Of a stretch of DNA of 64,000 bases, positions 1 to 64,000 are shown in pieces. Under the pieces are notes generated by a model that was not told the origin of the DNA, ran no database searches, and saw only the letters and a program-made list of their open reading frames with translations. The position numbers and the translations under genes are program-made. How positions within the stretch are numbered: the first letter of the stretch is position 1; each line of letters starts with the position of its first letter. Source of the stretch: an uncultured Eubacteriales bacterium (GTDB taxonomy: Bacteria; Bacillota; Clostridia; Peptostreptococcales; Anaerovoracaceae); contig ONRQ01000021.1 in the NCBI GenBank assembly GCA_900320285.1, positions 2,705 to 66,704 on the forward strand, in the 5' to 3' direction.

Positions 1-736
1 CAGGATCATGCAGTTCAAGATCGACGAAGGACTGTTCACCGATCCGTTCTGCGAGGAGAGATCGAAGGATCTGCCTGAACCGGGATGCGACGAGCATCGT
101 GAGCTGGCGGAAGAGGCGGTCGAGAAAAGTCTGGTCCTTGTAAAAAATGATAATGACATTCTGCCTCTGAAGAAAGGGACCAGGGTCTTTATAACCGGTC
201 CTGCCGCAGACAATGAAGCCGCGCAGTGCGGAGGATGGACGACAGCGTGGCAGGGCAGTCCGAATGATGACGTTGACGGGGCTACATCCATTCTTGATGG
301 TCTCAGACAGAAGGCTGAGGAATACGGCATTGAGGTAATAACGGATGAAGCAAAAGCCGCAGACGCAGATGTAGTGATACTGGCTGTAGGCGAGAAAGCA
401 TACGCAGAATGGTATGGCGACACGGAGAACCCGGATCTTTGCGGAGATTGCGGACTTGAAGGCAACCTCGAGGCCATAGACAAGGTGAAGGCACTCGGAA
501 AGCCGACTGTATGCTGCATTGTGGCGGGCAGAAATGTGTTCATCGATAATTATGCCAAAGACTGGGACGGCATAGTTATGTGTTATCTGCCGGGTTCGGA
601 GGCACAGGGGATCACCGACGTCCTGTGCGGAGGAGCAGAATTCACAGGCAAACTGCCGAGCCCATGGTACAGTTCCGTAAATCAGATAGGAACTGACAAA
701 GCATGGCTTGAAGCCGGCTGGGGTCTGAGTTTGTGA
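1..736 (+). CDS. Glycoside hydrolase family 3 (beta-glucosidase-like), C-terminal portion; 5' end outside window
   Basis: Frame is open from base 2. KSLVLVKNDNDILPLKK and later VMCYLPGSEAQG motifs are typical of the GH3 C-terminal domain. Confidence 0.8.
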   Translation, partial: RIMQFKIDEGLFTDPFCEERSKDLPEPGCDEHRELAEEAVEKSLVLVKNDNDILPLKKGTRVFITGPAADNEAAQCGGWTTAWQGSPNDDVDGATSILDGLRQKAEEYGIEVITDEAKAADADVVILAVGEKAYAEWYGDTENPDLCGDCGLEGNLEAIDKVKALGKPTVCCIVAGRNVFIDNYAKDWDGIVMCYLPGSEAQGITDVLCGGAEFTGKLPSPWYSSVNQIGTDKAWLEAGWGLSL

Positions 737-761
737 GCGCACTTATAAGCTGAGCTCATGC

Positions 762-790
762 TTGACAGTACTGAAATACTCTGTTATCTT
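762..790 (+). promoter_or_regulatory. Putative sigma-A promoter of the TetR gene
   Basis: TTGACA (762-767), 17-nt spacer, TATCTT (785-790), about 50 nt upstream of the ATG at 842. Confidence 0.4.
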
Positions 791-791
791 T

Positions 792-818
792 AGCTTACCG
801 ACAACCTGTCGGTAAGCT
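792..818. promoter_or_regulatory. Perfect 12-bp-arm inverted repeat, probable TetR operator
   Basis: AGCTTACCGACA-ACC-TGTCGGTAAGCT sits directly after the -10 element. Its core recurs at 1549-1567. Confidence 0.6.
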
Positions 819-841
819 TTTTAAAAAGGAAAAAAACGGTA

Positions 842-1495
842 ATGAGAGTCGTAAAAACAGCTGAAGAGAGGAAAAATGAGATCCTGGATGTGGCAGAGCA
901 GCTTTTCGCGGAAAAGGGTTTCGACAACGCAAGCACCAACGACATCATCAATAAGATAGGTATCGCCAGAGGGACTCTTTATCATCACTTTGGGTCAAAA
1001 GAGGAGATTCTTGATGCGATGGTGGAGAGAATGACTCGCCAGAGTATATCCCGGGCAGCAGCTATCGTTGCAGACAGCTCTATGCCGCTTCTGGAACGGC
1101 TGTCAGCTGCTGTCATTTCTCTTGATCTCAACACCGGGGCCGGCCCTGAGGTATTTGAGCAGATACACAGACCCCAGAATGCGCTTCTTCATCAGAAAAT
1201 GCAGGAACGGCTTCTGAGTGGTGTGGTTCCGCTGATAGCTAAGCTGATAGAAGAAGGGAATGCAGATGGAACTTTTGACTCGGCTTATCCTGAAGAGGCG
1301 GCTGAGATGATAATGACATACGCCAATATTGCTTTCGATGCTCTTACGGATATGACTCCGAACCAGATGGAAAGAAAAAGCCTTGCTTTCATCTATCATA
1401 CCGAGAGAGTACTGGGCGCAGAAGAAGGCAGCCTTAAAGCTGCAATAATGAAGATATTCGAGAAAAACAACCCTCTCACTAAAATAAAAAAGTAA
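842..1495 (+). CDS. TetR/AcrR family transcriptional regulator
   Basis: N-terminal HTH RKNEILDVAEQLFAEKGFDNASTNDIINKIGIARGTLYHHFGSKEEIL is a classic TetR_N signature. Confidence 0.9.
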   Translation: MRVVKTAEERKNEILDVAEQLFAEKGFDNASTNDIINKIGIARGTLYHHFGSKEEILDAMVERMTRQSISRAAAIVADSSMPLLERLSAAVISLDLNTGAGPEVFEQIHRPQNALLHQKMQERLLSGVVPLIAKLIEEGNADGTFDSAYPEEAAEMIMTYANIAFDALTDMTPNQMERKSLAFIYHTERVLGAEEGSLKAAIMKIFEKNNPLTKIKK

Positions 1496-1548
1496 GACTT
1501 GACCGGGGCTTGCCGTAATAAGAGGTAAGCCCTTATATCGGACCATTG

Positions 1549-1567
1549 TACCGACAATCTGTCGGTA
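1549..1567. promoter_or_regulatory. Second copy of the TetR operator core, abutting the MFS gene SD
   Basis: TACCGACA-ATC-TGTCGGTA is followed immediately by AGGAGG and the ATG at 1579. Confidence 0.6.
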
Positions 1568-1578
1568 AGGAGGCGCGG

Positions 1579-2805
1579 ATGAAAAATAAATCCAGTTACA
1601 AAAAATTTCTGCTTTTATGGAGCGGCCAGCTGGTATCTGCTATCGGATCGGGCCTTACAAGTTTTGGCCTTGGCGTGTATGTATTTCAGAAAACCGGCAG
1701 CGCTGCCAACATGTCACTGGTAACTCTGCTGGCATTTTTACCGACACTGCTGCTGAGTGCACCTGCAGGAGTACTGGCTGACCGCTATGACAGAAGGCTG
1801 CTGATGATGGCAGGAGATGGTCTGTCGGCACTCGGACTTGTGTATATTCTGCTTTGTATGATGCTTGGTGAGGCAAAGCTATATCAGATCTGCCTGGGTG
1901 TGTTCATAAGCTCGTTTTTTTCATCGCTGCTTGAGCCTTCATACAGAGCAACCATTACTGACCTTCTGACAAAGGAGGAATATTCAAGAGCAAGCGGCAT
2001 GATGAGTATCGCCAACAGCGCAAGATATCTTATCTCACCGCTCATAGCCGGATTGCTGCTTGCAGTAAGTGATGTAAAGCTTCTGCTGATGATCGATATC
2101 AGTACCTTTTTCCTGACGGTGATATGCACCGCGATAGTCAAAAAGAGCATCGCCACACATAATCCGGAGAGAACTGACAGTTTCTATGAAAACTTCCGTG
2201 AGGGATGGACTGCCATAACGGAAAAGCGGGGAGTGCTGATAATCATTATTGTATCTTCTGTGATTACATGTTTCATGGGAGCGATGCAGATACTGGCCGA
2301 GCCGATGATACTCGATTTTCAGACGAGCAAGGTTCTTGGGATCACCGAAACTATCTGCGCCTTTGGAATGCTTGTATCAAGCATAGTTATCGGTGCGCGG
2401 GGGCTGAAAAGTAACTTCACGGGTATTCTGAGCTTATCGCTTGCCCTGGCAGGTCTGGCAATGATCGGATTTGGATTACGGGAGAACATAGTGCTGATCG
2501 GATGCTTCGGATTCTTATTCTTTTTCATGCTGCCTTTCGCAAACAATTGCCTGGATTATCTGGTAAGGACAAATATCGATGCAGACAAGCAGGGCAGAGC
2601 ATGGGGTATGATAAGTTTTCTGTCGCAGATCGGTTATGTAGTCGCGTATGGAACAGCTGGACTGCTGGCAGACAGTATCGCTAAGGCAGGAAATACCGGC
2701 GTAGGGCGTGGAGCCGCCTGTGTGATCATGATCTCCGGGGTGATGCTTGCAGCGGTCGCAATAGCTTTGTACCAGTTCAGGGATGTAAGGGATCTTGAAA
2801 GGTGA
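1579..2805 (+). CDS. MFS transporter (likely drug/metabolite efflux, TetR-controlled)
   Basis: About 12 predicted hydrophobic helices and an LADRYDRRLLM loop motif. Start moved to ATG 1579 (SD AGGAGG); the track start at 1546 lies inside the operator. Confidence 0.85.
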   Translation: MKNKSSYKKFLLLWSGQLVSAIGSGLTSFGLGVYVFQKTGSAANMSLVTLLAFLPTLLLSAPAGVLADRYDRRLLMMAGDGLSALGLVYILLCMMLGEAKLYQICLGVFISSFFSSLLEPSYRATITDLLTKEEYSRASGMMSIANSARYLISPLIAGLLLAVSDVKLLLMIDISTFFLTVICTAIVKKSIATHNPERTDSFYENFREGWTAITEKRGVLIIIIVSSVITCFMGAMQILAEPMILDFQTSKVLGITETICAFGMLVSSIVIGARGLKSNFTGILSLSLALAGLAMIGFGLRENIVLIGCFGFLFFFMLPFANNCLDYLVRTNIDADKQGRAWGMISFLSQIGYVVAYGTAGLLADSIAKAGNTGVGRGAACVIMISGVMLAAVAIALYQFRDVRDLER

Positions 2806-3041
2806 TATGGATGAACAAGCGGATGATAATAAATGACCTGAAAGCCAACAAGCTGGTCATGATGGCTTGAAAACATGGGATGGTAAACTGAATAAAGCTT
2901 AATTTCCGTATAATACGTCGTTATGCTATAGTTAATCGTAATAACAGCAGTTTCTGTGCGGACTTCTTGAAGCAATGTATGATGAGCTTCCGGCACCAAA
3001 GAAAAAGAAGTGACAGGAGATTCCGGTGAAAGGACAGAAAA

Positions 3042-3554
3042 ATGATATACGTTGTAAGGCATGGAGAAACTGAGTGGAATGCTATTAATAAGGTCTTAGG
3101 GCGGACTGATATCCCTCTTAATGATGAGGGTATAAAACAGGCGCATGAAATTGCCCGTTCTCTGAAAGACATAAAGATAGATATTTTCCTTTGCTCACCA
3201 TTATGCAGAACCAGGCAGACTGCAGATGCTATTTCAAATGAAATCGGTGTCAGGTATGAAATTGATGACAGGCTGATTGAGCATGACTTCGGTAAGTTTG
3301 AAGGTGTTGATAGGTCTGACAGGGAATATCAGGCAGCAAAGCGAGAATACTTTGTCAGATATCCCGGCGGCGAATCCTTTTTTGACCTTGCGGCCAGAGT
3401 ATATCCGCTTATAGAAGAACTGGGCGAAACAAACGCTCTTCTTGTGACTCATGGCGGTATTTGCAGAATAATCCGCAGCTATTTCGAAGACATGGGTAAT
3501 GAAGAATTTGTGCAATTTGCTCAGGGAAACTGCGAGGTAAGAATGTATCCATGA
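3042..3554 (+). CDS. Histidine phosphatase family protein (phosphoglycerate-mutase-like)
   Basis: N-terminal VVRHGETEWN catalytic motif and a later LLVTHGG motif. Confidence 0.85.
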   Translation: MIYVVRHGETEWNAINKVLGRTDIPLNDEGIKQAHEIARSLKDIKIDIFLCSPLCRTRQTADAISNEIGVRYEIDDRLIEHDFGKFEGVDRSDREYQAAKREYFVRYPGGESFFDLAARVYPLIEELGETNALLVTHGGICRIIRSYFEDMGNEEFVQFAQGNCEVRMYP

Positions 3555-3633
3555 TTGAACCCTCTGTCTACTAAGCGTAGGTTGTTCCCTGTGGAATCAC
3601 ATATTACTCTAACACCATAAGGAGGTATTAGTC

Positions 3634-4215
3634 ATGAATCAATATGTGACAGGAACAATGATCAAACGCCTTAGGGAAGATAAAAAGATGACTCAGCAGC
3701 AGCTGGCTGAGAGCATTGGGGTAAGTGGTAAAGCAGTATCCAAATGGGAGACCGGAAGGGGATATCCTGACATATCCCTCATTGAGCCGTTGGCTAAGGC
3801 TCTGGGAGTGTCGATAATAGAGTTGTTTTCCGGTGAGGGAGTGGTAAATACCAACAGATCATTTAAGATGCAGCGAATGAAAATCCACGTATGCCCGATC
3901 TGCGGCAATCTGATCCAGAGCACGGGAGAAGCTGTAGTCAGTTGCTGTGGGATAGTATTGCCTGCGCTGGAGGCAGAGCCCGAGGATGATGGCCATCATC
4001 TCCACATTGAAAAGGTCGAAGACGAGTACTATGTGACGATCCCGCACGAAATGAGCAAGACCCATTACATTTCATTCATTCTGGCAGTGAAGGATGATGG
4101 ATGTGAGATCAGAAAGCTTTACCCGGAAGGAAATGCAGAGGCGCGTTTCAAGATCGGCAGAACAAAAAGCATAATGTATTACTGCAACCAACACGGATTG
4201 TTCAAATATAAATAA
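3634..4215 (+). CDS. XRE-type HTH domain fused to a desulfoferrodoxin-like module
   Basis: N-terminus MTQQQLAESIGVSGKAVSKWETGRGYPD is an XRE HTH. Then CPICG..SCCG (desulforedoxin-like Cys4), then IPHEMSKTHYISFI and YCNQHGLF, which parallel HPMIPEHYIEWI and YCNLHSLW of the bona fide Dfx at 14677. Confidence 0.8.
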   Translation: MNQYVTGTMIKRLREDKKMTQQQLAESIGVSGKAVSKWETGRGYPDISLIEPLAKALGVSIIELFSGEGVVNTNRSFKMQRMKIHVCPICGNLIQSTGEAVVSCCGIVLPALEAEPEDDGHHLHIEKVEDEYYVTIPHEMSKTHYISFILAVKDDGCEIRKLYPEGNAEARFKIGRTKSIMYYCNQHGLFKYK

Positions 4216-4232
4216 CGGGAGTTATACCTGGT

Positions 4233-4733
4233 ATGAAGATAAGAAAAACCATGGAATCGGATCTGGATCAGATCATGAAGATCTATGCTTACGCAAGGGA
4301 CTTCATGGAAAAGACGGGTAATCCAAACCAGTGGGGACCGACAAACTGGCCGCCGGTGTCTCTGATACGTAACGACATAAAAGAAGGCAACAGTTATGTC
4401 TGTACCAATGACGAAGATGCAGTTGTCGGCACTTTTTTCTTCACACAGGGTCACGATATTGAACCGACCTACCGTGAAATAACAGATGGGACCTGGTTCG
4501 GCAGCGATGCTTACGGAGTTGTTCACAGAATCGCTTCAGATGGTTCTGAAAAAGGGGTAGGTCATTTCTGCATCAGCTGGGCATTCGAGCAATGCGGACA
4601 CCTGAGGATGGATACACATACAGATAATGTGATCATGCAGAATCTTCTGGAAAAGATGGGTTTTAAAAGGTGCGGGATCATATATGTAGTCGAGGATAAC
4701 TATCCGAGATATGCTTACGAAAAAGTGAAGTAA
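4233..4733 (+). CDS. GNAT family N-acetyltransferase
   Basis: Size and motif pattern (..VVHRIA....KGVG...) are typical of the GNAT acetyl-CoA-binding fold. Confidence 0.75.
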   Translation: MKIRKTMESDLDQIMKIYAYARDFMEKTGNPNQWGPTNWPPVSLIRNDIKEGNSYVCTNDEDAVVGTFFFTQGHDIEPTYREITDGTWFGSDAYGVVHRIASDGSEKGVGHFCISWAFEQCGHLRMDTHTDNVIMQNLLEKMGFKRCGIIYVVEDNYPRYAYEKVK

Positions 4734-4814
4734 CTGAGTTGTAAGGATCCGCAGCCCGGGTGAGTTCAGGACAATAGGATCAAAACAGATAAAAAAACGG
4801 AGGAATAGCATTCA

Positions 4815-5975
4815 ATGAGGATCGCATGGTTTTGTATTCCGGCACACGGACATACCAATCCGACGCTGGGTCTTGTAAAGACACTTACTGATGCCGGACA
4901 TCAGGTCTGGTATTTTTCCTTTGAGGAGTTCAGAGAGAAAATCGAGCGAGCCGGCGCAACATTTATAGGGTGCGATGGATACGATTTTGAGATGGAAGAT
5001 AAGGGCAATGCGGACCGCGTCGGCAAGGATAAGGTCTATGCGACCGAACTGCTCGTTTCATCTACACTTGCGCTTGATGAGATGACTTCCCGCGTTATCG
5101 GGGAAATCAGGCCTGATGTTGTTGTGTCAGATTCCGTAGCATTCTGGGGAAAGCTTGCAGCCATGAAACATGGCCTGCCATATGTTTCATCTACCACGAC
5201 TTTTGCTTTTAATAAATATTCGGCAAAGTATATGCAGGAAAGCGCGTGGGACATCGCAAGGATGCTGATGGCAATGCCTCGTATCAACAAGCAGCTGAAA
5301 CGACTGCGCGAAAAAGGATATCCGGTGAAGAGCCTTCTCGATATCGTACAGAACGACAACGAAACTAATACCATAGTGTATACTTCAGGCTACTTTCAGC
5401 CGTGCTCAGATACATTCTCTGACAGATATCATTTCATTGGACCGTCAATAAGGCCAATCATGAAACCTGTAGAAAAGACTGCAGATAAGACCATATATAT
5501 TTCGATGGGCACCGTAAACCAGAACAGACAGTTTTACCGCAACTGCATCAACGTGCTTGCGCCGACCGGCTGGCAGGTGATCATCTCAATGGGAACAAAT
5601 ACCGACCATTTTGATGATCTCCCTGAGAACATACAGGTGTATGAATCAGTAGACCAGATGGCAGTACTGTCGATCGCTGACGCGTTCATCACGCACTGCG
5701 GTATGAATTCTGCTTCTGAGGGACTGTACTTTGGCGTGCCGCTCGTTCTTTTTCCGCAGACTCCTGAGCAGGATGCCGTGGCAAAGAGAACAGAAGAGCT
5801 GGGCGCCGGAGTAAGACTGAAGTCGATATCAGAGGCGGATGTTATGGAAGCGCTGACTGCGGTCATAAACGAACCGCAGTATAAGGCGGGAGCTGAAAAG
5901 GTATCCGAAAGCTTCAAAAACTGCGGAGGTGCAGCTGAAGCAAAGGAATTCATTGAACTGATTGCGGGTCAATAG
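4815..5975 (+). CDS. Family 1 glycosyltransferase (macrolide/UDP-glycosyltransferase MGT type)
   Basis: N-terminal PAHGHTNPTLGLVKTL and C-terminal ITHCGMNSASEGLYFGVPLVLFPQTPEQ (UDP-sugar-binding signature). Confidence 0.85.
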   Translation: MRIAWFCIPAHGHTNPTLGLVKTLTDAGHQVWYFSFEEFREKIERAGATFIGCDGYDFEMEDKGNADRVGKDKVYATELLVSSTLALDEMTSRVIGEIRPDVVVSDSVAFWGKLAAMKHGLPYVSSTTTFAFNKYSAKYMQESAWDIARMLMAMPRINKQLKRLREKGYPVKSLLDIVQNDNETNTIVYTSGYFQPCSDTFSDRYHFIGPSIRPIMKPVEKTADKTIYISMGTVNQNRQFYRNCINVLAPTGWQVIISMGTNTDHFDDLPENIQVYESVDQMAVLSIADAFITHCGMNSASEGLYFGVPLVLFPQTPEQDAVAKRTEELGAGVRLKSISEADVMEALTAVINEPQYKAGAEKVSESFKNCGGAAEAKEFIELIAGQ

Positions 5976-5992
5976 AACAGACAGGTGAAAAG

Positions 5993-6265
5993 ATGATACG
6001 TCAACGAATAGTGTTCCATGGAAGGGTACAGGGAGTCGGTTTCAGATACCAGGCAAGGTATGCAGCCGGAATGTATGGTGTGACCGGATGGGTCAGGAAC
6101 AATTATGATTATACCGTTACAATGGAGGTCCAGGGAACACAGGAACAAATAGATCAGATGATAATCGCGATAGACCGGAGCCGGTTCATACGCATTACGC
6201 ATATGGATGTTACCGACATTCCTGTTGTTGAAGAGGAGCGGTCTTTCAGGACTTTAGGGTATTAG
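5993..6265 (+). CDS. acyP: Acylphosphatase
   Basis: 90 aa with GRVQGVGFRY and GWVRN motifs. Confidence 0.85.
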   Translation: MIRQRIVFHGRVQGVGFRYQARYAAGMYGVTGWVRNNYDYTVTMEVQGTQEQIDQMIIAIDRSRFIRITHMDVTDIPVVEEERSFRTLGY

Positions 6266-6267
6266 AT

Positions 6268-6298
6268 AAAAACCCGTTGATTATTATCAACGGGTTTT
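6268..6298. terminator. Bidirectional intrinsic terminator between convergent genes
   Basis: AAAACCCGTTGA-ttatta-TCAACGGGTTTT, a perfect stem flanked by A and T runs. Confidence 0.75.
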
Positions 6299-6336
6299 GC
6301 GGTTTTTGAAATACCTGAAAAAATTTTATCTCTGCC

Positions 6337-9300
6337 TTACTCACGTTCATCATGTAATGCAGCAAGGAAAGCCTTTATCTCTTCAGTCTCAGCCAATTCA
6401 CGATAGAAGTCCTCAGTAAATGGCTCATCCTCATATTTAAACTGCACTATCACAAAATCCCCGGTCTGCTCTGCTTCGAACGATATCTCCCCGGTTTCTG
6501 TATCATACTGCGCATTGTATGCTGTCAATGTGTCGTTTTCATCAGCGAATACGGCATACAGGTTATTGCCTGCAATACCTGCCGTATCTCCCCATGATTC
6601 AGGGACTGTGAATGGGAATGATGCTCTTATCGGGTTCCCGCTAAGATCCGTGTCAGGTGTTCCCGCATATGTTACATCCAGGTGCCAGATCTGTGGTGTC
6701 TCCGGATTTGCCTCATGCGGAGCTTCAGTACCTGTTTCAAGGAGAGATACTGTAACAACAAGCCCTGCGGCCTTTCCTGCAGAAACATTTACGGCGCTTG
6801 TTCTGGCTGCTTTGTTGTTGTTATTGTTGTTGTTGTTATTGTTATTGTTATTATTGTTGTTATTGTTATTGTTATTATTGCTGTTATTGTTATTGTTATT
6901 GTTATTGTTATTGTTGTTGTTGTTATTATTATTATTATTGTTATTGTTATTATTATCTGGCTTTGGTGAAGGATCCGGATCCGGCTCCGGCTCTGTGTAT
7001 GAAGTACCTTTAAAAATAACTTTTCCTGTTCCGGCCTTCACAGAACCTGATCCAGGGCCACCGATAACACCGCTGCCTGTCAGGGAAGCACTGGTGTGTG
7101 TTGCTGCTGAACCACCTTGCCCGCCTTGTCCTGTACAATCAAGGATTCGAATCATAATGGCATTATCAATGGAAAAATACTGAGGGTCATCAAAGTAGTA
7201 GATCTGGCGTTGCAGCTGAGAGTCTATTATTTCAACTGCGCTCATCGTACCAAATGCATTTTGCCCTTCCAGATTGTAAGCCTCCATTAGTGAAGCGCAG
7301 GTGTAGGTCTGGCTCGAGTCTCTTTTGAGCGAAGCCAGATCATCCTGTCCTGTTACAATCCATTTCCGGGCATAGACATCCATACTCTTGTTATAGACCA
7401 AAGCATCCAGAACAAAGAGCTTAGATACAGAAATTTCATTGTTTTTCAATCTGGCAGCAGCTGCTGCATTGGTCATATTGAGAGGGAAGTCCATGGAACC
7501 AATATTGATGGAATCGGTATCGGTCACATTGATAAAAACCCGGGAAGCAAAGCTAACCGAGCTATCTGAGCTATCCTGAACAGGGACTGCCGGCAGATTA
7601 TCTGTATTGCTTCCGGTGTATTCAACAAATCCACCGAGTACATTGACTGCACCTCCGGTGATGCTTCCGTATATCATGAGACTACCGTCTTCTACATATC
7701 TGGAGCGTCTAATCTGATCATCAATATATGGATGATCATTACATACAATATCCAGGGTGCTGCCTGGGTCGAGTGTAATATTGCCGATCTTATTCATGAC
7801 ACTATATGATAAAGTGTCGGAAGTGCTGAGGCCGACCCATGATTTTCCGGAAGCAGTCAGATCCGGTATGTCAATCAGGGATCCTTTCAGGTATATGGCA
7901 CTGTCTTGCAGCTTAGGCGGGATAATGCTCCTGTTATCACCATGTACTGACAAACCGCTTCTTTCCATGAGAAGATCTTTTGATAATGTGCCTCCGGAAC
8001 CCAGGTCGACATCAGCGGACAAGACAGTCCCGTTTCCTGTTACAGAGCCATTATCTTTTATGTTTATAAATCCACCTTCCAGAACTCCTAATACATTCAG
8101 GGCTCCCTCTACGATCAGTTCAGCTTCAATATGTGAAAAGCCGGTCCGTATCTTTTTAAGCTTAACAGAAGCACCTTCATCGATTGTAAGGGTGCTGTTC
8201 TCTCCGAGGATAACGCTGCCTACATATTCTTCTATTTCAACAATACCGAGGTCATGGATCGCATCTTCACAATCAACAGGAAGATCCGTAGTATACAAAG
8301 TGACATCTGTTACAGGTCCGTCCGTACCTTCACCGTCCCAGAGCTCTTTACGCGCAGCAAGAACGCCAACTGTTAATGACGTTCCTTTCGGAAGTACCAG
8401 ATCCACATTATCCAGAGTATATTTATCATCCAATATGCCGGTTATATCACCGTTTATTAGCTTATAGCTGCCGTCATCCTGTTTTACGAATACGGCAGCG
8501 CTGCCTTCGCTGTAGACAGCACTAGCACTGTTAGGGTGCAAAGTAATGGTATTGCCGGTCCCGATTTCTATGCGGTCTATCAGAACGATCCCGGTGCCAG
8601 CGATCCTGTAAGAACAGTTTCCTTTAAGTGCACCGATCCTGTTGACCCCGGAAACAGCCAGTGTCACAATACCTTCTTCTGCAGATATCTCTGCCTTTCT
8701 GCCATCATAGTCCACCATGGCTACATACTGACCGGCTATGTTTTTCCAGCCTTTGCCGTCAGACCAATGGGATGATTCATCTCCACCGGAGCTGAAAGTA
8801 GTGTCTCCAATTCTGATAGACTCCGGGGAGGAGTTTCCTGCGGCACTTTTCAGACCTGTATCAGAAGCAGGCACGGAAACAGAAGGGCCCGCTTCCGCCG
8901 GTGCAGGATCTTCGTTGGCCTGCTGTTCGGTTTTTTCTATAGCCTTTGCAGCATCTGCTTCGACTGTCTCCGCCTCTTCATCTGTTTCGGCCGTCTCCGG
9001 TTTCCCGCCGGTTTCTTCTGCCTGTGCAGGAGAGGCTTCCTGTGTTTCTCCACATGAAGCTTCAGGGGATTCTGCGGATGCAGTATCCGGAGCATTCGTT
9101 TCTATGCTGTCAGAAGAAGGTTCAGGCTGTACCTGAGGAGTCTCTGCAGTTGTAGATTCAGTTGCAGCTGTGACCTCGGAATTCTGTTCTTCTCCGTTTT
9201 CTTCTGCGGCAAAAACTGAAAAAGCCGGCGTAAATACCATGGTCAGAACCAGACCATAACAAAGAAGCCGGTGCATTTTTTTCTCACAGCTTTTTTTCAT
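6337..9300 (-). CDS. Large secreted protein of unknown function (acidic N-terminal region, central repeat-like region, PEPDPDP linker, poly-Asn tract, C-terminal domain)
   Basis: 987-aa ORF with SD GGAGAA 7 nt before the ATG. Signal peptide is LLCYGLVLTMVFTPAFSVFA/AEE. I saw no LPXTG, lipobox or S-layer-homology motif. Confidence 0.8.
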   Translation of the reverse strand: MKKSCEKKMHRLLCYGLVLTMVFTPAFSVFAAEENGEEQNSEVTAATESTTAETPQVQPEPSSDSIETNAPDTASAESPEASCGETQEASPAQAEETGGKPETAETDEEAETVEADAAKAIEKTEQQANEDPAPAEAGPSVSVPASDTGLKSAAGNSSPESIRIGDTTFSSGGDESSHWSDGKGWKNIAGQYVAMVDYDGRKAEISAEEGIVTLAVSGVNRIGALKGNCSYRIAGTGIVLIDRIEIGTGNTITLHPNSASAVYSEGSAAVFVKQDDGSYKLINGDITGILDDKYTLDNVDLVLPKGTSLTVGVLAARKELWDGEGTDGPVTDVTLYTTDLPVDCEDAIHDLGIVEIEEYVGSVILGENSTLTIDEGASVKLKKIRTGFSHIEAELIVEGALNVLGVLEGGFINIKDNGSVTGNGTVLSADVDLGSGGTLSKDLLMERSGLSVHGDNRSIIPPKLQDSAIYLKGSLIDIPDLTASGKSWVGLSTSDTLSYSVMNKIGNITLDPGSTLDIVCNDHPYIDDQIRRSRYVEDGSLMIYGSITGGAVNVLGGFVEYTGSNTDNLPAVPVQDSSDSSVSFASRVFINVTDTDSINIGSMDFPLNMTNAAAAARLKNNEISVSKLFVLDALVYNKSMDVYARKWIVTGQDDLASLKRDSSQTYTCASLMEAYNLEGQNAFGTMSAVEIIDSQLQRQIYYFDDPQYFSIDNAIMIRILDCTGQGGQGGSAATHTSASLTGSGVIGGPGSGSVKAGTGKVIFKGTSYTEPEPDPDPSPKPDNNNNNNNNNNNNNNNNNNNNNNNNSNNNNNNNNNNNNNNNNNNNNNNKAARTSAVNVSAGKAAGLVVTVSLLETGTEAPHEANPETPQIWHLDVTYAGTPDTDLSGNPIRASFPFTVPESWGDTAGIAGNNLYAVFADENDTLTAYNAQYDTETGEISFEAEQTGDFVIVQFKYEDEPFTEDFYRELAETEEIKAFLAALHDERE
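6814..6954 (-). repeat. Imperfect (AAY)47 trinucleotide tract encoding N24-S-N22
   Basis: 141 nt of mixed GTT/ATT triplets on the + strand with a single GCT (Ser) at 6880-6882. Confidence 0.95.
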
Positions 9301-9504
9301 AGTTTTTCTCCATTTCCTGTTCCAAATAGGAATGAATCTTATGATGCGTATATTGTATCAAATATAATACACCGTGGCTATGCTAATTATTGGCGAAAAC
9401 TTGCTTTTTACGCGTTTTTTGAAGAAATGAAAGCCCGACTTGAAGGTGAGTTATTGGCTGAATGGTGTTATACTATTGTAAACAAAAAAACGGAGGATAA
9501 CAGA

Positions 9505-10665
9505 ATGAGTAATGTACCAAGAAATATCAGCAGACCGGTCGCCGCGAGCCCTGCTGCGTCGGCATCATCTGTCTCATCATTTTTTATTGGGATCCTGGCT
9601 ATAGCGGGAATAGTTGCTTCAGTAATATCAAAGATGTGGTATCTCGCAATCGCTGTCCTGATTTTGTGGGCAATAGTGGCAAATATCCGGATCGTGCCGC
9701 AGGAACATGCCTATATTATTGAAAGACTCGGAAAATTCAAATCCGTATGGTATGCAGGACTCCATGTAAAGATACCTGTAATAGATAATATCGTAAACAG
9801 GATATCCCTGAAGGAGCAGGTCTTTGACTTTCCGCCTCAGCCTGTGATCACAAAGGACAACGTATCTGTAAAAGTTGATTCTGTAGTTTTCTCGAAAGTC
9901 TTTGATCCTCAGAAATACACCTATGGTGTGGAAAATCCGATCGCAGGACTTCAGAACCTGTCGGCAACTACACTCAGGAGCATCATCGGCGGAATGGAAC
10001 TTGATACAACACTTTCATCAAGAGAAAACATTAACAGCCAGATGGAGGCAATACTCGATGAGGCTACAGATCCATGGGGAATCAAAGTAAACAGAGTTGA
10101 GCTCAAAAACATCGATCCGCCTCCGGCAATAGAAGAAGTAATGACAAAGCAGATGAGGGCTGAAAGAGAGAGACGTCAGACTGTTCTCGAAGCTCAGGCT
10201 CATCAGGAATCCGTAGTATCAAGGGCAGAAGGTGATAAGAGGGCCAAAGTCCTCGCAGCTGAAGCTGAAAAAGAAGCCAAGATCGCACTTGCTCAGGGTG
10301 AAGCTGAATCCATCAGGCTGGTCTATGAAGCTCAGGCACAGGGACTTGAAAAACTTAGAGAAGCTCATATCGATGAAAGTGTCCTCAGACTGAAGGGCCT
10401 TGAAGCGCTGAGAGATGTCGCTGACGGAAGAGCCACAAAGATTTACATGCCTACAGATATAAGCAAGGTGGTATCAACGCTGGGAGTTGTTTCGGAGTCC
10501 CTCGGAATAGGCGATTCCACACCTGTTGACAAGTCGGCGAAACCTGTGAAGAAGCAGGAAACCGATCCGTGCTTAAACGAAGAAACAAGTAAAGAAGGAC
10601 GCAGAGCGGCCGATACAAGTGATTCTATAAGAGTTGATGTCGAGACCCGCAGAAGCGTCATATAG
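9505..10665 (+). CDS. SPFH/Band-7 (stomatin/prohibitin-like) membrane protein
   Basis: N-terminal TM segment, then IVPQEHAYIIERLGKF..., an SPFH core and a coiled-coil AEAEKEAKIA region. Start set at ATG 9505 (SD GGAGG). Confidence 0.85.
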   Translation: MSNVPRNISRPVAASPAASASSVSSFFIGILAIAGIVASVISKMWYLAIAVLILWAIVANIRIVPQEHAYIIERLGKFKSVWYAGLHVKIPVIDNIVNRISLKEQVFDFPPQPVITKDNVSVKVDSVVFSKVFDPQKYTYGVENPIAGLQNLSATTLRSIIGGMELDTTLSSRENINSQMEAILDEATDPWGIKVNRVELKNIDPPPAIEEVMTKQMRAERERRQTVLEAQAHQESVVSRAEGDKRAKVLAAEAEKEAKIALAQGEAESIRLVYEAQAQGLEKLREAHIDESVLRLKGLEALRDVADGRATKIYMPTDISKVVSTLGVVSESLGIGDSTPVDKSAKPVKKQETDPCLNEETSKEGRRAADTSDSIRVDVETRRSVI

Positions 10666-10685
10666 AATAATAAGGGAGGGACATT

Positions 10686-11315
10686 ATGAACGAAATGATC
10701 ACCAAGAGAAATGATCTGCTTTCCCAGAAAATCATCAAAGGCCTTGAGTCAAGGAACATAAAGGGCTTCTATGCTCACAGCAAGGCTGAAGCCCTGAAGA
10801 TAGCACTTGAGATCATTCCTGACGGAAGCACGGTAACGATGGGCGGAAGTGTGAGTGCAAGGGAAATCGGCCTCGTTGATGCAATGAAGCTCGGTAATTA
10901 TAAGTTTATCGACAGGGATTTGTCAGACAACAAGCGCGCAGCCGCTCTGGCAGCGTACGATGTGGATGTGTTTCTCGCCAGCTGCAATGCAATGACAGAA
11001 GACGGAGTCCTTGTAAACATTGACGGCAACGCAAACAGGGTGTCAGCTATTGCCTATGGACCAAAGAAAGTCGTCTTTATTGTAGGAATGAATAAAGTCT
11101 GCAAGGATGTTGACAGTGCAATGAAGAGGGCACGTAATGTTGCGGCACCGGTCAACGCACAGAGGTTTGGCCTCGATACACCTTGCTCAAAGACGGGATC
11201 ATGCATGGACTGCAAGTCGCCTGATACTATCTGCTGCCAGTTCCTTATAACAAGGTACTCGAGACATGATGACAGGATCTTCGTGATCCTGGTCAATGAT
11301 AATCTTGGATTTTAA
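10686..11315 (+). CDS. LUD-domain (lactate-utilisation-like, DUF162) protein
   Basis: About 209 aa with the NIDGNANRVSAI..GP.KVVFIVGMNK pattern and a C-terminal Cys cluster CSKTGSCMDCKSPDTICC. Confidence 0.75.
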   Translation: MNEMITKRNDLLSQKIIKGLESRNIKGFYAHSKAEALKIALEIIPDGSTVTMGGSVSAREIGLVDAMKLGNYKFIDRDLSDNKRAAALAAYDVDVFLASCNAMTEDGVLVNIDGNANRVSAIAYGPKKVVFIVGMNKVCKDVDSAMKRARNVAAPVNAQRFGLDTPCSKTGSCMDCKSPDTICCQFLITRYSRHDDRIFVILVNDNLGF

Positions 11316-11332
11316 TTGGAGGGTTTATTCAG

Positions 11333-12205
11333 ATGAAAATAGCTGTCACTTATGATAACGGAAATGTTTTTCAGCATTTCGGAAGAACAGAGAATTTCAA
11401 AGTTTACGAAATAGAAAACGGAAGAGTAGCCTCTGCTGAAGTGATGAACTCAAACGGAGTAGGTCACGAGGCACTGGCATGGCTGCTCAAGGATAGTGAT
11501 ATAGATGTACTTATCTGCGGCGGAATGGGTCAGGGTGCTCAGGATGCGCTTGCTGAAGCAGGCATTGAGGTCTGTGCAGGTGCAGAGGGCAATACTGATG
11601 AGGCGGTAGCTGCATATCTTGCAGGTGAACTCGTTAATACAGGGGTAAACTGCGATCACCATGACCATGAGCACGGGCATGAGCATGAACATGCCGAAGC
11701 AGGATGCAGTCCTCAGGACTGCGCAGGATGTGCGGGCTGCGGAGGCGGTCAGTCATTTGCGCCACTCTATTTCTTCGAAGGTACAAATGTAGGAAAAAAA
11801 GTCAAAGTACATTATAAGGGAACATTTGATGACGGAACTCAGTTTGATGCATCATATGACCGCGGCATGCCGCTTGAGTTTGTCTGCGGAGTCGGTGACA
11901 TGATCAGAGGGTTCGACAAAGCCGTAGCTGAGATGGCGGTCGGCGATATAATTGATGTTCATCTTGAACCTGAAGAAGCGTATGGAATGCCGAACCCTAA
12001 CATGGTCATTACAGTTCCTAAAGCATCTATTCAGGGACTCGATGGAATAGAGACCGGAGACAAGGTCATGCTTCAGGATGAGCTTGGAAGACCTTTCGAT
12101 GCGCTTGTTACGCATCAGGATGAAGAAAACATCACATTCGACTGCAATCATGAGATGGCGGGAAAGGCGCTCAATTTTACTATCGAAATGCTTGAGATTG
12201 TTTAG
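11333..12205 (+). CDS. NifX/NifB-like (dinitrogenase FeMo-cofactor-binding fold) domain fused through a His/Cys-rich linker to a SlyD-type FKBP peptidyl-prolyl isomerase
   Basis: N-terminus MKIAVTYDNGNVFQHFGRTENFKVYE; linker CDHHDHEHGHEHEHAEAGCSPQDCAGCAGCGGG; C-terminus VKVHYKGTFDDGTQFDASYDRGMPLEFVCGVGDMIRGFD...NHEMAGKALNFTIE. Confidence 0.8.
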   Translation: MKIAVTYDNGNVFQHFGRTENFKVYEIENGRVASAEVMNSNGVGHEALAWLLKDSDIDVLICGGMGQGAQDALAEAGIEVCAGAEGNTDEAVAAYLAGELVNTGVNCDHHDHEHGHEHEHAEAGCSPQDCAGCAGCGGGQSFAPLYFFEGTNVGKKVKVHYKGTFDDGTQFDASYDRGMPLEFVCGVGDMIRGFDKAVAEMAVGDIIDVHLEPEEAYGMPNPNMVITVPKASIQGLDGIETGDKVMLQDELGRPFDALVTHQDEENITFDCNHEMAGKALNFTIEMLEIV

Positions 12206-12222
12206 AGGTAAAAGAGGAAAAA

Positions 12223-13152
12223 ATGGGAAAAAAATATCTTGGAACAGACATAGGAGGCACTTTCATAAAGCTGGGTATCGTAGATGACGAGGGCAATGTC
12301 AGCATGCGTCGAGAGGTGCCTATCGACAGAAGCGGAAACGAGACTGTCATGGAGACTCTGATGCGCGGAATAGATGCTCTTATTGCCGAATCCGGCCTTG
12401 AAGCTGGTGATTTCGAAGGCATTGGTGTTTCAGCTGCAGGATGCATCGATACCACTAAAGGGTGCGTAGCAGAGAACGGCGGCAATATACCGAACTGGTC
12501 GTTTACATCCGTTGCAGGACCGCTTTCGGAAAAATACGGCATCAGGGCAACCATAGCTAATGACGGCAACTGTGTGGCTCTTGCGGAAGCCTGGATCGGA
12601 GCTGCAAAGGGAGTCAGGGATGTTATCTGCGTTGTGCTGGGTACCGGCGTCGGCGGCGGTATAGTTTCCGGCGGACGGCTTATTGAAGGTGCTCACGGAT
12701 TCGGAGGAGAGATCGGTCATTTCCCTACGCATGCCGATCTGCTTATGACCGGCGATGGCAAGTGGAGCTCACATTATGAGACTTTTGCTTCGACCGGAGC
12801 CCTGGTCAGAAGAGCATTTGCATCAGGAAAAGACTGGCCGAATGGAAAAGAGATATTCGAAGCAGCGGCATCGGGGGATGACAGCGCACTGAAGATCCTT
12901 GACGGCTGGACAGATGAGATCGCGGCCGGTATAACAGGACTGGTGCATATATTTGATCCTACGGTTGTGCTTATAGGCGGCGGCGTCTCAGCGCAGAATG
13001 ATCTCCTCATAAAGCCGGTACGAGATAAGGTGCTCAGAACTGTAACTCCTGACATGGCATCCGAACTTCAGATAAAAGCCGCTGCGCTCGGTAACAATGC
13101 CGGAATGGTCGGTGCTGTAAAATACTTTATTGACAGCACAGACCGGAGGTAA
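12223..13152 (+). CDS. ROK family sugar kinase (glucokinase-like)
   Basis: N-terminal LGTDIGGTFIKLGIVD, the central VVLGTGVGGGIV.. motif, and GHF/GE.GH. Confidence 0.85.
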   Translation: MGKKYLGTDIGGTFIKLGIVDDEGNVSMRREVPIDRSGNETVMETLMRGIDALIAESGLEAGDFEGIGVSAAGCIDTTKGCVAENGGNIPNWSFTSVAGPLSEKYGIRATIANDGNCVALAEAWIGAAKGVRDVICVVLGTGVGGGIVSGGRLIEGAHGFGGEIGHFPTHADLLMTGDGKWSSHYETFASTGALVRRAFASGKDWPNGKEIFEAAASGDDSALKILDGWTDEIAAGITGLVHIFDPTVVLIGGGVSAQNDLLIKPVRDKVLRTVTPDMASELQIKAAALGNNAGMVGAVKYFIDSTDRR

Positions 13153-13157
13153 GTTTT

Positions 13158-13889
13158 ATGAGCAAGGTAAACTGCAGCTACACAGAGGCTATAAGAGCGT
13201 TGCCCAGCATGTGCGATGAGACTTCGCGTATAAGCATACCGGGCTTTCTCGACATGTTTCAGGATATTGCCGGATACCATGCAAAAACAATAGGCATCGG
13301 TGCGCTTGAACTTGAGGAGAAAGGACTTTTCTGGATAGTCTCAAAGGTCAGGCTTAAAATTAACAGTAGGCCGATGGTGCAGGAGATGCTTGAAGAGACC
13401 ACATGGATACAGCCGGCGGAAAGAGTCGTATGTGAAAGAGACTGGGAGCTGAATAAAGACGGCGAACAGATCGCATACGTCAGAAGCATATGGGCTTTGC
13501 TGAAGAGGGAAAATTTCAGACCTGCTCTTATGGAGGGTATATACCCGGATTCAGATTACGCTCTCGCACCGCCTGACGATAGGCCTTTTACCAGAATCAG
13601 CAAAAAATTCGATGATGCTGAGCTGATAGGAGAGTATAAGATACGCTCTGTTGATATCGACAGGGGTGGACACTTTAACAACGGCAACTATGTGAGAGCC
13701 ATGCTCGGCTGCTTCACATGCGCGCAGATCGCAGAGATGAATATAACGGAACTTGATCTTCAGTATCACCTTCAGTGTTATGAGGGTGAAACTATAAAGT
13801 TCGTGAAACGTCCGTCAGAAGACTGGCTCATGGAGATAGGAGCTCTCAATGAAGAAGGTAAAGTATGCTTTACAGCAGCGATAAAATAA
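13158..13889 (+). CDS. Acyl-ACP thioesterase family protein
   Basis: Double hot-dog length (243 aa) with FLDMFQDIAGYHA...GLFWIVSKVRLKI, typical of bacterial FatA/B-like thioesterases. Confidence 0.75.
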   Translation: MSKVNCSYTEAIRALPSMCDETSRISIPGFLDMFQDIAGYHAKTIGIGALELEEKGLFWIVSKVRLKINSRPMVQEMLEETTWIQPAERVVCERDWELNKDGEQIAYVRSIWALLKRENFRPALMEGIYPDSDYALAPPDDRPFTRISKKFDDAELIGEYKIRSVDIDRGGHFNNGNYVRAMLGCFTCAQIAEMNITELDLQYHLQCYEGETIKFVKRPSEDWLMEIGALNEEGKVCFTAAIK

Positions 13890-13896
13890 TAACCAT

Positions 13897-13923
13897 AAAA
13901 GCGGGCGCGTTGCCCGCTTTTCT
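13897..13923. terminator. Intrinsic terminator (bidirectional)
   Basis: AAAAGCGGGC-gcgtt-GCCCGCTTTT between convergent genes. Confidence 0.75.
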
Positions 13924-13940
13924 CATGTCAGTTTTATTTG

Positions 13941-14498
13941 TCAGAATTCTTTCCTGAGTATGTAGCGCCTCTTTCCGCCGTACAGTTCTCTTTCATCGAC
14001 GATATCGAAGTTCAGTACCAGGAAGTTCCTGTAGCTGTAAGGGTTGTCAGGAGAGATGGTAGTCAGCGCTTCTGTAGCCCCCATCTCTGAAGCCATTCCC
14101 AGACGCAGTTTGTTGAAAATACGCTGTATACCGCGGCCTCTGTATTTAGGAGCAACCATAGTAAGATCCATGGATACTGTCTTTGCCAGCTGCTCTCTGT
14201 CGTAGTTGAAGTATTTTCCGTAGTTTTCCGGATTGTCAGGGTCGTTCGGTATCATGACAGAATATCCTGCGACCTCACCGTTGCACTCGGCCATCATGCA
14301 GATATCATGCTCAAGCTGGCCAAGGGATTCCTCTCTGGTAAAAGTCGCATACAGGTCTTTATCCGGCAGTGCCTCTACTATCTCGTTCTGGAGAGCGATC
14401 ACCTTGTCAAGATCATCTACTGTTGCTCTCCTGAAATCTATAAACATAGGCTCACCCTTGCCGTCCATAACTTCATATCTGAATGGTAAAGTCTTCAT
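13941..14498 (-). CDS. GNAT family N-acetyltransferase
   Basis: 185 aa with RGRGIQRIFNKL, which fits the acetyl-CoA-binding Q/RxxGxG/A motif. Confidence 0.8.
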   Translation of the reverse strand: MKTLPFRYEVMDGKGEPMFIDFRRATVDDLDKVIALQNEIVEALPDKDLYATFTREESLGQLEHDICMMAECNGEVAGYSVMIPNDPDNPENYGKYFNYDREQLAKTVSMDLTMVAPKYRGRGIQRIFNKLRLGMASEMGATEALTTISPDNPYSYRNFLVLNFDIVDERELYGGKRRYILRKEF

Positions 14499-14676
14499 CT
14501 TCAGTCCTCCATCCGGTGTTTTAAAGCCGCTTTCTTATGTGTGATCAGATACACTAATTTACCATGCTAAAGTGATAGCCGTCAACAAAAAAGCAGACCT
14601 ACAATTGCCCGTTTTGCCTCGCTATGCTACAATTATCAGGATGAATTAAAGGGTGATTGTTACCGGGAGGATAATT

Positions 14677-15054
14677 ATGGAAATGAAGTTTTATCAGTGC
14701 GCACATTGCGGACAGATCGTAGCTATCGTAAAGAAGACAGGCGTTCCTGTTATATGCTGCGGAGAGCCTATGAAGGAAATCGTACCTGGAACAACTGATG
14801 CCGCTGTAGAAAAGCATGTACCTGCTTTTGAGGTCAAGGGTGACGTAGTAGAGGTAAAGGTTGGATCCGTAGAGCATCCTATGATTCCTGAGCACTATAT
14901 CGAATGGATCGCGCTTAAGACAAAGCAGGGCAACCAGAGAAAAGCTCTCAAACCGGGAGAGGCTCCTGCTGCATGCTTCAAGATCTGCGACGGCGATGAA
15001 GTAGAGGCGGTATATGCATACTGCAACCTGCACTCACTCTGGAAAGCAGAATAA
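14677..15054 (+). CDS. dfx: Desulfoferrodoxin (class I superoxide reductase)
   Basis: CAHCG...CCGEPM (centre I), and EKHVP, HPMIPEHYIEWI, YCNLHSLW (centre II). Start at ATG 14677 after GGGAGG. Confidence 0.9.
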   Translation: MEMKFYQCAHCGQIVAIVKKTGVPVICCGEPMKEIVPGTTDAAVEKHVPAFEVKGDVVEVKVGSVEHPMIPEHYIEWIALKTKQGNQRKALKPGEAPAACFKICDGDEVEAVYAYCNLHSLWKAE

Positions 15055-15078
15055 TTAAACCAAGGAGATAATTCAAGA

Positions 15079-16260
15079 ATGAAGATTACAAATGATATCC
15101 TGTATGTAGGTGTCAATGATCATGACATCGACCTGTTTGAAGGCCATTATATCGTTCCTGAAGGAATGGCATACAATTCCTATGTCGTAAAAGGCGACAA
15201 GATTGCCGTCATGGATTCCGTTGACGGTCACTTTACAGATGAGTGGATCGGCAAGGTAAAAGAGGTTGCAGCTGCTCCTGACTACCTCGTCATCCAGCAT
15301 ATGGAGCCGGATCATTCCGGATCGATCATGGGATTCATGGAAGCATTCCCGGAGGCAAAGATAGTTTCGTCCCAGAAGGCTTTCACAATGATGGCGAACT
15401 TCTTTGAAGGTGAAGATTTTGCAGACAGAAGAGTCGTTGTAAAGGAAGGTGACACTCTCGACCTTGGCGGTCATGTTCTGAACTTCGTCACTGCACCGAT
15501 GGTACACTGGCCTGAGGTTATCATGACTTACGAATCAACAGATAAGGTGCTGTTCTCCGCAGACGCTTTCGGAAGATTCGGAGGACTCGACAAGATCGGC
15601 GAAACAAGCGAAGAGGACGATGACTGGGCATGCGAGGCAAGACGCTACTATTTCGGTATCGTCGGAAAGTACGGACCTCAGGTGCAGGCTGTTCTCAAAA
15701 AGGCTGCCGGGCTTGATATTGAGATCATCTGCGCACTTCACGGACCTGTACTCGTTTCTGATCTCGGCTATTACCTCGGCCTTTACGATACATGGTCGAA
15801 GTACGAGTCAGAGTCTCAGGGCGTTGTGATCGCTTACACTTCAGTATATGGCAACACTAAGAAAGCAGTTGAGCTCCTCGCTGAGAAGCTCGAGGCAAAG
15901 GGAGTACCTGCCGTAGAGGTTACGGACCTTGCAAGGGACGATATTGCTGAAGCTGTTGAAGACGCGTTCAGATATGACACGGTCGTATTTGCTACAACTA
16001 CTTTCAACAACGGCATCTTCCCGTTCATGAGAGAGTTCATCGAATCGCTGACTGAGCGCAACTATCAGAATAAGAGAGTCGCGTTCATTGAGAACGGATC
16101 ATGGGCACCGCAGGCTGCCAAAGTTATGAAGGGCATGCTCGAAGGCTGCAAAAACATGACATACTGCGAGAACGATGTAAAGATCGTTTCTGCGCTCAAT
16201 GATGACAGCAGGGCACAGCTTGAGGCTCTTGCTGAAGAGCTCGCAGCAGCTTACAAATAA
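15079..16260 (+). CDS. Flavodiiron protein (FprA-type; metallo-beta-lactamase-like + flavodoxin domains)
   Basis: VIQHMEPDHSG di-iron motif and a C-terminal flavodoxin-like region (VIAYTSVYGNTKK). Confidence 0.9.
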   Translation: MKITNDILYVGVNDHDIDLFEGHYIVPEGMAYNSYVVKGDKIAVMDSVDGHFTDEWIGKVKEVAAAPDYLVIQHMEPDHSGSIMGFMEAFPEAKIVSSQKAFTMMANFFEGEDFADRRVVVKEGDTLDLGGHVLNFVTAPMVHWPEVIMTYESTDKVLFSADAFGRFGGLDKIGETSEEDDDWACEARRYYFGIVGKYGPQVQAVLKKAAGLDIEIICALHGPVLVSDLGYYLGLYDTWSKYESESQGVVIAYTSVYGNTKKAVELLAEKLEAKGVPAVEVTDLARDDIAEAVEDAFRYDTVVFATTTFNNGIFPFMREFIESLTERNYQNKRVAFIENGSWAPQAAKVMKGMLEGCKNMTYCENDVKIVSALNDDSRAQLEALAEELAAAYK

Positions 16261-16280
16261 GCATAAAAACAACAAAAGCC

Positions 16281-16311
16281 AAAACGGAGCATCGGCTGAT
16301 GCTCCGTTTTT
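16281..16311. terminator. Bidirectional intrinsic terminator
   Basis: AAAACGGAGCATC-ggct-GATGCTCCGTTTTT. Confidence 0.8.
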
Positions 16312-16329
16312 ATATATTTGTGAATGATA

Positions 16330-16734
16330 TTATCTGATGAACTTGTCGATCGCCTTGTTGAGCTCTTCAATGGCCTCCAGATCGTCCTTCTTGACAGCAT
16401 CTATTATGCAGGTAGACATGTGCTCCTTAAGGATCACACGGCTGACCGACTTTATGGCTGACTCGATCGCTGAAAGCTGTATCAGCACTTCAGAACAGTC
16501 ACGCCCGTCCTCCACCATGCGCTTAGTGGATTCCATGTGTCCGATTATGCGGCTCATTCTGTTAAGTACCGACTTTGTATGTTCTGGCGAATGGACATGT
16601 CCATGATCATGGTGGTGCGATCCGTCACCGTGTACATGTGTATGTGTGTATTCGTGACCGGATTCATCTACATGTGTATGCTCATGAAAATGTTCATGCG
16701 TATGAGTGTGACCGTGTTCGTGATTATCTGACAT
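16330..16734 (-). CDS. CsoR/RcnR-family metal-sensing repressor with a 52-residue His-rich N-terminal extension
   Basis: Core is RMSRIIGHMESTKRMVEDGRDCSEVLIQLSAI...KEHMSTC (x-C-H-C fingerprint). 20 His in the first 52 residues. Start at 16734 after GGGAGG. Confidence 0.85.
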   Translation of the reverse strand: MSDNHEHGHTHTHEHFHEHTHVDESGHEYTHTHVHGDGSHHHDHGHVHSPEHTKSVLNRMSRIIGHMESTKRMVEDGRDCSEVLIQLSAIESAIKSVSRVILKEHMSTCIIDAVKKDDLEAIEELNKAIDKFIR

Positions 16735-16795
16735 TTCAGCCTCCCGGGATTCTTTTCTCTGGTACTTTGCATTGTAGCAAAAGAGCTGTGAAAAG

Positions 16796-16817
16796 TTAAC
16801 CCCGGTCAGGGGATTAA
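16796..16817. promoter_or_regulatory. CsoR-box-like pseudo-palindrome in the divergent promoter region
   Basis: TTAACCCC-GGTCA-GGGGaTTAA lies about 62 nt upstream of the repressor start. It resembles the C4-N5-G4 cores of known CsoR operators. Confidence 0.45.
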
Positions 16818-16938
16818 TGTGTGTGCGTATTTCAAAAACGCCACCCATGTAGTACAATTAAGTAACTGTAAACTGCTTGTAAAATGCATTATCAACAGAT
16901 CGTTAACGTGCAGCAGAAGTCACACATGGGAGGACATA

Positions 16939-18012
16939 ATGGCTGACAACAATAATGAAAAGCTTGTCGGGAGAGAAACGATTACGATGGAACCTGTTAT
17001 TGACAAGCACTATCAGCTGATAGAAACAAAGAAAGCAACGGAGATGATCGAAAAGGCGATGAACCTTGCCAGAGAGGAGATCCCTAACGGCAAAGTCGCA
17101 ACATATATCCCTGAACTTGGAAAGATGGATCCGCATCAGCTCGGAATATGCCTTTACCCTCTGAAGGGTGAAAAGATCTGTCTCGGAGATTATAACACCA
17201 GATTTACTATACAGTCTGTTTCGAAAGTAATAATGCTTATAGTTGCGCTCGAGGTGTGCGGACTCAAACCGGTATTCAGAAAGGTCGGCATGGAGCCTTC
17301 GGGAGAAGCTTTTGACTCCCTGGTTGAGCTCGATGTCAGCAATTCAAAGCCATATAATCCGCTCATCAACTCCGGGGCCCTGGCGGTCTGCGGACTGCTG
17401 CTTCCGGAGGTATCGTTTCAGGATATGATCAGATATACAAGAAACATCTGCGCTGATTCTGAAATAGAACTCAATGAGTCGGTATTCGACTCCGAGATGA
17501 AGACCTGCTCCCGCAACCGCTCTATCGCGTACCTGCTTGAGAGCAAGGGCATCATCACGACTGATGTAGAGGATACGCTGAGATTCTATACAAAGATGTG
17601 CTCTATGAATGTCACTGCCGAATCACTGGCGAATCTGGGGAGGATACTTGCCAACGACGGTGTATGTACCGAAGACGGCAGGAGATACATGTCTTCACGT
17701 ACCGCGCGTATAGCAAAAACTCTTATGCTTACATGCGGTATGTATGATGGATCGGGAACATTCGCCATTAAGGTGGGCATTCCTACAAAATCCGGGGTAG
17801 GCGGCGGACTGCTTTCTGTATCTGACAAGCGTGCGGGCATCGGTGTATTCGGGCCGGCTCTCGATGCTCAGGGCAATAGTATAGCGGGCTGCAGACTGCT
17901 CAGAAAGATATCAAACGAACTAAGACTTAACCTGTTCTACGACCCTGAATGGGATAAGGAAAATGAAGATGATACGGTGCTGAAAGACATGCAGGCCAGA
18001 TCGGTGATGTAA
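16939..18012 (+). CDS. glsA: Glutaminase A
   Basis: VATYIPELG, FTIQSVSKV (Ser-x-x-Lys), NPLINSGA and PTKSGVGGG motifs. Start at ATG 16939 after GGGAGG. Confidence 0.9.
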   Translation: MADNNNEKLVGRETITMEPVIDKHYQLIETKKATEMIEKAMNLAREEIPNGKVATYIPELGKMDPHQLGICLYPLKGEKICLGDYNTRFTIQSVSKVIMLIVALEVCGLKPVFRKVGMEPSGEAFDSLVELDVSNSKPYNPLINSGALAVCGLLLPEVSFQDMIRYTRNICADSEIELNESVFDSEMKTCSRNRSIAYLLESKGIITTDVEDTLRFYTKMCSMNVTAESLANLGRILANDGVCTEDGRRYMSSRTARIAKTLMLTCGMYDGSGTFAIKVGIPTKSGVGGGLLSVSDKRAGIGVFGPALDAQGNSIAGCRLLRKISNELRLNLFYDPEWDKENEDDTVLKDMQARSVM

Positions 18013-18594
18013 ATGAATATAACGGTATATTGCGGAGCAGCGACTGGAATGGATCCTGAATACATCGCACGAGCAAGGGAACTTGGCGCGTGGATGGCAG
18101 CCAATGGTTACACACTCATCTACGGAGCCGGTAATTCCGGAATGATGGGAGCTGTTTCGGATGCTCTGATCGAAGGCGGCGGCGAGGCGATAGGGGTCAC
18201 GCCGCAGTTCTTTGTTCTGGCAGAAGAGACACGTGACGATCTGGCGGAAGTCGTTATCTCCGATGATATGTCAACAAGACGAAACTGGATGATCGAAAAC
18301 GGAGACGCTTTTATTGCTCTTCCGGGTGGAATGGGTACACTCGATGAGATCACCGAAGTCATGACTTATAAACGTCTCGGCCTTCTCGGAAAGGTCAACA
18401 AACCTGTAATGATCTACAACGTAAACGGTTATTATGACCGCATCTTCACCTTCCTTGATGACATGAGGGACCAGGGATTCTGCAGACAGCTCGACCGTGA
18501 CAACGTGATAGAGGTCACATGCCTGGAGGACATATCGCGCGCACTCGAGTGTGTTGGCAGTATAGATGAAACAAGGACTTCAAAATACGACTGA
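18013..18594 (+). CDS. LOG family (TIGR00730) nucleotide phosphoribohydrolase
   Basis: YGAGNSGMMG and ALPGGMGTLDEITE motifs. Confidence 0.85.
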   Translation: MNITVYCGAATGMDPEYIARARELGAWMAANGYTLIYGAGNSGMMGAVSDALIEGGGEAIGVTPQFFVLAEETRDDLAEVVISDDMSTRRNWMIENGDAFIALPGGMGTLDEITEVMTYKRLGLLGKVNKPVMIYNVNGYYDRIFTFLDDMRDQGFCRQLDRDNVIEVTCLEDISRALECVGSIDETRTSKYD

Positions 18595-18597
18595 TAA

Positions 18598-20742
18598 ATG
18601 AAGAATCTCTTCAGAACACTGATACCTTATAAATGGACTGCACTGCTTGTTCTGCTTCTTATGGCAGGACAGGCTTTTTGTGAGATGAATTTGCCTCAAT
18701 ACACCCAGGCTCTTATTGATACGGGCATCCAGAACAGGGGAATAGAGCATATAGTTCCTGAGGCGATAACGGTATCCGAGTTCGATGCAGCAGGCGCATT
18801 GATGACAGACGGGCAGCGATCGCTCTGGGAGGATTCATTCCTCACTGACTCAGCGGAAAACAATCCGGATGGTGTTGCTGTTTACAGACGCAGGGATATG
18901 TCGGACGAAGAGCTTGAATCTCTCGATACGGAGCTTCTTACGCCTATAGTGACCCGGTATGCTGAGAAAAACGGGGAGACTATAGCTGAAGCAGAGGCTC
19001 TGGCCGGTTCAGGGACAGAAAACATTGAAGATATTGGAGGGGGCAGCAACAGAACAAACAGCAATATGCTTGCTATGGGAATTGCTTATGCCGGGGACTG
19101 TGACCAGGAAGCAGGACTCGATCTTCTGGCCATTCAGAACGCTTTTATGTTCAGATGCGGCGGTCTGATGCTTCTCATGTCCGTTTCGGTAATGATATTC
19201 ACAACTCTGATATCACTCCTCGCGGCAAGAGTCGGAGCCAGCATAGGGCGCGACCTGAGATCCCGCCTTTTTGCTAATGTAATGTCGTTCTCAAATGCCG
19301 AGATGAACGAATTCCGGACATCATCCCTTATAACACGCGCCACTAATGATATTCAGCAGGTACAGATGACATCCACCATGATGCTGCGTATGATGCTGTT
19401 CGCGCCGTGCATATGCACATGGTCGATCATAAAGGTGTATCAGACTCATGCCCATATGAACTTTGTGATAGTGACAGGCGTTATAGCGATTCTGATCATG
19501 GCGGGGGCCATGTTTGTTATAGCGATGCCGAAGTTCAGAATAATGCAGTCGCTTATTGATGCTCTCAATGCCGTATCCCGTGAGATACTGACAGGCATAC
19601 AGGTAATACGCGCTTTCGGAAGGGAAGAAACTGAAGAGGAGCGCTTCGATAAGGCAAACACCGATCTCTACAGAAATCAGCTCTTCGTAAACAGGGCCAT
19701 GATATCGATCACGCCTATCCTTATGATCATAATGTACGGTCTTTCCATATGGATCACCTGGGTTGCGGCGAAAAGGATCGACATGGGCGGTCTTCAGGTA
19801 GGCACGATGACAGCATTCATCGCATATTCCATGGAGATAGTGTTCTCGTTCCTTATGATAGCCAGCATGGCCATATTTATCCCAAGAGCGGGGATAGCTG
19901 CTGACAGGGTCTATGAAGTACTTAACACTGAAACGTCCATAAAAGACAAGGATGACGCGGTTGTCCTGAAAACAGAAGAGGAGAGCGGCCACAAAAAAGG
20001 CGCTGAAATCAGATTCGAGCATGTAACTTTCAGATACCCTGATGCCGAAGAGGATGTTCTCACGGATATTGACTTCACTGCGAAGCCTGGTGAAACGACA
20101 GCCATAATCGGCGCAACAGGCTGCGGAAAAACTACTCTCCTCAATCTTATACCGAGATTCTTCGATGTAACAGAAGGAAGGGTCACAGTCGGAGGAATCG
20201 ATGTCAGGGATATAAGTCTTGAGTCTCTCAGGGATGCCATCGGATATGTGCCTCAGAAGGGCATTCTTTTCTCGGGAACAGTGGCTGAAAACATCCGCTG
20301 GGGCGATGAGGACGCAAGCGATGAAGAACTGAGGATGGCTGCGGAAATAGCGCAGGCGACAGAATTCATAGATGAGAGACCTGAAGGCTTTGGCAGGGAA
20401 GTATCGCAGGGAGGCGCAAACGTATCAGGCGGTCAGAAGCAGAGACTTGCGATCGCAAGGGCTGTGATCAAAAAACCAGCGGTAATGCTTTTCGATGATT
20501 CATTCTCGGCTCTCGATATGAAGACGGATGTCACATTGAGAAAGGCGCTGGCAGAGCATATAACTGACAGTACACGCGTTATTGTGGCACAGAGAGTGGG
20601 GACCATTCTCCATGCGGAACAGATAATCGTGCTGGATGAAGGAAGGATAGTAGGCAAGGGCACCCATAAGGAACTTATGGAGACCTGCAGCATATACAGA
20701 GATACAGCGATATCGCAGCTGTCGGAGGCAGCGCTCGCATAA
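18598..20742 (+). CDS. ABC exporter half-transporter, degenerate-site subunit, with a large extracytoplasmic insert after TM1
   Basis: Walker A GATGCGKT and signature VSGGQ, but Walker B LFDDS (D replaces the catalytic E) and H-loop AQR (Q replaces H). About 150 hydrophilic residues lie between TM1 and TM2. Confidence 0.9.
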   Translation: MKNLFRTLIPYKWTALLVLLLMAGQAFCEMNLPQYTQALIDTGIQNRGIEHIVPEAITVSEFDAAGALMTDGQRSLWEDSFLTDSAENNPDGVAVYRRRDMSDEELESLDTELLTPIVTRYAEKNGETIAEAEALAGSGTENIEDIGGGSNRTNSNMLAMGIAYAGDCDQEAGLDLLAIQNAFMFRCGGLMLLMSVSVMIFTTLISLLAARVGASIGRDLRSRLFANVMSFSNAEMNEFRTSSLITRATNDIQQVQMTSTMMLRMMLFAPCICTWSIIKVYQTHAHMNFVIVTGVIAILIMAGAMFVIAMPKFRIMQSLIDALNAVSREILTGIQVIRAFGREETEEERFDKANTDLYRNQLFVNRAMISITPILMIIMYGLSIWITWVAAKRIDMGGLQVGTMTAFIAYSMEIVFSFLMIASMAIFIPRAGIAADRVYEVLNTETSIKDKDDAVVLKTEEESGHKKGAEIRFEHVTFRYPDAEEDVLTDIDFTAKPGETTAIIGATGCGKTTLLNLIPRFFDVTEGRVTVGGIDVRDISLESLRDAIGYVPQKGILFSGTVAENIRWGDEDASDEELRMAAEIAQATEFIDERPEGFGREVSQGGANVSGGQKQRLAIARAVIKKPAVMLFDDSFSALDMKTDVTLRKALAEHITDSTRVIVAQRVGTILHAEQIIVLDEGRIVGKGTHKELMETCSIYRDTAISQLSEAALA

Positions 20743-20745
20743 CAA

Positions 20746-22659
20746 ATGAGCGAAGAAAAGAAGCCGAAAACAGAATACGAAGCGCAGACCGGACAGGAAG
20801 CCGAAGAACCGCAGACCGGACAGGGCGACGGCAAGCGACAGAGAAGGCGTGGCGGCGGTCCGAGCAGCATACTTGCTCCGGGCGAAAAGCCTAAGGATTT
20901 CCGCAAGGCGGTGGCAGACACGCTCAGATACATGGGCGGGTATAAATTTGCTGTGGCTGTAGTTATTGTTGTGTCCGCGATTGCCACAGTTTTTGAGACA
21001 GTAGGTCCTAAGGTGATGGGGCGGGCTACGACCCTTCTTGCGAAAGGAGTTATGAACAAGATACATGGCACCGGCGGCATAGACTTTGAGGCCGTAGCGC
21101 ATGTTCTGCTCCTGACCATGGCGCTTTATTTCATAGGCGCGATCGCTCAGTATATACAGGCCCTGATCATGACAAACATCACGCAGAAGATCGTCTACAG
21201 GATGAGGCGTGATATTTCCGAAAAGATCAACCGCATGCCGATAGGCTATTTTGAGCGTGTTCAGACAGGTGAGATTCTTTCGAGAATCACAAACGACGTT
21301 GATACCCTCGGACAGTCATTAAGTCAGAGCATTTCGAACTTCATCTGGGCTATAATAAGTATGACAGGTATAGTAGTCGTGATGCTTACCATCAATGTCA
21401 CTATGACGCTGATCGCCCTTATGGTAATACCTCTTTCTGCCCTCGTGATGGGCATGCTCATAAAGATATCCCAGAAGCATTTCGCTGCTCAGCAGAAGTA
21501 TCTTGGTATAATAGACGGGCATGTAGAAGAGACATTCTCAGGCCATCTGGTAGTCAAGGCTTTCAACAGGGAAGAGGCTGTCAAAACTGAGTTTAACGAA
21601 TCAAATGAAAAACTCTATGAATCCGCGTGGAAGTCACAGTTTCTCTCAGGCCTGATGCGTCCTCTGATGAGGATAGTGAGCAATCTGGGTTACGCGGCAG
21701 TCGTTGTCGCGGGAGGTATCTTCTGCGTCAGAGGCGCGATAGGAGTCGGAGATATTCAGGCATTCGTCCAGTATGTCAAAAACATAGGACAGCCTATACA
21801 GGATATCGCTCAGATAATGAATCAGGTACAGTCCATGGCAGCCGCTGCTGAGAGAGTCTTTGAATTCCTTAACGAAGAGGAAGAAGCGGATGCTCCGGGA
21901 GCAGCTGATGAAATGGGCGAGATCAAAGGCGCTGTTGAATTCAGACACGTAAGATTCGGATATAAAAAGGATCATCCGGTAATAAAAGACTTCAGCGCAA
22001 AAGTTGAGCCTGGCCAGAAGATAGCAATTGTAGGTCCTACGGGCGCAGGCAAGACAACTATGGTAAAATTACTTATGAGGTTCTATGATGTTGACGGTGG
22101 AGCCATACTTATTGATGGTCATGACATCAGGGAATTTACACGTAAGGAGCTTCGCGACAACTTCGCGATGGTACTTCAGGATACATGGCTGTTCAGCGGC
22201 ACTATCAGAGAAAACATCGCATACGGCAGAGAAGGAGCCACAAATGAAGAGATCATAAGAGCTGCAAAGACAGCCAAGGCGCATCACTTCATAAAAGCAC
22301 TGCCGGGCGGGTATAAAATGATACTCAATGAAGACGCTACAAACATCTCTGAGGGACAGCGACAGCTCCTTACGATAGCGCGTGCCGTTCTGGCGGACAA
22401 AAGACTTTTGATACTCGACGAAGCGACTTCGTCAGTAGATACACGAACGGAAGAAGAAATCCAAAAGGCGATGGATGCTCTTACTGAAGACAGGACGAGC
22501 TTCATCATCGCGCACAGGCTCTCGACCATACGGAATGCCGATCTGATCCTGGTTATGGATCACGGCGACATAGTGGAACAGGGCACACACGGGGAACTGC
22601 TCGCTAAGGGCGGAGCCTATGCAGAATTATACAACTCGCAGTTTGAAGAAGTAGGTTAA
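20746..22659 (+). CDS. ABC exporter half-transporter, consensus-site subunit
   Basis: Walker A GPTGAGKT, Walker B LILDEATS and H-loop IAHR are canonical. The signature is degenerate (ISEGQ). The start is 4 nt after the upstream partner. Confidence 0.9.
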   Translation: MSEEKKPKTEYEAQTGQEAEEPQTGQGDGKRQRRRGGGPSSILAPGEKPKDFRKAVADTLRYMGGYKFAVAVVIVVSAIATVFETVGPKVMGRATTLLAKGVMNKIHGTGGIDFEAVAHVLLLTMALYFIGAIAQYIQALIMTNITQKIVYRMRRDISEKINRMPIGYFERVQTGEILSRITNDVDTLGQSLSQSISNFIWAIISMTGIVVVMLTINVTMTLIALMVIPLSALVMGMLIKISQKHFAAQQKYLGIIDGHVEETFSGHLVVKAFNREEAVKTEFNESNEKLYESAWKSQFLSGLMRPLMRIVSNLGYAAVVVAGGIFCVRGAIGVGDIQAFVQYVKNIGQPIQDIAQIMNQVQSMAAAAERVFEFLNEEEEADAPGAADEMGEIKGAVEFRHVRFGYKKDHPVIKDFSAKVEPGQKIAIVGPTGAGKTTMVKLLMRFYDVDGGAILIDGHDIREFTRKELRDNFAMVLQDTWLFSGTIRENIAYGREGATNEEIIRAAKTAKAHHFIKALPGGYKMILNEDATNISEGQRQLLTIARAVLADKRLLILDEATSSVDTRTEEEIQKAMDALTEDRTSFIIAHRLSTIRNADLILVMDHGDIVEQGTHGELLAKGGAYAELYNSQFEEVG

Positions 22660-22675
22660 AGAAAGGCGGACAGAA

Positions 22676-24382
22676 ATGAGAACTTACAGAGAAGAGTACG
22701 AGTATTGGCTGACATCAGATGTAGTTGATGAAAAGACAAAGGAAGAACTGAAAGCAATTGAAGGCAATGATCTGGAAATAGAAGGCAGATTCAAGGCCAT
22801 GCTTACTTTCGGTACTGCCGGACTTAGAGGCATTATGGGAGCCGGCATCGGAATGATGAACGTATATACCGTAAGATATGCGACACAGGGTCTGGCAAAT
22901 CTCATAATCGCAAACGGCGGACAGATCGGCGGCGATTCTCCTGAGGGAAACGGTGTAGCTATCGCACATGACTCGAGAAACAATTCGAGACTGTTCGCAG
23001 AAGAGGCAGCAGCAGTACTTGCTGCCAACGGCATTAAGGTCTACATCTTCGACGACATGCGTCCTACACCTGAGCTTTCATTTGCCGTTAGGGAGACCGG
23101 CTCGATCGCAGGTATCAACATTACTGCGAGCCATAACCCTAAAGAATACAACGGATACAAGGCATACTGGGCTGACGGTGCACAGCTCGGACCTGAGCAT
23201 GCGGACATAGTATCTGCCGAGATAGCAAAAGTCGACATCTTCAGGGATGTAAAGACCATGGACTATGACAAAGCTGTAGCTGAAGGACTCGTCGAGATCC
23301 TCGGAGACGAGATGGATGAGATCTACATCGGCAAGGTCATGGAGACTTCGATCACACACAAGTATATCGATCAGGTAGCGAAAGACATGAAGATCGTCTT
23401 TACACCATTCCATGGCGCAGGCTACAAACTGGTTCCTGAGATCCTCAGGAGACAGGGCTACGGAGCAATAATCCCGGTAGAAGAGCAGATGATACCGGAC
23501 GGAAACTTCCCGACTGTAAAGTCACCTAACCCGGAGAATACAGAAGGCTTTGCACTTGCCATCGAGTATGCAAAGAAGAACGACGCAGAGCTCGTTATCG
23601 GCGTAGACCCTGACAGCGACAGATGCGGTGCAGTTGTAAAGGCCAAGGACGGATACAAGATCCTTTCGGGCAACCAGGAAGCATGCCTCATGCTTGACTA
23701 CATCTTCACAGTCAGAAAAGAACTCGGCAAGATGCCTGAAAAGCCATTCGTCTGCAAGTCCATCGTCTCGACTGTTATGGCAGACAAGATTGCAGCAGAC
23801 AACGGAGTAAAGATGTACGACGTACTTACAGGATTCAAGTTCATCGGCGAGAAAATCAAGGACCTTGACGAGAACGGTGATGAGCACTTCCTCTTCGGAT
23901 TTGAGGAGAGCATCGGATTCCTCGGCGGATCCTATGCAAGAGACAAGGATGCTGTATATGCAGCTATGATGATGGCTGAGATGGCCTGCTACTATAAGGC
24001 ACAGGGAATGTCGGTATATGACGGACTCATGGCTCTCTACAAGAAGTATGGATATTTCGTTGAGAACACAGAATCCACAGTATTCGGAGGCTTTGATTCG
24101 AATGAAAGAAGAGAAGCCGTTATGGCACGAATCAGAGAGAATGCTCCTGAAGAGATCGGCCTCAAGGTTGAAAGCGTAACGGATTACCTTGGAGATGTTC
24201 CGGGCTTCACAAAGAGCAACGTTCTCTTCTACAAGCTTGCTGACGGATGCGCTGTTGCAGTAAGGCCTTCGGGTACTGAGCCAAAGATCAAGACTTATGT
24301 TATGGCTCAGGGTGCAACAGCAGATGAGGCAGAGAAGAACCGCAAGGCAGTAAGGGACGCTGTCGACGCTCTGCTTTCATAA
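22676..24382 (+). CDS. Phospho-sugar mutase (alpha-D-phosphohexomutase family, PgcA-like)
   Basis: Active-site TASHNPKEYNGYK, metal loop GVDPDSDR and sugar loop GFEESIG. Confidence 0.9.
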   Translation: MRTYREEYEYWLTSDVVDEKTKEELKAIEGNDLEIEGRFKAMLTFGTAGLRGIMGAGIGMMNVYTVRYATQGLANLIIANGGQIGGDSPEGNGVAIAHDSRNNSRLFAEEAAAVLAANGIKVYIFDDMRPTPELSFAVRETGSIAGINITASHNPKEYNGYKAYWADGAQLGPEHADIVSAEIAKVDIFRDVKTMDYDKAVAEGLVEILGDEMDEIYIGKVMETSITHKYIDQVAKDMKIVFTPFHGAGYKLVPEILRRQGYGAIIPVEEQMIPDGNFPTVKSPNPENTEGFALAIEYAKKNDAELVIGVDPDSDRCGAVVKAKDGYKILSGNQEACLMLDYIFTVRKELGKMPEKPFVCKSIVSTVMADKIAADNGVKMYDVLTGFKFIGEKIKDLDENGDEHFLFGFEESIGFLGGSYARDKDAVYAAMMMAEMACYYKAQGMSVYDGLMALYKKYGYFVENTESTVFGGFDSNERREAVMARIRENAPEEIGLKVESVTDYLGDVPGFTKSNVLFYKLADGCAVAVRPSGTEPKIKTYVMAQGATADEAEKNRKAVRDAVDALLS

Positions 24383-24413
24383 AAAAGGGTATTTAAAGGA
24401 GATATCATCCCAC

Positions 24414-25496
24414 ATGAAAGAAGATAAAGCGATAACCGCCGTTGGAGTTCTGGCAGTGATACTGGGCCTGCTCATGATGTCTGTAGGCAGATTCATCATG
24501 GGCGGCATCACTCTGCTGATCGCGTTCGGAATTTTCTGGAACCGCGGCGGGGGAACCCGGAATGACCGCAGCATCTATGAGAAAATCGTAAAGACTGATA
24601 TGAGCATCACCGAGATCTACGAAAAGCTGAAGGATCTCGACACGCCGCTCGGAAAGCCATGGATAGCTGAACACAAGGGTTTCGCCGGTGAAAGCATCGT
24701 GTTCGGACCGTGCAGTTTCAAAGACTGCGTGGTGATTTCGCGAAGCAAAAATAACATCGATATAAAACATGTTACCAGGCTCGAGAACATCATCAGAAAA
24801 GAGGAAGACGAGTACAGGTTTGATAACCTGGTAAATCCGCAGGAAGCTGAAGTGACTCCTGAAAGATATGCAGTATTTGCCGGATTCAAGCTTGCGTCAG
24901 TTATGCTGGTAAGACACCTGACGGAGCTGATAGGAAAACTCCATGAGGACAGAGGTGCAAAGGTACCTGAGACCATGGACTTTTACAGGTTTTATTATCA
25001 CAATTCGGCCGAAGGTTACTTCAGGGATTCAGACGGCAATGACGTGCTCAGGGTAGAGACTTCACTGCGCCCGTTTACAGCAAAAGTATTCGATGCGGAT
25101 GGCAATGAGATGGCATCTGTGGTGCCTCACGCTTTCGATAAAAAGGGATACCCTGCAGAGTCTGCCGGCTTTGAGCTGTTCTCGGACGGAGAGCATTTCG
25201 GAGAGATCAGACGTTTCCGGGACTCACGCGGAGAAGGCTTTGAGGCAGATACCGATGCAGGAGTTTTCACAATGATACTCTTCCCGTCATGCATGAAGGC
25301 AAGGATCTCCTGCAACTACATGATAGAGCACGAGGGAAAGCTGAAAGCGGTTATCGGAGGCTCTCCGAATCTTCTGTTTGATGAGTATGGCAGGTGCAGA
25401 AATGACATCATAAATTCATATGATGATGACTATCTGGTACTCTACGCAATCGCTGAGATCTTCATACTTACAAACAACAGCAAGTTCCTTAAATAG
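24414..25496 (+). CDS. Hypothetical membrane-anchored protein
   Basis: 360-aa ORF with two N-terminal hydrophobic segments. I recognise no motif with confidence. Confidence 0.6.
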   Translation: MKEDKAITAVGVLAVILGLLMMSVGRFIMGGITLLIAFGIFWNRGGGTRNDRSIYEKIVKTDMSITEIYEKLKDLDTPLGKPWIAEHKGFAGESIVFGPCSFKDCVVISRSKNNIDIKHVTRLENIIRKEEDEYRFDNLVNPQEAEVTPERYAVFAGFKLASVMLVRHLTELIGKLHEDRGAKVPETMDFYRFYYHNSAEGYFRDSDGNDVLRVETSLRPFTAKVFDADGNEMASVVPHAFDKKGYPAESAGFELFSDGEHFGEIRRFRDSRGEGFEADTDAGVFTMILFPSCMKARISCNYMIEHEGKLKAVIGGSPNLLFDEYGRCRNDIINSYDDDYLVLYAIAEIFILTNNSKFLK

Positions 25497-25506
25497 AATT
25501 AATAAA

Positions 25507-25521
25507 ATTGATAATATCAAT
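25507..25521. promoter_or_regulatory. Perfect 15-bp palindrome overlapping a -35 element (candidate operator)
   Basis: ATTGATA-A-TATCAAT. TTGATA (25508-25513), 18-nt spacer, TGcTACAAT (25529-25537), upstream of the gene at 25579. Confidence 0.45.
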
Positions 25522-25578
25522 ATTCGCGTGCTACAATTAAACAGTTAAAATGTTGGGAATATAGAAGAGGATAAACTT

Positions 25579-26682
25579 ATGAAAAAGATACTTATCCCAA
25601 TCGAAGAAACACCTCGCAGTCTGAAATCGATCGCATACGTTAAGAAGCATTACTCCCCGGAGGATGCGGATATCGTACTTATGATGATAGACGAGAGACT
25701 CGGATATTCGGTCAGGAGCGACGTGGAAAGTGCTGCTGTCAGGGAACTCGATGAAAAACTCAATCTCATAGCTGAAGAGTTTGACGGATACAAGGTTACA
25801 AAACTGTCAGCTGTAGGTAAAGCAGGAGTAAGGATCGTCAGAGCGGTACGCGAAACCGGAGCAGATCTCGTAGTCATGACTAAGTCTTCCAAGGAGGACA
25901 TGCTGAATTCTGTCGGAACGACTACCGAATATGTGATCAACAACTGTCCTTGTGAAGTTGTCATCGTAAGCGAACAGGCTCATTCACGCCATGAGTACAG
26001 AGGCCTCGTATATAAGACGGCAAAAGGAACTGTCAACCTCAGGGGGCAGCTTGGCGACAAGCAGAGTGAATGCCTGCTTCCGAGTGTCAATCAGGACTGC
26101 ATATATCACATAAACGTTACGGTAGGAAAGATCAGATTCTTCCACACAGCATATAATCCGGACACCAGAAACTGGGATCTTCCGCCTATCCCAGGTCAGG
26201 ATGTAACTCTTGATATCGCAGCAGGAGAGGCAAAGGACATTCTCGTCAAGGCTGACAGCACCGACGGAAAGGCTGACAGGATCAGAATAGTCAACAGGGA
26301 CATGAGAAAAGAGGCAGTGTTCGAATTCAGGATCACAGCAGCTCCTGAGAATCACGAACCGGCACCTGCTCCTGAGAGAGAAAAGACGCCTTTCGAAAAG
26401 CGCGATACACTCGAGGTGCCTAGAACAGGCATTCCTGCGAATTTTGAAGCACCCGAAATACCTACCTTTATAGCCGAAGCAAAAGCTGAATTCGACGCTC
26501 TTGAAAAAGAGATCGCAGATGCTGCAGCAGCTAAAGAAGACCTGAAAGCTTCTGCTGAAACCAAGGTCTATGATGCAGCCAGCTTCGCGGACTACCTGGT
26601 TGATGAGGTAAAGAGCAAGGAACCTGCAGACAAGTCGTTCAAAGATTCCAATACGCTTTTCTCAGTTGAGATAAACGATTAG
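25579..26682 (+). CDS. Universal-stress-protein-like domain fused to an uncharacterised C-terminal region
   Basis: The N-terminal ~135 aa follow the USP pattern (KILIPIEE....ADLVVMTK....CEVVIV) but lack the G-x2-G ATP motif. The remaining ~230 aa are unrecognised. Confidence 0.65.
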   Translation: MKKILIPIEETPRSLKSIAYVKKHYSPEDADIVLMMIDERLGYSVRSDVESAAVRELDEKLNLIAEEFDGYKVTKLSAVGKAGVRIVRAVRETGADLVVMTKSSKEDMLNSVGTTTEYVINNCPCEVVIVSEQAHSRHEYRGLVYKTAKGTVNLRGQLGDKQSECLLPSVNQDCIYHINVTVGKIRFFHTAYNPDTRNWDLPPIPGQDVTLDIAAGEAKDILVKADSTDGKADRIRIVNRDMRKEAVFEFRITAAPENHEPAPAPEREKTPFEKRDTLEVPRTGIPANFEAPEIPTFIAEAKAEFDALEKEIADAAAAKEDLKASAETKVYDAASFADYLVDEVKSKEPADKSFKDSNTLFSVEIND

Positions 26683-26708
26683 AATGTCTTTCAACCTGGA
26701 ACGTCAGA

Positions 26709-26737
26709 TTGACAGAAGAGCGGAGTAATGGTATCCT
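26709..26737 (+). promoter_or_regulatory. Putative promoter of the SCIFF precursor gene
   Basis: TTGACA (26709-26714), 17-nt spacer, extended -10 TGgTATCCT (26729-26737). Confidence 0.5.
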
Positions 26738-26771
26738 ACATAAGGATTAAAAACTGACGGAGGGATTCAAA

Positions 26772-26921
26772 ATGAAGAGAATCAAGACTATCACAACAAG
26801 AGATATGGCTGAGTCCAGAGTCACCGGCGGATGCGGTGAGTGCCAGACTTCATGCCAGTCTGCAAGCAAGACTTCCTGCAGCGTTGCAAATCAGCATTGC
26901 GAGCAGCGCAAGGAAAAGTAA
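26772..26921 (+). CDS. scfA: SCIFF-family ranthipeptide precursor (five-Cys variant), 49 aa
   Basis: My own translation: MKRIKTITTRDMAESRVTGGCGECQTSCQSASKTSCSVANQHCEQRKEK. SD GGAGGG lies 7 nt upstream. The ORF is absent from the track because it is under 60 aa. A SPASM radical-SAM gene follows immediately. Confidence 0.9.
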   Translation: MKRIKTITTRDMAESRVTGGCGECQTSCQSASKTSCSVANQHCEQRKEK

Positions 26922-26932
26922 GATGCTTACGG

Positions 26933-26966
26933 CGGCGCTGCATGATGCAGCGCCGTTTTTTCTTTT
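26933..26966 (+). terminator. Intrinsic terminator between precursor and maturase genes
   Basis: 10-bp GC-rich stem CGGCGCTGCA/TGCAGCGCCG followed by TTTTTTCTTTTT. Confidence 0.7.
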
Positions 26967-26987
26967 TGTCTCACTTAAGGATAATCA

Positions 26988-28412
26988 ATGATACACATAT
27001 ATAAACTAAACGGATTCAATATGGTAATAGACGCGGCGAGCGGGGCAGTACACTCGGTCGACGAGGTCGCTTATGATGCAATAGAAAAACTGGATGCAGC
27101 CATATGCGATGCTGAAGGCAGAGCGAATGATGTTTTCAGTGACAAGGAACTGATGGATTCTATTGCGTCTGAGATCGTTCAGAAACATGGGATCACCGCG
27201 GAAGAAGCGGATGAGACTCTTGAAGATATAGCAGAGCTCCACGAAAACAGGCTGCTGTGGTCTGAGGATCCTTTCGAACAGGCTGCTGATGAGATCAAGA
27301 TAAAACAGTCAGTCCTCAAAGCGATCTGCCTCCACGTGGCACACGGCTGCAACATGGACTGTGAATACTGCTTTGCAGGCAAGGGCGACTACAGCGGCAA
27401 GAGCGGCATCATGAGTGCCGAAGTCGGAAAGCGCGCTCTGGATTATCTGGTGGAGAATTCCGGAACACGCAGGCATCTTGAGGTGGACTTTTTCGGAGGC
27501 GAACCTCTGATAAACTGGGATGTTTGCAAAGAGATAGTTGCGTATGGAAGAGAGCTGGAAAAGAAGCACAACAAGGTCTTCAATTTTACTCTTACAACGA
27601 ACGGAGTGCTCATCGATGATGACGTGATAGAATTCACCAACCGCGAAATGGGCAATGTTGTACTCAGCATGGACGGCAGGAGGGATACTCATGACCGTAT
27701 GAGACACAGCAAGACCGGGGGCGGTACATACGATATGATAATGGATAACTTCAGGTCTCTCGTGGACTCGCGCCTGAAAAATGCCGAAAGATCCTCCGAA
27801 TACTACATGCGCGGCACGTACACCGCATATAACAAGGATTTTGCAGCTGACGTGCTGGCGATGGCAGACCTCGGATTCAGGGAAACGTCTATTGAACCTG
27901 TTGTATCTGATCCGGATGTACCATACGCCCTGCATGAAGAGGATCTGCCTCAGCTCTATGAGCAGTATGAAAAGCTTGCCCTCGAGATGCTCGAGCGTGA
28001 AGAGCGCGGTGAAGGCTTCAGCTTCTATCACTATACGGTCGATCTCACAGGCGGTCCGTGCATATACAAGAGAGTCGCGGGGTGCGGAGTCGCGACAGAA
28101 TATCTGGCAGTAACACCGACCGGAGATCTGTATCCGTGCCACCAGTTTGTGGGCGATGATAATATGATAGTCGGCAATATATATGATGGTATAACACATC
28201 CTGAGACAGTCAATATCTTCAGGAGCGGCAACAATATCTATACCCGTGACGACTGTAAAAGCTGCTGGGCACGACTGTATTGCGCCGGAGGCTGCGCTGC
28301 AAACAACTACCACTCCAATGGCGACATCAATAAGGTTTACCGCTTTGGCTGCAAACTCCACAGAAAGCGCATAGAATGCGCCCTTATGATGGCGGCCGCA
28401 CGTGAAAAATGA
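26988..28412 (+). CDS. scfB: SCIFF peptide maturase (radical SAM/SPASM thioether-forming enzyme)
   Basis: CNMDCEYC (CxxxCxxC) cluster, FFGGEPL, and a C-terminal SPASM Cys pattern CKSCWARLYCAGGCAANN. Adjacent to the SCIFF precursor. Confidence 0.9.
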   Translation: MIHIYKLNGFNMVIDAASGAVHSVDEVAYDAIEKLDAAICDAEGRANDVFSDKELMDSIASEIVQKHGITAEEADETLEDIAELHENRLLWSEDPFEQAADEIKIKQSVLKAICLHVAHGCNMDCEYCFAGKGDYSGKSGIMSAEVGKRALDYLVENSGTRRHLEVDFFGGEPLINWDVCKEIVAYGRELEKKHNKVFNFTLTTNGVLIDDDVIEFTNREMGNVVLSMDGRRDTHDRMRHSKTGGGTYDMIMDNFRSLVDSRLKNAERSSEYYMRGTYTAYNKDFAADVLAMADLGFRETSIEPVVSDPDVPYALHEEDLPQLYEQYEKLALEMLEREERGEGFSFYHYTVDLTGGPCIYKRVAGCGVATEYLAVTPTGDLYPCHQFVGDDNMIVGNIYDGITHPETVNIFRSGNNIYTRDDCKSCWARLYCAGGCAANNYHSNGDINKVYRFGCKLHRKRIECALMMAAAREK

Positions 28413-28428
28413 TACAATTAAGACAACT

Positions 28429-29085
28429 ATGAGAACAGCTATACTTGCATCACAGAACAAAAATAAGATAAAAGAGATCAGGGCTATACTTGAGAAGTTC
28501 GGCCTTGATGTTATCTCGCGCGATGACGCGGGCATCCCGACTGACGACATAGAAGAGACGGGGACTACATTTGAAGAAAACTCTCATCTGAAGGCGAGCG
28601 TTATCATGGACATGATAGCGGCCGATCCTTCCCTTGAAAAGTATCTTGACAGCCCGGTTATCGCAGATGATTCAGGTCTTATGGTAGATGCCCTCGGCGG
28701 TGCACCCGGAGTTTACAGTGCCAGATATGCCGGTGAGGGATGTACCTATGATGATAACAATACCAAGCTGCTTGCCGCCCTTGACGGTGTGCCTGAAAGT
28801 GAAAGAACAGCAAAATTCGTGACGGTGATCACTCTGATATATCCGAACGAAAAGGGCGTTCCTGAAGCTGCGGTACCTCAGGACGGAAGGTATGTTCTGG
28901 TTGCCAGTGGCGAGTGCAGAGGACATATCGCGACTGAGAAAAAGGGAGAGGGCGGTTTCGGTTACGATCCGGTATTTATACCGGATGGATACAGCAATTC
29001 TTTTGCGGAACTTGGAACGGATTTCAAGAACACAATAAGCCACAGAGCTAAAGCTCTTGCGGAACTGGAGAGACTGCTCGGCTGA
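28429..29085 (+). CDS. rdgB: RdgB/HAM1 non-canonical purine NTP pyrophosphatase
   Basis: ILASQNKNKIKEI..., DDSGLMVDALGGAPGVYSARY and GFGYDPVF motifs. The start (28429 or GTG 28402) is uncertain. Confidence 0.85.
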   Translation: MRTAILASQNKNKIKEIRAILEKFGLDVISRDDAGIPTDDIEETGTTFEENSHLKASVIMDMIAADPSLEKYLDSPVIADDSGLMVDALGGAPGVYSARYAGEGCTYDDNNTKLLAALDGVPESERTAKFVTVITLIYPNEKGVPEAAVPQDGRYVLVASGECRGHIATEKKGEGGFGYDPVFIPDGYSNSFAELGTDFKNTISHRAKALAELERLLG

Positions 29086-29106
29086 TGCCGGCCTGCAACT
29101 GATATC

Positions 29107-29277
29107 ATGAGTGATGAATTCTGGGACAGCACATCTGATAATCCGGAACAGAAGAAGCTCCATCTTACATGGAAAAGAGTTCTGAAAATATGCTTCCATT
29201 TATGGAGGCAGTTTGACGACCAGTATTATGCGGGATTTGCCGCTTATCGTACTCACTCAGGTGCTGGGTATCTTTGA
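29107..29277 (+). pseudogene. 56-codon ORF resembling a displaced YihY N-terminus (possible frameshift fragment)
   Basis: My own translation ends ...LKICFHLWRQFDDQYYAGFAAY, then runs out of frame relative to the YihY ORF starting at 29213. Confidence 0.35.
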
Positions 29278-30211
29278 TGTCTCGATGGACTTTATCAGAG
29301 ACTGGCTCGAGATGCATCTTTCGACCGAGATGGGCAGTTTCCTTCAGAGCCTGTTCTCCGCATCATCCACTGCATTGAGCAGCTTCTTCATGATACTCCT
29401 CGCTCTCTGGGCGAGCTCATCCCTTGCTTTTTCGCTATCGAGACTGACTACATACACTCTTAGCTACGGCAGATACAGATTCAGCTTCTTTACAGAGAGA
29501 CTCAAGGCTATCCCGATTGCCGCATTTTCCATACTGGCAGTTGCCATAACCGTAGTAGGCTATGTGTACGGCGACCTTATTGCGAGAAGAGTCTTGCAGA
29601 ATACATATATTGAGGGCCTTATTTCAGATCTCAGGACGCCTATTCTTGCAGGAATGTTTTTCATTGTTATTCTTGCAAATTACTATCTGCTCCCGCGTAT
29701 ACGTGTACCGGTCAGTGCGGTTCTTCCCGGAGCTGTTGTTGCGACCATCGGGATATTGATAGTAACATGGCTGTATTCGCTGTATATTTCCAAGGCTACA
29801 AATTACAACGTTCTTTACGGAGCGTTCTCAAACATCGTAGCCATGATGCTGTGGTTCTACCTCATAAGCTGGGTGCTCTGCATAGGTATGATGTTCAACA
29901 AGTCATGGGATATACACATGAGGAGGGGCAGACTCACTCCTGCAAAGATCAAGGAATATCTTCTCAAACAGTACGGCGCCAACGGTGAGGAGAAGTGGAA
30001 CAAACTCATTATAGGCGATTACGATATGGTAGACAGATCGCTTGACAGCCTTGCGGTAAGAATGTCGAGAAAGTTCGATCCGGGTTACGACGAGAAGCGC
30101 GAAAGAGAGATCGCTGAACTCGTTGAGACCATGCAGGTCATGGAGATGATCGAAGACGAGATCGAGACACGTAAGGCGGAAATTGAGGCAGGCGATGATG
30201 ATGAGGATTAA
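29213..30211 (+). CDS. YihY/BrkB family membrane protein, N-terminus apparently truncated or frameshifted
   Basis: Multi-TM protein with LYGAFSNIVAMMLWFYLISWVLCIGMMFN, typical of YihY. The track start is TTG with no SD. Confidence 0.7.
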   Translation: MTTSIMRDLPLIVLTQVLGIFDVSMDFIRDWLEMHLSTEMGSFLQSLFSASSTALSSFFMILLALWASSSLAFSLSRLTTYTLSYGRYRFSFFTERLKAIPIAAFSILAVAITVVGYVYGDLIARRVLQNTYIEGLISDLRTPILAGMFFIVILANYYLLPRIRVPVSAVLPGAVVATIGILIVTWLYSLYISKATNYNVLYGAFSNIVAMMLWFYLISWVLCIGMMFNKSWDIHMRRGRLTPAKIKEYLLKQYGANGEEKWNKLIIGDYDMVDRSLDSLAVRMSRKFDPGYDEKREREIAELVETMQVMEMIEDEIETRKAEIEAGDDDED

Positions 30212-30249
30212 ACTTTAAACATGATTTCATTTCCGGAGGAGACGGTATA

Positions 30250-31155
30250 ATGCACGACAGAAAGAAACTGCTTTTTATTATGAATCCGAAGGCGGGGCTC
30301 ATGCAGGCTCCGAAATACATGGCGGATATTATAGACCGATTCTCGGGAGCGGGTTATCTGACTCAGGTATTGATGACCAAAGCCGGGGGCGACTCAAAAA
30401 ACTTTGCAGCTGAATACGGCGGAGAGGCCGATGTAGTGGTGGTCTCGGGCGGTGACGGAACATTGAACGGGGTCATAGACGGACTCATAAGCGGGGGACA
30501 TAAAACTCCGATCGGATATATACCGGCTGGATCAACCAATGACTTCGCCAATTCTATAGGCCTCCCGAAATCAATAATGGAATGTGTTGACGTGGTGATC
30601 AACGGTAAGCCGCAGGCTGTTGATATAGGAAGCTTCAACGGCCGTTACTTCAGCTACGTGGCGAGTTTTGGCGCATTTACATCGACCACATACACTGTAC
30701 CGCAGAATATAAAGAATATTATGGGACACTCTGCATACGTGATGGCAGGTGTTAAGGAGCTTGCACATATCAAACCGATACATGCCAGGGTCACGCTTGA
30801 GAAGGGCACGCCGGACGAACAGGTACATGAAGGGGACTATGTTCTCGGTGGAGTATGTAATTCGAGATCAATAGGCGGCATCGTCAATCTTCAGAAGCTT
30901 GATGTCGATATGAATGACGGTCTGATGGAAGTGATCCTGATCAGAATGCCGAAGGACCTGATAGAACTCAGCGATATAACTTCCAGTATCCTCGGAGGGT
31001 CATTCAAGTCGCATCAGATAGAAAAATATTCGGTGCATAAGGTGACGTTTGAACTGGATGAAAACGTTCACTGGACTCTTGATGGTGAATATGAGAAGGG
31101 CAGTGGGGTATGCGAGATCGATACGCTTGAATCGGCAATCTCGCTGATAAAATAA
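30250..31155 (+). CDS. Diacylglycerol/lipid kinase family protein (YegS/DagK-like)
   Basis: VVVSGGDGTLNGV motif and PAGSTNDFA. Confidence 0.85.
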   Translation: MHDRKKLLFIMNPKAGLMQAPKYMADIIDRFSGAGYLTQVLMTKAGGDSKNFAAEYGGEADVVVVSGGDGTLNGVIDGLISGGHKTPIGYIPAGSTNDFANSIGLPKSIMECVDVVINGKPQAVDIGSFNGRYFSYVASFGAFTSTTYTVPQNIKNIMGHSAYVMAGVKELAHIKPIHARVTLEKGTPDEQVHEGDYVLGGVCNSRSIGGIVNLQKLDVDMNDGLMEVILIRMPKDLIELSDITSSILGGSFKSHQIEKYSVHKVTFELDENVHWTLDGEYEKGSGVCEIDTLESAISLIK

Positions 31156-31167
31156 AAGGGGATAGCT

Positions 31168-31830
31168 ATGATAATAAAATACGCAGGACATGCATGTTTC
31201 AAGATCCTTGATGAAGAGACCGGTTATTCAATAGTTTTTGACCCGTATGAACCGGGCTCGGTCAAAGGGTTCAGGGACATAATAGATGCAGCGAGCGAAG
31301 TGCTCTGCTCGCATGATCACTTTGATCATAATTACAGAGACGCCATAGTGCTTGAGCCTAAAGATGAAAGCCCGTTTGAGGTAAAGTGGATAGATACGTT
31401 CCACGATCCAAAGAAAGGCGCTCTCAGGGGAAACAACAGGATATACGTGGTAACTCACAAAACGACCGGAGAGAAGCTTGTGCATTATGGCGATATCGGT
31501 GAGGTGCTCGATGATCTTCTGACCGAAGAGAATCTCGAACTCCTCAAAGACGCAGATATAGCTCTTGTCCCGGTAGGCGGCGTATACACCTACGACCGTC
31601 AGGAGGCTCTCGACCTTATCGAGAGAACGACACCTAAACTGGTGCTTCCGATGCATTACAGATCAGAAACCGCTAAATTCGGATTGCCTAATATCGACAG
31701 TATCGAGAACTTCATAAAGGATGCTGCCGGCAGAGGACATGGAATAAGCGTGGGGCGGGTGTGGTTCATCAACACTGCTGAATACGATCTTGACGCAGAC
31801 ATACTCGTGCTGCGTCCGCAGAATATATAG
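31168..31830 (+). CDS. MBL-fold metallo-hydrolase (UPF0173-like)
   Basis: MIIKYAGHACFKI start and the CSHDHFDH metal motif. Confidence 0.75.
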   Translation: MIIKYAGHACFKILDEETGYSIVFDPYEPGSVKGFRDIIDAASEVLCSHDHFDHNYRDAIVLEPKDESPFEVKWIDTFHDPKKGALRGNNRIYVVTHKTTGEKLVHYGDIGEVLDDLLTEENLELLKDADIALVPVGGVYTYDRQEALDLIERTTPKLVLPMHYRSETAKFGLPNIDSIENFIKDAAGRGHGISVGRVWFINTAEYDLDADILVLRPQNI

Positions 31831-31871
31831 ACTAAAGCTTTACCTCAGAAACTGTTAAAGGAGGATATAAG

Positions 31872-32147
31872 ATGTTTAAACTGATCATAGTACTTGCAGT
31901 TGCATATGTTGTATTGAAGGTTATTAACACAAGAGCTAAATTTGCGGAAGCCGATGCCAGGCGTGAAGCCGAAGAGCAGCGTCTGAGAGAGGAAGCAGAG
32001 GCTGCAGCCGAAGACGAGCTGACACGCGAAGAGGCGGTTGACGTAGACGCAGAAGTAATCGAAAACGAGCCTGAAGAGGTTGTTGATGTTGAGGCAGAGC
32101 CGGTCGAAGACGTAGCTGAAGCTGCCGCAGCCGAGGTCGTAGAATAA
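31872..32147 (+). CDS. Small membrane-anchored acidic protein, unknown function
   Basis: N-terminal TM FKLIIVLAVAYVVLKVI, then an E/A/D-rich tail. Good SD (AAAGGAGG). Confidence 0.5.
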   Translation: MFKLIIVLAVAYVVLKVINTRAKFAEADARREAEEQRLREEAEAAAEDELTREEAVDVDAEVIENEPEEVVDVEAEPVEDVAEAAAAEVVE

Positions 32148-32166
32148 TCAACGGAGTTTACAGGAA

Positions 32167-33060
32167 ATGATAAGAAGCATGACAGGATTCGGCAGAGGTG
32201 AGTACTCTGACGAGATCAGCAAGGTAACAGTAGAGATAAGATCCGTAAATCACAGATATCTGGATATCTATGTAAAAATGCCGAGGCGTTATTCATTCGC
32301 TGAGGAAACAATAAAATCGGCCATCAAGGAAAGACTCCATCGCGGTAAGGTGGAGGTAAGTGTGAGCGTTGATAATATAGGCAAGAGTGACAGCGACATA
32401 AGGCTCGATAAAGAGCTTGCTGCCCGCTATTACAATGTGCTATCGGAGCTCAGAGACAGCTTTGACTTCGGAGAAGAATCGCGCGTTTCACTCAGCCTTC
32501 TATCGAAGATGCCTGATGTAATAGTCACGACACCGGCTGCTGAGGATGAAGAAGCGATGGCAAAGAGGCTTCTCGGAGCGACAGCAAACGCACTTGATGA
32601 TTTCTGCAGCATGAGAGAGGCAGAAGGAGAAAAGCTTGCGGCAGATCTTTCCGCAAGGGCAGATACAATTCAGGAGATCAGGGACCGCATTGAGAAAAGA
32701 GCTCCTGAAATCGAAAAAGAATATGCAGCAAAATTCAAGGCCAGAGTAGAGGAGATACTCGGAGGCGTCTATGAGGTGCCTGCAGAGAGAATCGCTCTTG
32801 AAGCGGCAATATTCGCGGACAAGGCAAATATAACGGAGGAACTTGTAAGACTTGGCAGCCATATAAGCCAGCTCAGAAAGTTCCTGCAGTCAGACGGCAG
32901 GGAAGCTATAGGAAAAAAGATAGATTTTCTTATCCAGGAGATGAACCGTGAGGCTAACACCATAGGTTCCAAGTCAAATGACGGGGAAATCACTTCCAGC
33001 ATGCTCGAACTCAAGGCCGAGATCGAGAAGGTCAGAGAGCAGGTGCAGAACATAGAGTGA
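32167..33060 (+). CDS. yicC: YicC family stress-induced protein
   Basis: MIRSMTGFGRG start, SVNHRYLD, and C-terminal IDFLIQEMNREANTIGSKS. Confidence 0.9.
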   Translation: MIRSMTGFGRGEYSDEISKVTVEIRSVNHRYLDIYVKMPRRYSFAEETIKSAIKERLHRGKVEVSVSVDNIGKSDSDIRLDKELAARYYNVLSELRDSFDFGEESRVSLSLLSKMPDVIVTTPAAEDEEAMAKRLLGATANALDDFCSMREAEGEKLAADLSARADTIQEIRDRIEKRAPEIEKEYAAKFKARVEEILGGVYEVPAERIALEAAIFADKANITEELVRLGSHISQLRKFLQSDGREAIGKKIDFLIQEMNREANTIGSKSNDGEITSSMLELKAEIEKVREQVQNIE

Positions 33061-34268
33061 GCACTGTATTTAAAAAAGAGAATCTGTTTATTAGGATAGC
33101 TATTGGCTTCGGGGCCGGGATCCTGCTGGGGACCTTGGCTCCGCAGTTTTCGATTGACACAAAAATCGTCGGCGATGTATATCTGAACCTGCTAAAGGTG
33201 ATGGTTATACCTGTCCTCATGTGCGCCGTGATGACCGGCATAATAAATTCCGCAAATCTGGCATCGCTCAGACGGGTAGCTGTGAAAACAGTTCTGCTTT
33301 ATGTGCTGATGTTTCTGGCTTCGTTTGCAGTTGCGTTTGGAGTTGCCATGATGATAAGGCCGGGTAGGGGCGTCGTGTTCGAGAACCAGCCGGTTTATGA
33401 AGGAACAATAGGCGGCCCGATAAATATTTCAGGTATTCTCCGCGGCCTGCTGCCGCACAGCTTTTCCGATGTTCTGTCAGCGAAATGCATACTTCCGGCG
33501 CTGCTTCTTGCAATACTGCTTTCCGTTGTAATAATTGCAATGGGAGAAAAGGCTGAGCCGGTCACGAAATTCATAAACAGACTGAAGGATGTGGTTTTCC
33601 GCCTGCTCTCGATAATAATGGAGACATCACCTATAGGCGTAATGTCACTGATGGCGTTTTCGATAGCACAGTATGGTATGGGACTGTTCATGGCAATAGG
33701 GAAGTACATAATCTGCTGCTGGCTGGCCTGCATCGCGGTGTATATAATTGTTTTTTTCATCCCGGTGCGGCTTTACACCGGGAAAGACGCAAGGACATTC
33801 CTGTCTGCGTGCGGTAAGGTTGCCCTTATGACGCTTTCCACAACAAGCTCTGCGGCAGCACTGCCTACAACCATACGGGTCAGTGTTGAGGACCTTGGGG
33901 CTCCGGCGGAAATAAGCAACTTTACTCTTCCTCTGGGGTGCACCATAAACATGTGTGGAGGCGCCTGCTCATTCTGCTGCCTTGCAGTCTTTGTTTCTGA
34001 TTTCTATTCGCTCGACCTGCCGCTCGTGCAGTTTGCTATGATGGCAATAATTGCGACACTCCTGAATATGGCAGCACCGGGCATACCCGGAGGAGGAATA
34101 GTGCTGATGACATCATTCCTAACCATATTCAGCCTTCCGGTCGACCTGATCGGACCGATAGCAGCTTTCTACAGATTGCTTGATATGGCATTTACGACTA
34201 TCAATGTTGAAGGTGATATCGCAGCCAATCTGATAATTGCTAAATCAGAGGGGAACATGATACAATAA
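33057..34268 (+). CDS. Dicarboxylate/amino acid:cation symporter (DAACS) family transporter, divergent
   Basis: SSAAALPTT, TINMCGGA and DMAFTTINVEGD correspond to conserved DAACS motifs. GTG start overlaps the yicC stop (GTGA). Confidence 0.8.
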   Translation: MSTVFKKENLFIRIAIGFGAGILLGTLAPQFSIDTKIVGDVYLNLLKVMVIPVLMCAVMTGIINSANLASLRRVAVKTVLLYVLMFLASFAVAFGVAMMIRPGRGVVFENQPVYEGTIGGPINISGILRGLLPHSFSDVLSAKCILPALLLAILLSVVIIAMGEKAEPVTKFINRLKDVVFRLLSIIMETSPIGVMSLMAFSIAQYGMGLFMAIGKYIICCWLACIAVYIIVFFIPVRLYTGKDARTFLSACGKVALMTLSTTSSAAALPTTIRVSVEDLGAPAEISNFTLPLGCTINMCGGACSFCCLAVFVSDFYSLDLPLVQFAMMAIIATLLNMAAPGIPGGGIVLMTSFLTIFSLPVDLIGPIAAFYRLLDMAFTTINVEGDIAANLIIAKSEGNMIQ

Positions 34269-34289
34269 TAAGTCAGCGGGGAGGTGTAT

Positions 34290-34913
34290 ATGAGCCGTAA
34301 AAAAGGCAGATTATATGTAATATCCGGACCGTCGGGAACAGGCAAAGGCACTGTCTGCGGTGAGCTCCTCAAGGAGATCGGCAATGAGTTCTCAGTGTCT
34401 ATGACCACACGCGAACCACGCGAGGGCGAGGTCGACGGCAAAGACTATTTCTTTGTCACGAGGGAGGTCTTCCTTGAGCATATCGAGGCTGGCAATTTCC
34501 TCGAGCACGCGACTGTTTTCGACAACCTTTACGGAACGCCTAAAGACATGGTGATGAACCGTCTCGAAAGAGGCCGCAATGTCATACTCGATATCGATGT
34601 ACAGGGCGGTCTTCAGGTGAAACGTGCCATGCCTGAAGCGGTGCTTATATTCATACTTCCACCAAGCCTTGCAGAACTCAGAAGGCGCCTTGAAGGCAGA
34701 GGCACGGAGACTGCAGAGAAGATCGAGAAAAGGCTTGGTCAGGCTCTGAATGAGATCAAACTCATAGGAGAATACGATTATTACATAGTAAATGATGACC
34801 TGAAAGAGGCTGTTACGCTGGCTAAATGCATAATGGCTGCCGAATCTGCAAAAGTGCCTGAGGCAGTCAAGCCTATCATCAGGGAATACGAAAACGAGTC
34901 AAAACAGAAGTAA
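34290..34913 (+). CDS. gmk: Guanylate kinase
   Basis: ISGPSGTGKGT P-loop, TTREPREGEVDGKDYFF. Confidence 0.95.
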   Translation: MSRKKGRLYVISGPSGTGKGTVCGELLKEIGNEFSVSMTTREPREGEVDGKDYFFVTREVFLEHIEAGNFLEHATVFDNLYGTPKDMVMNRLERGRNVILDIDVQGGLQVKRAMPEAVLIFILPPSLAELRRRLEGRGTETAEKIEKRLGQALNEIKLIGEYDYYIVNDDLKEAVTLAKCIMAAESAKVPEAVKPIIREYENESKQK

Positions 34914-34933
34914 CTTTAGAAAGGGGAACCGTA

Positions 34934-35137
34934 ATGCTTCTTTATCCATCAATAAACAAACTCAGAGACAAGACAGACAGCAGATATTCGCTCGTCATAC
35001 TCACTTCCAAGAGAGCAAGGGACATCGTTGACGGTAAGCCGGCTCTTACAGAAGAAGAGAGCGAAAGACCTGTCAGCCAGGCAGCAAAGGAGATCGCTGA
35101 AGATCTGATCACTTACACAAGAAAAGAAGAGGAGTAA
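34934..35137 (+). CDS. rpoZ: DNA-directed RNA polymerase subunit omega
   Basis: 67 aa, SRYSLVILTSKRARDI motif, in the conserved position after gmk. Confidence 0.9.
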   Translation: MLLYPSINKLRDKTDSRYSLVILTSKRARDIVDGKPALTEEESERPVSQAAKEIAEDLITYTRKEEE

Positions 35138-35140
35138 GTC

Positions 35141-36655
35141 ATGAAACACAGACCAACCATGCTGATGATCCTTGACGGATTCGGCTACAGAGAAGAATTC
35201 TACGGAAATGCTATTATGAAGGCTAAGACGCCTGTACTCGATGAACTTTTCGACAATTATCCGTTTATCACGATTTATGCAAGCGGTGAACCTGTCGGAC
35301 TTCCTGCAGGTCAGATGGGCAACTCCGAGGTAGGTCATCTTAACATAGGTGCCGGAAGTGTTATTTATCAGAATCTTCTCAAGATCTCGAGATCCATAGA
35401 TTCAGGAGAGTTCTATGAGAATGAAGCTCTTATGGCTGCAATGAAGAACGCAGCTGAAGGACATACGCTCCACATTATGGGACTCGTTTCGGACGGCGGC
35501 GTACACAGCCACATGAAACACCTCATGGCCACGATAAACATGGCAAAGAAGAACGGCGTAAAGGATGTAGCAGTTCACTGCTTCCTCGACGGAAGAGACG
35601 TTCCGCCGAAGAGCGCCATGACATGGCTTGGACCTCTCGAAGAATACCTGAAAGAAAACGAAGCCGGATGCATCGGCGTCATTTCGGGCAGATTCTACGC
35701 TATGGACAGAGACAAGAGATGGGAGCGTCTGGTAAGAGCTTATGACGCACTTACTCTCAGCGAAGGACTCACTGCATCAAGCACAAAGGAGTGCATGGAC
35801 AACTCCTACGCAAAGGACGAAGTAGATGAGTTCGTTCAGCCTACAGTTATCAATCCGGTTGCTATCAAGGACGGCGATTCAGTGATTTTCATCAACTTCA
35901 GACCTGACAGAGCAAGAGAGATCACCCGCGCTCTGGTAGATCCTGACTTTGACGGATTCGAAAGAAAGTCTGCTCCTAAGGATCTTACTTACGTCTGCAT
36001 GGCTGAGTACGATGCAACAATGCCAAATGTACTGGTAGCATTCCCGCCGCAGGATGTAGATCCGACTTTAGGCAAGACTATCGCAGACCTTGGCCTCAAG
36101 CAGCTCCGTATTGCAGAGACTGAGAAGTATGCTCATGTAACATTCTTCTTCAACGGCGGTGTTGAGGAACCGAATGTGGGTGAAGACAGAATACTGATCC
36201 CTTCACCGAAGGTTGCTACTTATGACCTGCAGCCTGAGATGAGCGCTCCTGAAGTTGCAGAAGCAGTTATCGACAGGATCAACAAGGATATCTATGATCT
36301 CATCGTTCTTAACTTCGCGAACCCTGACATGGTAGGGCACACAGGAGATTTCGATGCGGCAGTCAAGGCGATAGAGGCACTCGATGGCCTGATCGGACAG
36401 ATCCGTGACGCTATATTCGAGAAGGACGGACAGATCCTCCTTACTGCAGACCACGGCAACGCTGATACCATGCTCGACGAGAAGGGCGAGCCGGTAACAA
36501 AGCACTCGACATCCAAAGTTCCGCTTTGCCACATCTGCAAGGAGCCGGTTCCGTTCAAGAAGCCTTCGGGCAAGCTTGCCGACATCGCGCCTACTATCCT
36601 GACTCTGATGGGACTGGAAGTGCCGGCTGGCATGGAAGGAGATGTACTGGTTTAA
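35141..36655 (+). CDS. gpmI: 2,3-bisphosphoglycerate-independent phosphoglycerate mutase
   Basis: MLMILDGFG, GNSEVGHLNIGAG, SDGGVHSH and TADHGNA motifs. Confidence 0.95.
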   Translation: MKHRPTMLMILDGFGYREEFYGNAIMKAKTPVLDELFDNYPFITIYASGEPVGLPAGQMGNSEVGHLNIGAGSVIYQNLLKISRSIDSGEFYENEALMAAMKNAAEGHTLHIMGLVSDGGVHSHMKHLMATINMAKKNGVKDVAVHCFLDGRDVPPKSAMTWLGPLEEYLKENEAGCIGVISGRFYAMDRDKRWERLVRAYDALTLSEGLTASSTKECMDNSYAKDEVDEFVQPTVINPVAIKDGDSVIFINFRPDRAREITRALVDPDFDGFERKSAPKDLTYVCMAEYDATMPNVLVAFPPQDVDPTLGKTIADLGLKQLRIAETEKYAHVTFFFNGGVEEPNVGEDRILIPSPKVATYDLQPEMSAPEVAEAVIDRINKDIYDLIVLNFANPDMVGHTGDFDAAVKAIEALDGLIGQIRDAIFEKDGQILLTADHGNADTMLDEKGEPVTKHSTSKVPLCHICKEPVPFKKPSGKLADIAPTILTLMGLEVPAGMEGDVLV

Positions 36656-36689
36656 GACCGGTTTTTCACTCTCATAAAATGATATATTT

Positions 36690-36723
36690 GGCACAGGGAA
36701 TAAAAACCCTGTGCCTCTTTTTA
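36690..36723 (+). terminator. Intrinsic terminator after gpmI
   Basis: GGCACAGGG-aataaaaa-CCCTGTGCC followed by TCTTTTTATT. Confidence 0.8.
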
Positions 36724-36758
36724 TTGATATGGTCAAACATCACAGCTAAAATATAATC

Positions 36759-39668
36759 ATGGCAAACAGATTTACCGAAGAACAGGAAAAAGCAATAAAG
36801 ACACTGGATAAGTCGGTGCTCGTATCCGCTGCGGCGGGTTCGGGCAAGACATCTGTGCTTATTGAGCGGATAATCAGGATCATCCTTGAAGGCAAGGCCA
36901 ACGTGGATGAGATGCTTGTCGTGACTTTTACTAACGCTGCTGCTTCCGAGATGAAGCTGAGGCTGGCAGGCGCTATAAGAAAAAGGATGGCAGATCATCC
37001 TGAAGATGTACTGCGCATGAAGGACCAGCTGGCAAGGCTGTATAAGGCGTATATCTCAACCATCGACAGCTTCGCGCTCAGGGTCATAAAGGAATTCTTC
37101 CACATGACTGACATGGAGCCGTCTTTTGGCGTTGCAGATGATGTGCAGTGCGAGCTGCTCAGGCGCGAAGCTCTGAGTGAGCTCTTTGAGGACGGGTTCG
37201 AAAATGACGACCTTATAGAAGGCGGAAGTTTCAGATCTTTCCTGAGATTATACAGTGAAGAGCGCAGCGACGATACATTCATGGACGGCGTGCTTGACGC
37301 ATACTCAAAGCTCAGAACCATGCCAGACTACTTCGACTGGGCCTTTGCTAAGGCAGAGCAGTTGAAAGTAACACCTGAAACCTTTGAAGGTTCTGACTTT
37401 CAGAAGATGATGTACGCTGATGCCGAAGCAGTATTCAGGAGTGTAAAAGGTGCTCTGGCAAAGCTGAAGGTGCTCTTTACGGAAGCAGGTATTCCTGAAA
37501 TGTATGAGTCAAAGCTGGCAGAGCAGGCCATTGCTGTAGAAGAGGTGTATAATGCCCTGATCTCAGACAAGCCATACTCAGAAGTGTACGCTGCAATAGA
37601 AGGAATCCCTTCGACAAGAGTGGTGGCAAAAAATGCTCAGAAGGAGGCTTACGAGTCAATAAAAGCTGATGTCAGGGAGCTTAACACGGCACTGAAGGAC
37701 GAGATCAATAACTTTAAAAAGAGATATTTGATTCCTGATCTCGAGGAACGCCTGGCCGAGATGAGCTCGACATATGAGTATACGGTCTACTATCTGCGTA
37801 TGCTGCAGGAGTTTGAAAGAAGGTATGATGCCAAAAAACGCGAAAAGAGGGTCATAGATTTTGCGGACATGGAGCACATAGCTGTCCGCATACTCAAAAA
37901 TGACGAAGCTGCTGATACGCTCCGTAAAAGGTTCAGGTTCATATTCGTTGATGAATATCAGGATACCAACAATATACAGGAGAACCTGATCAGCCGCGTT
38001 GCGCGCCCTGACAACGTGTTCAGGGTAGGTGACGTAAAACAGAGCATTTACAAGTTCAGACAGGCAGAACCTGAAATATTCGAAAGACTGTATGCCAGAT
38101 ATATCGAGGGCAAAGAGCCGGATGGCATTGCCATAGATCTGGGACGCAATTTCAGGACCAACGATGCTACCATCAGGTACATCAACCATGTTTTCAGCAA
38201 TATCATGGAGGGCTATGACGAGCGCTCCATGCTGTACACCGGTATCAGGAACTGTCCGCCTGAATACGACTTTATACCTGAGGTCCATGTCCTCTACGAT
38301 GACTCCGGAGATGAAGAATATGATCCGGATGCTGCTGAAGAGGGGAGTGCAGATGAAGAAATAGAGGAGCTCAGCAAGGAAGAAGCGGAAGCTGAGTATA
38401 TCGCCGGACTCGTACAGTCGATCATTGGCACTGATTTCTACGATACCATGGCCGGTGTTGTGAGAAAAGCCGGCGCAAAAGACATAGCGATACTTTTCAG
38501 AGCGGTCAAACGCAGGGGCGAGATAATGAGCCGCGCTCTGAGAGAACGGGCGATAGAAGCTCATGTTGAGGAGACTGAGGACTTTTTTGATACCATCGAG
38601 ATAGAAGTGGCGCTCGCTCTTCTGACATGTATCGACAACATGAAGAGAGACGTGCCGCTGATCTCCGTACTGCACTCAGAGGTGTTCGGATTCAGCCCTG
38701 ATGAGCTCGCGCGCATAAGGATAGAATATAAGAAGACAGGAAATGACCGCTCGGCATACTGGGAAGCCTTCAAATGGTTCACTGAAAAGGGACCTGAAGG
38801 AAAGCTGAAGGAAAAAGCAGCAGACGCGCTCAGTGCTCTTATGGAATGGCGCAGGCTGTCACGCGTACTGCCTCTCGAAGAATTTGTGTGGAAAGTGCTG
38901 GTAGATTCCGGTTATTACAGGATGGCCGGTGCCATGCCGGGAGGAGCTGCAAGGCAGGCCAACCTCAGAAACCTTGCGGACAGAGCGGCAGGATTCAGCA
39001 AGGACACCATTGCCACTCTCAGCTCATTTATCACGTTCCTTGATCTTCTTAAGAGCAAAAAAATCAAAAACGGACAGGCTTCAATGGTTGGCAGGGATGA
39101 CGATGTTGTGCGAATATCCACGATACACAAGAGCAAAGGTCTTGAATACCCGTTTGTCATAGTAGGCGGACTTGGTCATAGATTCAGATTTGATACAAAC
39201 AGCAAAGAATTCAGCTTCGACCCGGAGGGCGGAGTAAGTCTTCCGTATGTGGATCCGGCGCGCAGATACTGGCGTTCAACCGTACTGCAGCGCGCCATCA
39301 ATTCAAAATCCAGGAATGACTCTTACAGAGAAGAAATGAGGCTCCTGTATGTAGCCATGACGAGAGCACGCAATAAGCTCTATATGGTCGGTACATGCAA
39401 AAGTCAGGAAGATCTGGACAAGTACCAGATCCGTCCGGCAAACTTCCTGAAAGCAATGCAGAATGTGCTCAGGAGCGGTTACAACAGATTGTACATATCA
39501 CCTCTGGTGCTCTCCAGAAAAACTGATGATACCGCTGCTGAAAGCAGGATAAGCGCTTATTTCGACAGACCGCTCAATGAAGAGGAGCAGGCTATCTATG
39601 AAGAAATAGACAGAAGGTTCAGCTACAGATATCCTGATGAGGACCTTCTCACCGAGAAAGCCAAGTAA
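36759..39668 (+). CDS. addA: AddA (helicase-nuclease subunit A) helicase portion, terminated prematurely
   Basis: FTEEQEKAI...VSAAAGSGKTSVLIERI...VVTFTNAAASEMK, VDEYQDTN, and later UvrD-like motifs. Ends at TAA 39666-39668, before the nuclease domain. Confidence 0.85.
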   Translation: MANRFTEEQEKAIKTLDKSVLVSAAAGSGKTSVLIERIIRIILEGKANVDEMLVVTFTNAAASEMKLRLAGAIRKRMADHPEDVLRMKDQLARLYKAYISTIDSFALRVIKEFFHMTDMEPSFGVADDVQCELLRREALSELFEDGFENDDLIEGGSFRSFLRLYSEERSDDTFMDGVLDAYSKLRTMPDYFDWAFAKAEQLKVTPETFEGSDFQKMMYADAEAVFRSVKGALAKLKVLFTEAGIPEMYESKLAEQAIAVEEVYNALISDKPYSEVYAAIEGIPSTRVVAKNAQKEAYESIKADVRELNTALKDEINNFKKRYLIPDLEERLAEMSSTYEYTVYYLRMLQEFERRYDAKKREKRVIDFADMEHIAVRILKNDEAADTLRKRFRFIFVDEYQDTNNIQENLISRVARPDNVFRVGDVKQSIYKFRQAEPEIFERLYARYIEGKEPDGIAIDLGRNFRTNDATIRYINHVFSNIMEGYDERSMLYTGIRNCPPEYDFIPEVHVLYDDSGDEEYDPDAAEEGSADEEIEELSKEEAEAEYIAGLVQSIIGTDFYDTMAGVVRKAGAKDIAILFRAVKRRGEIMSRALRERAIEAHVEETEDFFDTIEIEVALALLTCIDNMKRDVPLISVLHSEVFGFSPDELARIRIEYKKTGNDRSAYWEAFKWFTEKGPEGKLKEKAADALSALMEWRRLSRVLPLEEFVWKVLVDSGYYRMAGAMPGGAARQANLRNLADRAAGFSKDTIATLSSFITFLDLLKSKKIKNGQASMVGRDDDVVRISTIHKSKGLEYPFVIVGGLGHRFRFDTNSKEFSFDPEGGVSLPYVDPARRYWRSTVLQRAINSKSRNDSYREEMRLLYVAMTRARNKLYMVGTCKSQEDLDKYQIRPANFLKAMQNVLRSGYNRLYISPLVLSRKTDDTAAESRISAYFDRPLNEEEQAIYEEIDRRFSYRYPDEDLLTEKAK

Positions 39669-39766
39669 GCGGAGCCCTTGGAGCATACTGGAAGCAGAGC
39701 GCGGAGAAGGAACTGGAGAAGGTCAGGGAGGAGCTTGAAAAGGAACGCCTGCAGAAAAAAGAAGCA

Positions 39767-40363
39767 GTGGTGACATCTGATGATGAAGTAACACATCTCC
39801 GCACGGGGGTAGAGAAGAGCAAGCATGCTTCTGCGGCTGACATAGGCATAGCATACCACCGGATCATGGAGTTCCTTGATTTCTCAAAGGTCATGGATCT
39901 ATCCGGCAATGTCAATGAGGAATATATATCAGAACGGGCCGGGTTTCTCAGGGAGCACGACGCAATCGACCCGGATGTATATGAGGCGCTCGATCTGAAT
40001 CGCATAGCTGCTTTCTTTACGGGTGATCTGGGAAGGAGAGCAATAGCCGCTGCAGCGAAAGGCAAGGCAATGCGTGAGAAAGCCTTCACGCTGCGTACAG
40101 TCCGCGGCGGACGCGAGATGCTGGTTCAGGGTGTCATCGACTGCTGCTTTGAAGAAGGCGGCAGAATGATACTGATAGACTACAAATCAAATTTCATAAG
40201 GCCGGGCAGTCAGCATGAGGCAGAGCTTGCGCGTATAAAAGATGAATATAAAGTCCAGATAGAGTTATACAGTGAAGCAATAGAAAAGGGTACGGGGATG
40301 AAGGTAAGTGAGGCATATCTTTACCTCTTTGCAAGTGGTGAAACAATCGACATGATAAATTAA
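39767..40363 (+). CDS. addA: AddA C-terminal RecB-type nuclease portion in a different frame (frame open from 39641)
   Basis: SAADIGIAYHRIMEFLDF and GVIDCCFEEGGRMILIDYKSN (PD-(D/E)XK motif). The frame overlaps the end of the upstream ORF by 28 nt. Confidence 0.8.
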   Translation: MVTSDDEVTHLRTGVEKSKHASAADIGIAYHRIMEFLDFSKVMDLSGNVNEEYISERAGFLREHDAIDPDVYEALDLNRIAAFFTGDLGRRAIAAAAKGKAMREKAFTLRTVRGGREMLVQGVIDCCFEEGGRMILIDYKSNFIRPGSQHEAELARIKDEYKVQIELYSEAIEKGTGMKVSEAYLYLFASGETIDMIN

Positions 40364-40383
40364 AAAAGAGGAAGGCGATACCG

Positions 40384-41910
40384 ATGAACGATGATCTTGT
40401 AAGAATAACCATACTTCATTCCAATGACATACACGGGAAGTTCACCGGCGAGACAGGCGATGACGGCAAGCTCAGAGGAAGCATGGCGCAGGTCGCGGGC
40501 CTTGTGGCGCAGACAAAGAAAGACAATCCCAACACTATCTATTGCATAGCCGGTGATGTATTCCAGGGTTCACTGATCGACAGCGATTATCAGGGCCTTT
40601 CAACCATAGACATACTGAATCTGATAGACATAGACGTAATGTCACTCGGAAACCACGAGCTGGATTACGGGATATCTCACATGCTGTTCGCAGGCAGATA
40701 TGCGAATTTCGATGTTATCAATGCAAACTTCATAGTCAAATCCAACAGGAAGCATCTGTTCAAACCGTACTATATGGTTGATATAGATGGAACCATAGTG
40801 CTCTTTATAGGCTTGCTGACTGAAAGTGTCATCGAACAGACACAGGCAGAGGGGCTTGTCGGCCGGTATGTGACAGTTGCTGATGCCAAAGATGAAATCA
40901 GAAGGACTTACGGTAAACTCAGAAAAAAAGGCCGCAAGGCAGATGTAGTAGTGCTCCTGACTCACATAGGTTGGGAAGCCGATCTGGAACTTGCCAGATC
41001 ACTTGAAAAGGAACTCGACGTAGACATCATAATCGGTGGCCACTCGCATACTTATATTGATGAGCCTGTGATAGAGAATGGAATCCTGGTGCTTCAGTGC
41101 GGATTCGAGAACACACATATCGGAAAACTCGAGTTTGTCTATAATAAGGCAACGGATGCAGTAGAGGAATACAGCTGGGAGATGATACCCGTAGATGAGG
41201 ACCACTGTCCTTCCGACATGTATGTAAGCGCCATGATCAATTCCTATGAGTACGAAATAGAGAACAAGTACAGTAAGCTGATCACGACTCTCAAAATGCC
41301 GCTCGATAACTACGGAAGAGGTAACCCTACCGAAGTGGGGCAGCTGTTCGCGGATGCTTTTGCTGATGCTCTGGGCGTCGATGTCATGGCTGTGGCTGCA
41401 TCCAGTCTGAGGTGCTACAGCCTGGACACAGATATTACCCTGGAGGGTCTGAAAGAGGCATATCCGTACAACGGCAAGATATACACGGTGACGATAAGCG
41501 GTGAACGGCTTAAGAAGGGAATAATGTATATGATGAGACCAGAGGTTCTGGAACAGTGGCAGGATGCATTTTTCCACTATTCGAAACGCCTGAAAATAGA
41601 TTTTGACTATGACAGTAAAGAACTGAATGTTGAGTTTGACGGAGAGCCGCTTGAGGACGACCAGATGCTGCAGATGGGCATGCAGGAATACTATCTTATC
41701 AATGCAGCGTTAGGATTCGGCATCAACCCGGAGGAACTGCTCGCGAACAAAGATATCATCTCTGTCGCTTCTGCGGATGCGTTCCAGACGCTGGAAGATT
41801 ATCTGTACCAGCATAAGGATCTCGGTGGTCCTATGGACGACAGATGTATCATAAGAGGAAATGTAGGTGGCCTGGCACTCGAGGTTAAAAAAAGAAGGGA
41901 AGAGAACTAA
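40384..41910 (+). CDS. Bifunctional metallophosphatase/5'-nucleotidase family protein (no signal peptide)
   Basis: ILHSNDIHGKF, AGDVFQGS, GNHELDYG and GGHSHT motifs. Confidence 0.85.
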   Translation: MNDDLVRITILHSNDIHGKFTGETGDDGKLRGSMAQVAGLVAQTKKDNPNTIYCIAGDVFQGSLIDSDYQGLSTIDILNLIDIDVMSLGNHELDYGISHMLFAGRYANFDVINANFIVKSNRKHLFKPYYMVDIDGTIVLFIGLLTESVIEQTQAEGLVGRYVTVADAKDEIRRTYGKLRKKGRKADVVVLLTHIGWEADLELARSLEKELDVDIIIGGHSHTYIDEPVIENGILVLQCGFENTHIGKLEFVYNKATDAVEEYSWEMIPVDEDHCPSDMYVSAMINSYEYEIENKYSKLITTLKMPLDNYGRGNPTEVGQLFADAFADALGVDVMAVAASSLRCYSLDTDITLEGLKEAYPYNGKIYTVTISGERLKKGIMYMMRPEVLEQWQDAFFHYSKRLKIDFDYDSKELNVEFDGEPLEDDQMLQMGMQEYYLINAALGFGINPEELLANKDIISVASADAFQTLEDYLYQHKDLGGPMDDRCIIRGNVGGLALEVKKRREEN

Positions 41911-41920
41911 ATGGAAAATA

Positions 41921-41951
41921 AAAGAGACCGCCGAAGCGGTCTCTTTTTTTG
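41921..41951. terminator. Bidirectional intrinsic terminator
   Basis: AAAGAGACCGC-cgaa-GCGGTCTCTTTTTTT between convergent genes. Confidence 0.8.
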
Positions 41952-41988
41952 TGTTTTTTGAGGTTTTACACCTAAAGAGTCATCTAGC

Positions 41989-43356
41989 TTATACAAGGCC
42001 CTGAGCCATCATAGCCTCAGCAACTCTCTCGAATCCAGCGATGTTAGCACCAGCAACAAGAGCGTTCTTGTCGTTGTAGTACTTTTCGCCAGCCTTTGCG
42101 CAAGCGCTGTAGATGTTCTTCATGATCTGGTGGAGCTGATCATAAACAGCCTGATGCTGGAATGCAGTGTGACCTGCGTTCTGGCCCATCTCGATGCAGG
42201 AGCAAGCAACGCCGCCTGCGTTAGCTGCCTTAGCAGGACCAACAGCGATCATGTTGTCCATGAGATACTTCAGAGCATCGTTGGTTGTAGGCATGTTAGC
42301 GCCTTCGCAGTAGAACTTGCAGCCACCATCAACGATCTGCTTAGCATGCTCCATGTGAACGTCGTTCTGCATAGCGCATGGGATGAACATATCGATCTTG
42401 CAGCCTGTATCCTGGAATACGCCCCAAGGCTTCTTTCCAGCGAAGAACTTAGCGTTAGGGAATTTCTCTGCGTATGGAGCGCAGATGTTCTTTCCGGATC
42501 CTCTGAGCTCGAGGAGGTAGTCAACCTTCTCCTGAGTTGTGATTCCGTCTGGATCATAGATATATCCGTCTGGTCCGGAGATTGTTACGCACTTAGCACC
42601 GAGCTCCCAGAGCTTCCATGCTGTACCCCATGCAACGTTACCGAAGCCGGAGATAGCAACATTCTTGCCCTTGAAGTCTTCGCCATTAGCCTTCAGCATT
42701 TCCTCAGCGTACCATACGATACCGAATCCGGTAGCCTCTGCTCTTCCGAGGAGTCCGCCGTAAGGGATTCCCTTACCTGTGAGAACGCCTTCATACTTGT
42801 CAACGATTCTCTTATACTGTCCGAAGAGATATCCGATCTCTCTTGCGCCAACACCGAGGTCACCAGCAGGAACGTCTGTGTTAGCTCCGATGTGTCTGTA
42901 GAGCTCTGTCATGAAAGCCTGGCAGAATCTCATAACTTCAGCATCGCTCTTTCCGTTAGGATCGAAGTCGGAACCGCCCTTGCCGCCGCCGATTGGGAGT
43001 CCGGTCAGGGAGTTCTTGAAGATCTGCTCGAATCCGAGGAACTTGATGATTCCAGGATATACGTTTGGAGCAAATCTCAGGCCGCCCTTGTAAGGTCCGA
43101 TTGCGCTGTTGAACTGATATCTGTAGCCCTTGTTAACCTGAACTTTGCCATTGTCGTCAACCCAAACTACTCTGAAAGTAACTCCTCTTTCAGGCTCAAC
43201 GAGTCTTTCAAGAAGTGCAGCTTCTTCATACTTAGGGTTAGCATCCATTACAGGAGCCAGGGAAGTCAGTACCTCTTCTACAGTCTGGTGGAATTCTACC
43301 TCACCAGGATTGTTCTTCTTGCACTGCTCGATGACTCTTTCTACATAATTTGCCAT
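41989..43356 (-). CDS. gdhA: NADP-specific glutamate dehydrogenase
   Basis: LPIGGGKGGSDFDP active-site motif and the GFGNVAWG dinucleotide fold. Start at ATG 43356. Confidence 0.95.
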   Translation of the reverse strand: MANYVERVIEQCKKNNPGEVEFHQTVEEVLTSLAPVMDANPKYEEAALLERLVEPERGVTFRVVWVDDNGKVQVNKGYRYQFNSAIGPYKGGLRFAPNVYPGIIKFLGFEQIFKNSLTGLPIGGGKGGSDFDPNGKSDAEVMRFCQAFMTELYRHIGANTDVPAGDLGVGAREIGYLFGQYKRIVDKYEGVLTGKGIPYGGLLGRAEATGFGIVWYAEEMLKANGEDFKGKNVAISGFGNVAWGTAWKLWELGAKCVTISGPDGYIYDPDGITTQEKVDYLLELRGSGKNICAPYAEKFPNAKFFAGKKPWGVFQDTGCKIDMFIPCAMQNDVHMEHAKQIVDGGCKFYCEGANMPTTNDALKYLMDNMIAVGPAKAANAGGVACSCIEMGQNAGHTAFQHQAVYDQLHQIMKNIYSACAKAGEKYYNDKNALVAGANIAGFERVAEAMMAQGLV

Positions 43357-43553
43357 GGGTATCACTCTCCTTATAAAACACTTAAAAAGTTGGCATGGGC
43401 ATAATAAGCCCTATGTCTAAATTTTAACACCACGGCATAAAAAGTCAACATCAAACAGCTGAGTAAAACTGCAAAAACGGACGAGCTGGCAGGGCTGTAT
43501 TATCTGTGCCTCCTTGTGACTATTTCCGGAAAAAATGCTATAATTATCTAACT

Positions 43554-45884
43554 ATGCGCAAGACATTAAACAGTGAACAGAATAAAGCCGTGAGGCAGCT
43601 GGATGGTCCTGTTCTGATACTCGCGGGAGCGGGTTCGGGCAAGACAGCCACCATGACTCACCGTATGGCATACATGATAGAACAGGGTATCGACCCGCGT
43701 AGCATCCTTGCCGTTACATTCACAAACAAGGCGGCCGGAGAGATGAGAAGCCGCGTGGAAGAGCTGGTCGGAGAGGTATACGGCATGTGGATCATGACAT
43801 TCCATGCCATGTGCCTTCGCATGCTCAGATACTCACCTGAAAGGCTCGGATACAAGGCCGGCTTCACGGTGTATGACGAGACAGACAAGAAAACTCTGGT
43901 CAAGAGGATATGCAAAGAGCTCAACATAGACGATAAGGTGTCTTCACCGTCTATGATCATAGCAGTCATCAGCAAGTGCAAGGAGAATGAGGAGGGTCCT
44001 GAAGAGTTTCTGGCATCTGCAAAAGGCCTGCTTTACGAAAAGCATATATACGATGTGTATAAGCGCTACCAGGAAGAGCTGATGAATGCAAATGCCATGG
44101 ATTTTGATGATCTTCTCTGGAATGGAGTGAAGCTTCTGGAGCAGAATCCGGATATTCTCGCATACTACTCGAACCGTTTCAGATACATAATGGTAGACGA
44201 GTATCAGGACACCAACTACCTGCAGTACAAGCTCATAAAAATGCTTGCTTCAGCTCATGGCAACCTGTGCGTTGTCGGAGATGATGACCAGTGCATTTAT
44301 CAGTGGCGCGGGGCGGATATCCGCAACATACTCGACTTCGAAAATGATTTCAGGAATGTTCTCACGATAAGGCTCGAGCAGAATTACAGATCTGACGGAA
44401 ACATCCTGAAGCTCGCGAACTCCGTCATCAAGAACAACAGGGAGAGAAAGGCAAAGGCTCTATGGACAGACAGAAAAGACGGGGAGAAGATAACATATAA
44501 AAGGCTCGAAGACGAAAAGCAGGAGGCCTGGTGGATAGGATCCGAAATCGAAAGACTCAGGGAGACCGAAGGCTACAGCTATAAAGACTTTGCGATCCTT
44601 TACCGCAAGAATGCTCAGTCAAGAAGCTTCGAAGAAAAGTTCAGCTTCCGCGGCATACCATACAGGGTGCTGGCAGGGCTCAGATATTACGACCGCAAAG
44701 AGATCAAGGACGTCATGGCATATCTCCGGTTGATCGAGAACCCGGGCGACAATGTGTCGATGATGAGGGTCATCAACGAGCCGAAGCGCGGTATCGGGGG
44801 CAAGACTCTGGCCGGTATAGAGGAATATGCCAAAGCTTATAATATGACCATGTTCGAAGCGCTCTGTGAAAAGGAGCTTCTCTCGACATTCGGCCCAAAG
44901 CTCAGGGCATCCATAGAAGATTTCACGGGCATGCTGTCAGATATCAGGCATGAGCAGGAGAATCTCACTCTTACTGACCTCTATGACAACGTGCTCAACC
45001 GTTCAGGATACCTTAAGGCGCTTGAGGACGCGGGTACTGTAGAAGCGGAAAGCCGCATAGAAAACATAATGGAATTCAAATCCGTCATTGCCGAGTTCGA
45101 GAAAGGACTCGCGGACGGAAGCGCGCAGGCTCTGCGTGATGAGATGAGGGCAGAGCGGCTCGCGCTCATGGGCAAGGATATAGATGCTGACGAGCAGACT
45201 GAACTGTCCGCATTCCTTGAGCAGATCACACTGATGGCCGACATAGACAATCATGATGAGGATGAAGACGCCGTAGTGCTCATGACTCTGCATTCCGCCA
45301 AAGGCCTGGAATTTCCGGTCGTGTTTATACCGGGCATGGAAAACGGCATGTTTCCGGGAATGGCTGCTCTCGACGAAGAGCATGGCATGGAGGAGGAGAG
45401 AAGACTTTGCTACGTGGGCATAACCCGCGCAATGAAAAAACTCTATCTCACCGGAGCTCAGGTAAGAACGGTATATGGCCGCACTGACTTCCAGATGGAA
45501 TCGAAGTTCCTCGACGAGATGGACAGGGAGTGCATGGACGGAGATGTTCTGGTGAATGACAAGGTTAAGACCGGCACGGGTCTGAGAGGTGAGGGCTCAT
45601 ATTTCGGAGATTACTACTTCGGAGGACGCTCCTACGGAACGGCAGACGGATATGCAGGCGAACCTGCTTCGAAACCATTTGACAGCCTGTCGGCAGCCAG
45701 AAGACAGACCGCAAACAAGGCAAAAATACATCAGGAATTCGCTAACGGTGATATCGTAAGGCACCCTAAGTTCGGCGAAGGCATGGTGATAGAACAGGAC
45801 GATAAGACCATGACGGTAATGTTCGATGACTTCGGACAGAAGAAGCTCGGTAAGGGCTACGTCAAAATGGAGAAAGTGGAATGA
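43554..45884 (+). CDS. pcrA: ATP-dependent DNA helicase PcrA (UvrD family)
   Basis: LNSEQNKAV..ILAGAGSGKT, VDEYQDTN, LEQNYRS and TLHSAKGLEFPVVF. Followed by ligA, as in other Firmicutes. Confidence 0.9.
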   Translation: MRKTLNSEQNKAVRQLDGPVLILAGAGSGKTATMTHRMAYMIEQGIDPRSILAVTFTNKAAGEMRSRVEELVGEVYGMWIMTFHAMCLRMLRYSPERLGYKAGFTVYDETDKKTLVKRICKELNIDDKVSSPSMIIAVISKCKENEEGPEEFLASAKGLLYEKHIYDVYKRYQEELMNANAMDFDDLLWNGVKLLEQNPDILAYYSNRFRYIMVDEYQDTNYLQYKLIKMLASAHGNLCVVGDDDQCIYQWRGADIRNILDFENDFRNVLTIRLEQNYRSDGNILKLANSVIKNNRERKAKALWTDRKDGEKITYKRLEDEKQEAWWIGSEIERLRETEGYSYKDFAILYRKNAQSRSFEEKFSFRGIPYRVLAGLRYYDRKEIKDVMAYLRLIENPGDNVSMMRVINEPKRGIGGKTLAGIEEYAKAYNMTMFEALCEKELLSTFGPKLRASIEDFTGMLSDIRHEQENLTLTDLYDNVLNRSGYLKALEDAGTVEAESRIENIMEFKSVIAEFEKGLADGSAQALRDEMRAERLALMGKDIDADEQTELSAFLEQITLMADIDNHDEDEDAVVLMTLHSAKGLEFPVVFIPGMENGMFPGMAALDEEHGMEEERRLCYVGITRAMKKLYLTGAQVRTVYGRTDFQMESKFLDEMDRECMDGDVLVNDKVKTGTGLRGEGSYFGDYYFGGRSYGTADGYAGEPASKPFDSLSAARRQTANKAKIHQEFANGDIVRHPKFGEGMVIEQDDKTMTVMFDDFGQKKLGKGYVKMEKVE

Positions 45885-47836
45885 CTATCGAGGAAAAGAA
45901 AAACCGGATCGATTTTCTGACAGAAAAGCTCAATGAGGCTTCGAGGGCTTACTATACCGATGGCGCAGAGATCATCACTAACTATGAGTACGACGAGATG
46001 TACGATGAACTCCTCGCGCTTGAGGATGAGACCGGCTACATCAGGGATGACAGCCCGTCGATCAATGTCGGCTTTGAGACTGCTGCAGGATTGCCGAAGA
46101 TAGTCCATGAGATAAAGATGCTCTCGCTCAACAAGACCAAAGACAGGGATGAGCTGAAGGCCTGGCTTGGCGATAAGGAAGGTCTGCTCTCATGGAAGCT
46201 CGATGGCCTTACAGTCGGACTTACCTATGAAAACGGGAGGCTTGTTCAGGGCGTCACAAGGGGCAACGGTGTAGAGGGAGAGCTCATTACAGCCAATGTT
46301 CTCGCGTGCCGCAATGTTCCTAAAAGCATTCCGCATAAAGGCAGGGTAATGTTACGCGGTGAAGCCGTGATCAGATACTCAGACTTTGAGAAGATCAACG
46401 AGGCAATAGAGGATGCAGATGCCAGGTATAAGAATCCGAGAAACCTCTGCAGCGGCAGCATACGTCAGCTCGATCCTAAGGTGACAGCGGAGAGAAGCGT
46501 CAATTTCTATGCTTTCAGCCTGACTCTATCCGAAGGCTTCGAAACATCAAGCCGCAGAGAGAAGATGGAGTGGCTTAGGGCCCAGGGCTTTGATGTCGTT
46601 GACTATGTGATGGTCAACAAGGACAATCTGTTCGCCGCCATAGATAAATATGAAGAAGCTATAAAGAGTTTCGATATACCTTCTGACGGACTCGTGCTTA
46701 CCCTGGAGGATGCGGATTACGCATCGACTCTGGGAGAGACGGCGAAGTACCCGAAGGACTCGATCGCATTCAAGTGGCGTGACCAGCAGGCTGAGACAGT
46801 GCTCCGGGAGATTGAATGGAGCCCTTCGCGTACCGGACTTCTGAATCCGGTTGCAATATTTGATCCTGTAGAGCTTGAAGGGACAACCGTTTCACGTGCT
46901 TCTGTTCATAACCTCAACATTATGGAAGACCTCGAGCTGGGAATCGGCGATACCATTCAGGTCTATAAGGCAAATATGATCATTCCGCAGCTTGCCGGAA
47001 ACCTCACAAGGAGCGGCAATATAGAGATACCTGATACGTGTCCGGTGTGCGGCGGCAGAACGCGCGTCAGGGATGAAGAGGGTACCAGAACTCTTATCTG
47101 TACAAATCCTGATTGTCTGGCCAAACACGTCAAAAGGTTCGAGCACTTCGTATCAAGAGATGCGATGAACATTGAAGGCCTGTCGGAGTCAGGACTGCTC
47201 AAGCTGATCGGTATTGGAGCTCTGAGCAGGTTCGCAGATTTGTTCAGGCTCGAAGAGCATAAAAGTGCTATTATTAACATGGAGGGCTTTGGAGCCAAGT
47301 CATACGACAATCTTATTGAATCGGCTAAAAAGGCCTCGAATACCACTCCTGCAAGACTGCTGTATGGTCTGGGGGTTCCGGGCATCGGCGTTGCTACATC
47401 GAATCTTATTTCGCGTTCCTGCCGCAATAAGTGGAGCGAGATAGAAAATCTTGACGAAGAAACACTTAGAGACATTGATAAGGTCGGTCCTGTCATGGCA
47501 AGTGATTATGTGCGTTTCTTCGCGGATGAAGACAACAGGTCTGAGATAGCTGACCTGTTGGGTCTTCTGACTATTGATGAGAGCTATGAAGCGGCCGGTA
47601 CGAGCCTTGAAGGAAAGACTTTCGTAATAACCGGAAGCCTTGAGCATTATGCGAACCGCAAGGATCTCAAGGCTGAGATAGAAGCCGAGGGCGGCAAAGT
47701 CGCAGGCTCGGTATCCTCAAAGACAGATTATCTTATTACCAACGATCCGAATTCAGGTTCCTCCAAAAACAGGACTGCGCGTGAACTCGGAGTGGCGATA
47801 ATCACTGAAGAGGAAATAATACATATGCTGAAGTAA
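45881..47836 (+). CDS. ligA: NAD-dependent DNA ligase
   Basis: KMLSLNK adenylation lysine motif, a Zn finger CPVCG...C.NP.C, and a C-terminal BRCT (GKTFVITGSL). ATGA overlap with pcrA. Confidence 0.95.
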   Translation: MTIEEKKNRIDFLTEKLNEASRAYYTDGAEIITNYEYDEMYDELLALEDETGYIRDDSPSINVGFETAAGLPKIVHEIKMLSLNKTKDRDELKAWLGDKEGLLSWKLDGLTVGLTYENGRLVQGVTRGNGVEGELITANVLACRNVPKSIPHKGRVMLRGEAVIRYSDFEKINEAIEDADARYKNPRNLCSGSIRQLDPKVTAERSVNFYAFSLTLSEGFETSSRREKMEWLRAQGFDVVDYVMVNKDNLFAAIDKYEEAIKSFDIPSDGLVLTLEDADYASTLGETAKYPKDSIAFKWRDQQAETVLREIEWSPSRTGLLNPVAIFDPVELEGTTVSRASVHNLNIMEDLELGIGDTIQVYKANMIIPQLAGNLTRSGNIEIPDTCPVCGGRTRVRDEEGTRTLICTNPDCLAKHVKRFEHFVSRDAMNIEGLSESGLLKLIGIGALSRFADLFRLEEHKSAIINMEGFGAKSYDNLIESAKKASNTTPARLLYGLGVPGIGVATSNLISRSCRNKWSEIENLDEETLRDIDKVGPVMASDYVRFFADEDNRSEIADLLGLLTIDESYEAAGTSLEGKTFVITGSLEHYANRKDLKAEIEAEGGKVAGSVSSKTDYLITNDPNSGSSKNRTARELGVAIITEEEIIHMLK

Positions 47837-47865
47837 AAGATAAGCCGGGAAAGGAGGACGGACCA

Positions 47866-49263
47866 ATGGAGAATGTAAACATGGTTCCAGACATGGATCA
47901 GGCATACGAGGATTCCTTTTACAAAATAATCGAACTCCTCGAGACAAAGAAGTACTTCCATGCCCGAGATGAACTCCTTAAACATAATGAAGTCGAGATA
48001 GCTGAAATGCTTGTAGACATCAGGAGAGAATTCGACCTCAAAACAATGGTCGTTCTCTTTAGGGCGCTTCCGAAAGATATAAGCGTCGATGTGTTTGCTG
48101 AGCTGAGCGTCGAGGATCAGGTAGATATCATAAACATCATAACCGATCCCGAAATCAGATACATACTCGATGAGCTCGACTTCGATGATATGATCGACGT
48201 CCTTGAAGAGCTGCCGTCTAACATAGTAGACAAGATTCTCGACAAGACTCCAAAGAGCGAGAGGCGCCTGATCAATACTTTCCTTAAGTATAAGGAAGAC
48301 AGCGCCGGCGCCCTGATGACGCCGGAGTATATCAATCTCAAAAAGGATGCTACGGTAAGGGAGGCTCTTGATCACATCAAGGAAGTAGGCCTCGACTCAG
48401 AGACAATTTATACATGCTATGTAGTCGACAGCGGCCGAAAGCTTATCGGAGTAGTATCACTAAAGTCTCTGGTCATCTCACCTGATACCATGAAGGTGTC
48501 AGACCTCATGCATGACGATCCGGTGGTCGCTCATGTAGATGATGACCAGGAGGAAGTATCCGAACTGTTCACCAGATACGGTTATCTGGCTATCCCGGTA
48601 GTAGACAATGAATTCAGATTAGTCGGTATCGTTACCGTAGACGACATCCTGGAAGTCATCGAAGAAGAGACTACCGAGGATATCGAGCGTATGGGCGGTG
48701 TCATCGACACTTCGGACAGGGAGTATCTCGACCGGTCCGTCTGGCAGCACGTCAAGGCGAGGCTGCCGTGGCTGTTTCTGCTCATGTGCTCATATTTTGT
48801 GACCGGCGGCATACTGGCAAGATTTGAGGACGCGATGTCTGCTGTCATAGCCCTGGTAATCTACATGCCGATGCTTATGGGTACCGGCGGTAACTCGGGC
48901 TCGCAGTCATCGACACTGGTCATCCGTGGTATGGCGACAGGTGAACTCGAGCTTGGAGATTTCATAAAGGTAATGTGGAAGGAGATCAGAGTCGGCGTTA
49001 TAGTCGGTATCTGCCTGAGCATTCTGAACTACTTCAGAATAGTATATCTTGATCATAATCCGCCTCTTGTAGCGGTTACGGTGTGCGTATCCATGATACT
49101 TATCGTAATCATCGCAAAGCTGATAGGATCCATGCTGCCTATGGTGGCCAAACGCATCGGCATAGACCCTGCACTGATGGCGGGACCTATGATGGCATCG
49201 ATCACAGATATGATCTCACTTTGTACGTATTTCATAATGGCAGGATTGTTCCTGCACATATAA
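47866..49263 (+). CDS. mgtE: Magnesium transporter MgtE
   Basis: N-domain, tandem CBS region and the C-terminal TM domain motif GTGGNSGSQSS. Confidence 0.9.
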   Translation: MENVNMVPDMDQAYEDSFYKIIELLETKKYFHARDELLKHNEVEIAEMLVDIRREFDLKTMVVLFRALPKDISVDVFAELSVEDQVDIINIITDPEIRYILDELDFDDMIDVLEELPSNIVDKILDKTPKSERRLINTFLKYKEDSAGALMTPEYINLKKDATVREALDHIKEVGLDSETIYTCYVVDSGRKLIGVVSLKSLVISPDTMKVSDLMHDDPVVAHVDDDQEEVSELFTRYGYLAIPVVDNEFRLVGIVTVDDILEVIEEETTEDIERMGGVIDTSDREYLDRSVWQHVKARLPWLFLLMCSYFVTGGILARFEDAMSAVIALVIYMPMLMGTGGNSGSQSSTLVIRGMATGELELGDFIKVMWKEIRVGVIVGICLSILNYFRIVYLDHNPPLVAVTVCVSMILIVIIAKLIGSMLPMVAKRIGIDPALMAGPMMASITDMISLCTYFIMAGLFLHI

Positions 49264-49335
49264 TGCCGGAAACCGAATATGATGAATGCTGTTGCCCGCA
49301 GAAGGGCAGCAGCATTTTGTATAAGAACAGAAACT

Positions 49336-49896
49336 ATGATCAAAGAAAAAGGGCAGAAACCTGGAATAGATGAACTTGCGGCTCTTGCGAAAGAAGCCGG
49401 CTTTACTTATGCTGTGACGCTGGATATGGATTCACTTGAGTTCATGGAAGAAGTCCGCAGCATGTGTTCTGCAGACCGCTGCAAGAGCTACGGCAAAAGC
49501 TGGAGCTGTCCGCCTGCAATAGGGAGTGTTGAAAGAGCGAAAGAACGTGCTGAAGCATATCACCGCGGAATATTAGTCCAGACTGCAGGAACCCTTGCGG
49601 ACAGCTTCGATATGGACGGTACTGCGGCAATAATGAAGAAGCACAGAAAGAATTTTGATACACTGGTAAGGCAGGTAAAATATTTTTATCCGGACTGCCT
49701 GCCTATGGGAGCCGGCACATGCAGGATCTGCCGCTCGTGCACTTACCCTGACAGGCCATGCAGGCATCCTGACAAAATGATTTCCTCCATGGAGGCTTAC
49801 GGACTCCTGGTGAGCGACGTGGCAATAAAATCAGGGCTAAAGTATAATTATGGTGAAAACACGATGTGCTTCACATCATGTGTGCTGATTGACTGA
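49336..49896 (+). CDS. DUF2284-like predicted metal-binding (Cys-rich) protein
   Basis: CSADRCKSYGKSWSCPP and CRICRSCTYPDRPCRHP cysteine clusters. The start (49336 or 49279) is uncertain and has no clear SD. Confidence 0.7.
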   Translation: MIKEKGQKPGIDELAALAKEAGFTYAVTLDMDSLEFMEEVRSMCSADRCKSYGKSWSCPPAIGSVERAKERAEAYHRGILVQTAGTLADSFDMDGTAAIMKKHRKNFDTLVRQVKYFYPDCLPMGAGTCRICRSCTYPDRPCRHPDKMISSMEAYGLLVSDVAIKSGLKYNYGENTMCFTSCVLID

Positions 49897-49909
49897 AAGG
49901 GTGTTATAC

Positions 49910-51658
49910 ATGACAGCAAAAGAGATTTTTCTTGAATTACTTAAACCGGATGGGAAACCGGAGCGGCAGCTGGTGCAGTATGAAGCGCTTCAGATGGCTC
50001 TTGGTGATCCGATTGGCGGGTATCTGCATATGGGGAGAATGCCCGGCGCTACCATCACAGACCGTTGGGGTACAGTGATAGAGTGGCCGGCTGATGCTCC
50101 CGGGTCAATGCCTCTTGTAACTGATGAAAACAAAGTGATTAAGGATATAACCAGATGGCGTGATTATGTGCATGCACCGGAGTTTATTTCTCACAGCAGT
50201 GACCCGGAGGCCTGGGCGGCATTACGCGCTAAAACCAGAGAGCGCGCCGGTGATGAACGCCTGGTAGCAGGCTTCATGGCTACGGGCATCTTTGAGCAGT
50301 GCCATTTTCTGATGCCGTTCAAAGATGTGCTGACAAATCTCTATGACCATCCGAAGGAAATGCATGAGCTGATAGACTATATCACTGAGTTCAGACTTGC
50401 CTATGTGAAGCATCTTATAGAGAATCTGAAGCCTGATGTGATCTTTTCGCATGATGACTGGGGTACAAAAGATGCTCTCTTTATGAAGCCGGATATGTGG
50501 CGTGAGTTCTTCAAGGAGCCTTACCGCAGATTCTATGGATACATAAGGGAGCAGGGCGTAATTGCGATACATCACGCCGATTCCTATCTTGCACCTATTG
50601 TTGAAGACATGGCTGAGATAGGTATACAGGTATGGCAGGGAGTTCTTCCGGAGAACGACATACCGGCACTGCAGCAGAGACTTAAAGGCCGCATGGTGCT
50701 GATGGGAGGTATTGGAGCTGCAATCGACAGAGAGGATGCAGGCGAGGAAGAGGTGCGCAGGTATGTACATGATGCTCTTCATGAATACTGCCCGGGCGGG
50801 CACTTCATACCATCGATAACATACGGCCTTGCGGGTACTGTGTATAAACATGTGGACCCGTGGATAGACGATGAGATAAGAAAATATAATGAGGGAATTC
50901 ATCTTCCTAGATATACTTCTCCGTCAGCAGAGAGAAAGAACCCTGTGAAGCTTGGCATTGCTGCTGCAGATGTGGAAAAAGAGACCGTTAAAGCTGAATT
51001 AAAGCCTGAAACAAAGACCGGAACGACAATCTTTGATGAGATATCTGAAGCTCTGCAGGAGGGTGATGTCAGCGCTACTGTTAAAGCTGTGAAGACCGCT
51101 CTTGAACATGGCGAGGATGCTCAGGCTGTTTTGACTGGAGGACTGGTACGCGGAATGAACGAGCTGGGTGAGGATTTTTCACTTGGAGAAGTGTTCGTAC
51201 CGGAAATGCTGAGAGCCGCAAACTGCATGTCAGCTGCAACAGAGATACTTAAGCCGCTTCTTACGGGCGGAGCAGGAGGCATTGCTGCAGGCAAAGTATG
51301 TCTGGGAACAGTAAGAGGCGACCTGCATGATATAGGCAAGAACCTCGTGAAGATAATGATGGAGGGAAGCGGCCTTGAAGTCATAGATCTCGGCTGTGAT
51401 GTAAGCGCCGAAGACTTCATACAGGCTGCTATCGACAGCGATTGCGATATAATCGCGTGCTCTACTCTGCTGACGACAAGCATGGGTGAGATAGACCGTG
51501 TGGTAAAACTGGCCAAAGAGAGAAACATACGCGATAAGGTGAAGATACTGATCGGCGGCGCGCCTGTTACGCAGGAATTCTGCGAACAGACCGGCGCTGA
51601 CATGTACACGCCGGACGCGGCAGCCGCCGCGCGCGCCGCAATTCAGATGCTGTCCTGA
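49910..51658 (+). CDS. UroD/MtaA-superfamily methyltransferase domain fused to a cobalamin-binding (cap + Rossmann) domain; CmuA-like architecture
   Basis: The N-terminal ~340 aa are URO-D-like (FSHDDWGTKD..., IHHADS...). The C-terminus has a B12 cap (VPEMLRAANCM) and GDLHDIGKNLV (DxHxxG), CSTLLTTS (SxL) and ILIGGAPV (GG). Confidence 0.8.
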   Translation: MTAKEIFLELLKPDGKPERQLVQYEALQMALGDPIGGYLHMGRMPGATITDRWGTVIEWPADAPGSMPLVTDENKVIKDITRWRDYVHAPEFISHSSDPEAWAALRAKTRERAGDERLVAGFMATGIFEQCHFLMPFKDVLTNLYDHPKEMHELIDYITEFRLAYVKHLIENLKPDVIFSHDDWGTKDALFMKPDMWREFFKEPYRRFYGYIREQGVIAIHHADSYLAPIVEDMAEIGIQVWQGVLPENDIPALQQRLKGRMVLMGGIGAAIDREDAGEEEVRRYVHDALHEYCPGGHFIPSITYGLAGTVYKHVDPWIDDEIRKYNEGIHLPRYTSPSAERKNPVKLGIAAADVEKETVKAELKPETKTGTTIFDEISEALQEGDVSATVKAVKTALEHGEDAQAVLTGGLVRGMNELGEDFSLGEVFVPEMLRAANCMSAATEILKPLLTGGAGGIAAGKVCLGTVRGDLHDIGKNLVKIMMEGSGLEVIDLGCDVSAEDFIQAAIDSDCDIIACSTLLTTSMGEIDRVVKLAKERNIRDKVKILIGGAPVTQEFCEQTGADMYTPDAAAAARAAIQMLS

Positions 51659-51681
51659 TAACAAGAAACAGAGGAAAAGAT

Positions 51682-52899
51682 ATGGAATTATACTTCCCGC
51701 TCATACTTGACGGAGCAAACGGAACAGAGCTTCAGAAGAGGGGCTTTGACGGAAGCAAATGCACCGAGGCGTGGGTTCTCGAGCACCCTGAAGTGATGAA
51801 AAAGCTGCAGGAGGAATACATAGAAGCCGGCAGTGACATTGTTTATGCGCCTACATTCGGAGCCAACAGGGTAAAGCTCGAAGAGAACGGCATATTCAAT
51901 ATGGCAGGTGATTTCAACAGACGTCTTGTGGAGATATCCAAAGAAGCTGCGGCCGGAAAGGCTCTTGTAGCAGGCGATATAGCTACAAGCGGCAAGTTCC
52001 TGGCGCCTCTTGGAGACATCACATTCGGTGAGCTTTACGATATCTACCATGAGCAGGCTGAAGCGATGGAAGAGGCTGGGGTGGATATGTACGTGATAGA
52101 AACTATCATGACAGTGCCGGATGCGCGTGCTGCGCTGTTGGCAGTGAAGGATGTGAGCGACAAGCCTGTCCTCGTTTCATTCACATGCGATGAGAACGGC
52201 CGTACACTTACGGGATCCGATGTGAGGGCGGCCCTTGTAATACTGCAGGGCATGGGAATCGATGCTTTCGGACTCAACTGCAGCACAGGTCCTGCAGAGA
52301 TGCTTGAGCAGGCGAAGCGTCTGCGCGATCTCGCCGAAGTACCTGTCGCTATAAAGCCTAATGCAGGTCTGCCTAAGACTGTAAACGGAGAAACAGTCTA
52401 TGACTGTCCTCCGGACGAATTCGTTAAGCATACAAAAGAGTTCATAGAGCTCGGCGGCGCGCTCTTCGGAGGCTGCTGCGGCACGGGTCCTGAGCACATC
52501 GCGAAGATAGCGCCTGAGCTTGAGGGTTTTAAGCTCAGAAAACCTGATCCTCAGTATAGAGATAAGATAGTCTGCGCTACCGAAAAGGATGTGTTCATAC
52601 TTGAACCGGGTATTGAGGCAGGTGAGATCATCGAATGCGGTCCTGACCTTGAGGAACAGATAAGAAAAGCCAATAAAAGCGATTCGCAGATCATCACAAT
52701 AAAGATAGCCTGCGAGCCTGATATCGATGAGTTTGAAGCAGCTCAGTACGCGATACGTAAGCCGTTATGTATTGTCTGCGATGATACGGCGCTTCTTTCC
52801 GAAGCACTGATGCTTTATCAGGGCAGAGCACTTTATGCCGGAAACCTTTCTGATGAAGAGCTCGCTCCGATGGTACGCAGATACGGACTGATCATATGA
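51682..52899 (+). CDS. Homocysteine S-methyltransferase-domain protein (MetH Hcy-module-like) with a ~125-aa C-terminal extension
   Basis: LDGANGTELQ start, and Zn-ligand motifs GLNCSTGP and GGCCGTGPEHI. Starts 23 nt after the corrinoid fusion gene. Confidence 0.8.
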   Translation: MELYFPLILDGANGTELQKRGFDGSKCTEAWVLEHPEVMKKLQEEYIEAGSDIVYAPTFGANRVKLEENGIFNMAGDFNRRLVEISKEAAAGKALVAGDIATSGKFLAPLGDITFGELYDIYHEQAEAMEEAGVDMYVIETIMTVPDARAALLAVKDVSDKPVLVSFTCDENGRTLTGSDVRAALVILQGMGIDAFGLNCSTGPAEMLEQAKRLRDLAEVPVAIKPNAGLPKTVNGETVYDCPPDEFVKHTKEFIELGGALFGGCCGTGPEHIAKIAPELEGFKLRKPDPQYRDKIVCATEKDVFILEPGIEAGEIIECGPDLEEQIRKANKSDSQIITIKIACEPDIDEFEAAQYAIRKPLCIVCDDTALLSEALMLYQGRALYAGNLSDEELAPMVRRYGLII

Positions 52900-53726
52900 T
52901 GCAAAAGCGAGAGAATATGAATTCAGAAAATGAACTGCTTGTCGTGAGCTTCGGTACAACTTCAGCTGAAAGCCGCCGGCTGAATATAGAATCCGTAGAG
53001 CAGGCTATACAGGAAATTGCGGGGGAAAGCTGGAAAGTATGCAGATGCTTCACCTCACAGACCATTATTAATATCATAGCCGGAAAGGAAGGCTGCAGAA
53101 TCGACAACATTGCCGAAGCACTTGAAAGAGCCGCTGCCGCAGGCGTAAAGAATCTGGTCGTACAGCCTACACATCTGATGAAAGGGCTGGAGTACGATAA
53201 GCTTTGCTGTATACTTGCGAAGTATTCAGGCTCATTCGCCAGGGTTGCTATAGGTGATCCGCTCTTCACATCCGATGAGGACTATTACAGAGTCGCAGAT
53301 GCAATCATCGAAGCTTCGACAGAGTATGAGGACAGCGGGACAGCGCTTGTATTCATGGGCCACGGTACGGAAGCAGCTGCAAACGGAATCTATGAAAAGC
53401 TTCAGAGCGTATTGAACTGCAAGGGAAAAGACGATTACTACATAGGTACTGTTGAAGCGACACCTTCTTTGAATGATGTGATCAGGGCTGTCGGTGAGGG
53501 AAGCTATAAAAGAGTGGTTCTGAGGCCGCTGATGCTTGTGGCCGGAAATCATGCAGTTAACGATATGGCTTCAACTATGGATCCGGATTCCTGGTATTCA
53601 CGCTTTTGTGCGGATGGATATGAGACCGTATGCATTATAGAAGGCCTGGGACAGATATCAGCTGTCCGTGATATTTATGCAGATCATGCTTATAAAGCAA
53701 TCGCATCGCTGGAAATACAGTTATAA
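52896..53726 (+). CDS. cbiK: Sirohydrochlorin cobaltochelatase CbiK-type protein (cytoplasmic)
   Basis: LLVVSFGTT, VVQPTHLM.G.EYD, FMGHGTE and LRPLMLVAGNHAVNDM. ATGA overlap with the upstream gene. Confidence 0.85.
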   Translation: MMQKRENMNSENELLVVSFGTTSAESRRLNIESVEQAIQEIAGESWKVCRCFTSQTIINIIAGKEGCRIDNIAEALERAAAAGVKNLVVQPTHLMKGLEYDKLCCILAKYSGSFARVAIGDPLFTSDEDYYRVADAIIEASTEYEDSGTALVFMGHGTEAAANGIYEKLQSVLNCKGKDDYYIGTVEATPSLNDVIRAVGEGSYKRVVLRPLMLVAGNHAVNDMASTMDPDSWYSRFCADGYETVCIIEGLGQISAVRDIYADHAYKAIASLEIQL

Positions 53727-53794
53727 AGTTTTTCAATAGCGAATACACCAGGCCACTTACGGTGTTACAATAATTCTGCACTGCAAAATAACTT

Positions 53795-53975
53795 AATTAT
53801 ATGAAGTGCCGGTGCCCCGTCGGCAGACGGGGAGAATAGGGAAGCAGGTGAGAATCCTGCGCGATCCCGTCACTGTGATAGAACGTGTCAGTCCATTATG
53901 TCACTGGGCATTATTACGGACCCGGGAAGGCGGACTGATATGATATGTTCTTCAGCCAGGAGACCTGCCGTTACT
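53795..53975 (+). promoter_or_regulatory. Cobalamin (B12) riboswitch aptamer
   Basis: GGTGCC..., AATAGGGAAGCAGGTGAGAATCCTGCGC, CCCGTCACTGTGA, GTCACTGGG...GGGAAGGCGG, and the B12 box GCCAGGAGACCTGCC at 53955-53969. Confidence 0.9.
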
Positions 53976-54091
53976 TAAGTACAGGAAACAGTCAGCATGC
54001 GGCCGGCAGTGCCATGGGCGATGCAGACGGTTTCCCGATCACGTGGAATTGGTCGTACAGTACAGAGGGAGCATTGCTCCTTGTTTCTGTC

Positions 54092-54126
54092 GCCCTTTTT
54101 ACCGTGAGTGGAAAAAGGCTTTTTTA
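54092..54126 (+). terminator. Riboswitch expression-platform terminator
   Basis: GCCCTTTTT-accgtgagtg-GAAAAAGGC hairpin (one bulge) followed by TTTTTT, 46 nt before the next ATG. Confidence 0.6.
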
Positions 54127-54171
54127 ATGATAAAGCCAGAATGAATTCATAGTTAAAAGGAGAATGTTGAC

Positions 54172-55398
54172 ATGAAGAAAAAGTTATTGGTTTTGATGCT
54201 TGGACTCGCAATGATCCTCTCATTCTCGCTTCTGACCGCATGCGGAAGCAATGAGGAAGCTGCACCTGAAGAAGAGGCTGCAGATCCTGTCGCAGAATGC
54301 GCTGCACTGATCGATGCTATCTATGTTCAGGAGTACACAGATGAGACATATGCTCAGTGTGAGGCTGCAAAGGCAGCGTGGGATGCTCTGACAGATGAGC
54401 AGAAGGAGCAGGTTGAAGGCGAAGAAGCAAGTCCTGATTACTTCGGAAGAGATACAGGTGATGCTTCCAAGGACGATCCTCTTAACCAGGATGATATAGG
54501 TGAAAATGAACTCCTGGTGGTAAGCTTCGGCACATCGTTCAATGACAGTCGTACAGAAGATATAGGCGGTATCGAGAAAGCTCTTCAGGAGGCAAATCCT
54601 GACTGGTCAGTCAGAAGAGCATTCACAGCTCAGATCATCATCAATCACATATATGCACGTGACGGCGAGAAGATCGACAATGTTGATCAGGCTCTTCAGA
54701 GAGCTGTTGACAACGGAGTAAAGAACCTCGTTGTTCAGCCGACTCACCTGATGCATGGCGCGGAGTATGATGAACTGATCGGTACACTTGACGGCTATAA
54801 AGATAAATTCGAAACTGTTAAGGTCGCAGAGCCGCTGCTTGGTACTGTAGGTGAGGACGCAACTGTGGTCAATGCTGACAAGGAAGCAGTTGCACAGGCT
54901 GTAGTTGCACAGGCTGTTTCTGAGTCAGGATTCGATTCACTCGATGCAGCAGCTGCAGATGGTACTGCATTCGTATTCCTGGGACATGGTACTTCCCACC
55001 AGGCCGCAGTTACTTACGATCAGATGCAGGAGCAGATGAAGCAGCTCGGATACGGCAATGTATTCGTAGGAACTGTAGAAGGAAAGCCTGAAGACACAGC
55101 ATTCCCTGCAGTAAAGAAGGCGCTTGAGGAAGCCGGATATACAAAGGTCATCCTCAGACCTCTGATGGTAGTTGCCGGAGACCACGCAAACAATGACATG
55201 GCCGGTGATGAAGAAGGCACATGGTACTACGGTTTTGTCAACGGCGGCGAATTCGAAGTTGAAGGCGCTGATGAAGCTGTAGATACAGGCGCGGGACTCG
55301 GTGCTGACAATGTAAACTGCCAGATCGAAGGCCTCGGAAGAATCGAAGACGTACAGAAGCTCTATGTTGATCACACTGCTGAAGCAATGGCTCAGTAA
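54172..55398 (+). CDS. Lipoprotein with an extracytoplasmic CbiK-like chelatase domain
   Basis: Lipobox LLTAC after a signal peptide and a ~95-aa acidic N-terminal module. Then LLVVSFGTS, VVQPTHLMHGAEYD, FLGHGTSH and LRPLMVVAGDHANNDM. Confidence 0.85.
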   Translation: MKKKLLVLMLGLAMILSFSLLTACGSNEEAAPEEEAADPVAECAALIDAIYVQEYTDETYAQCEAAKAAWDALTDEQKEQVEGEEASPDYFGRDTGDASKDDPLNQDDIGENELLVVSFGTSFNDSRTEDIGGIEKALQEANPDWSVRRAFTAQIIINHIYARDGEKIDNVDQALQRAVDNGVKNLVVQPTHLMHGAEYDELIGTLDGYKDKFETVKVAEPLLGTVGEDATVVNADKEAVAQAVVAQAVSESGFDSLDAAAADGTAFVFLGHGTSHQAAVTYDQMQEQMKQLGYGNVFVGTVEGKPEDTAFPAVKKALEEAGYTKVILRPLMVVAGDHANNDMAGDEEGTWYYGFVNGGEFEVEGADEAVDTGAGLGADNVNCQIEGLGRIEDVQKLYVDHTAEAMAQ

Positions 55399-55407
55399 GA
55401 AGTGCGA

Positions 55408-56250
55408 ATGAAAAACTTTAAACTATCAAAAATACTATTATATGCTGTGCTGGTTGTATCCGTACTCATGCTGGCGGGATGCGGCAGTACAGAAAAGGCA
55501 GCTGATCCGGGTATCGCCGATGGCACTTATGTTGCGACCTTTACGACGGATAACTCGATGTTCCACGTCAATGAGGCGCACCAGGATAAAGGAATATTGA
55601 CAGTCGAGGACGGGAAAATGACTATTCATGTCAGCCTCCAGTCCAAGAAGATAGTCAATCTTTATCCGGGACTAGCTGAGGATGCTAAGAAAGAAGGCGC
55701 TGAGCTGCTTGAACCTACCACCGATAAAGTTGTTTACAGCGATGGCTATGAAGACGAGGTGTACGGATTTGACATTCCGGTGCCTGCACTTGATGAGGAG
55801 TTCGATGTAGCGCTTATAGGTACTCACGGCAACTGGTACGACCACAAGGTCGTTGTATCTGACCCTGTAGAAGGCGACGACATTCAGGCGGTCATCAATG
55901 GCGGAGCTGAAGGTGAAAGCAGCGCGGCAACTGACATTGAAGATGGTGAGCACACTGTGGAGGTCACGCTCGAAGGCGGTACAGGCAAAGCTTCTATAGA
56001 CAGCCCTGCTGTACTGCGCAAAAGCGGAGATGAGTACACTGCAGTCATCACCTGGAGCAGTCCTTACTACGACTATATGATAGTAGACGGGCAGAGATAC
56101 GAACCGGTGAACACTGACGGCAATTCAGTATTCGAGATACCGGTCTCATCTCTCGACAGCCCGCTGGAAGTGATCGCCGATACTACGGCGATGAGCGAGC
56201 CGCATGAGATCGAATATACGATCAGATTCGATCCGGCCTCGATCAAATAG
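55408..56250 (+). CDS. Lipoprotein of unknown function with two related ~110-aa modules
   Basis: Lipobox MLAGC. Module starts are ADGTYVATFT...LTVEDGKMTIHVSL and EDGEHTVEVTL...LRKSGDEYTAVITWSS. Confidence 0.7.
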   Translation: MKNFKLSKILLYAVLVVSVLMLAGCGSTEKAADPGIADGTYVATFTTDNSMFHVNEAHQDKGILTVEDGKMTIHVSLQSKKIVNLYPGLAEDAKKEGAELLEPTTDKVVYSDGYEDEVYGFDIPVPALDEEFDVALIGTHGNWYDHKVVVSDPVEGDDIQAVINGGAEGESSAATDIEDGEHTVEVTLEGGTGKASIDSPAVLRKSGDEYTAVITWSSPYYDYMIVDGQRYEPVNTDGNSVFEIPVSSLDSPLEVIADTTAMSEPHEIEYTIRFDPASIK

Positions 56251-56312
56251 TTCAGATGATGCAGGGATACTGTTACACTTGGGCGGTATCCCTGCATTCG
56301 CTTATATCATTC

Positions 56313-57470
56313 ATGAAAAAAAACAGAATAATAACAGCAATAATAACACTGACGCTTGTGTTTGCTCTTGCAGGCTGCAGCGGAGATAGTGCAGACAGTG
56401 CAGGCAGCGAATGGGAAGGGCACCTCACGGGATCGATGGAGCTGAAGTATGCAGATCAGTTCCACGTTGATTACTATGAGGATGGTATTTCGGTGGTCAC
56501 GGTAGAAGATGGTCTCAGGTATCTTGTCACAGAGGATGCAGATAATTTGCCGGAATGGCTGCCTGAAGACGAAATCAATGATATGACCGTCATTAAAGCA
56601 CCGGTTCATTCTGTATATAATGCCGCATCTTCGGCAATGGACCTTATTGACGCAGCAGGAGGTCTGGACTCTGTAGTTATGACAAGCACTCAGGCGGGTG
56701 ACTGGGGCATAGACAAGATAAAAAAGCTTGTTGAAAACGATACTATCCGATACATCGGAAAATACCGCGCGCCTGATTATGAAGCTCTTCTCGAGGGCGA
56801 TGTGGATCTCGCAATAGAGTCCACCATGATATACCACAGTCCGCAGGTAAAGGAAGTGATTGAGGAGCTGGGGATTCCGGTCCTTGTGGAGAGGTCAAGC
56901 TATGAATCAAACCCTCTGGGAAGGCTTGAATGGATAAGACTGTACGGACTTCTTTTCGGAAAGGACGATGAAGCTCAGGCGTTTTTCGACGAGGCTGTGG
57001 CAAAGGTGGAAGGCGTGGATACGGATACCATAGCCCAGGCGCCTTCAGTTGCATTCTTCTCAGTAAATTCAAACGGCTCTGTGGTCGTGAGAAAGCCGGG
57101 TGACTATGTAACAAAGATGATAGAAACGGCCGGAGGGACTTATGCCCTTGACGGCATTACAAGTGAAGAAGACAATGCGCTTTCAACCATGAACATGCAG
57201 ATGGAAGCGTTCTATGATAAAGCTGTTGATGCTGATATACTCATCTATAACAGCACCATCGAAGGCGGCCTGGAGGAAATGAGTGACCTAACGGCGCTTT
57301 CGGATAAATTCAACGATTTTGCAGCGGTTAAGAGCGGAAATGTATGGTGCACTGATGCCAGCACTTTCCAGCGGACCACCGGTGCGGCTGATATGATCGT
57401 TGAAATGAATAAGATCTTTGCAGGCGCCGCGGATGACAGCGGCATGGAGTATTTCCACAAGCTGAAGTAA
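56313..57470 (+). CDS. ABC transporter substrate-binding lipoprotein (BtuF/FecB class, cluster A)
   Basis: Lipobox ALAGC. Size and pattern fit siderophore/cobalamin-binding proteins, and FecCD permease and ATPase genes follow. Confidence 0.8.
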   Translation: MKKNRIITAIITLTLVFALAGCSGDSADSAGSEWEGHLTGSMELKYADQFHVDYYEDGISVVTVEDGLRYLVTEDADNLPEWLPEDEINDMTVIKAPVHSVYNAASSAMDLIDAAGGLDSVVMTSTQAGDWGIDKIKKLVENDTIRYIGKYRAPDYEALLEGDVDLAIESTMIYHSPQVKEVIEELGIPVLVERSSYESNPLGRLEWIRLYGLLFGKDDEAQAFFDEAVAKVEGVDTDTIAQAPSVAFFSVNSNGSVVVRKPGDYVTKMIETAGGTYALDGITSEEDNALSTMNMQMEAFYDKAVDADILIYNSTIEGGLEEMSDLTALSDKFNDFAAVKSGNVWCTDASTFQRTTGAADMIVEMNKIFAGAADDSGMEYFHKLK

Positions 57471-57485
57471 ACGGCGGGTGACTTG

Positions 57486-58490
57486 ATGAAAAGCAGCAGG
57501 ATCAAAGCGTGCTACGCTTTGCTGGGAGTGTTGCTCCTTGCACTGATACTACTGAATATACTTATAGGAAGCTCCTCAATGACTATGGGAGATGCTTTGA
57601 GGATCCTCTTTTCGCATGACACGGTATCCAAATACGGCAAGATCGTATGGGACATCCGCATGCCGAGGATTCTTGCGGCGGCTCTTCTCGGAGGAGCTCT
57701 TTCTGTATCCGGATTTCTGCTGCAGACGTTCTTTGCAAATCCGATTGCCGGCCCGTATATACTCGGTATCTCATCGGGTGCCAAGCTTGTAGTAGCATGT
57801 GCAATGATATTCGCGCTGAGCCACGGCATAATGGTGCATTCCCTTGTGATGATAATCGCTGCATTTGCGGGCTCACTGGTGGTCACAGGAGTGATCCTTC
57901 TGATCTCAGGCAAGGTAAAAAGCATGGCTGTCCTGATTGTTTGCGGCGTCATGGTCGGCTACATATGCTCTGCGATCACGGAGTTTCTCGTCACATTCGC
58001 TGACGATTCCAACATAGTCAATCTGCACAACTGGTCGATGGGAAGCTTTTCGGCTGTCAGCTGGGACAACATCAGGGTGATCACTCTGGTCGTACTGATA
58101 GCAGTGGTCGTCTCGTTCCTGCTTTCAAAGCCGATGAACGCTTTTCAGATGGGAGAGCAGTATGCAGTCAGTGTAGGAGTAAACCTCCGCTCGTTCAGGA
58201 TCGGCCTGATAACTCTTTCAAGCATCCTGTCAGCGACAGTTACGGCTTTTGCAGGCCCGATATCGTTTGTAGGCATCGCAGTACCGCATATCATCAGATC
58301 GATCACTGACACGTCAAAGCCGGTGGTCATGATACCGCAGTGCTTCCTGGGCGGTTCGGTGTTCTGTCTCTTCTGCGACCTGCTGGCAAGGAGCCTGTTT
58401 GCGCCGACTGAGATGAGCATCAGTTCGATGACAGCTGTATTCGGAGCTCCGGTAGTGATAGCTATGCTTATCGGAAGAAAGAAGAGGTGA
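57486..58490 (+). CDS. FecCD/BtuC family ABC permease
   Basis: RMPRILAAALLGGALSVSGFLLQ...NPIAGPYILGISSGA is the hallmark FecCD motif. Confidence 0.9.
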   Translation: MKSSRIKACYALLGVLLLALILLNILIGSSSMTMGDALRILFSHDTVSKYGKIVWDIRMPRILAAALLGGALSVSGFLLQTFFANPIAGPYILGISSGAKLVVACAMIFALSHGIMVHSLVMIIAAFAGSLVVTGVILLISGKVKSMAVLIVCGVMVGYICSAITEFLVTFADDSNIVNLHNWSMGSFSAVSWDNIRVITLVVLIAVVVSFLLSKPMNAFQMGEQYAVSVGVNLRSFRIGLITLSSILSATVTAFAGPISFVGIAVPHIIRSITDTSKPVVMIPQCFLGGSVFCLFCDLLARSLFAPTEMSISSMTAVFGAPVVIAMLIGRKKR

Positions 58491-58495
58491 CACGT

Positions 58496-59281
58496 ATGGG
58501 ATCTGTTATCAGAACGGAACACCTCGATTCGGGGTACGGGCACAAGATAATAGTAGCCGGCGCGGAGATAGTCGTGCAGCCGGGTGAGATAGTGACACTG
58601 ATCGGACCAAACGGTGCAGGCAAATCGACTGTGCTCAAGACAATAGCGGGACAGCTCGAACCTATAGCCGGAACTATTTACATAGGGGACGAGGAACGCT
58701 CGACGTACAGCCTTACGGAAATTGCAAAAAAACAGGCGGTCATGCTCACCGAGAGAAATCCTGCAGAGAAGATGACATGTGAAGAGGTGATCTCACTAGG
58801 AAGATATCCGTACACGGGGAGACTTGGCATTCTTTCGGAAAATGATAAAAAAATCGTCCGGGATACCATGGAACTGGTGCATGTGACAGAGCTGGCTGAG
58901 CGCAGCTACGATCAGATAAGTGACGGACAGAGGCAGAGAGTATTGCTTGCAAGAGCGATTTGCCAGGAGCCTGAGATAATGATTCTGGATGAGCCGACAT
59001 CCTATCTGGACATAAGGCATAAGCTTGAGTTTCTCGATCTGCTGAGGAGCCTCACGCAGGAGAAGGAGATAGGCGTCATAATGTCGATGCATGAGCTTGA
59101 GCTTGCGCATCTGATTGCTGACAAGGTGATTTGTATTTCGGCTGCCGGAAAAGTGGAAAAGGTCGGAAGTCCTGAAGAGGTCTTTACTGACGAACTTATA
59201 AGCAGGCTGTACAGCCTCGGAGACGGAAGGCTCCGTGAAGTATATGCCGGTTTTGTAAAGAGTATAGAGAAAAATGGCTAA
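58496..59281 (+). CDS. ABC transporter ATP-binding protein (BtuD/FepC class)
   Basis: [16 protein letters not shown] and [10 protein letters not shown] motifs. Confidence 0.9.
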
Positions 59282-60767
59282 GGTAATAATGGTACAGGGC
59301 ACTATGTCCAATGCAGGCAAGAGCCTTCTTGCCGCAGGGCTGTGCCGCATATTCAGACAGGACGGATACAGAGTAGCGCCTTTCAAATCGCAGAACATGG
59401 CGCTCAATTCGTTCGCGACTAAAGAAGGGCTCGAGATGAGCCGCGCACAGGTGGTGCAGGCTGAAGCTGCCGGGACCGATCCTTTGGTATGCATGAATCC
59501 GATATTGCTGAAGCCGACGGACGACCAGGGCTCGCAGGTGATCATAAACGGAAAATCAATCGGCAATATGAAAGCCCGCGATTATTTCAGATTCAAGACA
59601 GAGCTGATACCTGTCATAAAGGAGGCTTTCCGAAAGCTCGAGGATCAGTTCGATATAATCGTGATTGAGGGAGCGGGCTCTCCGGCTGAGATCAATCTTA
59701 AGGAAAACGACATAGTTAATATGGGGCTTGCCGAAATGGTGGATGCCCCGGTACTTCTGGTCGGAGACATAGACAGAGGTGGTGTTTTCGCGCAGCTTCT
59801 CGGCACGCTGATGCTCCTTGAAGACAGCGAAAAAGAAAGAGTAAAGGGCCTCATAATAAATAAATTCAGAGGCGACGCATCGCTGCTCGACAGCGGTATA
59901 GAGATGCTTGAAGAAAAGGGCGGTGTGCCGGTAGTCGGTACTGTGCCGTATATAAACATAAAAGTGGAGGATGAGGATTCGCTTTCAGACAGGCTCTCCG
60001 CAAGCAGGAGAGGTCTTGTAGACATAGCAGTCGTACGACTTCCGAAGCTCTCAAACTTCACTGACTTCGATGTATTTGAACAATTTCCGGATGTATCGGT
60101 CAGATATGTCAGCGAGCTCGACGAACTCATGGGAGCAGACATGGTTATAATTCCGGGCTCAAAAAGCACGATAGCTGATCTTGAATGGATGCGTGAAAAA
60201 GGCATATCGGATGAGATCATAAGGCTGAGCAGAAAAGGGGTTCCGGTGTTCGGTATCTGTGGAGGATATCAGATGCTTGGGGTCGGAGTTTCAGATCCGG
60301 AGGGTGTTGAAGGCGGAGGAGAAGCTGAAGGCCTCGGTCTGCTTCCGGTTACGACGGTTCTTGCAGGAGACAAAAGAACGGAGCAGTTCCATGGATCCTT
60401 CTGTGCTGCAGATGGGATTTTTGCGGGACTGTCGGGCCTTGAAATCGAAGGTTACGAAATACATATGGGACAGACATTCCCTGAAGGCTGTATGGCTCAG
60501 TGCGCATCAGACTTTACATCGGATAATACCGGTGTGTGCGAAGGCAACGTTTACGGAACATACATACACGGAGTTTTTGACAGAGCAGGAGTAGCAGCTG
60601 CAGTAGTCAGCGCCCTTGCAGAGAAGAAGGGCGTAGTTCTCAGCGGCGGAGATGCTTCCGGCCACAGAGATTTTAAAGAGAAAGAATATGACAGGCTGGC
60701 GGCCATGCTCAGAGAAAATCTCGATATGGACTTTATCTACTCCATACTCAGGGAGGCAGCATTTTGA
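59274..60767 (+). CDS. cobQ: Cobyric acid synthase
   Basis: [23 protein letters not shown] and a C-terminal glutamine amidotransferase domain ([10 protein letters not shown]). Confidence 0.9.
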
Positions 60768-62353
60768 TTAATATAGTACCTTTTGACAGAGACACATATG
60801 ATGATATCAGAGCCCGATGGGACAGCATAGCGAAGCCGCTGAACAGTCTCGGCAGATTTGAGGAAATCACGGCGCGCATAGGTGCAGCGCAGGGCTCGGC
60901 TGAAATAGATATAAGGAAACGCGCGGTCATAATAATGTGCGCTGATAATGGCATAGTTGCTGAAGGAGTGAGTCAGTCCGGACAGGACGTGACCCGAGCT
61001 GTCGCCGAGTGGATGGGAAGGGGAGAGAGCTCTGTCTGCCAGATGGCAAAAGAGGCTAAAGCAGATACTATTCCTGTTGATGTAGGCATCAATATGGAAG
61101 GCAGCCCGAAGGGGGTCATAGACCGCAAAGTGATGAAGGGCACAAGGAACTTTGCGCATGAGCCTGCTATGACTGAAGATGAGTGCATGCAGGCTATAGA
61201 AGCTGGTATCGATATTGTCTGCGACTGCAGCGCCGGTGGCTATAAGCTGCTTGCTACAGGAGAAATGGGCATAGGCAATACTACAACAAGTTCGGCCCTT
61301 GTTGCAGCTCTTCTTGGCCTGGACGCTGATATTGTAACCGGCAGGGGTGCGGGCCTGAGTACCGAAGGACTCAGAAAAAAGACGCAGGTGATTCGCGATG
61401 CTCTTGAAAAATATGAACCTTCCGGTGATGCCGAAAGGACAAGTCCCGAGTACGCTATGCATATGCTCTCCTGTGTAGGGGGCCTTGATATAGCGGGACT
61501 CGCCGGAGTCTTTATCGGGGGTGCGATGAATCACATCCCCGTGATTATAGACGGCTTCATAAGCGCGGTAGCTGCTCTGATCGCTGAGAGGCTGGTGCCG
61601 GGAACCAGGAATTTCATGATAGCATCACACCTGGGAAAAGAGCCGGGTATGAAGTACATACTCGACATACTTGGTCTGGAACCTGTCATTGACGGTATGC
61701 TTGCGCTTGGCGAGGGTACCGGTGCTGTCATGCTCATGCCTTTGCTGGACACAGTGCTCGCTCTTTATTCAAACGGACTCAGCTTTGCAGATACGACGGT
61801 CGAGCAGTATCATGACTTTGATTCAGAGTCCGCGGGCGGTACCACTGTCTTTATCATCGGTACACCAAACAGTGGCAAGTCAGCCATGGCTGAGAAGATC
61901 GTAACAGAGCTGTCAGATCCTGAACACAGGATATACGTCGCTACGATGATCCCGTACGGAAAAGAGGGCAGGGAGCGTGTTGAGAGACACCGCATGATGA
62001 GATACGGCAAGGGCTTTATCACGATCGAAGCTCCTTTCGATATCTGCAGTGAACTTAGTGACTATAACATGAGTACCGGAAGCAGACTGGGCGATATGAC
62101 CGTACTTCTTGAATGCCTGTCAAATCTCGTTGCTAATGAGATGTTTGAAAGACGCTCCGACAGAGATGAAATGCTCGGAAGGCTGTATGAAGATATCAGA
62201 TGGATCGCGAAACGCGCGGGGAACCTCGTCATCGTAAGCAATCACTTTGAGATCGAAGAATCATTTGACGATGAGACCCGTTTTTATGCAGAGACGCTCG
62301 ATATGCTGAACGAAATGGTCAGCGGACTGGCCGATAAGACCATAAGGATATAA
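60764..62353 (+). CDS. cobT: Fusion of nicotinate-nucleotide:DMB phosphoribosyltransferase (CobT) and adenosylcobinamide kinase/guanylyltransferase (CobU)
   Basis: CobT: [28 protein letters not shown]. After ~350 aa, CobU: [12 protein letters not shown]-loop and ERHRMMR. TTG start after GGGAGG. Confidence 0.85.
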
Positions 62354-62359
62354 GGTAAG

Positions 62360-63148
62360 ATGAAACTACTGAGAGCCATAGCGGTCGCATTTGCGCAATA
62401 CTCGAGAATACCGGTGCCGCGCTTCGAGTGGAAAGAAGATGACATGCGTTACAGCATTGCCGCTTTTCCACTGGTCGGAGCAGTGATTGGCCTCGTGTTC
62501 TTTGGCGTGTTCAGATGCGCGGAACACTTTGCTCTGCCCGATACCGCAGCTGCACTCCTGCTGACCGCAGTACCACTCATCATAACCGGAGGCTTTCACG
62601 TCGATGGGTTCATGGATGTTGCTGATGCACTCAGCTCATATAAGACCAGAGAAGAAAAACTGGCTATTCTGAAGGACCCGCACATCGGAGCTTTTGCGGT
62701 CATAAGGCTGGCAATATGCGGCCTTATATACATCGCTTCGCTCATAATAGTGCTGGCATCGGATAGTGCACCGGGCCTCATATCAGGGATCGCAACAGGA
62801 TTCGTTCTTTCCAGATGCCTGAGCGCGCAGTCCGTCCTGAATTTCAGATCTGCAAAAAAAGAAGGCATGCTCTACTATGAAGCAACAGCAGCTGCCAAGG
62901 GTCGTAAAGTCAATATCACTATAGTTACGATTATCGCAGTAATAGCAGCATGGTTCATGGCGTTTTTTGCCTGGCCGGCAGGCTCGCTGCTGCTCTTCGC
63001 TGCGCTTTTGAGTTTTATATGGTACAAGCACATCAGCTATAAGCAATTCGGCGGCATAACCGGAGATACGGCAGGATATTTTGTCGTCATATGTGAGACT
63101 TCCATCGCTGCAGCCGCAGCTCTGGCATCAGTTGTATTACCGATATAA
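62360..63148 (+). CDS. cobS: Adenosylcobinamide-GDP ribazoletransferase (cobalamin synthase)
   Basis: Multi-TM protein with TGGFHVDGFMD and GGITGDTAG motifs. Confidence 0.9.
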   Translation: MKLLRAIAVAFAQYSRIPVPRFEWKEDDMRYSIAAFPLVGAVIGLVFFGVFRCAEHFALPDTAAALLLTAVPLIITGGFHVDGFMDVADALSSYKTREEKLAILKDPHIGAFAVIRLAICGLIYIASLIIVLASDSAPGLISGIATGFVLSRCLSAQSVLNFRSAKKEGMLYYEATAAAKGRKVNITIVTIIAVIAAWFMAFFAWPAGSLLLFAALLSFIWYKHISYKQFGGITGDTAGYFVVICETSIAAAAALASVVLPI

Positions 63149-63163
63149 AAGGCGGTGACCGGA

Positions 63164-63820
63164 ATGAAATGTTATCTTATCAGACACGGAATAACTGAAG
63201 GGAATAACGCGCTTCACTTCAATGGGAGCGGAACAGACGAGCCTCTGACAGAGGAAGGAAGGGAAGCTCTGAAAAAGATCGAAGGCGTGAAGCCTGGGTC
63301 GCTGCTTTTCGCAAGTCCAATGATAAGAGCCCGCGAGACTGCGGCTATAATGTTTCCGGATGCTAAACCTCTGATTATTGATGACCTAAGGGAGATGCAC
63401 TTTGGTATATTCGAGGGGAAAAACCACAGGATGCTTGACGGAGGCGCTGAATATCAGGCATGGCTTGACAGCGGCGGAGTGGATCCCATACCGGGAGGAG
63501 AAAGCATAGGGATCTTCCGCGAGAGAGCCTGGAAAGGCTTTAAGAAAGCGCTCAGAACAGCCGTAAACAAAGGAGTGGATACGATCTATCTGGTCGTTCA
63601 CGGAGGAACTATAATGGCTGTCATGAGTAGCCTGACAGGCAAAGACTATTTTGATTTCAACGCGCCAAACGGCGCAGGATATATTATCGAAGTGGAGACT
63701 GATGATGCAGGAAATGTCACTGCTGCAACTACATATGATCGCTTTTGCGGCGGGCTTCGTGCTGGATCTGATGGTTGGAGACCCCCACGGTATACCCCAT
63801 CCGATAGTATGGATAGGTAA
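63164..63820 (+). CDS. cobC: Alpha-ribazole phosphatase (histidine phosphatase family)
   Basis: LIRHGITEGN catalytic motif and VVHGG. Operon context fits. The last 86 nt overlap cbiB out of frame. Confidence 0.8.
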   Translation: MKCYLIRHGITEGNNALHFNGSGTDEPLTEEGREALKKIEGVKPGSLLFASPMIRARETAAIMFPDAKPLIIDDLREMHFGIFEGKNHRMLDGGAEYQAWLDSGGVDPIPGGESIGIFRERAWKGFKKALRTAVNKGVDTIYLVVHGGTIMAVMSSLTGKDYFDFNAPNGAGYIIEVETDDAGNVTAATTYDRFCGGLRAGSDGWRPPRYTPSDSMDR

Positions 63821-64000
63821 ACTGATAGCCAGGCTCGATGCTGCACTGCTCGGAGACATTCCGGCTGAGAAGGCTGATCCTGAAACAAGAGACAAGGCTG
63901 CCGAGCACAGAAAGGGACTCCTGCTGGTGCTCATAGTGATCACCGTGACAGCAGTTCTTACTGCGATTATCATGTACACCGCATATCGCATCTCACCGGT
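63735..64000 (+). CDS. cbiB: Adenosylcobinamide-phosphate synthase CbiB/CobD, 5' part (runs off window)
   Basis: My own translation: MIAFAAGFVLDLMVGDPHGIPHPIVWIGKLIARLD..., matching the conserved CbiB N-terminus (D..GDP...PHPV..iG). Not in the track because no stop falls within the window. Confidence 0.8.
   Translation, partial: MIAFAAGFVLDLMVGDPHGIPHPIVWIGKLIARLDAALLGDIPAEKADPETRDKAAEHRKGLLLVLIVITVTAVLTAIIMYTAYRISP

Follow-up and report, generated by a model that had tools for sequence, protein, structure and literature searches.

SCIFF peptides are named for six cysteines in about 45 residues, and together with their maturase ScfB they are among the most widespread RiPP systems of Clostridia. 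The 64-kb stretch of DNA analysed here (the window) carries a SCIFF pair in which the precursor has no cysteine at position 32, the mapped thioether donor, and the maturase is intact. The question raised by this locus is whether such a pair is functional and, if so, what the maturase makes from a precursor that lacks the mapped donor.

The gene scfA (26772..26921, + strand) encodes a peptide of 49 aa, MKRIKTITTRDMAESRVTGGCGECQTSCQSASKTSCSVANQHCEQRKEK, with a leader of about residues 1–20 and a core of about 21–45. The peptide scores 77.0 bits (cutoff 50) against the NCBIfam model TIGR03973, ‘six-cysteine ranthipeptide SCIFF’, covering profile positions 1–43 of 43, and 75.8 bits (cutoff 27) against Pfam PF13165. 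Only five cysteines are present, at positions 21, 24, 28, 36 and 43; the fourth Cys of the family is Ser32, and codons 32 and 37 both read AGC (Ser). Among the candidate acceptors Thr34 is present, and Thr37 is replaced by Ser. Unlike 30 of the 103 Ser32 clusters described below, the window peptide has no compensating Cys in its leader or tail. An in-silico S32C+S37T revertant gains just 5 bits. The numbering is that of the SCIFF peptide of Acetivibrio straminisolvens (L074), a close relative of C. thermocellum, MKHIKVLNGSTLKDGLKKGGCGECQTSCQSACKTSCTVANQSCEKK, in which the leader has the same length and Cys21 the same position; aligned to it, Ser32 pairs with Cys32 and Ser37 with Thr37. A wrong register is ruled out by this match to a close relative of CteA. 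By model score and gene context scfA is a SCIFF precursor, yet it has neither six cysteines nor Cys32, and is best filed as a variant, five-Cys Ser32/Ser37 subfamily. A first, sequence-only reading of this DNA had named it a SCIFF precursor with five cysteines and without Cys32 and Thr37, and all of this holds.

Two SCIFF peptides, Tte1186a (Bruender 2016) and CteA (Grove 2017), have each been reported to acquire one thioether in vitro, which links Cys32 to Thr37 (reviewed in PMC8326336 and PMC8172795). After co-expression in E. coli (Hudson 2019) the link was assigned to a Thr C-gamma and mapped to Thr34, according to the same two reviews, both of which state the discrepancy between Thr37 and Thr34 as acceptor. 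Only one crosslink has been detected despite the six Cys, and the engagement of the others is called open (PMC8326336). When the donor Cys of Tte1186a was replaced by selenocysteine, Se-Fe ligation to the auxiliary cluster AC1 was observed (2.44 Å), followed by crosslinking (PMC10177961); that study numbers the replacement ‘C31U’, which is taken here, as an assumption, to be the same fourth Cys. In a crystal of CteB with a leader-plus-Cys21 fragment, Cys21 was found on an auxiliary cluster and was not cross-linked (PMC8326336), so that cluster binding alone does not identify the donor. All reports agree on Cys32 as the donor, and it is the missing donor, not the T37S change, that is the real anomaly of the window peptide. 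The sequence-only reading had started from a Cys32-Thr37 link at the Thr C-gamma and concluded that, if so, neither donor nor acceptor is present. Such a link was indeed reported in vitro, but the C-gamma study mapped Thr34; likewise, Cys32 and Thr37 are both absent, but Thr34, the acceptor reported from E. coli, is retained. Its remark that Ser has no C-gamma is correct.

The Ser32 variant is not peculiar to the window and defines a whole clade. The exact 49-aa peptide is encoded on 47 contigs recorded in NCBI, ENA and Logan, and its 90%-identity cluster has 51 members, with the NCBI name ‘six-cysteine ranthipeptide SCIFF [Mogibacterium sp.]’. Ser32 members are already public under the generic SCIFF name, and NCBI auto-annotation calls five-Cys peptides ‘six-cysteine’. 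Among the 120 nearest protein clusters, 103 have Ser32, accompanied at residue 37 by Ser (101) or Ala (2), and 16 have Cys32, accompanied by Gly37 (15) or Thr37 (1). Neither Ser32 with Thr or Gly37 nor Cys32 with Ser or Ala37 was found among these 120, and residue 37 co-varies with residue 32 in the SCIFF clusters. Five Cys only are seen in 73 of the 103 Ser32 clusters; the other 30 have regained a sixth Cys, which lies either in the tail at the C-terminus (CEQCK) or within the leader (NLCES). Ser32 is invariant in all 103. The other five Cys, Thr26 and Thr34 stay invariant in this subfamily, and both threonines are invariant in 120 of 120 HMMER homologues, retrieved by a search that forced neither residue. 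Named members are assigned to Mogibacterium, Anaerovoracaceae, Family XIII Incertae Sedis, Anaerovorax odorimutans and Alterileibacterium massiliense. A description of a Cys32-less SCIFF clade was not found in the literature searched, which was incomplete.

For the family as a whole, a census took one genome per GTDB species and searched it for a degenerate DNA pattern encoding C-Q-T-S-C-Q-S-A-x-K-T-S-C, in which codon 32 was unconstrained. It gave 122 cores among the matches listed (at least 120 loci), in arbitrary order, and the frequencies are rough: Cys32/Gly37 in 61, Cys32/Thr37 in 56 and Ser32/Ser37 in 4, with position 37 masked in 1. Ser32 is thus rare in the family, at roughly 3% of the cores or SCIFF-bearing species sampled among the matches listed. 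As Gly37 is found in half of the listed cores, Thr37 is not conserved across the family and the T37S change, to which the sequence-only reading had given weight, carries little.

Several other forms of the peptide were seen. One rare form (P0075) has Tyr32 with Gly37, one step from TGC to TAC, and its source is a single 562-bp contig; another (P0018), also rare, has an in-frame duplication of CQTS within the core. A seventh Cys in the leader (NLCES, position 13) occurs in most Gly37-class SCIFFs of the census and is absent from the Thr37 class, and a leader Cys of this type is also found in some Ser32 peptides (L084, L107, L131–L144). In L019 (5633–5809, + strand) and L115 one ORF consists of two full leader-plus-core SCIFF units in tandem, with 12 to 14 Cys, as in MSRINTLNTRDL...CENTNSRIKTLNTRSL...CER; the hosts of these fused double precursors are one Lachnospiraceae MAG and one Clostridia MAG among the census genomes. 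Canonical Thr37 cores are also present on three contigs labelled Bacteroidota, Bacteroidales or Bacteroides (L050, L058, L085), and in L050 the leader is divergent and has no obvious Met start. These could represent mis-binning or horizontal transfer outside Bacillota.

The maturase gene scfB (26988..28412, + strand) starts 66 nt past the scfA stop on the same strand, the placement expected of a SCIFF precursor and its enzyme, and encodes 474 aa. ScfB scores 665 bits against TIGR03974 (cutoff 425), and 506.6 bits against the exception model NF040492 not_ScfB, which is below the cutoff of 855. Against CteB (PDB 5WGG) it scores 505 bits over residues 1–470, with all cluster ligands aligned. The radical SAM motif CX3CX2C is formed by C121, C125 and C128, and the SPASM Cys are at 358, 366, 384, 423, 426, 432, 436 and 455, in agreement with the earlier judgement that the cognate maturase is intact. 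All 12 Fe-S ligand or conserved Cys are kept in 12 of 12 ScfBs of the Ser32 clade and in 76 of 76 others. Residues 1–100 align with the CteB N-terminus (putative RRE region) with an insertion of about 18 residues, and one relative gives a faint PqqD match. The insertion (ScfB residues ~35–60; about 12–18 residues relative to CteB) is common to the nearest relatives of the window and not to the whole Ser32 clade, the spacing between alignment anchors being 44–45 residues with the insertion and 27–33 in other members.

Five positions of ScfB set the Ser32 clade apart. These are I113 (mostly L in other ScfBs), K132 (Q or E), G140 (mostly A), V368 (in 26 of 26 members, against S or A in 72 of 76 others) and H458 (F, Q or E). 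I113 adjoins the invariant C114, and V368 is two residues past C366, with which the CX12GX4C SPASM motif begins. As such, C366 is presumably a ligand of AC1, to which the donor side chain binds.

Both scfA and scfB are under strong purifying selection. Over core codons 19–45, the window differs from L045 by 12 synonymous and 1 nonsynonymous codons, from L124 by 8 and 0, and from L120 by 10 and 2. For scfB, comparison with the closest relative gives a dN of 0.087 and a dS of ~2.9, already saturated, and dN/dS is limited to this pair as dS is saturated in all more distant comparisons. A degenerate maturase is ruled out by the full set of ligand Cys and by a dN far below dS. Neighbour-joining places the 26 non-redundant ScfBs that are paired with Ser32 precursors in a single clade, which contains no Cys32 member (bootstrap 65/100, a moderate value); this clade adjoins the Gly37 class, with the Thr37 class at the base of the tree. 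Codon 32 is AGC, one step from TGC, in all 12 loci first examined. A metagenome scan added 19 further loci with TCN at this codon (TCT, TCA or TCC), all encoding Ser32 with Ser or Ala37 and all falling inside the same maturase clade. An AGC locus (L107) and a TCT locus (L131) encode near-identical peptides, with one C-terminal tail residue different, and Ser37 is encoded among Ser32 loci by AGC, AGT, TCA, TCT and TCG. The two Ser32 codon families would have arisen either by a two-step codon switch back to Ser or by a Cys-to-Ser change made twice. The presence of both AGC and TCN in one clade indicates that serine itself is selected, and is not just tolerated.

Upstream of scfA is a sigma-70-like sequence, TTGACA-17 nt-TATCCT with TG before the -10 hexamer (26709..26737, + strand), which matches the consensus at 10 of 12 positions and is the best in the region; we infer that it is active as a promoter. 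A Shine-Dalgarno sequence, GGAGGG (26759..26764, + strand), lies 7 nt 5' of the scfA ATG, so the putative promoter and ribosome-binding site attributed to this gene from the sequence alone can both be located. Between scfA and scfB there is an intrinsic-terminator-like hairpin with a T-run (26931..26967, + strand), with a stem of 12 bp (8 GC pairs), a loop of 3 nt and a folding energy of about -21.8 kcal/mol. Equivalent hairpins followed by a T-run are present at 14 of 15 Ser32-class loci. A strong hairpin directly 3' of scfA occurs in all SCIFF classes (median -17 to -20 kcal/mol; L001–L149), with a T-run after it in about half of the non-Ser32-class loci, and among loci closely related to the window the stems differ by compensatory changes. 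Its probable role is that of a partial terminator or attenuator, which would set the ratio of precursor to enzyme. The gene order ABC transporters-phosphoglucomutase-360-aa unknown-Usp-scfA-scfB-RdgB/Ham1-BrkB-DAGK is identical in 10 of 10 relatives' loci fetched, indicating vertical inheritance. The 360-aa ORF (24414–25496, + strand) has hydrophobic N-terminal segments and no Pfam or NCBIfam match, and occupies the same position between the phosphoglucomutase and Usp genes in all of these loci. The Usp-domain protein just 5' of scfA (25579–26682, + strand) has a long C-terminal extension without a family match, and varies in length from 255 to 446 aa across relatives (367 aa in the window).

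These sequence comparisons establish scfA-scfB as a real, functional pair, embedded in a conserved stretch of chromosome in a genome of the Mogibacterium/Anaerovoracaceae type of Clostridia, and as part of a distinct clade in which a strictly conserved Ser stands in place of the mapped donor Cys32. Were the Cys32 thioether the sole product of ScfB, scfB would be expected to decay; it has not, which makes a Cys32-independent role of ScfB in this clade probable. The sequence-only reading had offered a different crosslink pattern, or another role of the peptide, as what the substitutions may mean; that was a reasonable suggestion, and the evidence of selection strengthens it.

The most likely course is that scfA would be transcribed from its own promoter, with the hairpin passing a fraction of transcripts into scfB. 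The putative RRE of ScfB would bind the conserved leader (MKRIKT..TR), and the enzyme would still crosslink the core by radical-SAM chemistry, with another residue in place of Cys32 as donor. The core has the form of an internal repeat, C24-Q-T26-S27-C28 / x32-K-T34-S35-C36, and Cys24-x-Thr26 in the first copy would be the intact equivalent of the Cys32-x-Thr34 C-gamma link reported from E. coli. The repeat makes Cys24-x-Thr26 the most economical candidate site, and is the basis on which it is proposed; a published SCIFF crosslink from any Cys other than Cys32 was not found in the literature reached. That ScfB makes a thioether from one of the five invariant Cys, for example at Cys24-x-Thr26, is given about an even chance. 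The Cys32 ring would then be one of several modifications, or dispensable, and would have been lost in the Ser32 clade with the rest kept. Simple loss of the ring leaves unexplained why residue 32 is strictly Ser and not any small residue, and a direct role of the Ser hydroxyl would fit this better.

The hydroxyl of Ser32 could itself be the donor, joined through a C-O-C ether to an acceptor carbon radical at Thr34 C-gamma or a nearby residue. Ser is an isosteric O-for-S replacement of Cys, its invariance in 103 of 103 clusters and its two codon families within one maturase clade speak for selection of Ser specifically, and V368, fixed in 26 of 26, is close to C366, where the donor side chain would bind, if C366 is an AC1 ligand as presumed from the SPASM motif. 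Radical SAM enzymes that form ether crosslinks in RiPPs exist (TqqB, DarE). However, a SCIFF or PapB-type maturase with a hydroxyl donor was not found in the literature reached, an alkoxide is a much poorer ligand than a thiolate for the open Fe site of AC1, thiolate ligation is the mechanism reported (PMC10177961), and the co-variation of residue 37 with residue 32 is not explained by a simple O-for-S swap. An ether is therefore considered distinctly unlikely. It is unlikely, too, that there is no crosslink at all and that SCIFF functions with free Cys, for example in binding metal or Fe-S, in redox chemistry, or by partnering or regulating ScfB; the Cys32 thioether formed in vitro would then be incidental to the function that is conserved. 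In favour of this, the sole mapped donor is dispensable and five Cys are invariant, a single crosslink is all that has ever been detected (PMC8326336), and SCIFF is nearly universal across Clostridia, with housekeeping genes around it, an unusual setting for a secondary metabolite; a similar argument has been made against an antimicrobial role (PMC8326336). Yet ScfB keeps every radical-SAM/SPASM ligand and is under strong purifying selection beside scfA, which would imply catalysis, the leader and, it seems, the RRE architecture are retained, and quorum-sensing-type roles have been described for processed SCIFF products (Chen 2020, cited in PMC8326336).

The remaining alternatives concern the gene and not its product. 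A canonical six-Cys scfA elsewhere in the genome might be the true substrate of ScfB, leaving the copy in the window as a secondary or decaying one; the search for another core covered the 64-kb window and found none there with up to 3 mismatches allowed. The strong purifying selection on the core makes this very improbable, as does the presence of the variant scfA beside scfB in every Ser32 locus with a complete downstream region, and a pangenome preprint on Clostridia gives at most one ranthipeptide per species (10.1101/2025.02.12.637840). Sequencing or assembly error as the source of C32S and T37S has next to no probability and is refuted by the identical peptide on 47 independent contigs and by the same changes in 103 related clusters, with codons at both sites that vary among relatives.

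A crosslink from one of the remaining Cys, or more broadly a Cys32-independent role of ScfB, stays the preferred reading, and a selected clade without the mapped donor but with an intact maturase is comparative evidence for such a role. The Ser32 clade suggests that there is more to SCIFF than the crosslink published so far, and overturns no earlier finding. As Thr37 is absent from about half of the family and Thr34 is invariant in all peptides examined, the survey also bears on the dispute between Thr37 and Thr34 as acceptor. The window peptide would be a simpler substrate than those used so far, with one Cys fewer and no Cys32 ring to mask other products. If the unlikely ether were real, the product would be an ‘oxa-ranthipeptide’, the first natural switch of the donor heteroatom by a ranthipeptide-type SPASM maturase. 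In a broader and less exotic form of that reading, the physiologically essential modification made by ScfB in all SCIFFs would be something other than the Cys32 thioether seen so far, and the Ser32 clade would be the natural proof of this.

Among known systems, TqqB and DarE resemble only the ether alternative, in that an oxygen nucleophile meets a carbon radical generated by a radical SAM enzyme (for DarE, see PMC9055067); beyond the superfamily, no sequence relationship to the window proteins was found. Closer are PapA/PapB (freyrasin) and QhpC/QhpD, whose enzymes are homologous radical SAM/SPASM thioether synthases. The window ScfB scores 267 bits against NF047865 (PapB) and 254 bits against TIGR03906 (QhpD), both below cutoff, and by homology with Tte1186 AC1 is likely to be the donor-binding site in PapB too (PMC10177961). 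These enzymes differ in acting on repeated CX3D motifs or a protein substrate, with Asp or Glu acceptors. The characterised SCIFF systems are CteA/CteB (thermocellin) of Clostridium thermocellum and Tte1186a/Tte1186 of Caldanaerobacter subterraneus, and with these the window pair shares the two-gene layout, the leader motif and the register. Its core is identical to that of L074 at 24 of 27 positions, and its maturase aligns full length with CteB with the cluster ligands all present. The window peptide differs from CteA and Tte1186a in Ser32 for Cys32, Ser37 for Thr37 and five Cys for six, and the window maturase differs from CteB in the clade residues I113, K132, G140, V368 and H458 and in the insertion in the putative RRE region. 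The Gly37-class SCIFFs, mostly from genomes labelled Oscillospiraceae, Ruminococcaceae and Acutalibacteraceae, differ from the window peptide in keeping Cys32 and in often having the seventh, leader Cys (NLCES). They too are without Thr37, the Gly codon GGC is one step from the AGC of Ser37, and their maturases are the nearest neighbours of the Ser32 clade in the ScfB tree.

Follow-up and report, generated by a model that had tools for sequence, protein, structure and literature searches.

Four genes at positions 49336–53726 on the + strand of the window (the entire 64-kb stretch of DNA analyzed) encode a DUF2284 protein, a fusion of a UroD-like domain with a B12 cap and a B12 Rossmann domain, a homocysteine-binding (Hcy) protein, and a CbiK-type protein. 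We consider it probable from the sequence evidence that this cassette constitutes a modular corrinoid-dependent, folate-independent X:homocysteine methyltransferase (X, a small methyl donor), in effect an alternative methionine synthase. Comparative genomics strongly supports the predicted arrangement, in which a fusion of the UroD-like donor-side domain and a corrinoid carrier would feed a standalone Hcy module without folate. The solid part of the picture consists of the domain content, the conserved catalytic residues, and the obligate gene linkage.

Organization of the locus

The DUF2284 gene (49336–49896, + strand; 186 aa, stop codon TGA) is followed after 13 nt by the fusion gene (ATG at 49910 to 51658, + strand; 582 aa, stop codon TGA), after a further 23 nt by the Hcy gene (ATG at 51682 to 52899, + strand; 405 aa), and then by the CbiK gene (ATG at 52896 to 53726, + strand; 276 aa), whose start overlaps the stop codon of the Hcy gene in the sequence ATGA. 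These ORF coordinates agree with the tight same-strand packing, the gaps, and the overlap described previously in a sequence-only reading of this DNA. The domain identities given there (DUF2284, UroD::B12 fusion, Hcy barrel, and CbiK) were likewise recovered in Pfam scans (PF10050, PF01208, PF02607, PF02310, PF02574, and PF06180), and the DxHxxG, SxL, GG, GLNCS, and GGCCGT motifs are present and invariant in homologs.

A promoter-like site (ATGGCA-16-TATAAT, 49237–49264, + strand) overlaps the end of mgtE just 5′ of the DUF2284 gene and agrees with the consensus at 10 of 12 positions, as a consensus match only, with no evidence of function. The 3′ limit of the cassette is marked by a cobalamin riboswitch (53793–53986, + strand; RF00174, 115.8 bits, E = 2.4e-28), which starts the next operon for corrinoid uptake and salvage; the same succession of riboswitch and operon is found in a related locus (L013). 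Neither an S-box nor a methionine T-box was found 5′ of the cassette in 10 loci or in the window, and the regulation of the cassette thus differs from that of typical methionine genes in Firmicutes. Housekeeping genes surround the cassette, and neither selenium nor arsenic genes are recurrent neighbors; it is not accompanied by any transporter or substrate-specific regulator, which is unusual for a system with an external substrate.

The homocysteine protein

The Hcy-binding Zn barrel (residues 1–290; 51682–52551, + strand) is matched by S-methyl_trans PF02574 over residues 7–278 (Pfam, E = 3.5e-71). Asp10, Gly11, Glu140, Cys200, Cys265, and Cys266 are invariant in 27 homologs, with Cys200 located within GLNCS and Cys265–Cys266 within GGCCGT, and the Hcy barrel with a Zn(Cys)3 site expected of MetH is present. 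The best PDB match is Thermotoga maritima MetH (1q7m, 8.8e-62), as compared with 1.1e-14 for MmuM. The structure model (pLDDT 92) was aligned by Foldseek with MetH(1–566) over ~428 columns, giving a TMq of 0.84–0.86 over the whole chain, whereas the TMq against BHMT/MmuM was 0.58, with ~300 of the 405 residues covered.

The C-terminal part (residues 291–405; 52552–52899, + strand) aligns with residues ~310–421 of T. maritima MetH and represents a folate-barrel remnant of ~110 residues, in which CATEK, PLCIVCDD, YQGRALYAG, and YGL are kept down to 58% identity. PF00809 gave no match to the Hcy protein in Pfam, and the complete pterin-binding barrel of MetH is absent. Moreover, two residues of 1q7m that we take to be pterin contacts, Asp in ‘SLDIQ’ and Asn in ‘LFNS’, are aligned to Val and Ala, respectively; by alignment, both of the pterin contacts available for checking appear to be missing from the remnant. 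Its role is possibly the docking of the corrinoid domain. The PF02965 reactivation domain was not found either, and the B12 module is located on the neighboring fusion, not on the Hcy protein as in MetH. TIGR02082 (MetH) scored 192 and 129 bits versus a cutoff of 1011, the MmuM/HMT model NF007020 scored 109 bits versus 215, and the BHMT model NF005718 scored 175 versus 338; the top NCBIfam match was the Hcy half of a YitJ-type bifunctional enzyme (243 bits; cutoff, 453). As judged from sequence and modeled fold, the Hcy protein is assigned to MetH descent, a lineage whose members react with methylcobalamin, and not to the SAM/S-methylmethionine lineage, and its Zn barrel is predicted to act as the methylcorrinoid:homocysteine methyltransferase (MT2).

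The fusion protein

The N-terminal UroD-superfamily methyltransferase domain (residues 1–345; 49910–50944, + strand) is matched by URO-D PF01208 over residues 108–305 (Pfam, E = 7.6e-16). With TIGR01463 (mtaA_cmuA) the fusion scores 40 bits, a distant superfamily match below the MtaA/CmuA family threshold of 235 (235.4). The sequence IHHADS was confirmed, and its His222 and Asp224 are invariant among homologs; His222-x-Asp224 is aligned, at low identity in the case of MtaA (E = 0.11), to the His-x-Cys found in MtaA (4ay7) and in distant fusions, and the third metal-ligand position varies. The His-x-Cys...Cys zinc site is absent, and the lack of Zn-thiolate ligands pointed out in the sequence-only reading persists once the domain is aligned, with His-x-Asp in place of His-x-Cys. 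The structure model of the fusion is poor (pLDDT 57.7), and the active site is not readable from it.

Unfused paralogs of the UroD-like domain (48–58% identity) reside within MT1/CP/MeTr clusters, which are canonical Lachnospiraceae clusters containing a corrinoid protein, a methyl-THF methyltransferase, RACo, and DUF2284; the methyl-THF:corrinoid methyltransferase beside the paralogs matches NF005719 with 333 bits versus a cutoff of 259. Because the unfused paralogs occupy canonical THF-dependent clusters, which offer no other donor-side candidate than the UroD paralog, the UroD-like domain is marked as donor-side. In one of them (L080), a member of the UroD subfamily is found alongside a dedicated MeTr-type methyl-THF methyltransferase, so that the UroD domain there serves the non-folate side. 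By analogy of sequence, the UroD-like domain of the fusion is likely to be a donor:corrinoid methyltransferase (MT1). GPH-family transporters adjoin the unfused paralogs in 10/16 loci and BaiCD/OYE-like C=C reductases in 4/16, both of which fit plant phenolic substrates.

The C-terminal half of the fusion (51032–51619, + strand) is composed of the B12 cap (residues 375–448; B12-binding_2 PF02607, 1.8e-17) and the B12 Rossmann domain (residues 462–570; B12-binding PF02310, 9.9e-27). D471-x-H473-x-x-G476, S518-x-L520, and G549-G550 are invariant in fusion homologs, and all the elements required of the corrinoid protein in three-component systems (cap, Rossmann, DxHxxG, SxL, and GG) are present. 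The nearest relatives are MtgC/MtbC-type corrinoid proteins and PDB 1y80 (1.2e-45), and the cap and Rossmann module presumably plays the role of the methyl carrier.

Conservation and accessory genes

Among 60 related loci with the fusion gene, 38 have enough flanking DNA to be counted as complete. The Hcy gene adjoins the fusion gene in all 38 complete loci, and each of the 10 loci without it is cut by a contig end. Across Anaerovoracaceae, Oscillospiraceae, and Solobacterium, the order and orientation of the genes differ, being co-directional in the window and divergent elsewhere. No more than four gene families are recurrent neighbors of the fusion, and a gene for a pterin-binding/MeTr-type methyltransferase is found neither in the window nor in any of the 60 fusion loci; where three-component systems have an acceptor-side pterin-binding (THF) or MtaA-type CoM enzyme, the PF02574 protein stands in its place. 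The cassette hosts are gut and rumen Clostridia, including three cultured carriers, Mogibacterium kristiansenii, Eubacterium pyruvativorans i6, and Hominicoprocola fusiformis, which make the proposed reading directly testable.

A gene for an RACo activase (Fer2, Raco_middle, and RACo_C_ter domains; AcsV-like, 2.8e-91) is situated inside the cassette, directly upstream of the Hcy gene, in 24 of the 38 complete loci, by which the Hcy protein is tied to corrinoid chemistry. Across the 64-kb window, no pterin-binding domain, MetH reactivation domain, or RACo/RamA gene was found. The absence of all three, as previously claimed, is thus correct for the window, but for the system as a whole it does not extend to the activase, a component of three-component systems that is missing from the window locus and present in those 24 loci.

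The DUF2284 protein (PF10050; Pfam, E = 1.9e-48) has eight Cys residues invariant in 43 homologs (MCx4Cx8CPP and Cx7CxxCxxCx6C), which probably carry Fe–S, and shows weak NCBIfam matches to NF041536 and NF045648. Its gene occurs in 35 of the 38 complete fusion loci. It also adjoins RACo in a canonical THF-type cluster (L084), and DUF2284 thus looks like a general accessory, frequent beside the cassette; a partnership specific to this system is not supported. The CbiK-type protein (PF06180; Pfam, 2e-66) keeps both catalytic His residues, matches the heme-binding protein FetB (9b86, 6e-38) and CbiK (1qgo, 3.5e-36) in the PDB, and scores 194 bits against sirohydrochlorin cobaltochelatase NF047852 (equivalog cutoff, 400), suggesting a chelatase or a tetrapyrrole-binding protein. 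It is present in only 6 of the 38 complete loci, all from close Anaerovoracaceae in which the B12 salvage operon is adjacent too, and is a lineage-specific neighbor that belongs with the adjoining B12 acquisition genes, outside the cassette core. Consequently, the four genes do not form the conserved unit that had been envisaged; the translational coupling of CbiK is borne out by the ATGA overlap, but its membership in the system is not.

Proposed function and alternative explanations

In the proposed mechanism, the UroD-like domain would move a methyl group from the small donor X onto the Co(I) corrinoid of its own C-terminal module. The MetH-derived 405-aa protein would then bind homocysteine at the Zn(Cys)3 site and accept the methyl group from CH3-Co(III), by which methionine would be formed and Co(I) regenerated. 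Occasional Co(II) would be repaired by the RACo-type ATP-dependent activase, which is part of the cassette in most lineages and not in the window, with the Cys-rich DUF2284 protein as the likely Fe–S helper of this repair. What X is, which way the methyl groups move, and what DUF2284 does are inferred; the flow from X through the Co(I) corrinoid to homocysteine, already suggested in the sequence-only reading, is favored at the level of sequence by comparative genomics (38/38 linkage, no pterin enzyme, and the MetH lineage). The corrinoid domain could yet be fed or drained by a pterin-binding methyltransferase whose gene lies in another part of the genome.

It is most likely, as far as the sequence features indicate, that X is an aryl methyl ether, for example one of the plant-derived methoxylated aromatics abundant in the gut and rumen. 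An O-methyl donor is favored because the metal site is His-x-Asp and not His-x-Cys. In this superfamily, S-methyltransferases have His-Cys-Cys and O-demethylases have carboxylate or non-ligand residues (PMC10418091), a rule that comes from one preprint and is applied here to low-identity alignments; some O-demethylases and CdmB are without any zinc (PMC13222342). More tentatively, we propose as a conceivable though not the expected outcome that Oscillospiraceae, Anaerovoracaceae, and Solobacterium possess a B12-dependent folate-free methionine synthase that takes methyl groups off dietary or drug aryl methyl ethers and passes them straight to homocysteine. None of these groups is known, to our knowledge, as acetogens.

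Several other readings of the cassette were weighed. It is unlikely, but the least so among them, that the cassette is a housekeeping methionine synthase, namely a rebuilt, folate-using MetH with the UroD-like barrel standing in for the lost pterin barrel in the demethylation of 5-methyl-THF. The N-terminal barrel of MetE contributes to methylfolate binding. MetE is counted in the UroD superfamily (PMC10418091), by which folate binding by the fold becomes conceivable. The Hcy protein has clearly arisen from MetH by truncation, and the cassette lies among housekeeping genes without transporter or catabolic genes, both in keeping with a rebuilt MetH; nevertheless, the UroD subfamily coexists in L080 with the MeTr-type methyl-THF methyltransferase, and S-box or T-box leaders are absent. 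Furthermore, we know of no UroD-type corrinoid methyltransferase that uses methyl-THF. Still less likely is the handling of methyl-Se, methyl-S, or metalloid compounds, in which DUF2284 would bind the metal(loid) and the methyl group would end up on homocysteine or selenohomocysteine. Such a function would parallel that of the type 1 mlp clusters (UroD-like protein, corrinoid protein, and RACE), proposed to recycle methyl-selenides into methionine (PMC10418091), and DUF2284 is found fused to arsenite methyltransferase and also as selenoproteins (NF041536 and NF045648, weak matches; PMC13188914). However, in contrast to the His-Cys-Cys of Mlp (PMC10418091), the fusion has Asp in place of the first Cys and a variable residue at the third ligand position, DUF2284 accompanies an ordinary THF-type cluster as well, and selenium/arsenic genes do not recur near the cassette.

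We regard as improbable a reversed flow, in which the Hcy module would transfer the methyl group of methionine, a thioether, to the corrinoid and the UroD domain would pass it on to an acceptor. The cassette organisms ferment amino acids, so methionine would be available, but the transfer from CH3-cobalamin to the homocysteine thiolate in MetH is strongly favored. Although thioethers can be demethylated by some corrinoid enzymes (MtsA acting on DMS, cited in PMC10418091), the UroD domain is devoid of the thiolate-type Zn site of acceptor-side enzymes, and its paralogs hold the donor-side position. Finally, there is very little likelihood that the Hcy protein works without corrinoid, as a SAM or S-methylmethionine:homocysteine methyltransferase that lies next to the fusion incidentally. 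PF02574 does include MmuM/HMT and BHMT, and the YitJ-type Hcy half is the best NCBIfam match, albeit under its cutoff; the 38/38 co-occurrence despite rearrangements, the position of RACo directly upstream of the Hcy gene in 24/38 loci, the resemblance to MetH in sequence and fold, down to the folate-barrel remnant, and the HMT and BHMT scores under cutoff all argue against it.

If the folate-independent X:homocysteine methyltransferase is real, it would be a further methionine route beside MetH, MetE, the core-MetE families, and split MetH, with a methyl group that comes neither from folate nor from SAM-derived compounds. Methoxylated plant compounds could then be of use to groups that are not known as acetogens and have no evident methyl-THF outlet, and a wider set of gut taxa would be expected to O-demethylate dietary phenolics and methoxy-containing drugs, placing in abundant taxa a capacity so far credited mainly to acetogens and linking polyphenol/drug O-demethylation, B12 supply, and the methionine/SAM pool. 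Modular evolution would also become visible, as one donor-side subfamily would operate with either a THF-type acceptor (Lachnospiraceae) or a truncated MetH (Oscillospiraceae and Anaerovoracaceae), and DUF2284 would gain a testable context as a corrinoid-reactivation accessory.

Comparison with known systems

The composition of the cassette appears to be undescribed in the literature that could be searched and to represent a variant form of corrinoid methionine synthase of the modular or split kind. The earlier remark that its author was aware of no characterized system with this composition thus holds up, but it left out close precedents for the concept: in both Phaeobacter and Ruegeria, genetics has proven that an Hcy module can stand alone and work alongside a distinct corrinoid protein and an activase resembling RamA (PMC5764234, PMC12478193). 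The three-part split MetH of Phaeobacter inhibens and MtgBCDE of Ruegeria pomeroyi (PMC5764234, PMC12478193) resemble the cassette in having a standalone PF02574 module and an MtgC/MtbC-like carrier, in reactivation by a RamA/RACo-family protein with a small uncharacterised protein, and, for MtgBCDE, in a carrier that an enzyme with a non-folate donor can also load (MtgB, glycine betaine). They differ in that the pterin-binding MtgD, of which there is no counterpart in the window or the 60 fusion loci, is essential for methionine synthesis; in the donor enzyme, which belongs to the MttB family as a separate protein in MtgBCDE and is UroD-type and fused to the carrier in the cassette; in the accessory protein (DUF1638 versus DUF2284); in the hosts (aerobic marine Proteobacteria versus anaerobic gut/rumen Firmicutes); and in the folate-barrel remnant, found only in the Hcy module of the cassette.

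With T. maritima-type MetH (1q7m and 3bof), the cassette shares Zn(Cys)3, the Hcy-binding Asp-Gly and Glu, the placement of the initial segment of the folate barrel (TMq 0.84–0.86), and a His-on corrinoid via DxHxxG. Unlike that of MetH, its folate barrel ends after ~110 residues with the loss of two checkable pterin contacts, its B12 module is located on the other polypeptide and is nearer to methylotrophic corrinoid proteins, PF02965 is missing, and the donor-side domain is UroD-like. CmuA from Methylobacterium/Hyphomicrobium (chloromethane) has the same order of an N-terminal UroD/MtaA-like domain and a C-terminal corrinoid module, but its partner is the pterin-type CmuB instead of an Hcy module, and the fusion is distinguished by its His-x-Asp site, the canonical DxHxxG, and the TIGR01463 score of 40 bits versus 235.

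The anaerobic three-component O-demethylase and haloalkane systems OdmABCD, VdmB, MtvABC, MtoABCD, and CdmBCA (PMC13222342) similarly consist of a UroD-superfamily donor enzyme, a cap and Rossmann corrinoid protein, and an RACo-family ATP-dependent activator, and the L080 and L084 clusters with unfused UroD paralogs are exactly of this type. In those systems a pterin-binding acceptor enzyme leads to tetrahydrofolate and the Wood–Ljungdahl pathway (PMC13222342), whereas the cassette has a homocysteine barrel, and its MT1 and corrinoid protein are fused. The core-MetE synthases MesA, MesB, and MesC (PMC7857596) follow the same predicted logic, from a methylated corrinoid protein to homocysteine without folate, but with a MetE-type PF01717 module in place of the MetH-type PF02574 module, and with MtrA or CoFeSP of central C1 pathways as corrinoid partners in place of a dedicated MT1::corrinoid fusion. 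The type 1 mlp clusters described by Kountz and Balskus (PMC10418091) are unlike the cassette in their two or three MtaA-like proteins, His-Cys-Cys site, lack of PF02574, and selenium/sulfur gene links; they are alike in combining UroD-superfamily methyltransferases with a corrinoid protein and RACE and no THF methyltransferase, are widespread in anaerobic Firmicutes, and have methionine as their proposed end point (PMC10418091).

Gene organization and domain composition

Four closely packed genes on the plus strand were confirmed by the open reading frame (ORF) listing and by direct reading of the junctions, exactly with the gaps and overlap described in the sequence-only reading, and every domain named there was matched by a Pfam profile. 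A DUF2284 gene (49336–49896; PF10050, E = 1.9e-48) is followed, after 13 nt containing an AAGGG ribosome-binding site, by the gene for a 582-aa fusion protein (49910–51658; PF01208, 7.6e-16; PF02607, 1.8e-17; PF02310, 9.9e-27). The next gap of 23 nt, which holds GAGGAAAAG, precedes the gene for a 405-aa homocysteine-binding (Hcy) protein (51682–52899; PF02574, 3.5e-71), whose TGA overlaps, as ATGA, the ATG of a gene for a 276-aa CbiK (52896–53726; PF06180, 2e-66). As also noted before, no pterin-binding domain, MetH reactivation domain, or gene for a RACo- or RamA-type activase was found across the 64-kb window. In the window and 10 related loci, Rfam detected neither a SAM riboswitch nor a methionine T-box at the cassette; the sole Rfam element nearby is the B12 riboswitch of the adjoining operon (in the window, 53793–53986; 115.8 bits), which heads a separate downstream set of corrinoid uptake and salvage genes.

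Elsewhere in the window, three ORFs match no Pfam family at E ≤ 1e-6: one of 987 aa (6337–9300, minus strand), in the only stretch with reversed GC skew, and others at 24414–25496 (360 aa) and 4233–4733 (166 aa). An unusual gene at 11333–12205 fuses a NifX/NifB-type dinitrogenase iron-molybdenum cofactor domain (PF02579) to an FKBP-type peptidyl-prolyl isomerase.

The homocysteine protein

By both sequence and structural model, the 405-aa Hcy protein descends from MetH. Among solved structures, Thermotoga maritima MetH(1–566) matches best (8.8e-62), in an alignment of residues 7 to 395 that extends beyond the Hcy barrel to reach the folate barrel, whereas the matches to BHMT (2.3e-20) and MmuM (1.1e-14) are far weaker. 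The predicted structure (pLDDT, 92.2; pTM, 0.92) superposes on MetH(1–566) over ~428 columns with a TMq of 0.84–0.86 in Foldseek, compared with a TMq of 0.58 and coverage of only the first ~300 residues for BHMT and MmuM. The proposed zinc site is borne out by Cys200, Cys265, and Cys266, which are invariant among homologs, as are the homocysteine-binding residues Asp10, Gly11, and Glu140. Residues 291–405 match the opening strands and helices of the MetH folate barrel, which is incomplete here, and the protein has no Pfam match to PF00809 (pterin-binding). In the alignment with 1q7m, Val and Ala occupy the positions of an Asp and an Asn that contact pterin in MetH. Because residues 291–405 are strongly conserved down to 58% identity, with the motifs CATEK, PLCIVCDD, YQGRALYAG, and YGL, they are under selection, and may perhaps offer the corrinoid domain a surface to dock on. 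A 603-aa homolog, P0173 (L087:8001–9812), was rejected as a variant architecture on account of an internal repeat of ~200 residues (roughly 106–305), nearly identical in the stretches that BLASTP aligned and probably a metagenome assembly artefact.

The fusion protein

The C-terminal half of the fusion is a standard methyltransferase corrinoid protein, nearest to MtgC, MtbC, and a Moorella protein (1y80), and its B12 motifs are complete as first described, with Asp471-x-His473-x-x-Gly476, Ser518-x-Leu520, and Gly549–Gly550 invariant among homologs. The N-terminal half is a remote member of the UroD superfamily, scoring 40 bits against the cutoff of 235 for TIGR01463 (mtaA_cmuA) and giving only weak UroD and MtaA matches in a profile search of the PDB (E = 0.0015 to 0.27). 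Two alignments, one with MtaA (4ay7) and the other with distant UroD::corrinoid fusions carrying H-x-C or H-x-D, agree that His222 aligns with the zinc-binding His and Asp224 with the first Cys; conservation is lacking at the third ligand position. The earlier observation that this domain lacks the zinc-thiolate site therefore holds after alignment. In the UroD superfamily, His-Cys-Cys sites are reported for S-methyltransferases, and carboxylates or non-ligand residues in place of the Cys for O-demethylases (PMC10418091). The AF2 model of the fusion, from a shallow alignment (19 sequences, 77–100% identity; pLDDT, 57.7), matched nothing in Foldseek beyond generic MetH Fol+Cob and corrinoid-protein structures (TM, ~0.25) and is uninformative on the UroD active site. 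A literature search for HDDWG, HHADS, and similar motif strings gave no relevant match.

Conservation of the cassette

A profile of the UroD-like domain run against 185,579 species-representative genomes identified 80 loci, on which the parts of the window were placed by tblastn with 10 kb of flank per locus. The UroD::B12 fusion is present in 60 of them, its UroD part being 58–98% identical. Among the 38 fusion loci that are complete (at least 4.5 kb upstream and at least 3 kb downstream), the Hcy gene is present in all 38, DUF2284 in 35, and a RACo-type (ATP-dependent corrinoid) activase in 24; a contig end truncates each of the 10 fusion loci that lack the Hcy gene. Cultured carriers of the cassette include Mogibacterium kristiansenii WCA-MUC-591-APC-4B, Eubacterium pyruvativorans i6, and Hominicoprocola fusiformis CLA-AA-H269. 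In most Oscillospiraceae, a leftward pair (Hcy gene, then RACo) diverges from a rightward pair (DUF2284, then fusion), unlike the window, where all cassette genes are co-directional. Because the linkage outlasts such rearrangement across Anaerovoracaceae, Oscillospiraceae, and Solobacterium, it is strong evidence for a functional unit. ORF clustering over the 80 loci revealed no further recurrent neighbour of the fused cassette, whether for transport, regulation, or catabolism. A TetR-family gene lies directly 5' of the DUF2284 and fusion genes in one lineage (L003/L004:7092–7649); it is the only regulator observed attached to the cassette and hints at small-molecule induction in that lineage.

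The proposal of a conserved four-gene unit fails for CbiK, which occurs in 6 of the 38 complete fusion loci, only 3' of the Hcy gene in close Anaerovoracaceae relatives, where the riboswitch-led B12 operon also adjoins; CbiK is therefore a neighbour of the cassette and was ruled out as a component. The closest solved relative of this cytoplasmic CbiK paralog (52896–53726) is the heme-binding protein FetB (9b86). The adjoining nine-gene operon (53793–63820) encodes a CbiK-like lipoprotein (54172–55398), a lipoprotein with a weak NEAT-like domain (55402–56250), a BtuF/IsdE-like binding protein, a FecCD permease, an ABC ATPase, CobQ/CbiP, a CobT–CobU fusion (60764–62353), CobS, and a CobC-like phosphatase. 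Since the CbiK-like and NEAT-like proteins are surface-exposed and under B12 control, the operon suggests a Gram-positive corrinoid capture system.

Unfused paralogs and the donor side

Unfused UroD paralogs (48–58% identity) occur at 16 loci, mostly in Lachnospiraceae and Blautia, with the Hcy gene near none of the 16, a GPH-family transporter in 10, and a BaiCD/OYE-like reductase in 4. The operon L080 (L080:2330–10186) encodes a GPH-family transporter, the UroD protein, a BaiCD/OYE-like Fe–S flavoenzyme, a Gate-domain membrane protein, a methyl-THF:corrinoid methyltransferase (NF005719; 333 bits against a cutoff of 259), and an MtgC-like corrinoid protein. L084 shares the transporter, UroD protein, and reductase, with RACo and DUF2284 after them. 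In such canonical clusters the folate-side enzyme is already accounted for, which leaves the UroD protein as sole candidate for the donor side. The fused version has swapped the THF methyltransferase for a truncated MetH, since a pterin-binding (MeTr-type) methyltransferase gene is found neither in the window nor across the 60 fusion loci. DUF2284 also pairs with RACo in the L084 paralog cluster, which indicates that it accompanies RACo generally and is not specific to homocysteine. Its eight invariant cysteines (MCx4Cx8CPP and Cx7CxxCxxCx6C) suggest an Fe–S protein.

The sugar/glucuronide-type symporter and C=C reductase of the paralog clusters would fit plant phenolic substrates. L079, L080, L083, and L084 represent an apparently uncharacterised demethylase cluster of Lachnospiraceae and other Eubacteriales, possibly acting on a methoxylated unsaturated phenolic or glycoside; its OYE-type Fe–S flavoenzyme resembles bilirubin reductase as well as BaiCD.

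Proposed reaction and alternatives

The core of the sequence-only reading, stripped of CbiK and of a system-specific DUF2284, stands as the best hypothesis. At the UroD domain, a donor X-CH3 would methylate Co(I), leaving CH3–Co(III) on the fused carrier; the zinc-activated homocysteine thiolate of the 405-aa protein would then accept the methyl group to become methionine, with Co(I) regenerated, and RACo, probably together with DUF2284, would return the corrinoid to Co(I) after accidental oxidation. Domain content, catalytic residues, and gene linkage are established here; the direction of methyl flow, the donor, and the part played by DUF2284 are inferred from them. We regard this general folate-independent scheme as reasonably probable, and an aryl methyl ether as a tentative candidate for X. 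Weighing against it, no transporter accompanies the cassette, no S-box or T-box lies ahead of it in the window or 10 related loci, and the window has no activase gene.

Other readings of the same genes are less likely. The UroD domain might use 5-methyl-THF, making the cassette a rebuilt housekeeping MetH, which we consider unlikely. Rather less likely still is a system for methyl-selenium, methyl-sulfur, or metalloids, and a reversed flow starting from methionine seems improbable. That the Hcy protein is a corrinoid-independent SAM/S-methylmethionine enzyme adjoining the fusion gene by chance is the least credible, being hardly to be expected of a protein nearest to MetH and so constantly linked.

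Comparison with known systems

The cassette is a real, conserved variant of modular corrinoid methyltransferase and split methionine-synthase systems, apparently undescribed so far: no description was found in the literature searched, where most subscription journals fall outside coverage. CmuA shares only its domain order with the fusion. The core-MetE enzymes MesA–C (PMC7857596) follow a common logic with an unrelated catalytic module, and the type 1 mlp clusters (PMC10418091) also share the logic but have no Hcy module and have His-Cys-Cys enzymes; MesA–D and the mlp clusters were both ruled out as explanations by their differing composition and catalytic residues. The O-demethylase/Cdm systems (PMC13222342), compared by description, have the donor-side fold and activase in common with the cassette system but use THF as the methyl acceptor. 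As precedents, the three-part split MetH of Phaeobacter (PMC5764234) and MtgBCDE of Ruegeria (PMC12478193) come closest: in each, a standalone Hcy module acts together with a corrinoid protein on a separate chain, a RamA-like activase, and a small DUF1638 protein, and a betaine methyltransferase is able to load the same corrinoid carrier. These systems retain an essential pterin subunit, absent from the cassette loci (the window and 60 fusion loci), and their donor enzymes belong to the MttB family, whereas the putative donor enzyme of the cassette is of the UroD type.

Follow-up and report, generated by a model that had tools for sequence, protein, structure and literature searches.

What does a cobaltochelatase do outside the cytoplasm? 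The question is raised by a gene in the analyzed stretch of DNA (64 kb in total, hereafter the window) which follows a cobalamin riboswitch and encodes a CbiK-type chelatase behind a lipoprotein signal peptide. The purpose of exported CbiK paralogues has been puzzling since CbiK(P) of Desulfovibrio vulgaris and IhtB of Porphyromonas gingivalis, and the locus makes it testable. In our best reading, the protein would be a membrane-tethered extracytoplasmic class II chelatase standing at the outer end of an import relay under B12 repression. The literature searched contained no description of such a module, no riboswitch-controlled CbiK lipoprotein, and no paper joining NEAT domains to cobalamin, cobamide, or corrinoid.

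Riboswitch and exported CbiK protein

The operon is controlled by a Cobalamin riboswitch aptamer at 53793..53986 on the forward strand (Rfam RF00174), matched over the full model (1-189; 115.8 bits, gathering score 31.5, E=2.4e-28). This is the sole Rfam match in the 64-kb window. The exported CbiK gene (54172..55398, forward strand, an ORF of 408 aa) is the first gene downstream, and its ribosome-binding site, AAAGGAGA at 54156..54163 on the same strand, lies 8 nt before the ATG. A possible expression-platform hairpin, GCCCUUUUUACC...GGAAAAAGGC followed by UUUUUU, can be read from the sequence at 54092..54125 (forward strand). Folded in isolation it is weak (-8 kcal/mol, z=-0.75), and the longer leader folds into a competing structure (z=-2.9). 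As an intrinsic terminator after the riboswitch, this weak hairpin with its U-tract is a poor candidate, and it is missing from the output of the consensus terminator scan.

The encoded protein starts with MKKKLLVLMLGLAMILSFSLLTAC, followed by GS. Residues 1-24 (54172..54243, forward strand) form a lipoprotein signal peptide with a KKK n-region, a hydrophobic core, and the lipobox L-T-A-C (LTAC|G). The preliminary description of the locus, which regarded the product as a lipoprotein and the first gene behind the riboswitch, was right in both respects. It further reported an acidic helical module of about 95 aa. The module (aa 25-113; 54244..54510, forward strand) is indeed acidic, with 28 Asp+Glu against 4 Lys+Arg and a pI of 4.05; it measures 89 aa, however, and its helices (39-49, 57-71, and 75-81) are predictions of low confidence. 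Comparison of orthologues reveals a conserved helical motif (LIDAIYVQ..TD.T..QC..AK.AWDALTD.QK) and a conserved linker (DYFG.DTGDAS.DDP.N.D.IGE). In multi-domain homologues the module accompanies the CbiK domain, and a Pfam scan yielded no matching family for it. Tether, docking element, or lid are candidate roles.

The remainder of the protein (aa 114-408; 54511..55398, forward strand) is a CbiK domain, i.e., a class II sirohydrochlorin chelatase domain, according to Pfam and to alignments with PDB sequences. Pfam CbiK (PF06180) covers residues 114-406 and model positions 3-261 of 262 with 212.4 bits against a gathering score of 26.2 (E=9.5e-63), so that the full CbiK-like domain described before is confirmed. 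The NCBIfam equivalog NF047852, with its cut-off of 400 bits, is reached neither by the exported protein (163 bits) nor by a cytoplasmic paralogue in the window (194 bits). Thus, membership in the CbiK domain family is secure, while functional equivalence is not automatic. Aligned with 9b86 (FetB), 1qgo (CbiK), and 2xvx (CbiK(P)), residues H272, E303, and H338 correspond to H145, E175, and H207 of Salmonella CbiK, where H145 and H207 matter for cobalt insertion (PMC7689651).

For the comparison across species we searched GTDB with one genome per species. Relatives are encoded at no fewer than 592 loci; the residue and ring-gene counts refer to the best 80 of these, and the riboswitch is assessable in 78. 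The 18 chelatase residues checked, among them the catalytic His/Glu/His, do not vary in any of 80 orthologues whose overall identity is only 60-95%. The invariant set comprises residues lining the tetrapyrrole cleft besides the metal ligands. A clade-specific acidic insert occupies aa 356-383 of the domain. The AF2 model of the exported protein, computed with 45 close homologues, is of low quality: its mean pLDDT is 62.6, and the loops of the active site stay below 50.

The paralogue mentioned above, an ORF with a Pfam CbiK match and no signal peptide, lies upstream of the riboswitch (52896..53726, forward strand), its start overlapping the stop of a methyltransferase gene. It shares 47% identity with the exported protein. 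Both pairs of His motifs quoted in the preliminary description are correct: FLGHGTSH and VVAGDHANNDM in the exported protein, FMGHGTEA and LVAGNHAVNDM in the paralogue. A signal-less paralogue is present at loci L001 and L003 as well.

Could the N-terminal extension be no working signal, and the protein be the pathway's own chelatase acting in the cytoplasm? The intact catalytic residues would suit such an enzyme, and so would its position at other loci, where it sits at the normal place of cbiK beside cbiL and ring genes. However, the 78 untruncated orthologues carry a canonical lipobox or AxA signal peptide without exception (78/78), distant homologues bear wall or surface domains (SLH, CWB2, choline-binding repeats, fn3), fusions join the protein to NEAT-like domains and a lipoprotein binding protein, and a separate signal-less paralogue exists within the window. 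We hold an ordinary cytoplasmic CbiK to be highly improbable and discarded it on the universal signal peptides and the fusions to extracytoplasmic domains. The export signal initially proposed is borne out by the orthologues and by the anchors of the distant homologues; the mature protein would reside at the cell surface.

NEAT-like partner, importer, and conserved gene order

The chelatase gene had been placed directly upstream of a BtuFCD-like importer. This does not hold, since the gene of a 282-aa lipoprotein intervenes (55402..56250, forward strand). According to Pfam, AF2, and Foldseek, it encodes two NEAT-like beta-sandwich domains in tandem, N1 (about aa 35-157) and N2 (about aa 180-282). 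The preliminary description missed this tandem partner and hence the relay architecture. NCBI names the partner 'iron transporter'.

Its Pfam NEAT score of 30.9 bits is just below the cut-off of 32.8, and many of its homologues carry a precomputed PF05031 match. The AF2 model reaches a domain pLDDT of 80-92, and the top Foldseek matches are the NEAT domains of IsdH, IsdB, IsdX1, IsdX2, and IsdC, all with probability 1.00, E-values down to 6.7e-8, and single-domain TM-scores up to 0.70. Against PDB sequences, a single-sequence search found nothing, and a profile search found only one lipoprotein (E=0.34). On the strength of the model, the partner has the NEAT beta-sandwich, the fold with which haem relays of Gram-positive bacteria bind tetrapyrroles. 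The YxxxY haem-iron ligand motif of NEAT domains is absent; in its place stand Y146-D-H-K-V150 in N1 and H268-E-I-E-Y272 in N2, each conserved, and H268 is kept in at least 90% of a wider homologue set. With the last-strand register of N1 and N2 relative to IsdC read by eye and not by structural superposition, the conserved Tyr146/His148 and His268/Tyr272 on these strands are possible axial ligands.

The following three genes, all on the forward strand, encode a Peripla_BP_2 substrate-binding lipoprotein (56256..57470; Pfam PF01497, 101.7 bits), a FecCD/BtuC-type permease (57483..58490; PF01032, 263 bits), and an ABC ATPase (58487..59281; ABC_tran, 104 bits). Within one operon, this combination constitutes a BtuFCD-type (type II) importer. 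Judged from its sequence, the true start of the binding protein is likely the ATG at 56313 (MKKNRII...LAGC). The protein has no match among PDB sequences and only a faint IsdE match in NCBIfam. We propose that the NEAT-like partner acts as a relay between the CbiK protein and this binding protein. Co-directional late cobamide genes, assigned by Pfam, extend the series over 59274..63820 on the forward strand: CbiP/CobQ (59274-60767), a CobT-CobU fusion (60764-62353), CobS (62360-63148), and a CobC-like phosphatase (63155-63820). No corrin-ring genes were found among the scanned ORFs of the window, which lie before about 25.5 kb or beyond about 40.4 kb.

Across genomes, the order is fixed: exported CbiK (K), N1, N2, the substrate-binding protein (F), the FecCD permease, and the ATPase. 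Neighbouring parts are moreover found fused to each other, namely K-N1 (21 cases), N1-N2 (35), N2-F (24), and N1-N2-F (3), and homologue P0249 joins CbiK straight to the binding protein. Eight loci encode a fusion of the ATPase with CbiP. Of the 78 best loci that could be assessed, 75 have a Cobalamin or AdoCbl riboswitch ahead of the exported CbiK gene. Gene, signal peptide, and riboswitch recur in dozens of species, and their association is thus not due to chance. The B12 control and the transport link that had been suspected are both supported, the former by this survey, the latter by a type-II ABC importer tied to the chelatase through conserved gene order and domain fusions.

Given the fold of the partner, an Isd-like relay for haem or iron has to be weighed, in which the CbiK protein would bind or dechelate haem as in CbiK(P) or IhtB. 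The best PDB sequence match of the exported protein is annotated 'heme-binding protein FetB', and both the NEAT fold of its neighbour and the NCBI name cited above point the same way. Against this stand the cobalamin riboswitches at 75 of 78 loci and the neighbouring genes, which are cobamide genes and not iron or haem genes. Furthermore, the position of the inter-subunit haem ligand of CbiK(P) is taken by Asp200 in the exported CbiK, if the numbering is assumed to be equivalent, and the YxxxY motif is altered to YDHKV in N1 and HEIEY in N2. The preliminary description had named a consistent linkage to haem or iron as an outcome that would speak against it; we looked for this linkage and found the homologues consistently in the B12 regulon. 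Haem or iron acquisition appears very unlikely to us and was dismissed on the basis of riboswitch and neighbouring genes.

Corrin-ring clusters and candidate cargo

At 25 of the 80 best loci, the module is contiguous and on the same strand with corrin-ring genes (CbiC, CbiD, CbiF, CbiG, CbiH, CbiJ, CbiE/T, CbiA, and CbiL). Searches with CbiK-type phmmer queries, which may pass over a small CbiX, found no second CbiK-type gene beside these 25 clusters except at L004 and L005, where a signal-less one is present. A gene-by-gene check of the gap-free ring clusters of L008 and L077 revealed no other chelatase gene. L005 combines the exported CbiK with HemB, HemC, CobA-HemD, a SirC-like gene, and the signal-less CbiK, and so the module is not confined to precorrin-2 auxotrophs. 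At L004, L005, and L006, an ABC-2 exporter is adjacent.

Shelton et al. (2019) classified about 64 of about 11,000 species as 'precorrin-2-type' salvagers of a tetrapyrrole precursor, among them Faecalibacterium prausnitzii, Gemmiger, many Lachnospiraceae, and Treponema. Experimental proof was given for the ALA type only, and the external precursors cited by the authors are limited to uroporphyrin III and ALA. The literature searched describes no route by which precorrin-2 or sirohydrochlorin would be taken up. Three carriers of the module are on their precorrin-2-type list, Lachnospiraceae AC2012 (L079), Lachnospiraceae MA2020 (L015), and Gemmiger formicilis (L073), and Faecalibacterium, Hespellia, and rumen Treponema match the class at the genus level.

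With somewhat less than even confidence, we lean towards an exported CbiK that binds sirohydrochlorin extracellularly, probably with insertion of cobalt, and whose product is relayed inward. Scarcity of cobamide would let the riboswitch permit expression of the operon. Surface CbiK would take sirohydrochlorin (factor II), scavenged from the community or perhaps exported by some species themselves, into its inter-domain cleft, and the His272/Glu303/His338 site would insert Co2+ independently of ATP. The cobalt-tetrapyrrole product would move to the two NEAT-like domains and on to the binding protein, to be pumped in, and CbiL with the rest of the anaerobic corrin pathway would continue inside. 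Metal insertion outside the cell is favoured by the invariant catalytic residues, by ring clusters in which no other CbiK-type gene turned up (apart from L004/L005), and by carriers published as lacking precorrin-2 synthesis. The cytoplasmic CbiK next door in the window counts against it, since this enzyme would be redundant if only a pre-metalated product were imported.

A wider reading, which we advance only tentatively, combines these elements: the lipid-anchored CbiK would make Co-sirohydrochlorin outside, and NEAT relay and siderophore-type ABC import would provide the missing entry route of the 'precorrin-2-type' salvagers. Faecalibacterium, Gemmiger, many Lachnospiraceae, and rumen or oral Treponema would use this route, with P. 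gingivalis and its FetB/Iht system as a parallel case. In sirohydrochlorin makers of the L004/L005/L006 type, the ABC-2 exporter would secrete the tetrapyrrole as a 'cobaltophore' that is re-imported once it is loaded with metal.

A strong rival, although on balance we doubt it, is that the exported CbiK was reused as a binder of cobamides or incomplete corrinoids (cobinamide, cobyric acid, cobyrinic acid), whose cargo passes through the NEAT-like domains to the BtuFCD-type importer in the manner of Bacteroides BtuG/H/J/K; the conserved His may then coordinate the cobalt of the corrin. Riboswitch and BtuF/BtuC/BtuD-like importer are in good accordance with corrinoid capture. In the window and at 20 or more (at least 20) loci where only late genes follow, the operon runs on into CbiP, CobT, CobU, CobS, and CobC, at some of them up to CbiB-CobD. 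Together with the eight ATPase-CbiP fusions, these loci are just as compatible with a salvage of later corrinoids. For gut genomes, predictions include the salvage of cobinamide, cobyrinate diamide, and cobyrinate (PMC6593275), and two distant homologues, P0186 and P0194, have lost the His/Glu/His residues, as pure binders should. A 2026 review acknowledges a knowledge gap here: the way in which Gram-positive gut bacteria capture cobamides outside the cell is, in its words, "entirely uncharacterized" (PMC13616437). On the other hand, a mere binder is not expected to hold all catalytic and cleft residues invariant in 80 species, and the module stands first in clusters that build the ring de novo, a synthesis that a corrinoid importer would render superfluous. 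What the carriers named above require is an early tetrapyrrole, for which their clusters show no alternative way of uptake. Finished cobamides, with both axial positions filled, would also fit poorly to the Tyr and His of the NEAT-like domains.

The cargo might also be the metal itself, with the His/Glu/His of surface CbiK capturing Co2+ for a CbtJKL-like ABC importer that replaces CbiMNQO. Such an importer has a precedent in S. meliloti CbtJKL, a BtuF-like, riboswitch-controlled ABC system for cobalt (PMC7689651). The module occupies the usual place of the cobalt transporter in cbi operons, genes of the CbiM/N/Q cobalt ECF transporter are missing among its recurrent neighbours, and the metal ligands are invariant. 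But a free ion leaves two conserved domains of a tetrapyrrole-binding fold unexplained, conservation extends beyond the metal ligands to the residues of the tetrapyrrole cleft, and cobalt alone would give no cobamide in the named carriers, which are devoid of precorrin-2 synthesis. We therefore rate cobalt-ion acquisition as improbable.

Extracellular chelation of a precursor would address the source of the starting tetrapyrrole in bacteria that possess the corrin-ring pathway without the steps to precorrin-2. If true, it would add a new form of cross-feeding, based on early tetrapyrroles, be the first case of a NEAT relay carrying something other than haem, and place one enzymatic step of vitamin synthesis outside the cell. 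If corrinoids are the cargo, the module would be the first Gram-positive surface system for cobamide capture. Its carriers include dominant butyrate producers and many Clostridia of gut and rumen, and the automatic labels "sirohydrochlorin cobaltochelatase" and "iron transporter" probably skew genome-based predictions of B12 producers and auxotrophs.

Comparison with known systems

Salmonella enterica CbiK (1qgo/2xwp), the canonical cobaltochelatase of the anaerobic pathway, has the same domain (107 bits) with the same His/Glu/His and is likewise positioned beside cbiL and ring genes. Unlike the exported protein, it is cytoplasmic and has neither a signal peptide nor an N-terminal module nor transporter partners. 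S. meliloti CbtJKL shares with our locus the BtuF-like binder, the ABC importer, the cobalamin riboswitch, and a role in B12 synthesis, for which it supplies cobalt; in contrast, descriptions of CbtJKL mention neither a chelatase nor a NEAT part, and Co2+ is its presumed substrate.

BtuG, BtuH, BtuJ, and BtuK of Bacteroides resemble the module as riboswitch-controlled surface lipoproteins that hand a molecule of the B12 family to a transporter. Yet there is no kinship in sequence or fold: BtuG is a beta-propeller and BtuJ a jelly-roll, and a Pfam scan of the CbiK and NEAT-like lipoproteins gave CbiK/CbiX and NEAT only, with no homology to the BtuG/BtuH/BtuJ/BtuK families (e.g., DUF4465 for BtuJ). 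The Bacteroides proteins bind finished cobamides without acting as enzymes, and they supply BtuB, a protein of the outer membrane.

CbiK(P) of Desulfovibrio vulgaris (2xvx) is an exported CbiK paralogue that aligns to the query with 97.8 bits, keeps the chelatase site, and coexists with a cytoplasmic CbiK. It differs from our protein as a Gram-negative periplasmic protein devoid of lipid anchor, acidic N-terminal module, and NEAT partners, and its host makes its own sirohydrochlorin. CbiK(P) binds haem between its subunits by a His, which we take to be His96; position 96 of the 2xvx chain aligns with Asp200 here, equivalence of the numbering being assumed. In Desulfovibrio, one B12 element governs cbiK-cbiL as well as btuCDF (PMC545781).

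The best match among solved structures is FetB/IhtB of P. gingivalis (9b86, E=9.7e-32), a CbiK-family surface lipoprotein encoded together with a FecCD-type ABC importer (IhtACDE). FetB, a true chelatase (Co, Mn), works in vivo and in vitro and is required for the formation of Mn-PPIX in vivo (PMC13065792); it thereby offers a precedent for our preferred reading. P. gingivalis is devoid of the steps to precorrin-2, and its iht operon is unresponsive to iron or haem starvation. In contrast to our module, the system resides at an outer membrane with a TonB-dependent receptor in place of the NEAT relay; it has been studied as a haem/porphyrin protein, and no B12 riboswitch is reported for it in the literature examined.

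In architecture, the module can be set beside the Isd NEAT haem relay (IsdH/B, IsdA, IsdC, IsdE, IsdF), which also leads from a surface receptor via NEAT domains and a lipoprotein binder to a FecCD-type permease. There, control is exerted by Fur and iron and the head is a NEAT haemoprotein receptor; here, B12 riboswitches control a relay that is headed by a chelatase, has altered NEAT ligand motifs, and is lipid-anchored, with no sortase signals seen. Its cargo is presumably a cobalt tetrapyrrole.

The riboswitch-controlled operon and its exported CbiK protein

A full-length Cobalamin riboswitch (53793..53986, 115.8 bits) is the sole Rfam match across the 64-kb window. It is followed by a Shine-Dalgarno sequence and by the open reading frame of the exported CbiK lipoprotein, here called K (54172..55398, +). 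A terminator considered at 54092-54125 was rejected, as hairpin and U-tract are too weak for the call.

K comprises 408 aa. Its N-terminus, MKKKLLVLMLGLAMILSFSLLTAC|GS, runs from a basic n-region through a hydrophobic core to a lipobox. A strongly acidic stretch spans residues 25-113 (89 aa, Asp+Glu 28 versus Lys+Arg 4, pI 4.05), and residues 114-406 match Pfam CbiK with 212 bits (E=9.5e-63). The preliminary description of a lipoprotein with a full CbiK domain under riboswitch control is thus borne out, and the two His motifs quoted there for K and its cytoplasmic paralogue are both correct. By sequence, FetB (9b86, E=9.7e-32), a surface protein of P. gingivalis, is the nearest solved relative; Salmonella CbiK (1qgo) and CbiK(P) (2xvx) from the periplasm of D. 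vulgaris are further ones. The alignment with these relatives places Salmonella H145/E175/H207 on H272/E303/H338 of K. The NCBIfam equivalog cut-off is 400 bits; K, with 163 bits, and the cytoplasmic paralogue both fall below it. The AF2 model of K was poor (pLDDT 62.6), because the input consisted of close homologues only, and was not used.

The acidic module (aa 25-113, 54244-54510) matched no Pfam family. Within it, a helical motif and its Cys, C63, are conserved, as is a linker, DTGDAS.DDP.N.D.IGE, that lies directly before the first CbiK strand; candidate roles are a tether, a docking site or a lid over the cleft. In the C-terminal lobe, an acidic, Gly-rich insert of 28 residues (VNGGEFEVEGADEAVDTGAGLGADNVNC, aa 356-383, 55237-55320) is present in the window's clade, but absent from the cytoplasmic paralogue and most distant homologues.

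K, the first gene after the riboswitch, had been described as lying directly upstream of a BtuFCD-like importer. This is not the case: a 282-aa lipoprotein with a near-threshold NEAT match, N (55402..56250, +), intervenes. Behind it follow the Peripla_BP_2 substrate-binding lipoprotein F (56256..57470), the FecCD permease C (57483..58490), the ABC ATPase D (58487..59281), and then CbiP/CobQ (59274..60767), a CobT-CobU fusion (60764..62353), CobS (62360..63148) and a CobC-like phosphatase (63155..63820).

Just upstream of the riboswitch lies a CbiK paralogue without signal (52896..53726, +; 47% identity with K). Its start overlaps the stop, at 52899, of a gene with an S-methyltransferase domain, which is itself preceded by a DUF2284 gene and a UroD-like/B12-binding fusion; the whole stretch (49279-53726, +) looks like a corrinoid-dependent methyltransferase cluster ending in a chelatase gene. 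Elsewhere in the window, ORFs of 987 aa (6337-9300, -) and 360 aa (24414-25496, +) have no Pfam match at E<=1e-5; the former overlaps shorter plus-strand ORFs and may be no real gene.

Distribution and conservation of the module

Searched against 1.84 billion representative proteins, K gave 488 matches below 1e-30. Many of them are proteins of 500-1600 aa whose alignment starts at query residue ~28-45; therefore, acidic module and CbiK domain travel together. CbiK was present in 43 of 43 long homologues, accompanied by fn3 (7), SLH (3), choline-binding repeats (2), NEAT (2), CWB2, Big_2 and, once, the Peripla_BP_2 binding protein. The added domains are of the surface or wall-anchoring type in Gram-positive bacteria. 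Two distant members lack the His/Glu/His residues.

Scanning one genome per GTDB species revealed at least 592 loci with K relatives; all context counts refer to the 80 best (L001-L080). These comprise Lachnospiraceae (Butyrivibrio, Pseudobutyrivibrio, Roseburia, Blautia, Eubacterium ramulus and others), Oscillospiraceae (Gemmiger formicilis, Faecalibacterium, Pseudoflavonifractor), the window's own lineage Anaerovoracaceae, with a rumen MAG at 95% identity, as well as Treponema MAGs from gut and rumen and a single record that bears the label Thermoguttaceae. In the diderm-assigned records L008 (titled Thermoguttaceae) and L056, L065 and L076 (Treponema MAGs) the whole module is found at 62-68% identity, which suggests horizontal transfer or mis-binning; the K lipoprotein of a diderm would be periplasmic or outer-membrane.

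In each of seven diverse loci, Rfam placed a Cobalamin riboswitch right upstream of K, and an nhmmer profile built from these brought the count to 74. Among the loci missed by nhmmer, Rfam rescued L071 only, via the AdoCbl model; for L004 and L058, the earlier match was confirmed once more. In total, 75 of the 78 assessable loci carry the element, K lying at a contig edge in two of the 80; nhmmer profile and Rfam found none upstream of K in L063, L069 and L075. The match in L071 (9840-9963, before the CbiK gene) is to the AdoCbl variant RF01482 (50.7 bits) and not to the classical Cobalamin model. A c-di-GMP-I riboswitch in the E. ramulus locus (L007, 1943-2018) and a Clostridiales-1 sRNA (L069, 13508-13680) appear unrelated. 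In L001 and L003, a signal-less CbiK is likewise located directly upstream of the riboswitch.

K-N-F-C-D after the riboswitch is the gene order nearly everywhere. All 78 untruncated K orthologues bear a signal peptide, mostly with a lipobox and in seven cases of AxA type, and 18 of 18 checked CbiK residues, including H272, E303, H338, H192, R127, R148 and R149, are identical in 80 of 80 orthologues. It is firmly supported that K is a real gene encoding an exported CbiK with intact site, and that it belongs to the B12 regulon; an ordinary, non-exported CbiK is very improbable.

The NEAT-like protein and the relay

N is strongly conserved, and model confidence is good within both of its domains, N1 and N2. 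Foldseek against the PDB returned haem-relay NEAT domains with probability 1.00, headed by IsdH N2N3 (E=6.7e-8) and followed by IsdB, IsdX1 (TM 0.70), IsdX2 and IsdC. Judged by sequence, the final strand of N1 (W-Y146-D-H148-K-V) may be read as the counterpart of Y-D-H-H-Y in IsdC; that of N2 is P-H268-E-I-E-Y272. N1 has the conserved motif TDSSMFHV...WYDHKV, and N2 has GGSGKA...WSSP.YDYM...AMS.PHEIEY. Haem is the cargo of known NEAT relays; for this B12-controlled module, uptake of haem or iron is nonetheless a most improbable function. The database name of N is 'iron transporter', despite the B12-regulon setting.

Fusions of adjoining parts occur in a single order across the 80 loci (N1-N2 in 35, N2-F in 24, K-N1 in 21, N1-N2-F in 3) and provide Rosetta-stone evidence for a chain of K, N1, N2, F and permease. 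That K opens a conserved import module, made up of a NEAT relay and an ABC transporter and integrated into cobamide synthesis, is firmly supported. L010 (13752-18894) has another cobalamin riboswitch, in front of the gene for a 1595-aa protein with a binding-protein domain and NEAT-like domains; genes for a plain binding protein and a permease come after it. Thus there are two binding proteins per permease, and L004 is alike.

Cobamide genes, candidate cargo and known systems

Unlabelled neighbour ORFs were clustered and representatives scanned with Pfam and NCBIfam. In 25 of the 80 loci, K-N-F-C-D is contiguous and on the same strand with anaerobic corrin-ring genes. L008 shows a gap-free run CobD-CbiC-CbiD-CbiF-CbiG-CbiH-CbiJ/E/T-CbiA-CbiL ending at the riboswitch, and ring genes directly follow D in L077, L071, L073, L060 and others. 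Gene by gene, the gap-free ring clusters of L008 and L077 hold no second chelatase gene, the phmmer queries being of CbiK type and a small CbiX elsewhere being possible. The cobalt transporter CbiM/N/Q is absent from the recurrent neighbours of the 80 loci. Late genes continue the operon in at least 20 other loci and in the window. ATPase and CbiP (cobyric acid synthase) form a single ORF in eight loci (L016, L035, L061, L065, L068, L076, L079, L080), ATPase and CbiD in Gemmiger formicilis (L073, 13613-16183); such ORFs tie transport physically to the cobamide pathway.

The substrate of CbiK is sirohydrochlorin, and a CbiK-type enzyme heads the module. We tentatively favour a mechanism in which K would capture sirohydrochlorin at the cell surface and insert cobalt without ATP, whereupon the cobalt tetrapyrrole would be relayed and imported to feed CbiL. 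Among the carriers are "tetrapyrrole precursor salvagers" in the sense of Shelton et al. 2019, with complete ring and loop pathways and missing early steps. Their Supplementary Table 10 holds about 64 precorrin-2-type species among about 11,000, with all five early functions absent. Named isolates are few among the 80 loci, and three of them are of this type: Lachnospiraceae AC2012, Lachnospiraceae MA2020 and Gemmiger formicilis. Further entries are Faecalibacterium prausnitzii, Subdoligranulum variabile, Hespellia stercorisuis and, within Treponema, sp. JC4, T. denticola, T. pedis and T. putidum; overlap at genus level is given for Faecalibacterium, Hespellia and Treponema, while no Subdoligranulum locus is among the 80. 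Such carriers need an external tetrapyrrole at the level of sirohydrochlorin or later, and no uptake machinery of tetrapyrrole type other than K-N-F-C-D is present in their cbi clusters. P. gingivalis, too, is without the steps to precorrin-2 (noted in Shelton et al. 2019); FetB, its CbiK homologue at the surface, has proven chelatase activity (PMC13065792), and neither iron nor haem starvation elicits a response of the FetB operon.

A second module in L005 (7110-15233), also found in L004, L006 and L069, encodes a CbiL-like methylase, an ABC ATPase and an exporter-type (ABC-2) permease; its two further products are a CbiK of 302 aa without signal and a NEAT-like protein that has an N-terminal signal and a C-terminal membrane anchor. 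In L005 it is followed by a SirC-like gene, HemC, CobA-HemD and HemB; exported CbiK therefore also occurs where sirohydrochlorin can be made. The arrangement hints at tetrapyrrole export and then re-import. This co-occurrence of exported CbiK with early genes, a signal-less CbiK and an ABC-2 exporter cuts against the sirohydrochlorin model, as do the cytoplasmic CbiK kept in the window and the fact that external sirohydrochlorin is undocumented. The main rival, put forward in the preliminary description, is that K captures cobamides or incomplete corrinoids. Late-gene neighbours, ATPase-CbiP fusions and the two degenerate homologues speak for this explanation, which we consider a serious alternative, if somewhat less likely. 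Scavenging of cobalt ion of the CbtJKL type (PMC7689651) seems an unlikely role for the module.

In the open-access literature searched, we found no description of an anchored CbiK (lipid or wall) that has a conserved acidic module and is combined, under a cobalamin riboswitch, with tandem NEAT-like domains and a type-II importer. The same holds for the wide spread of the K module among Clostridia of gut and rumen, for its place at the head of corrin-ring operons and for its presence in precorrin-2 auxotrophs, an earlier description of any of these points being possible. Exported CbiK paralogues as such are already known from CbiK(P) and FetB/IhtB. A B12 element before cbiK-cbiL-btuCDF was noted for Desulfovibrio in 2004 (PMC545781), and surface cobamide relays are known from Bacteroides (PMC13616437). 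With Isd, the Gram-positive haem relay, the K-N-F-C-D module shares the relay logic, whereas its control is by B12.
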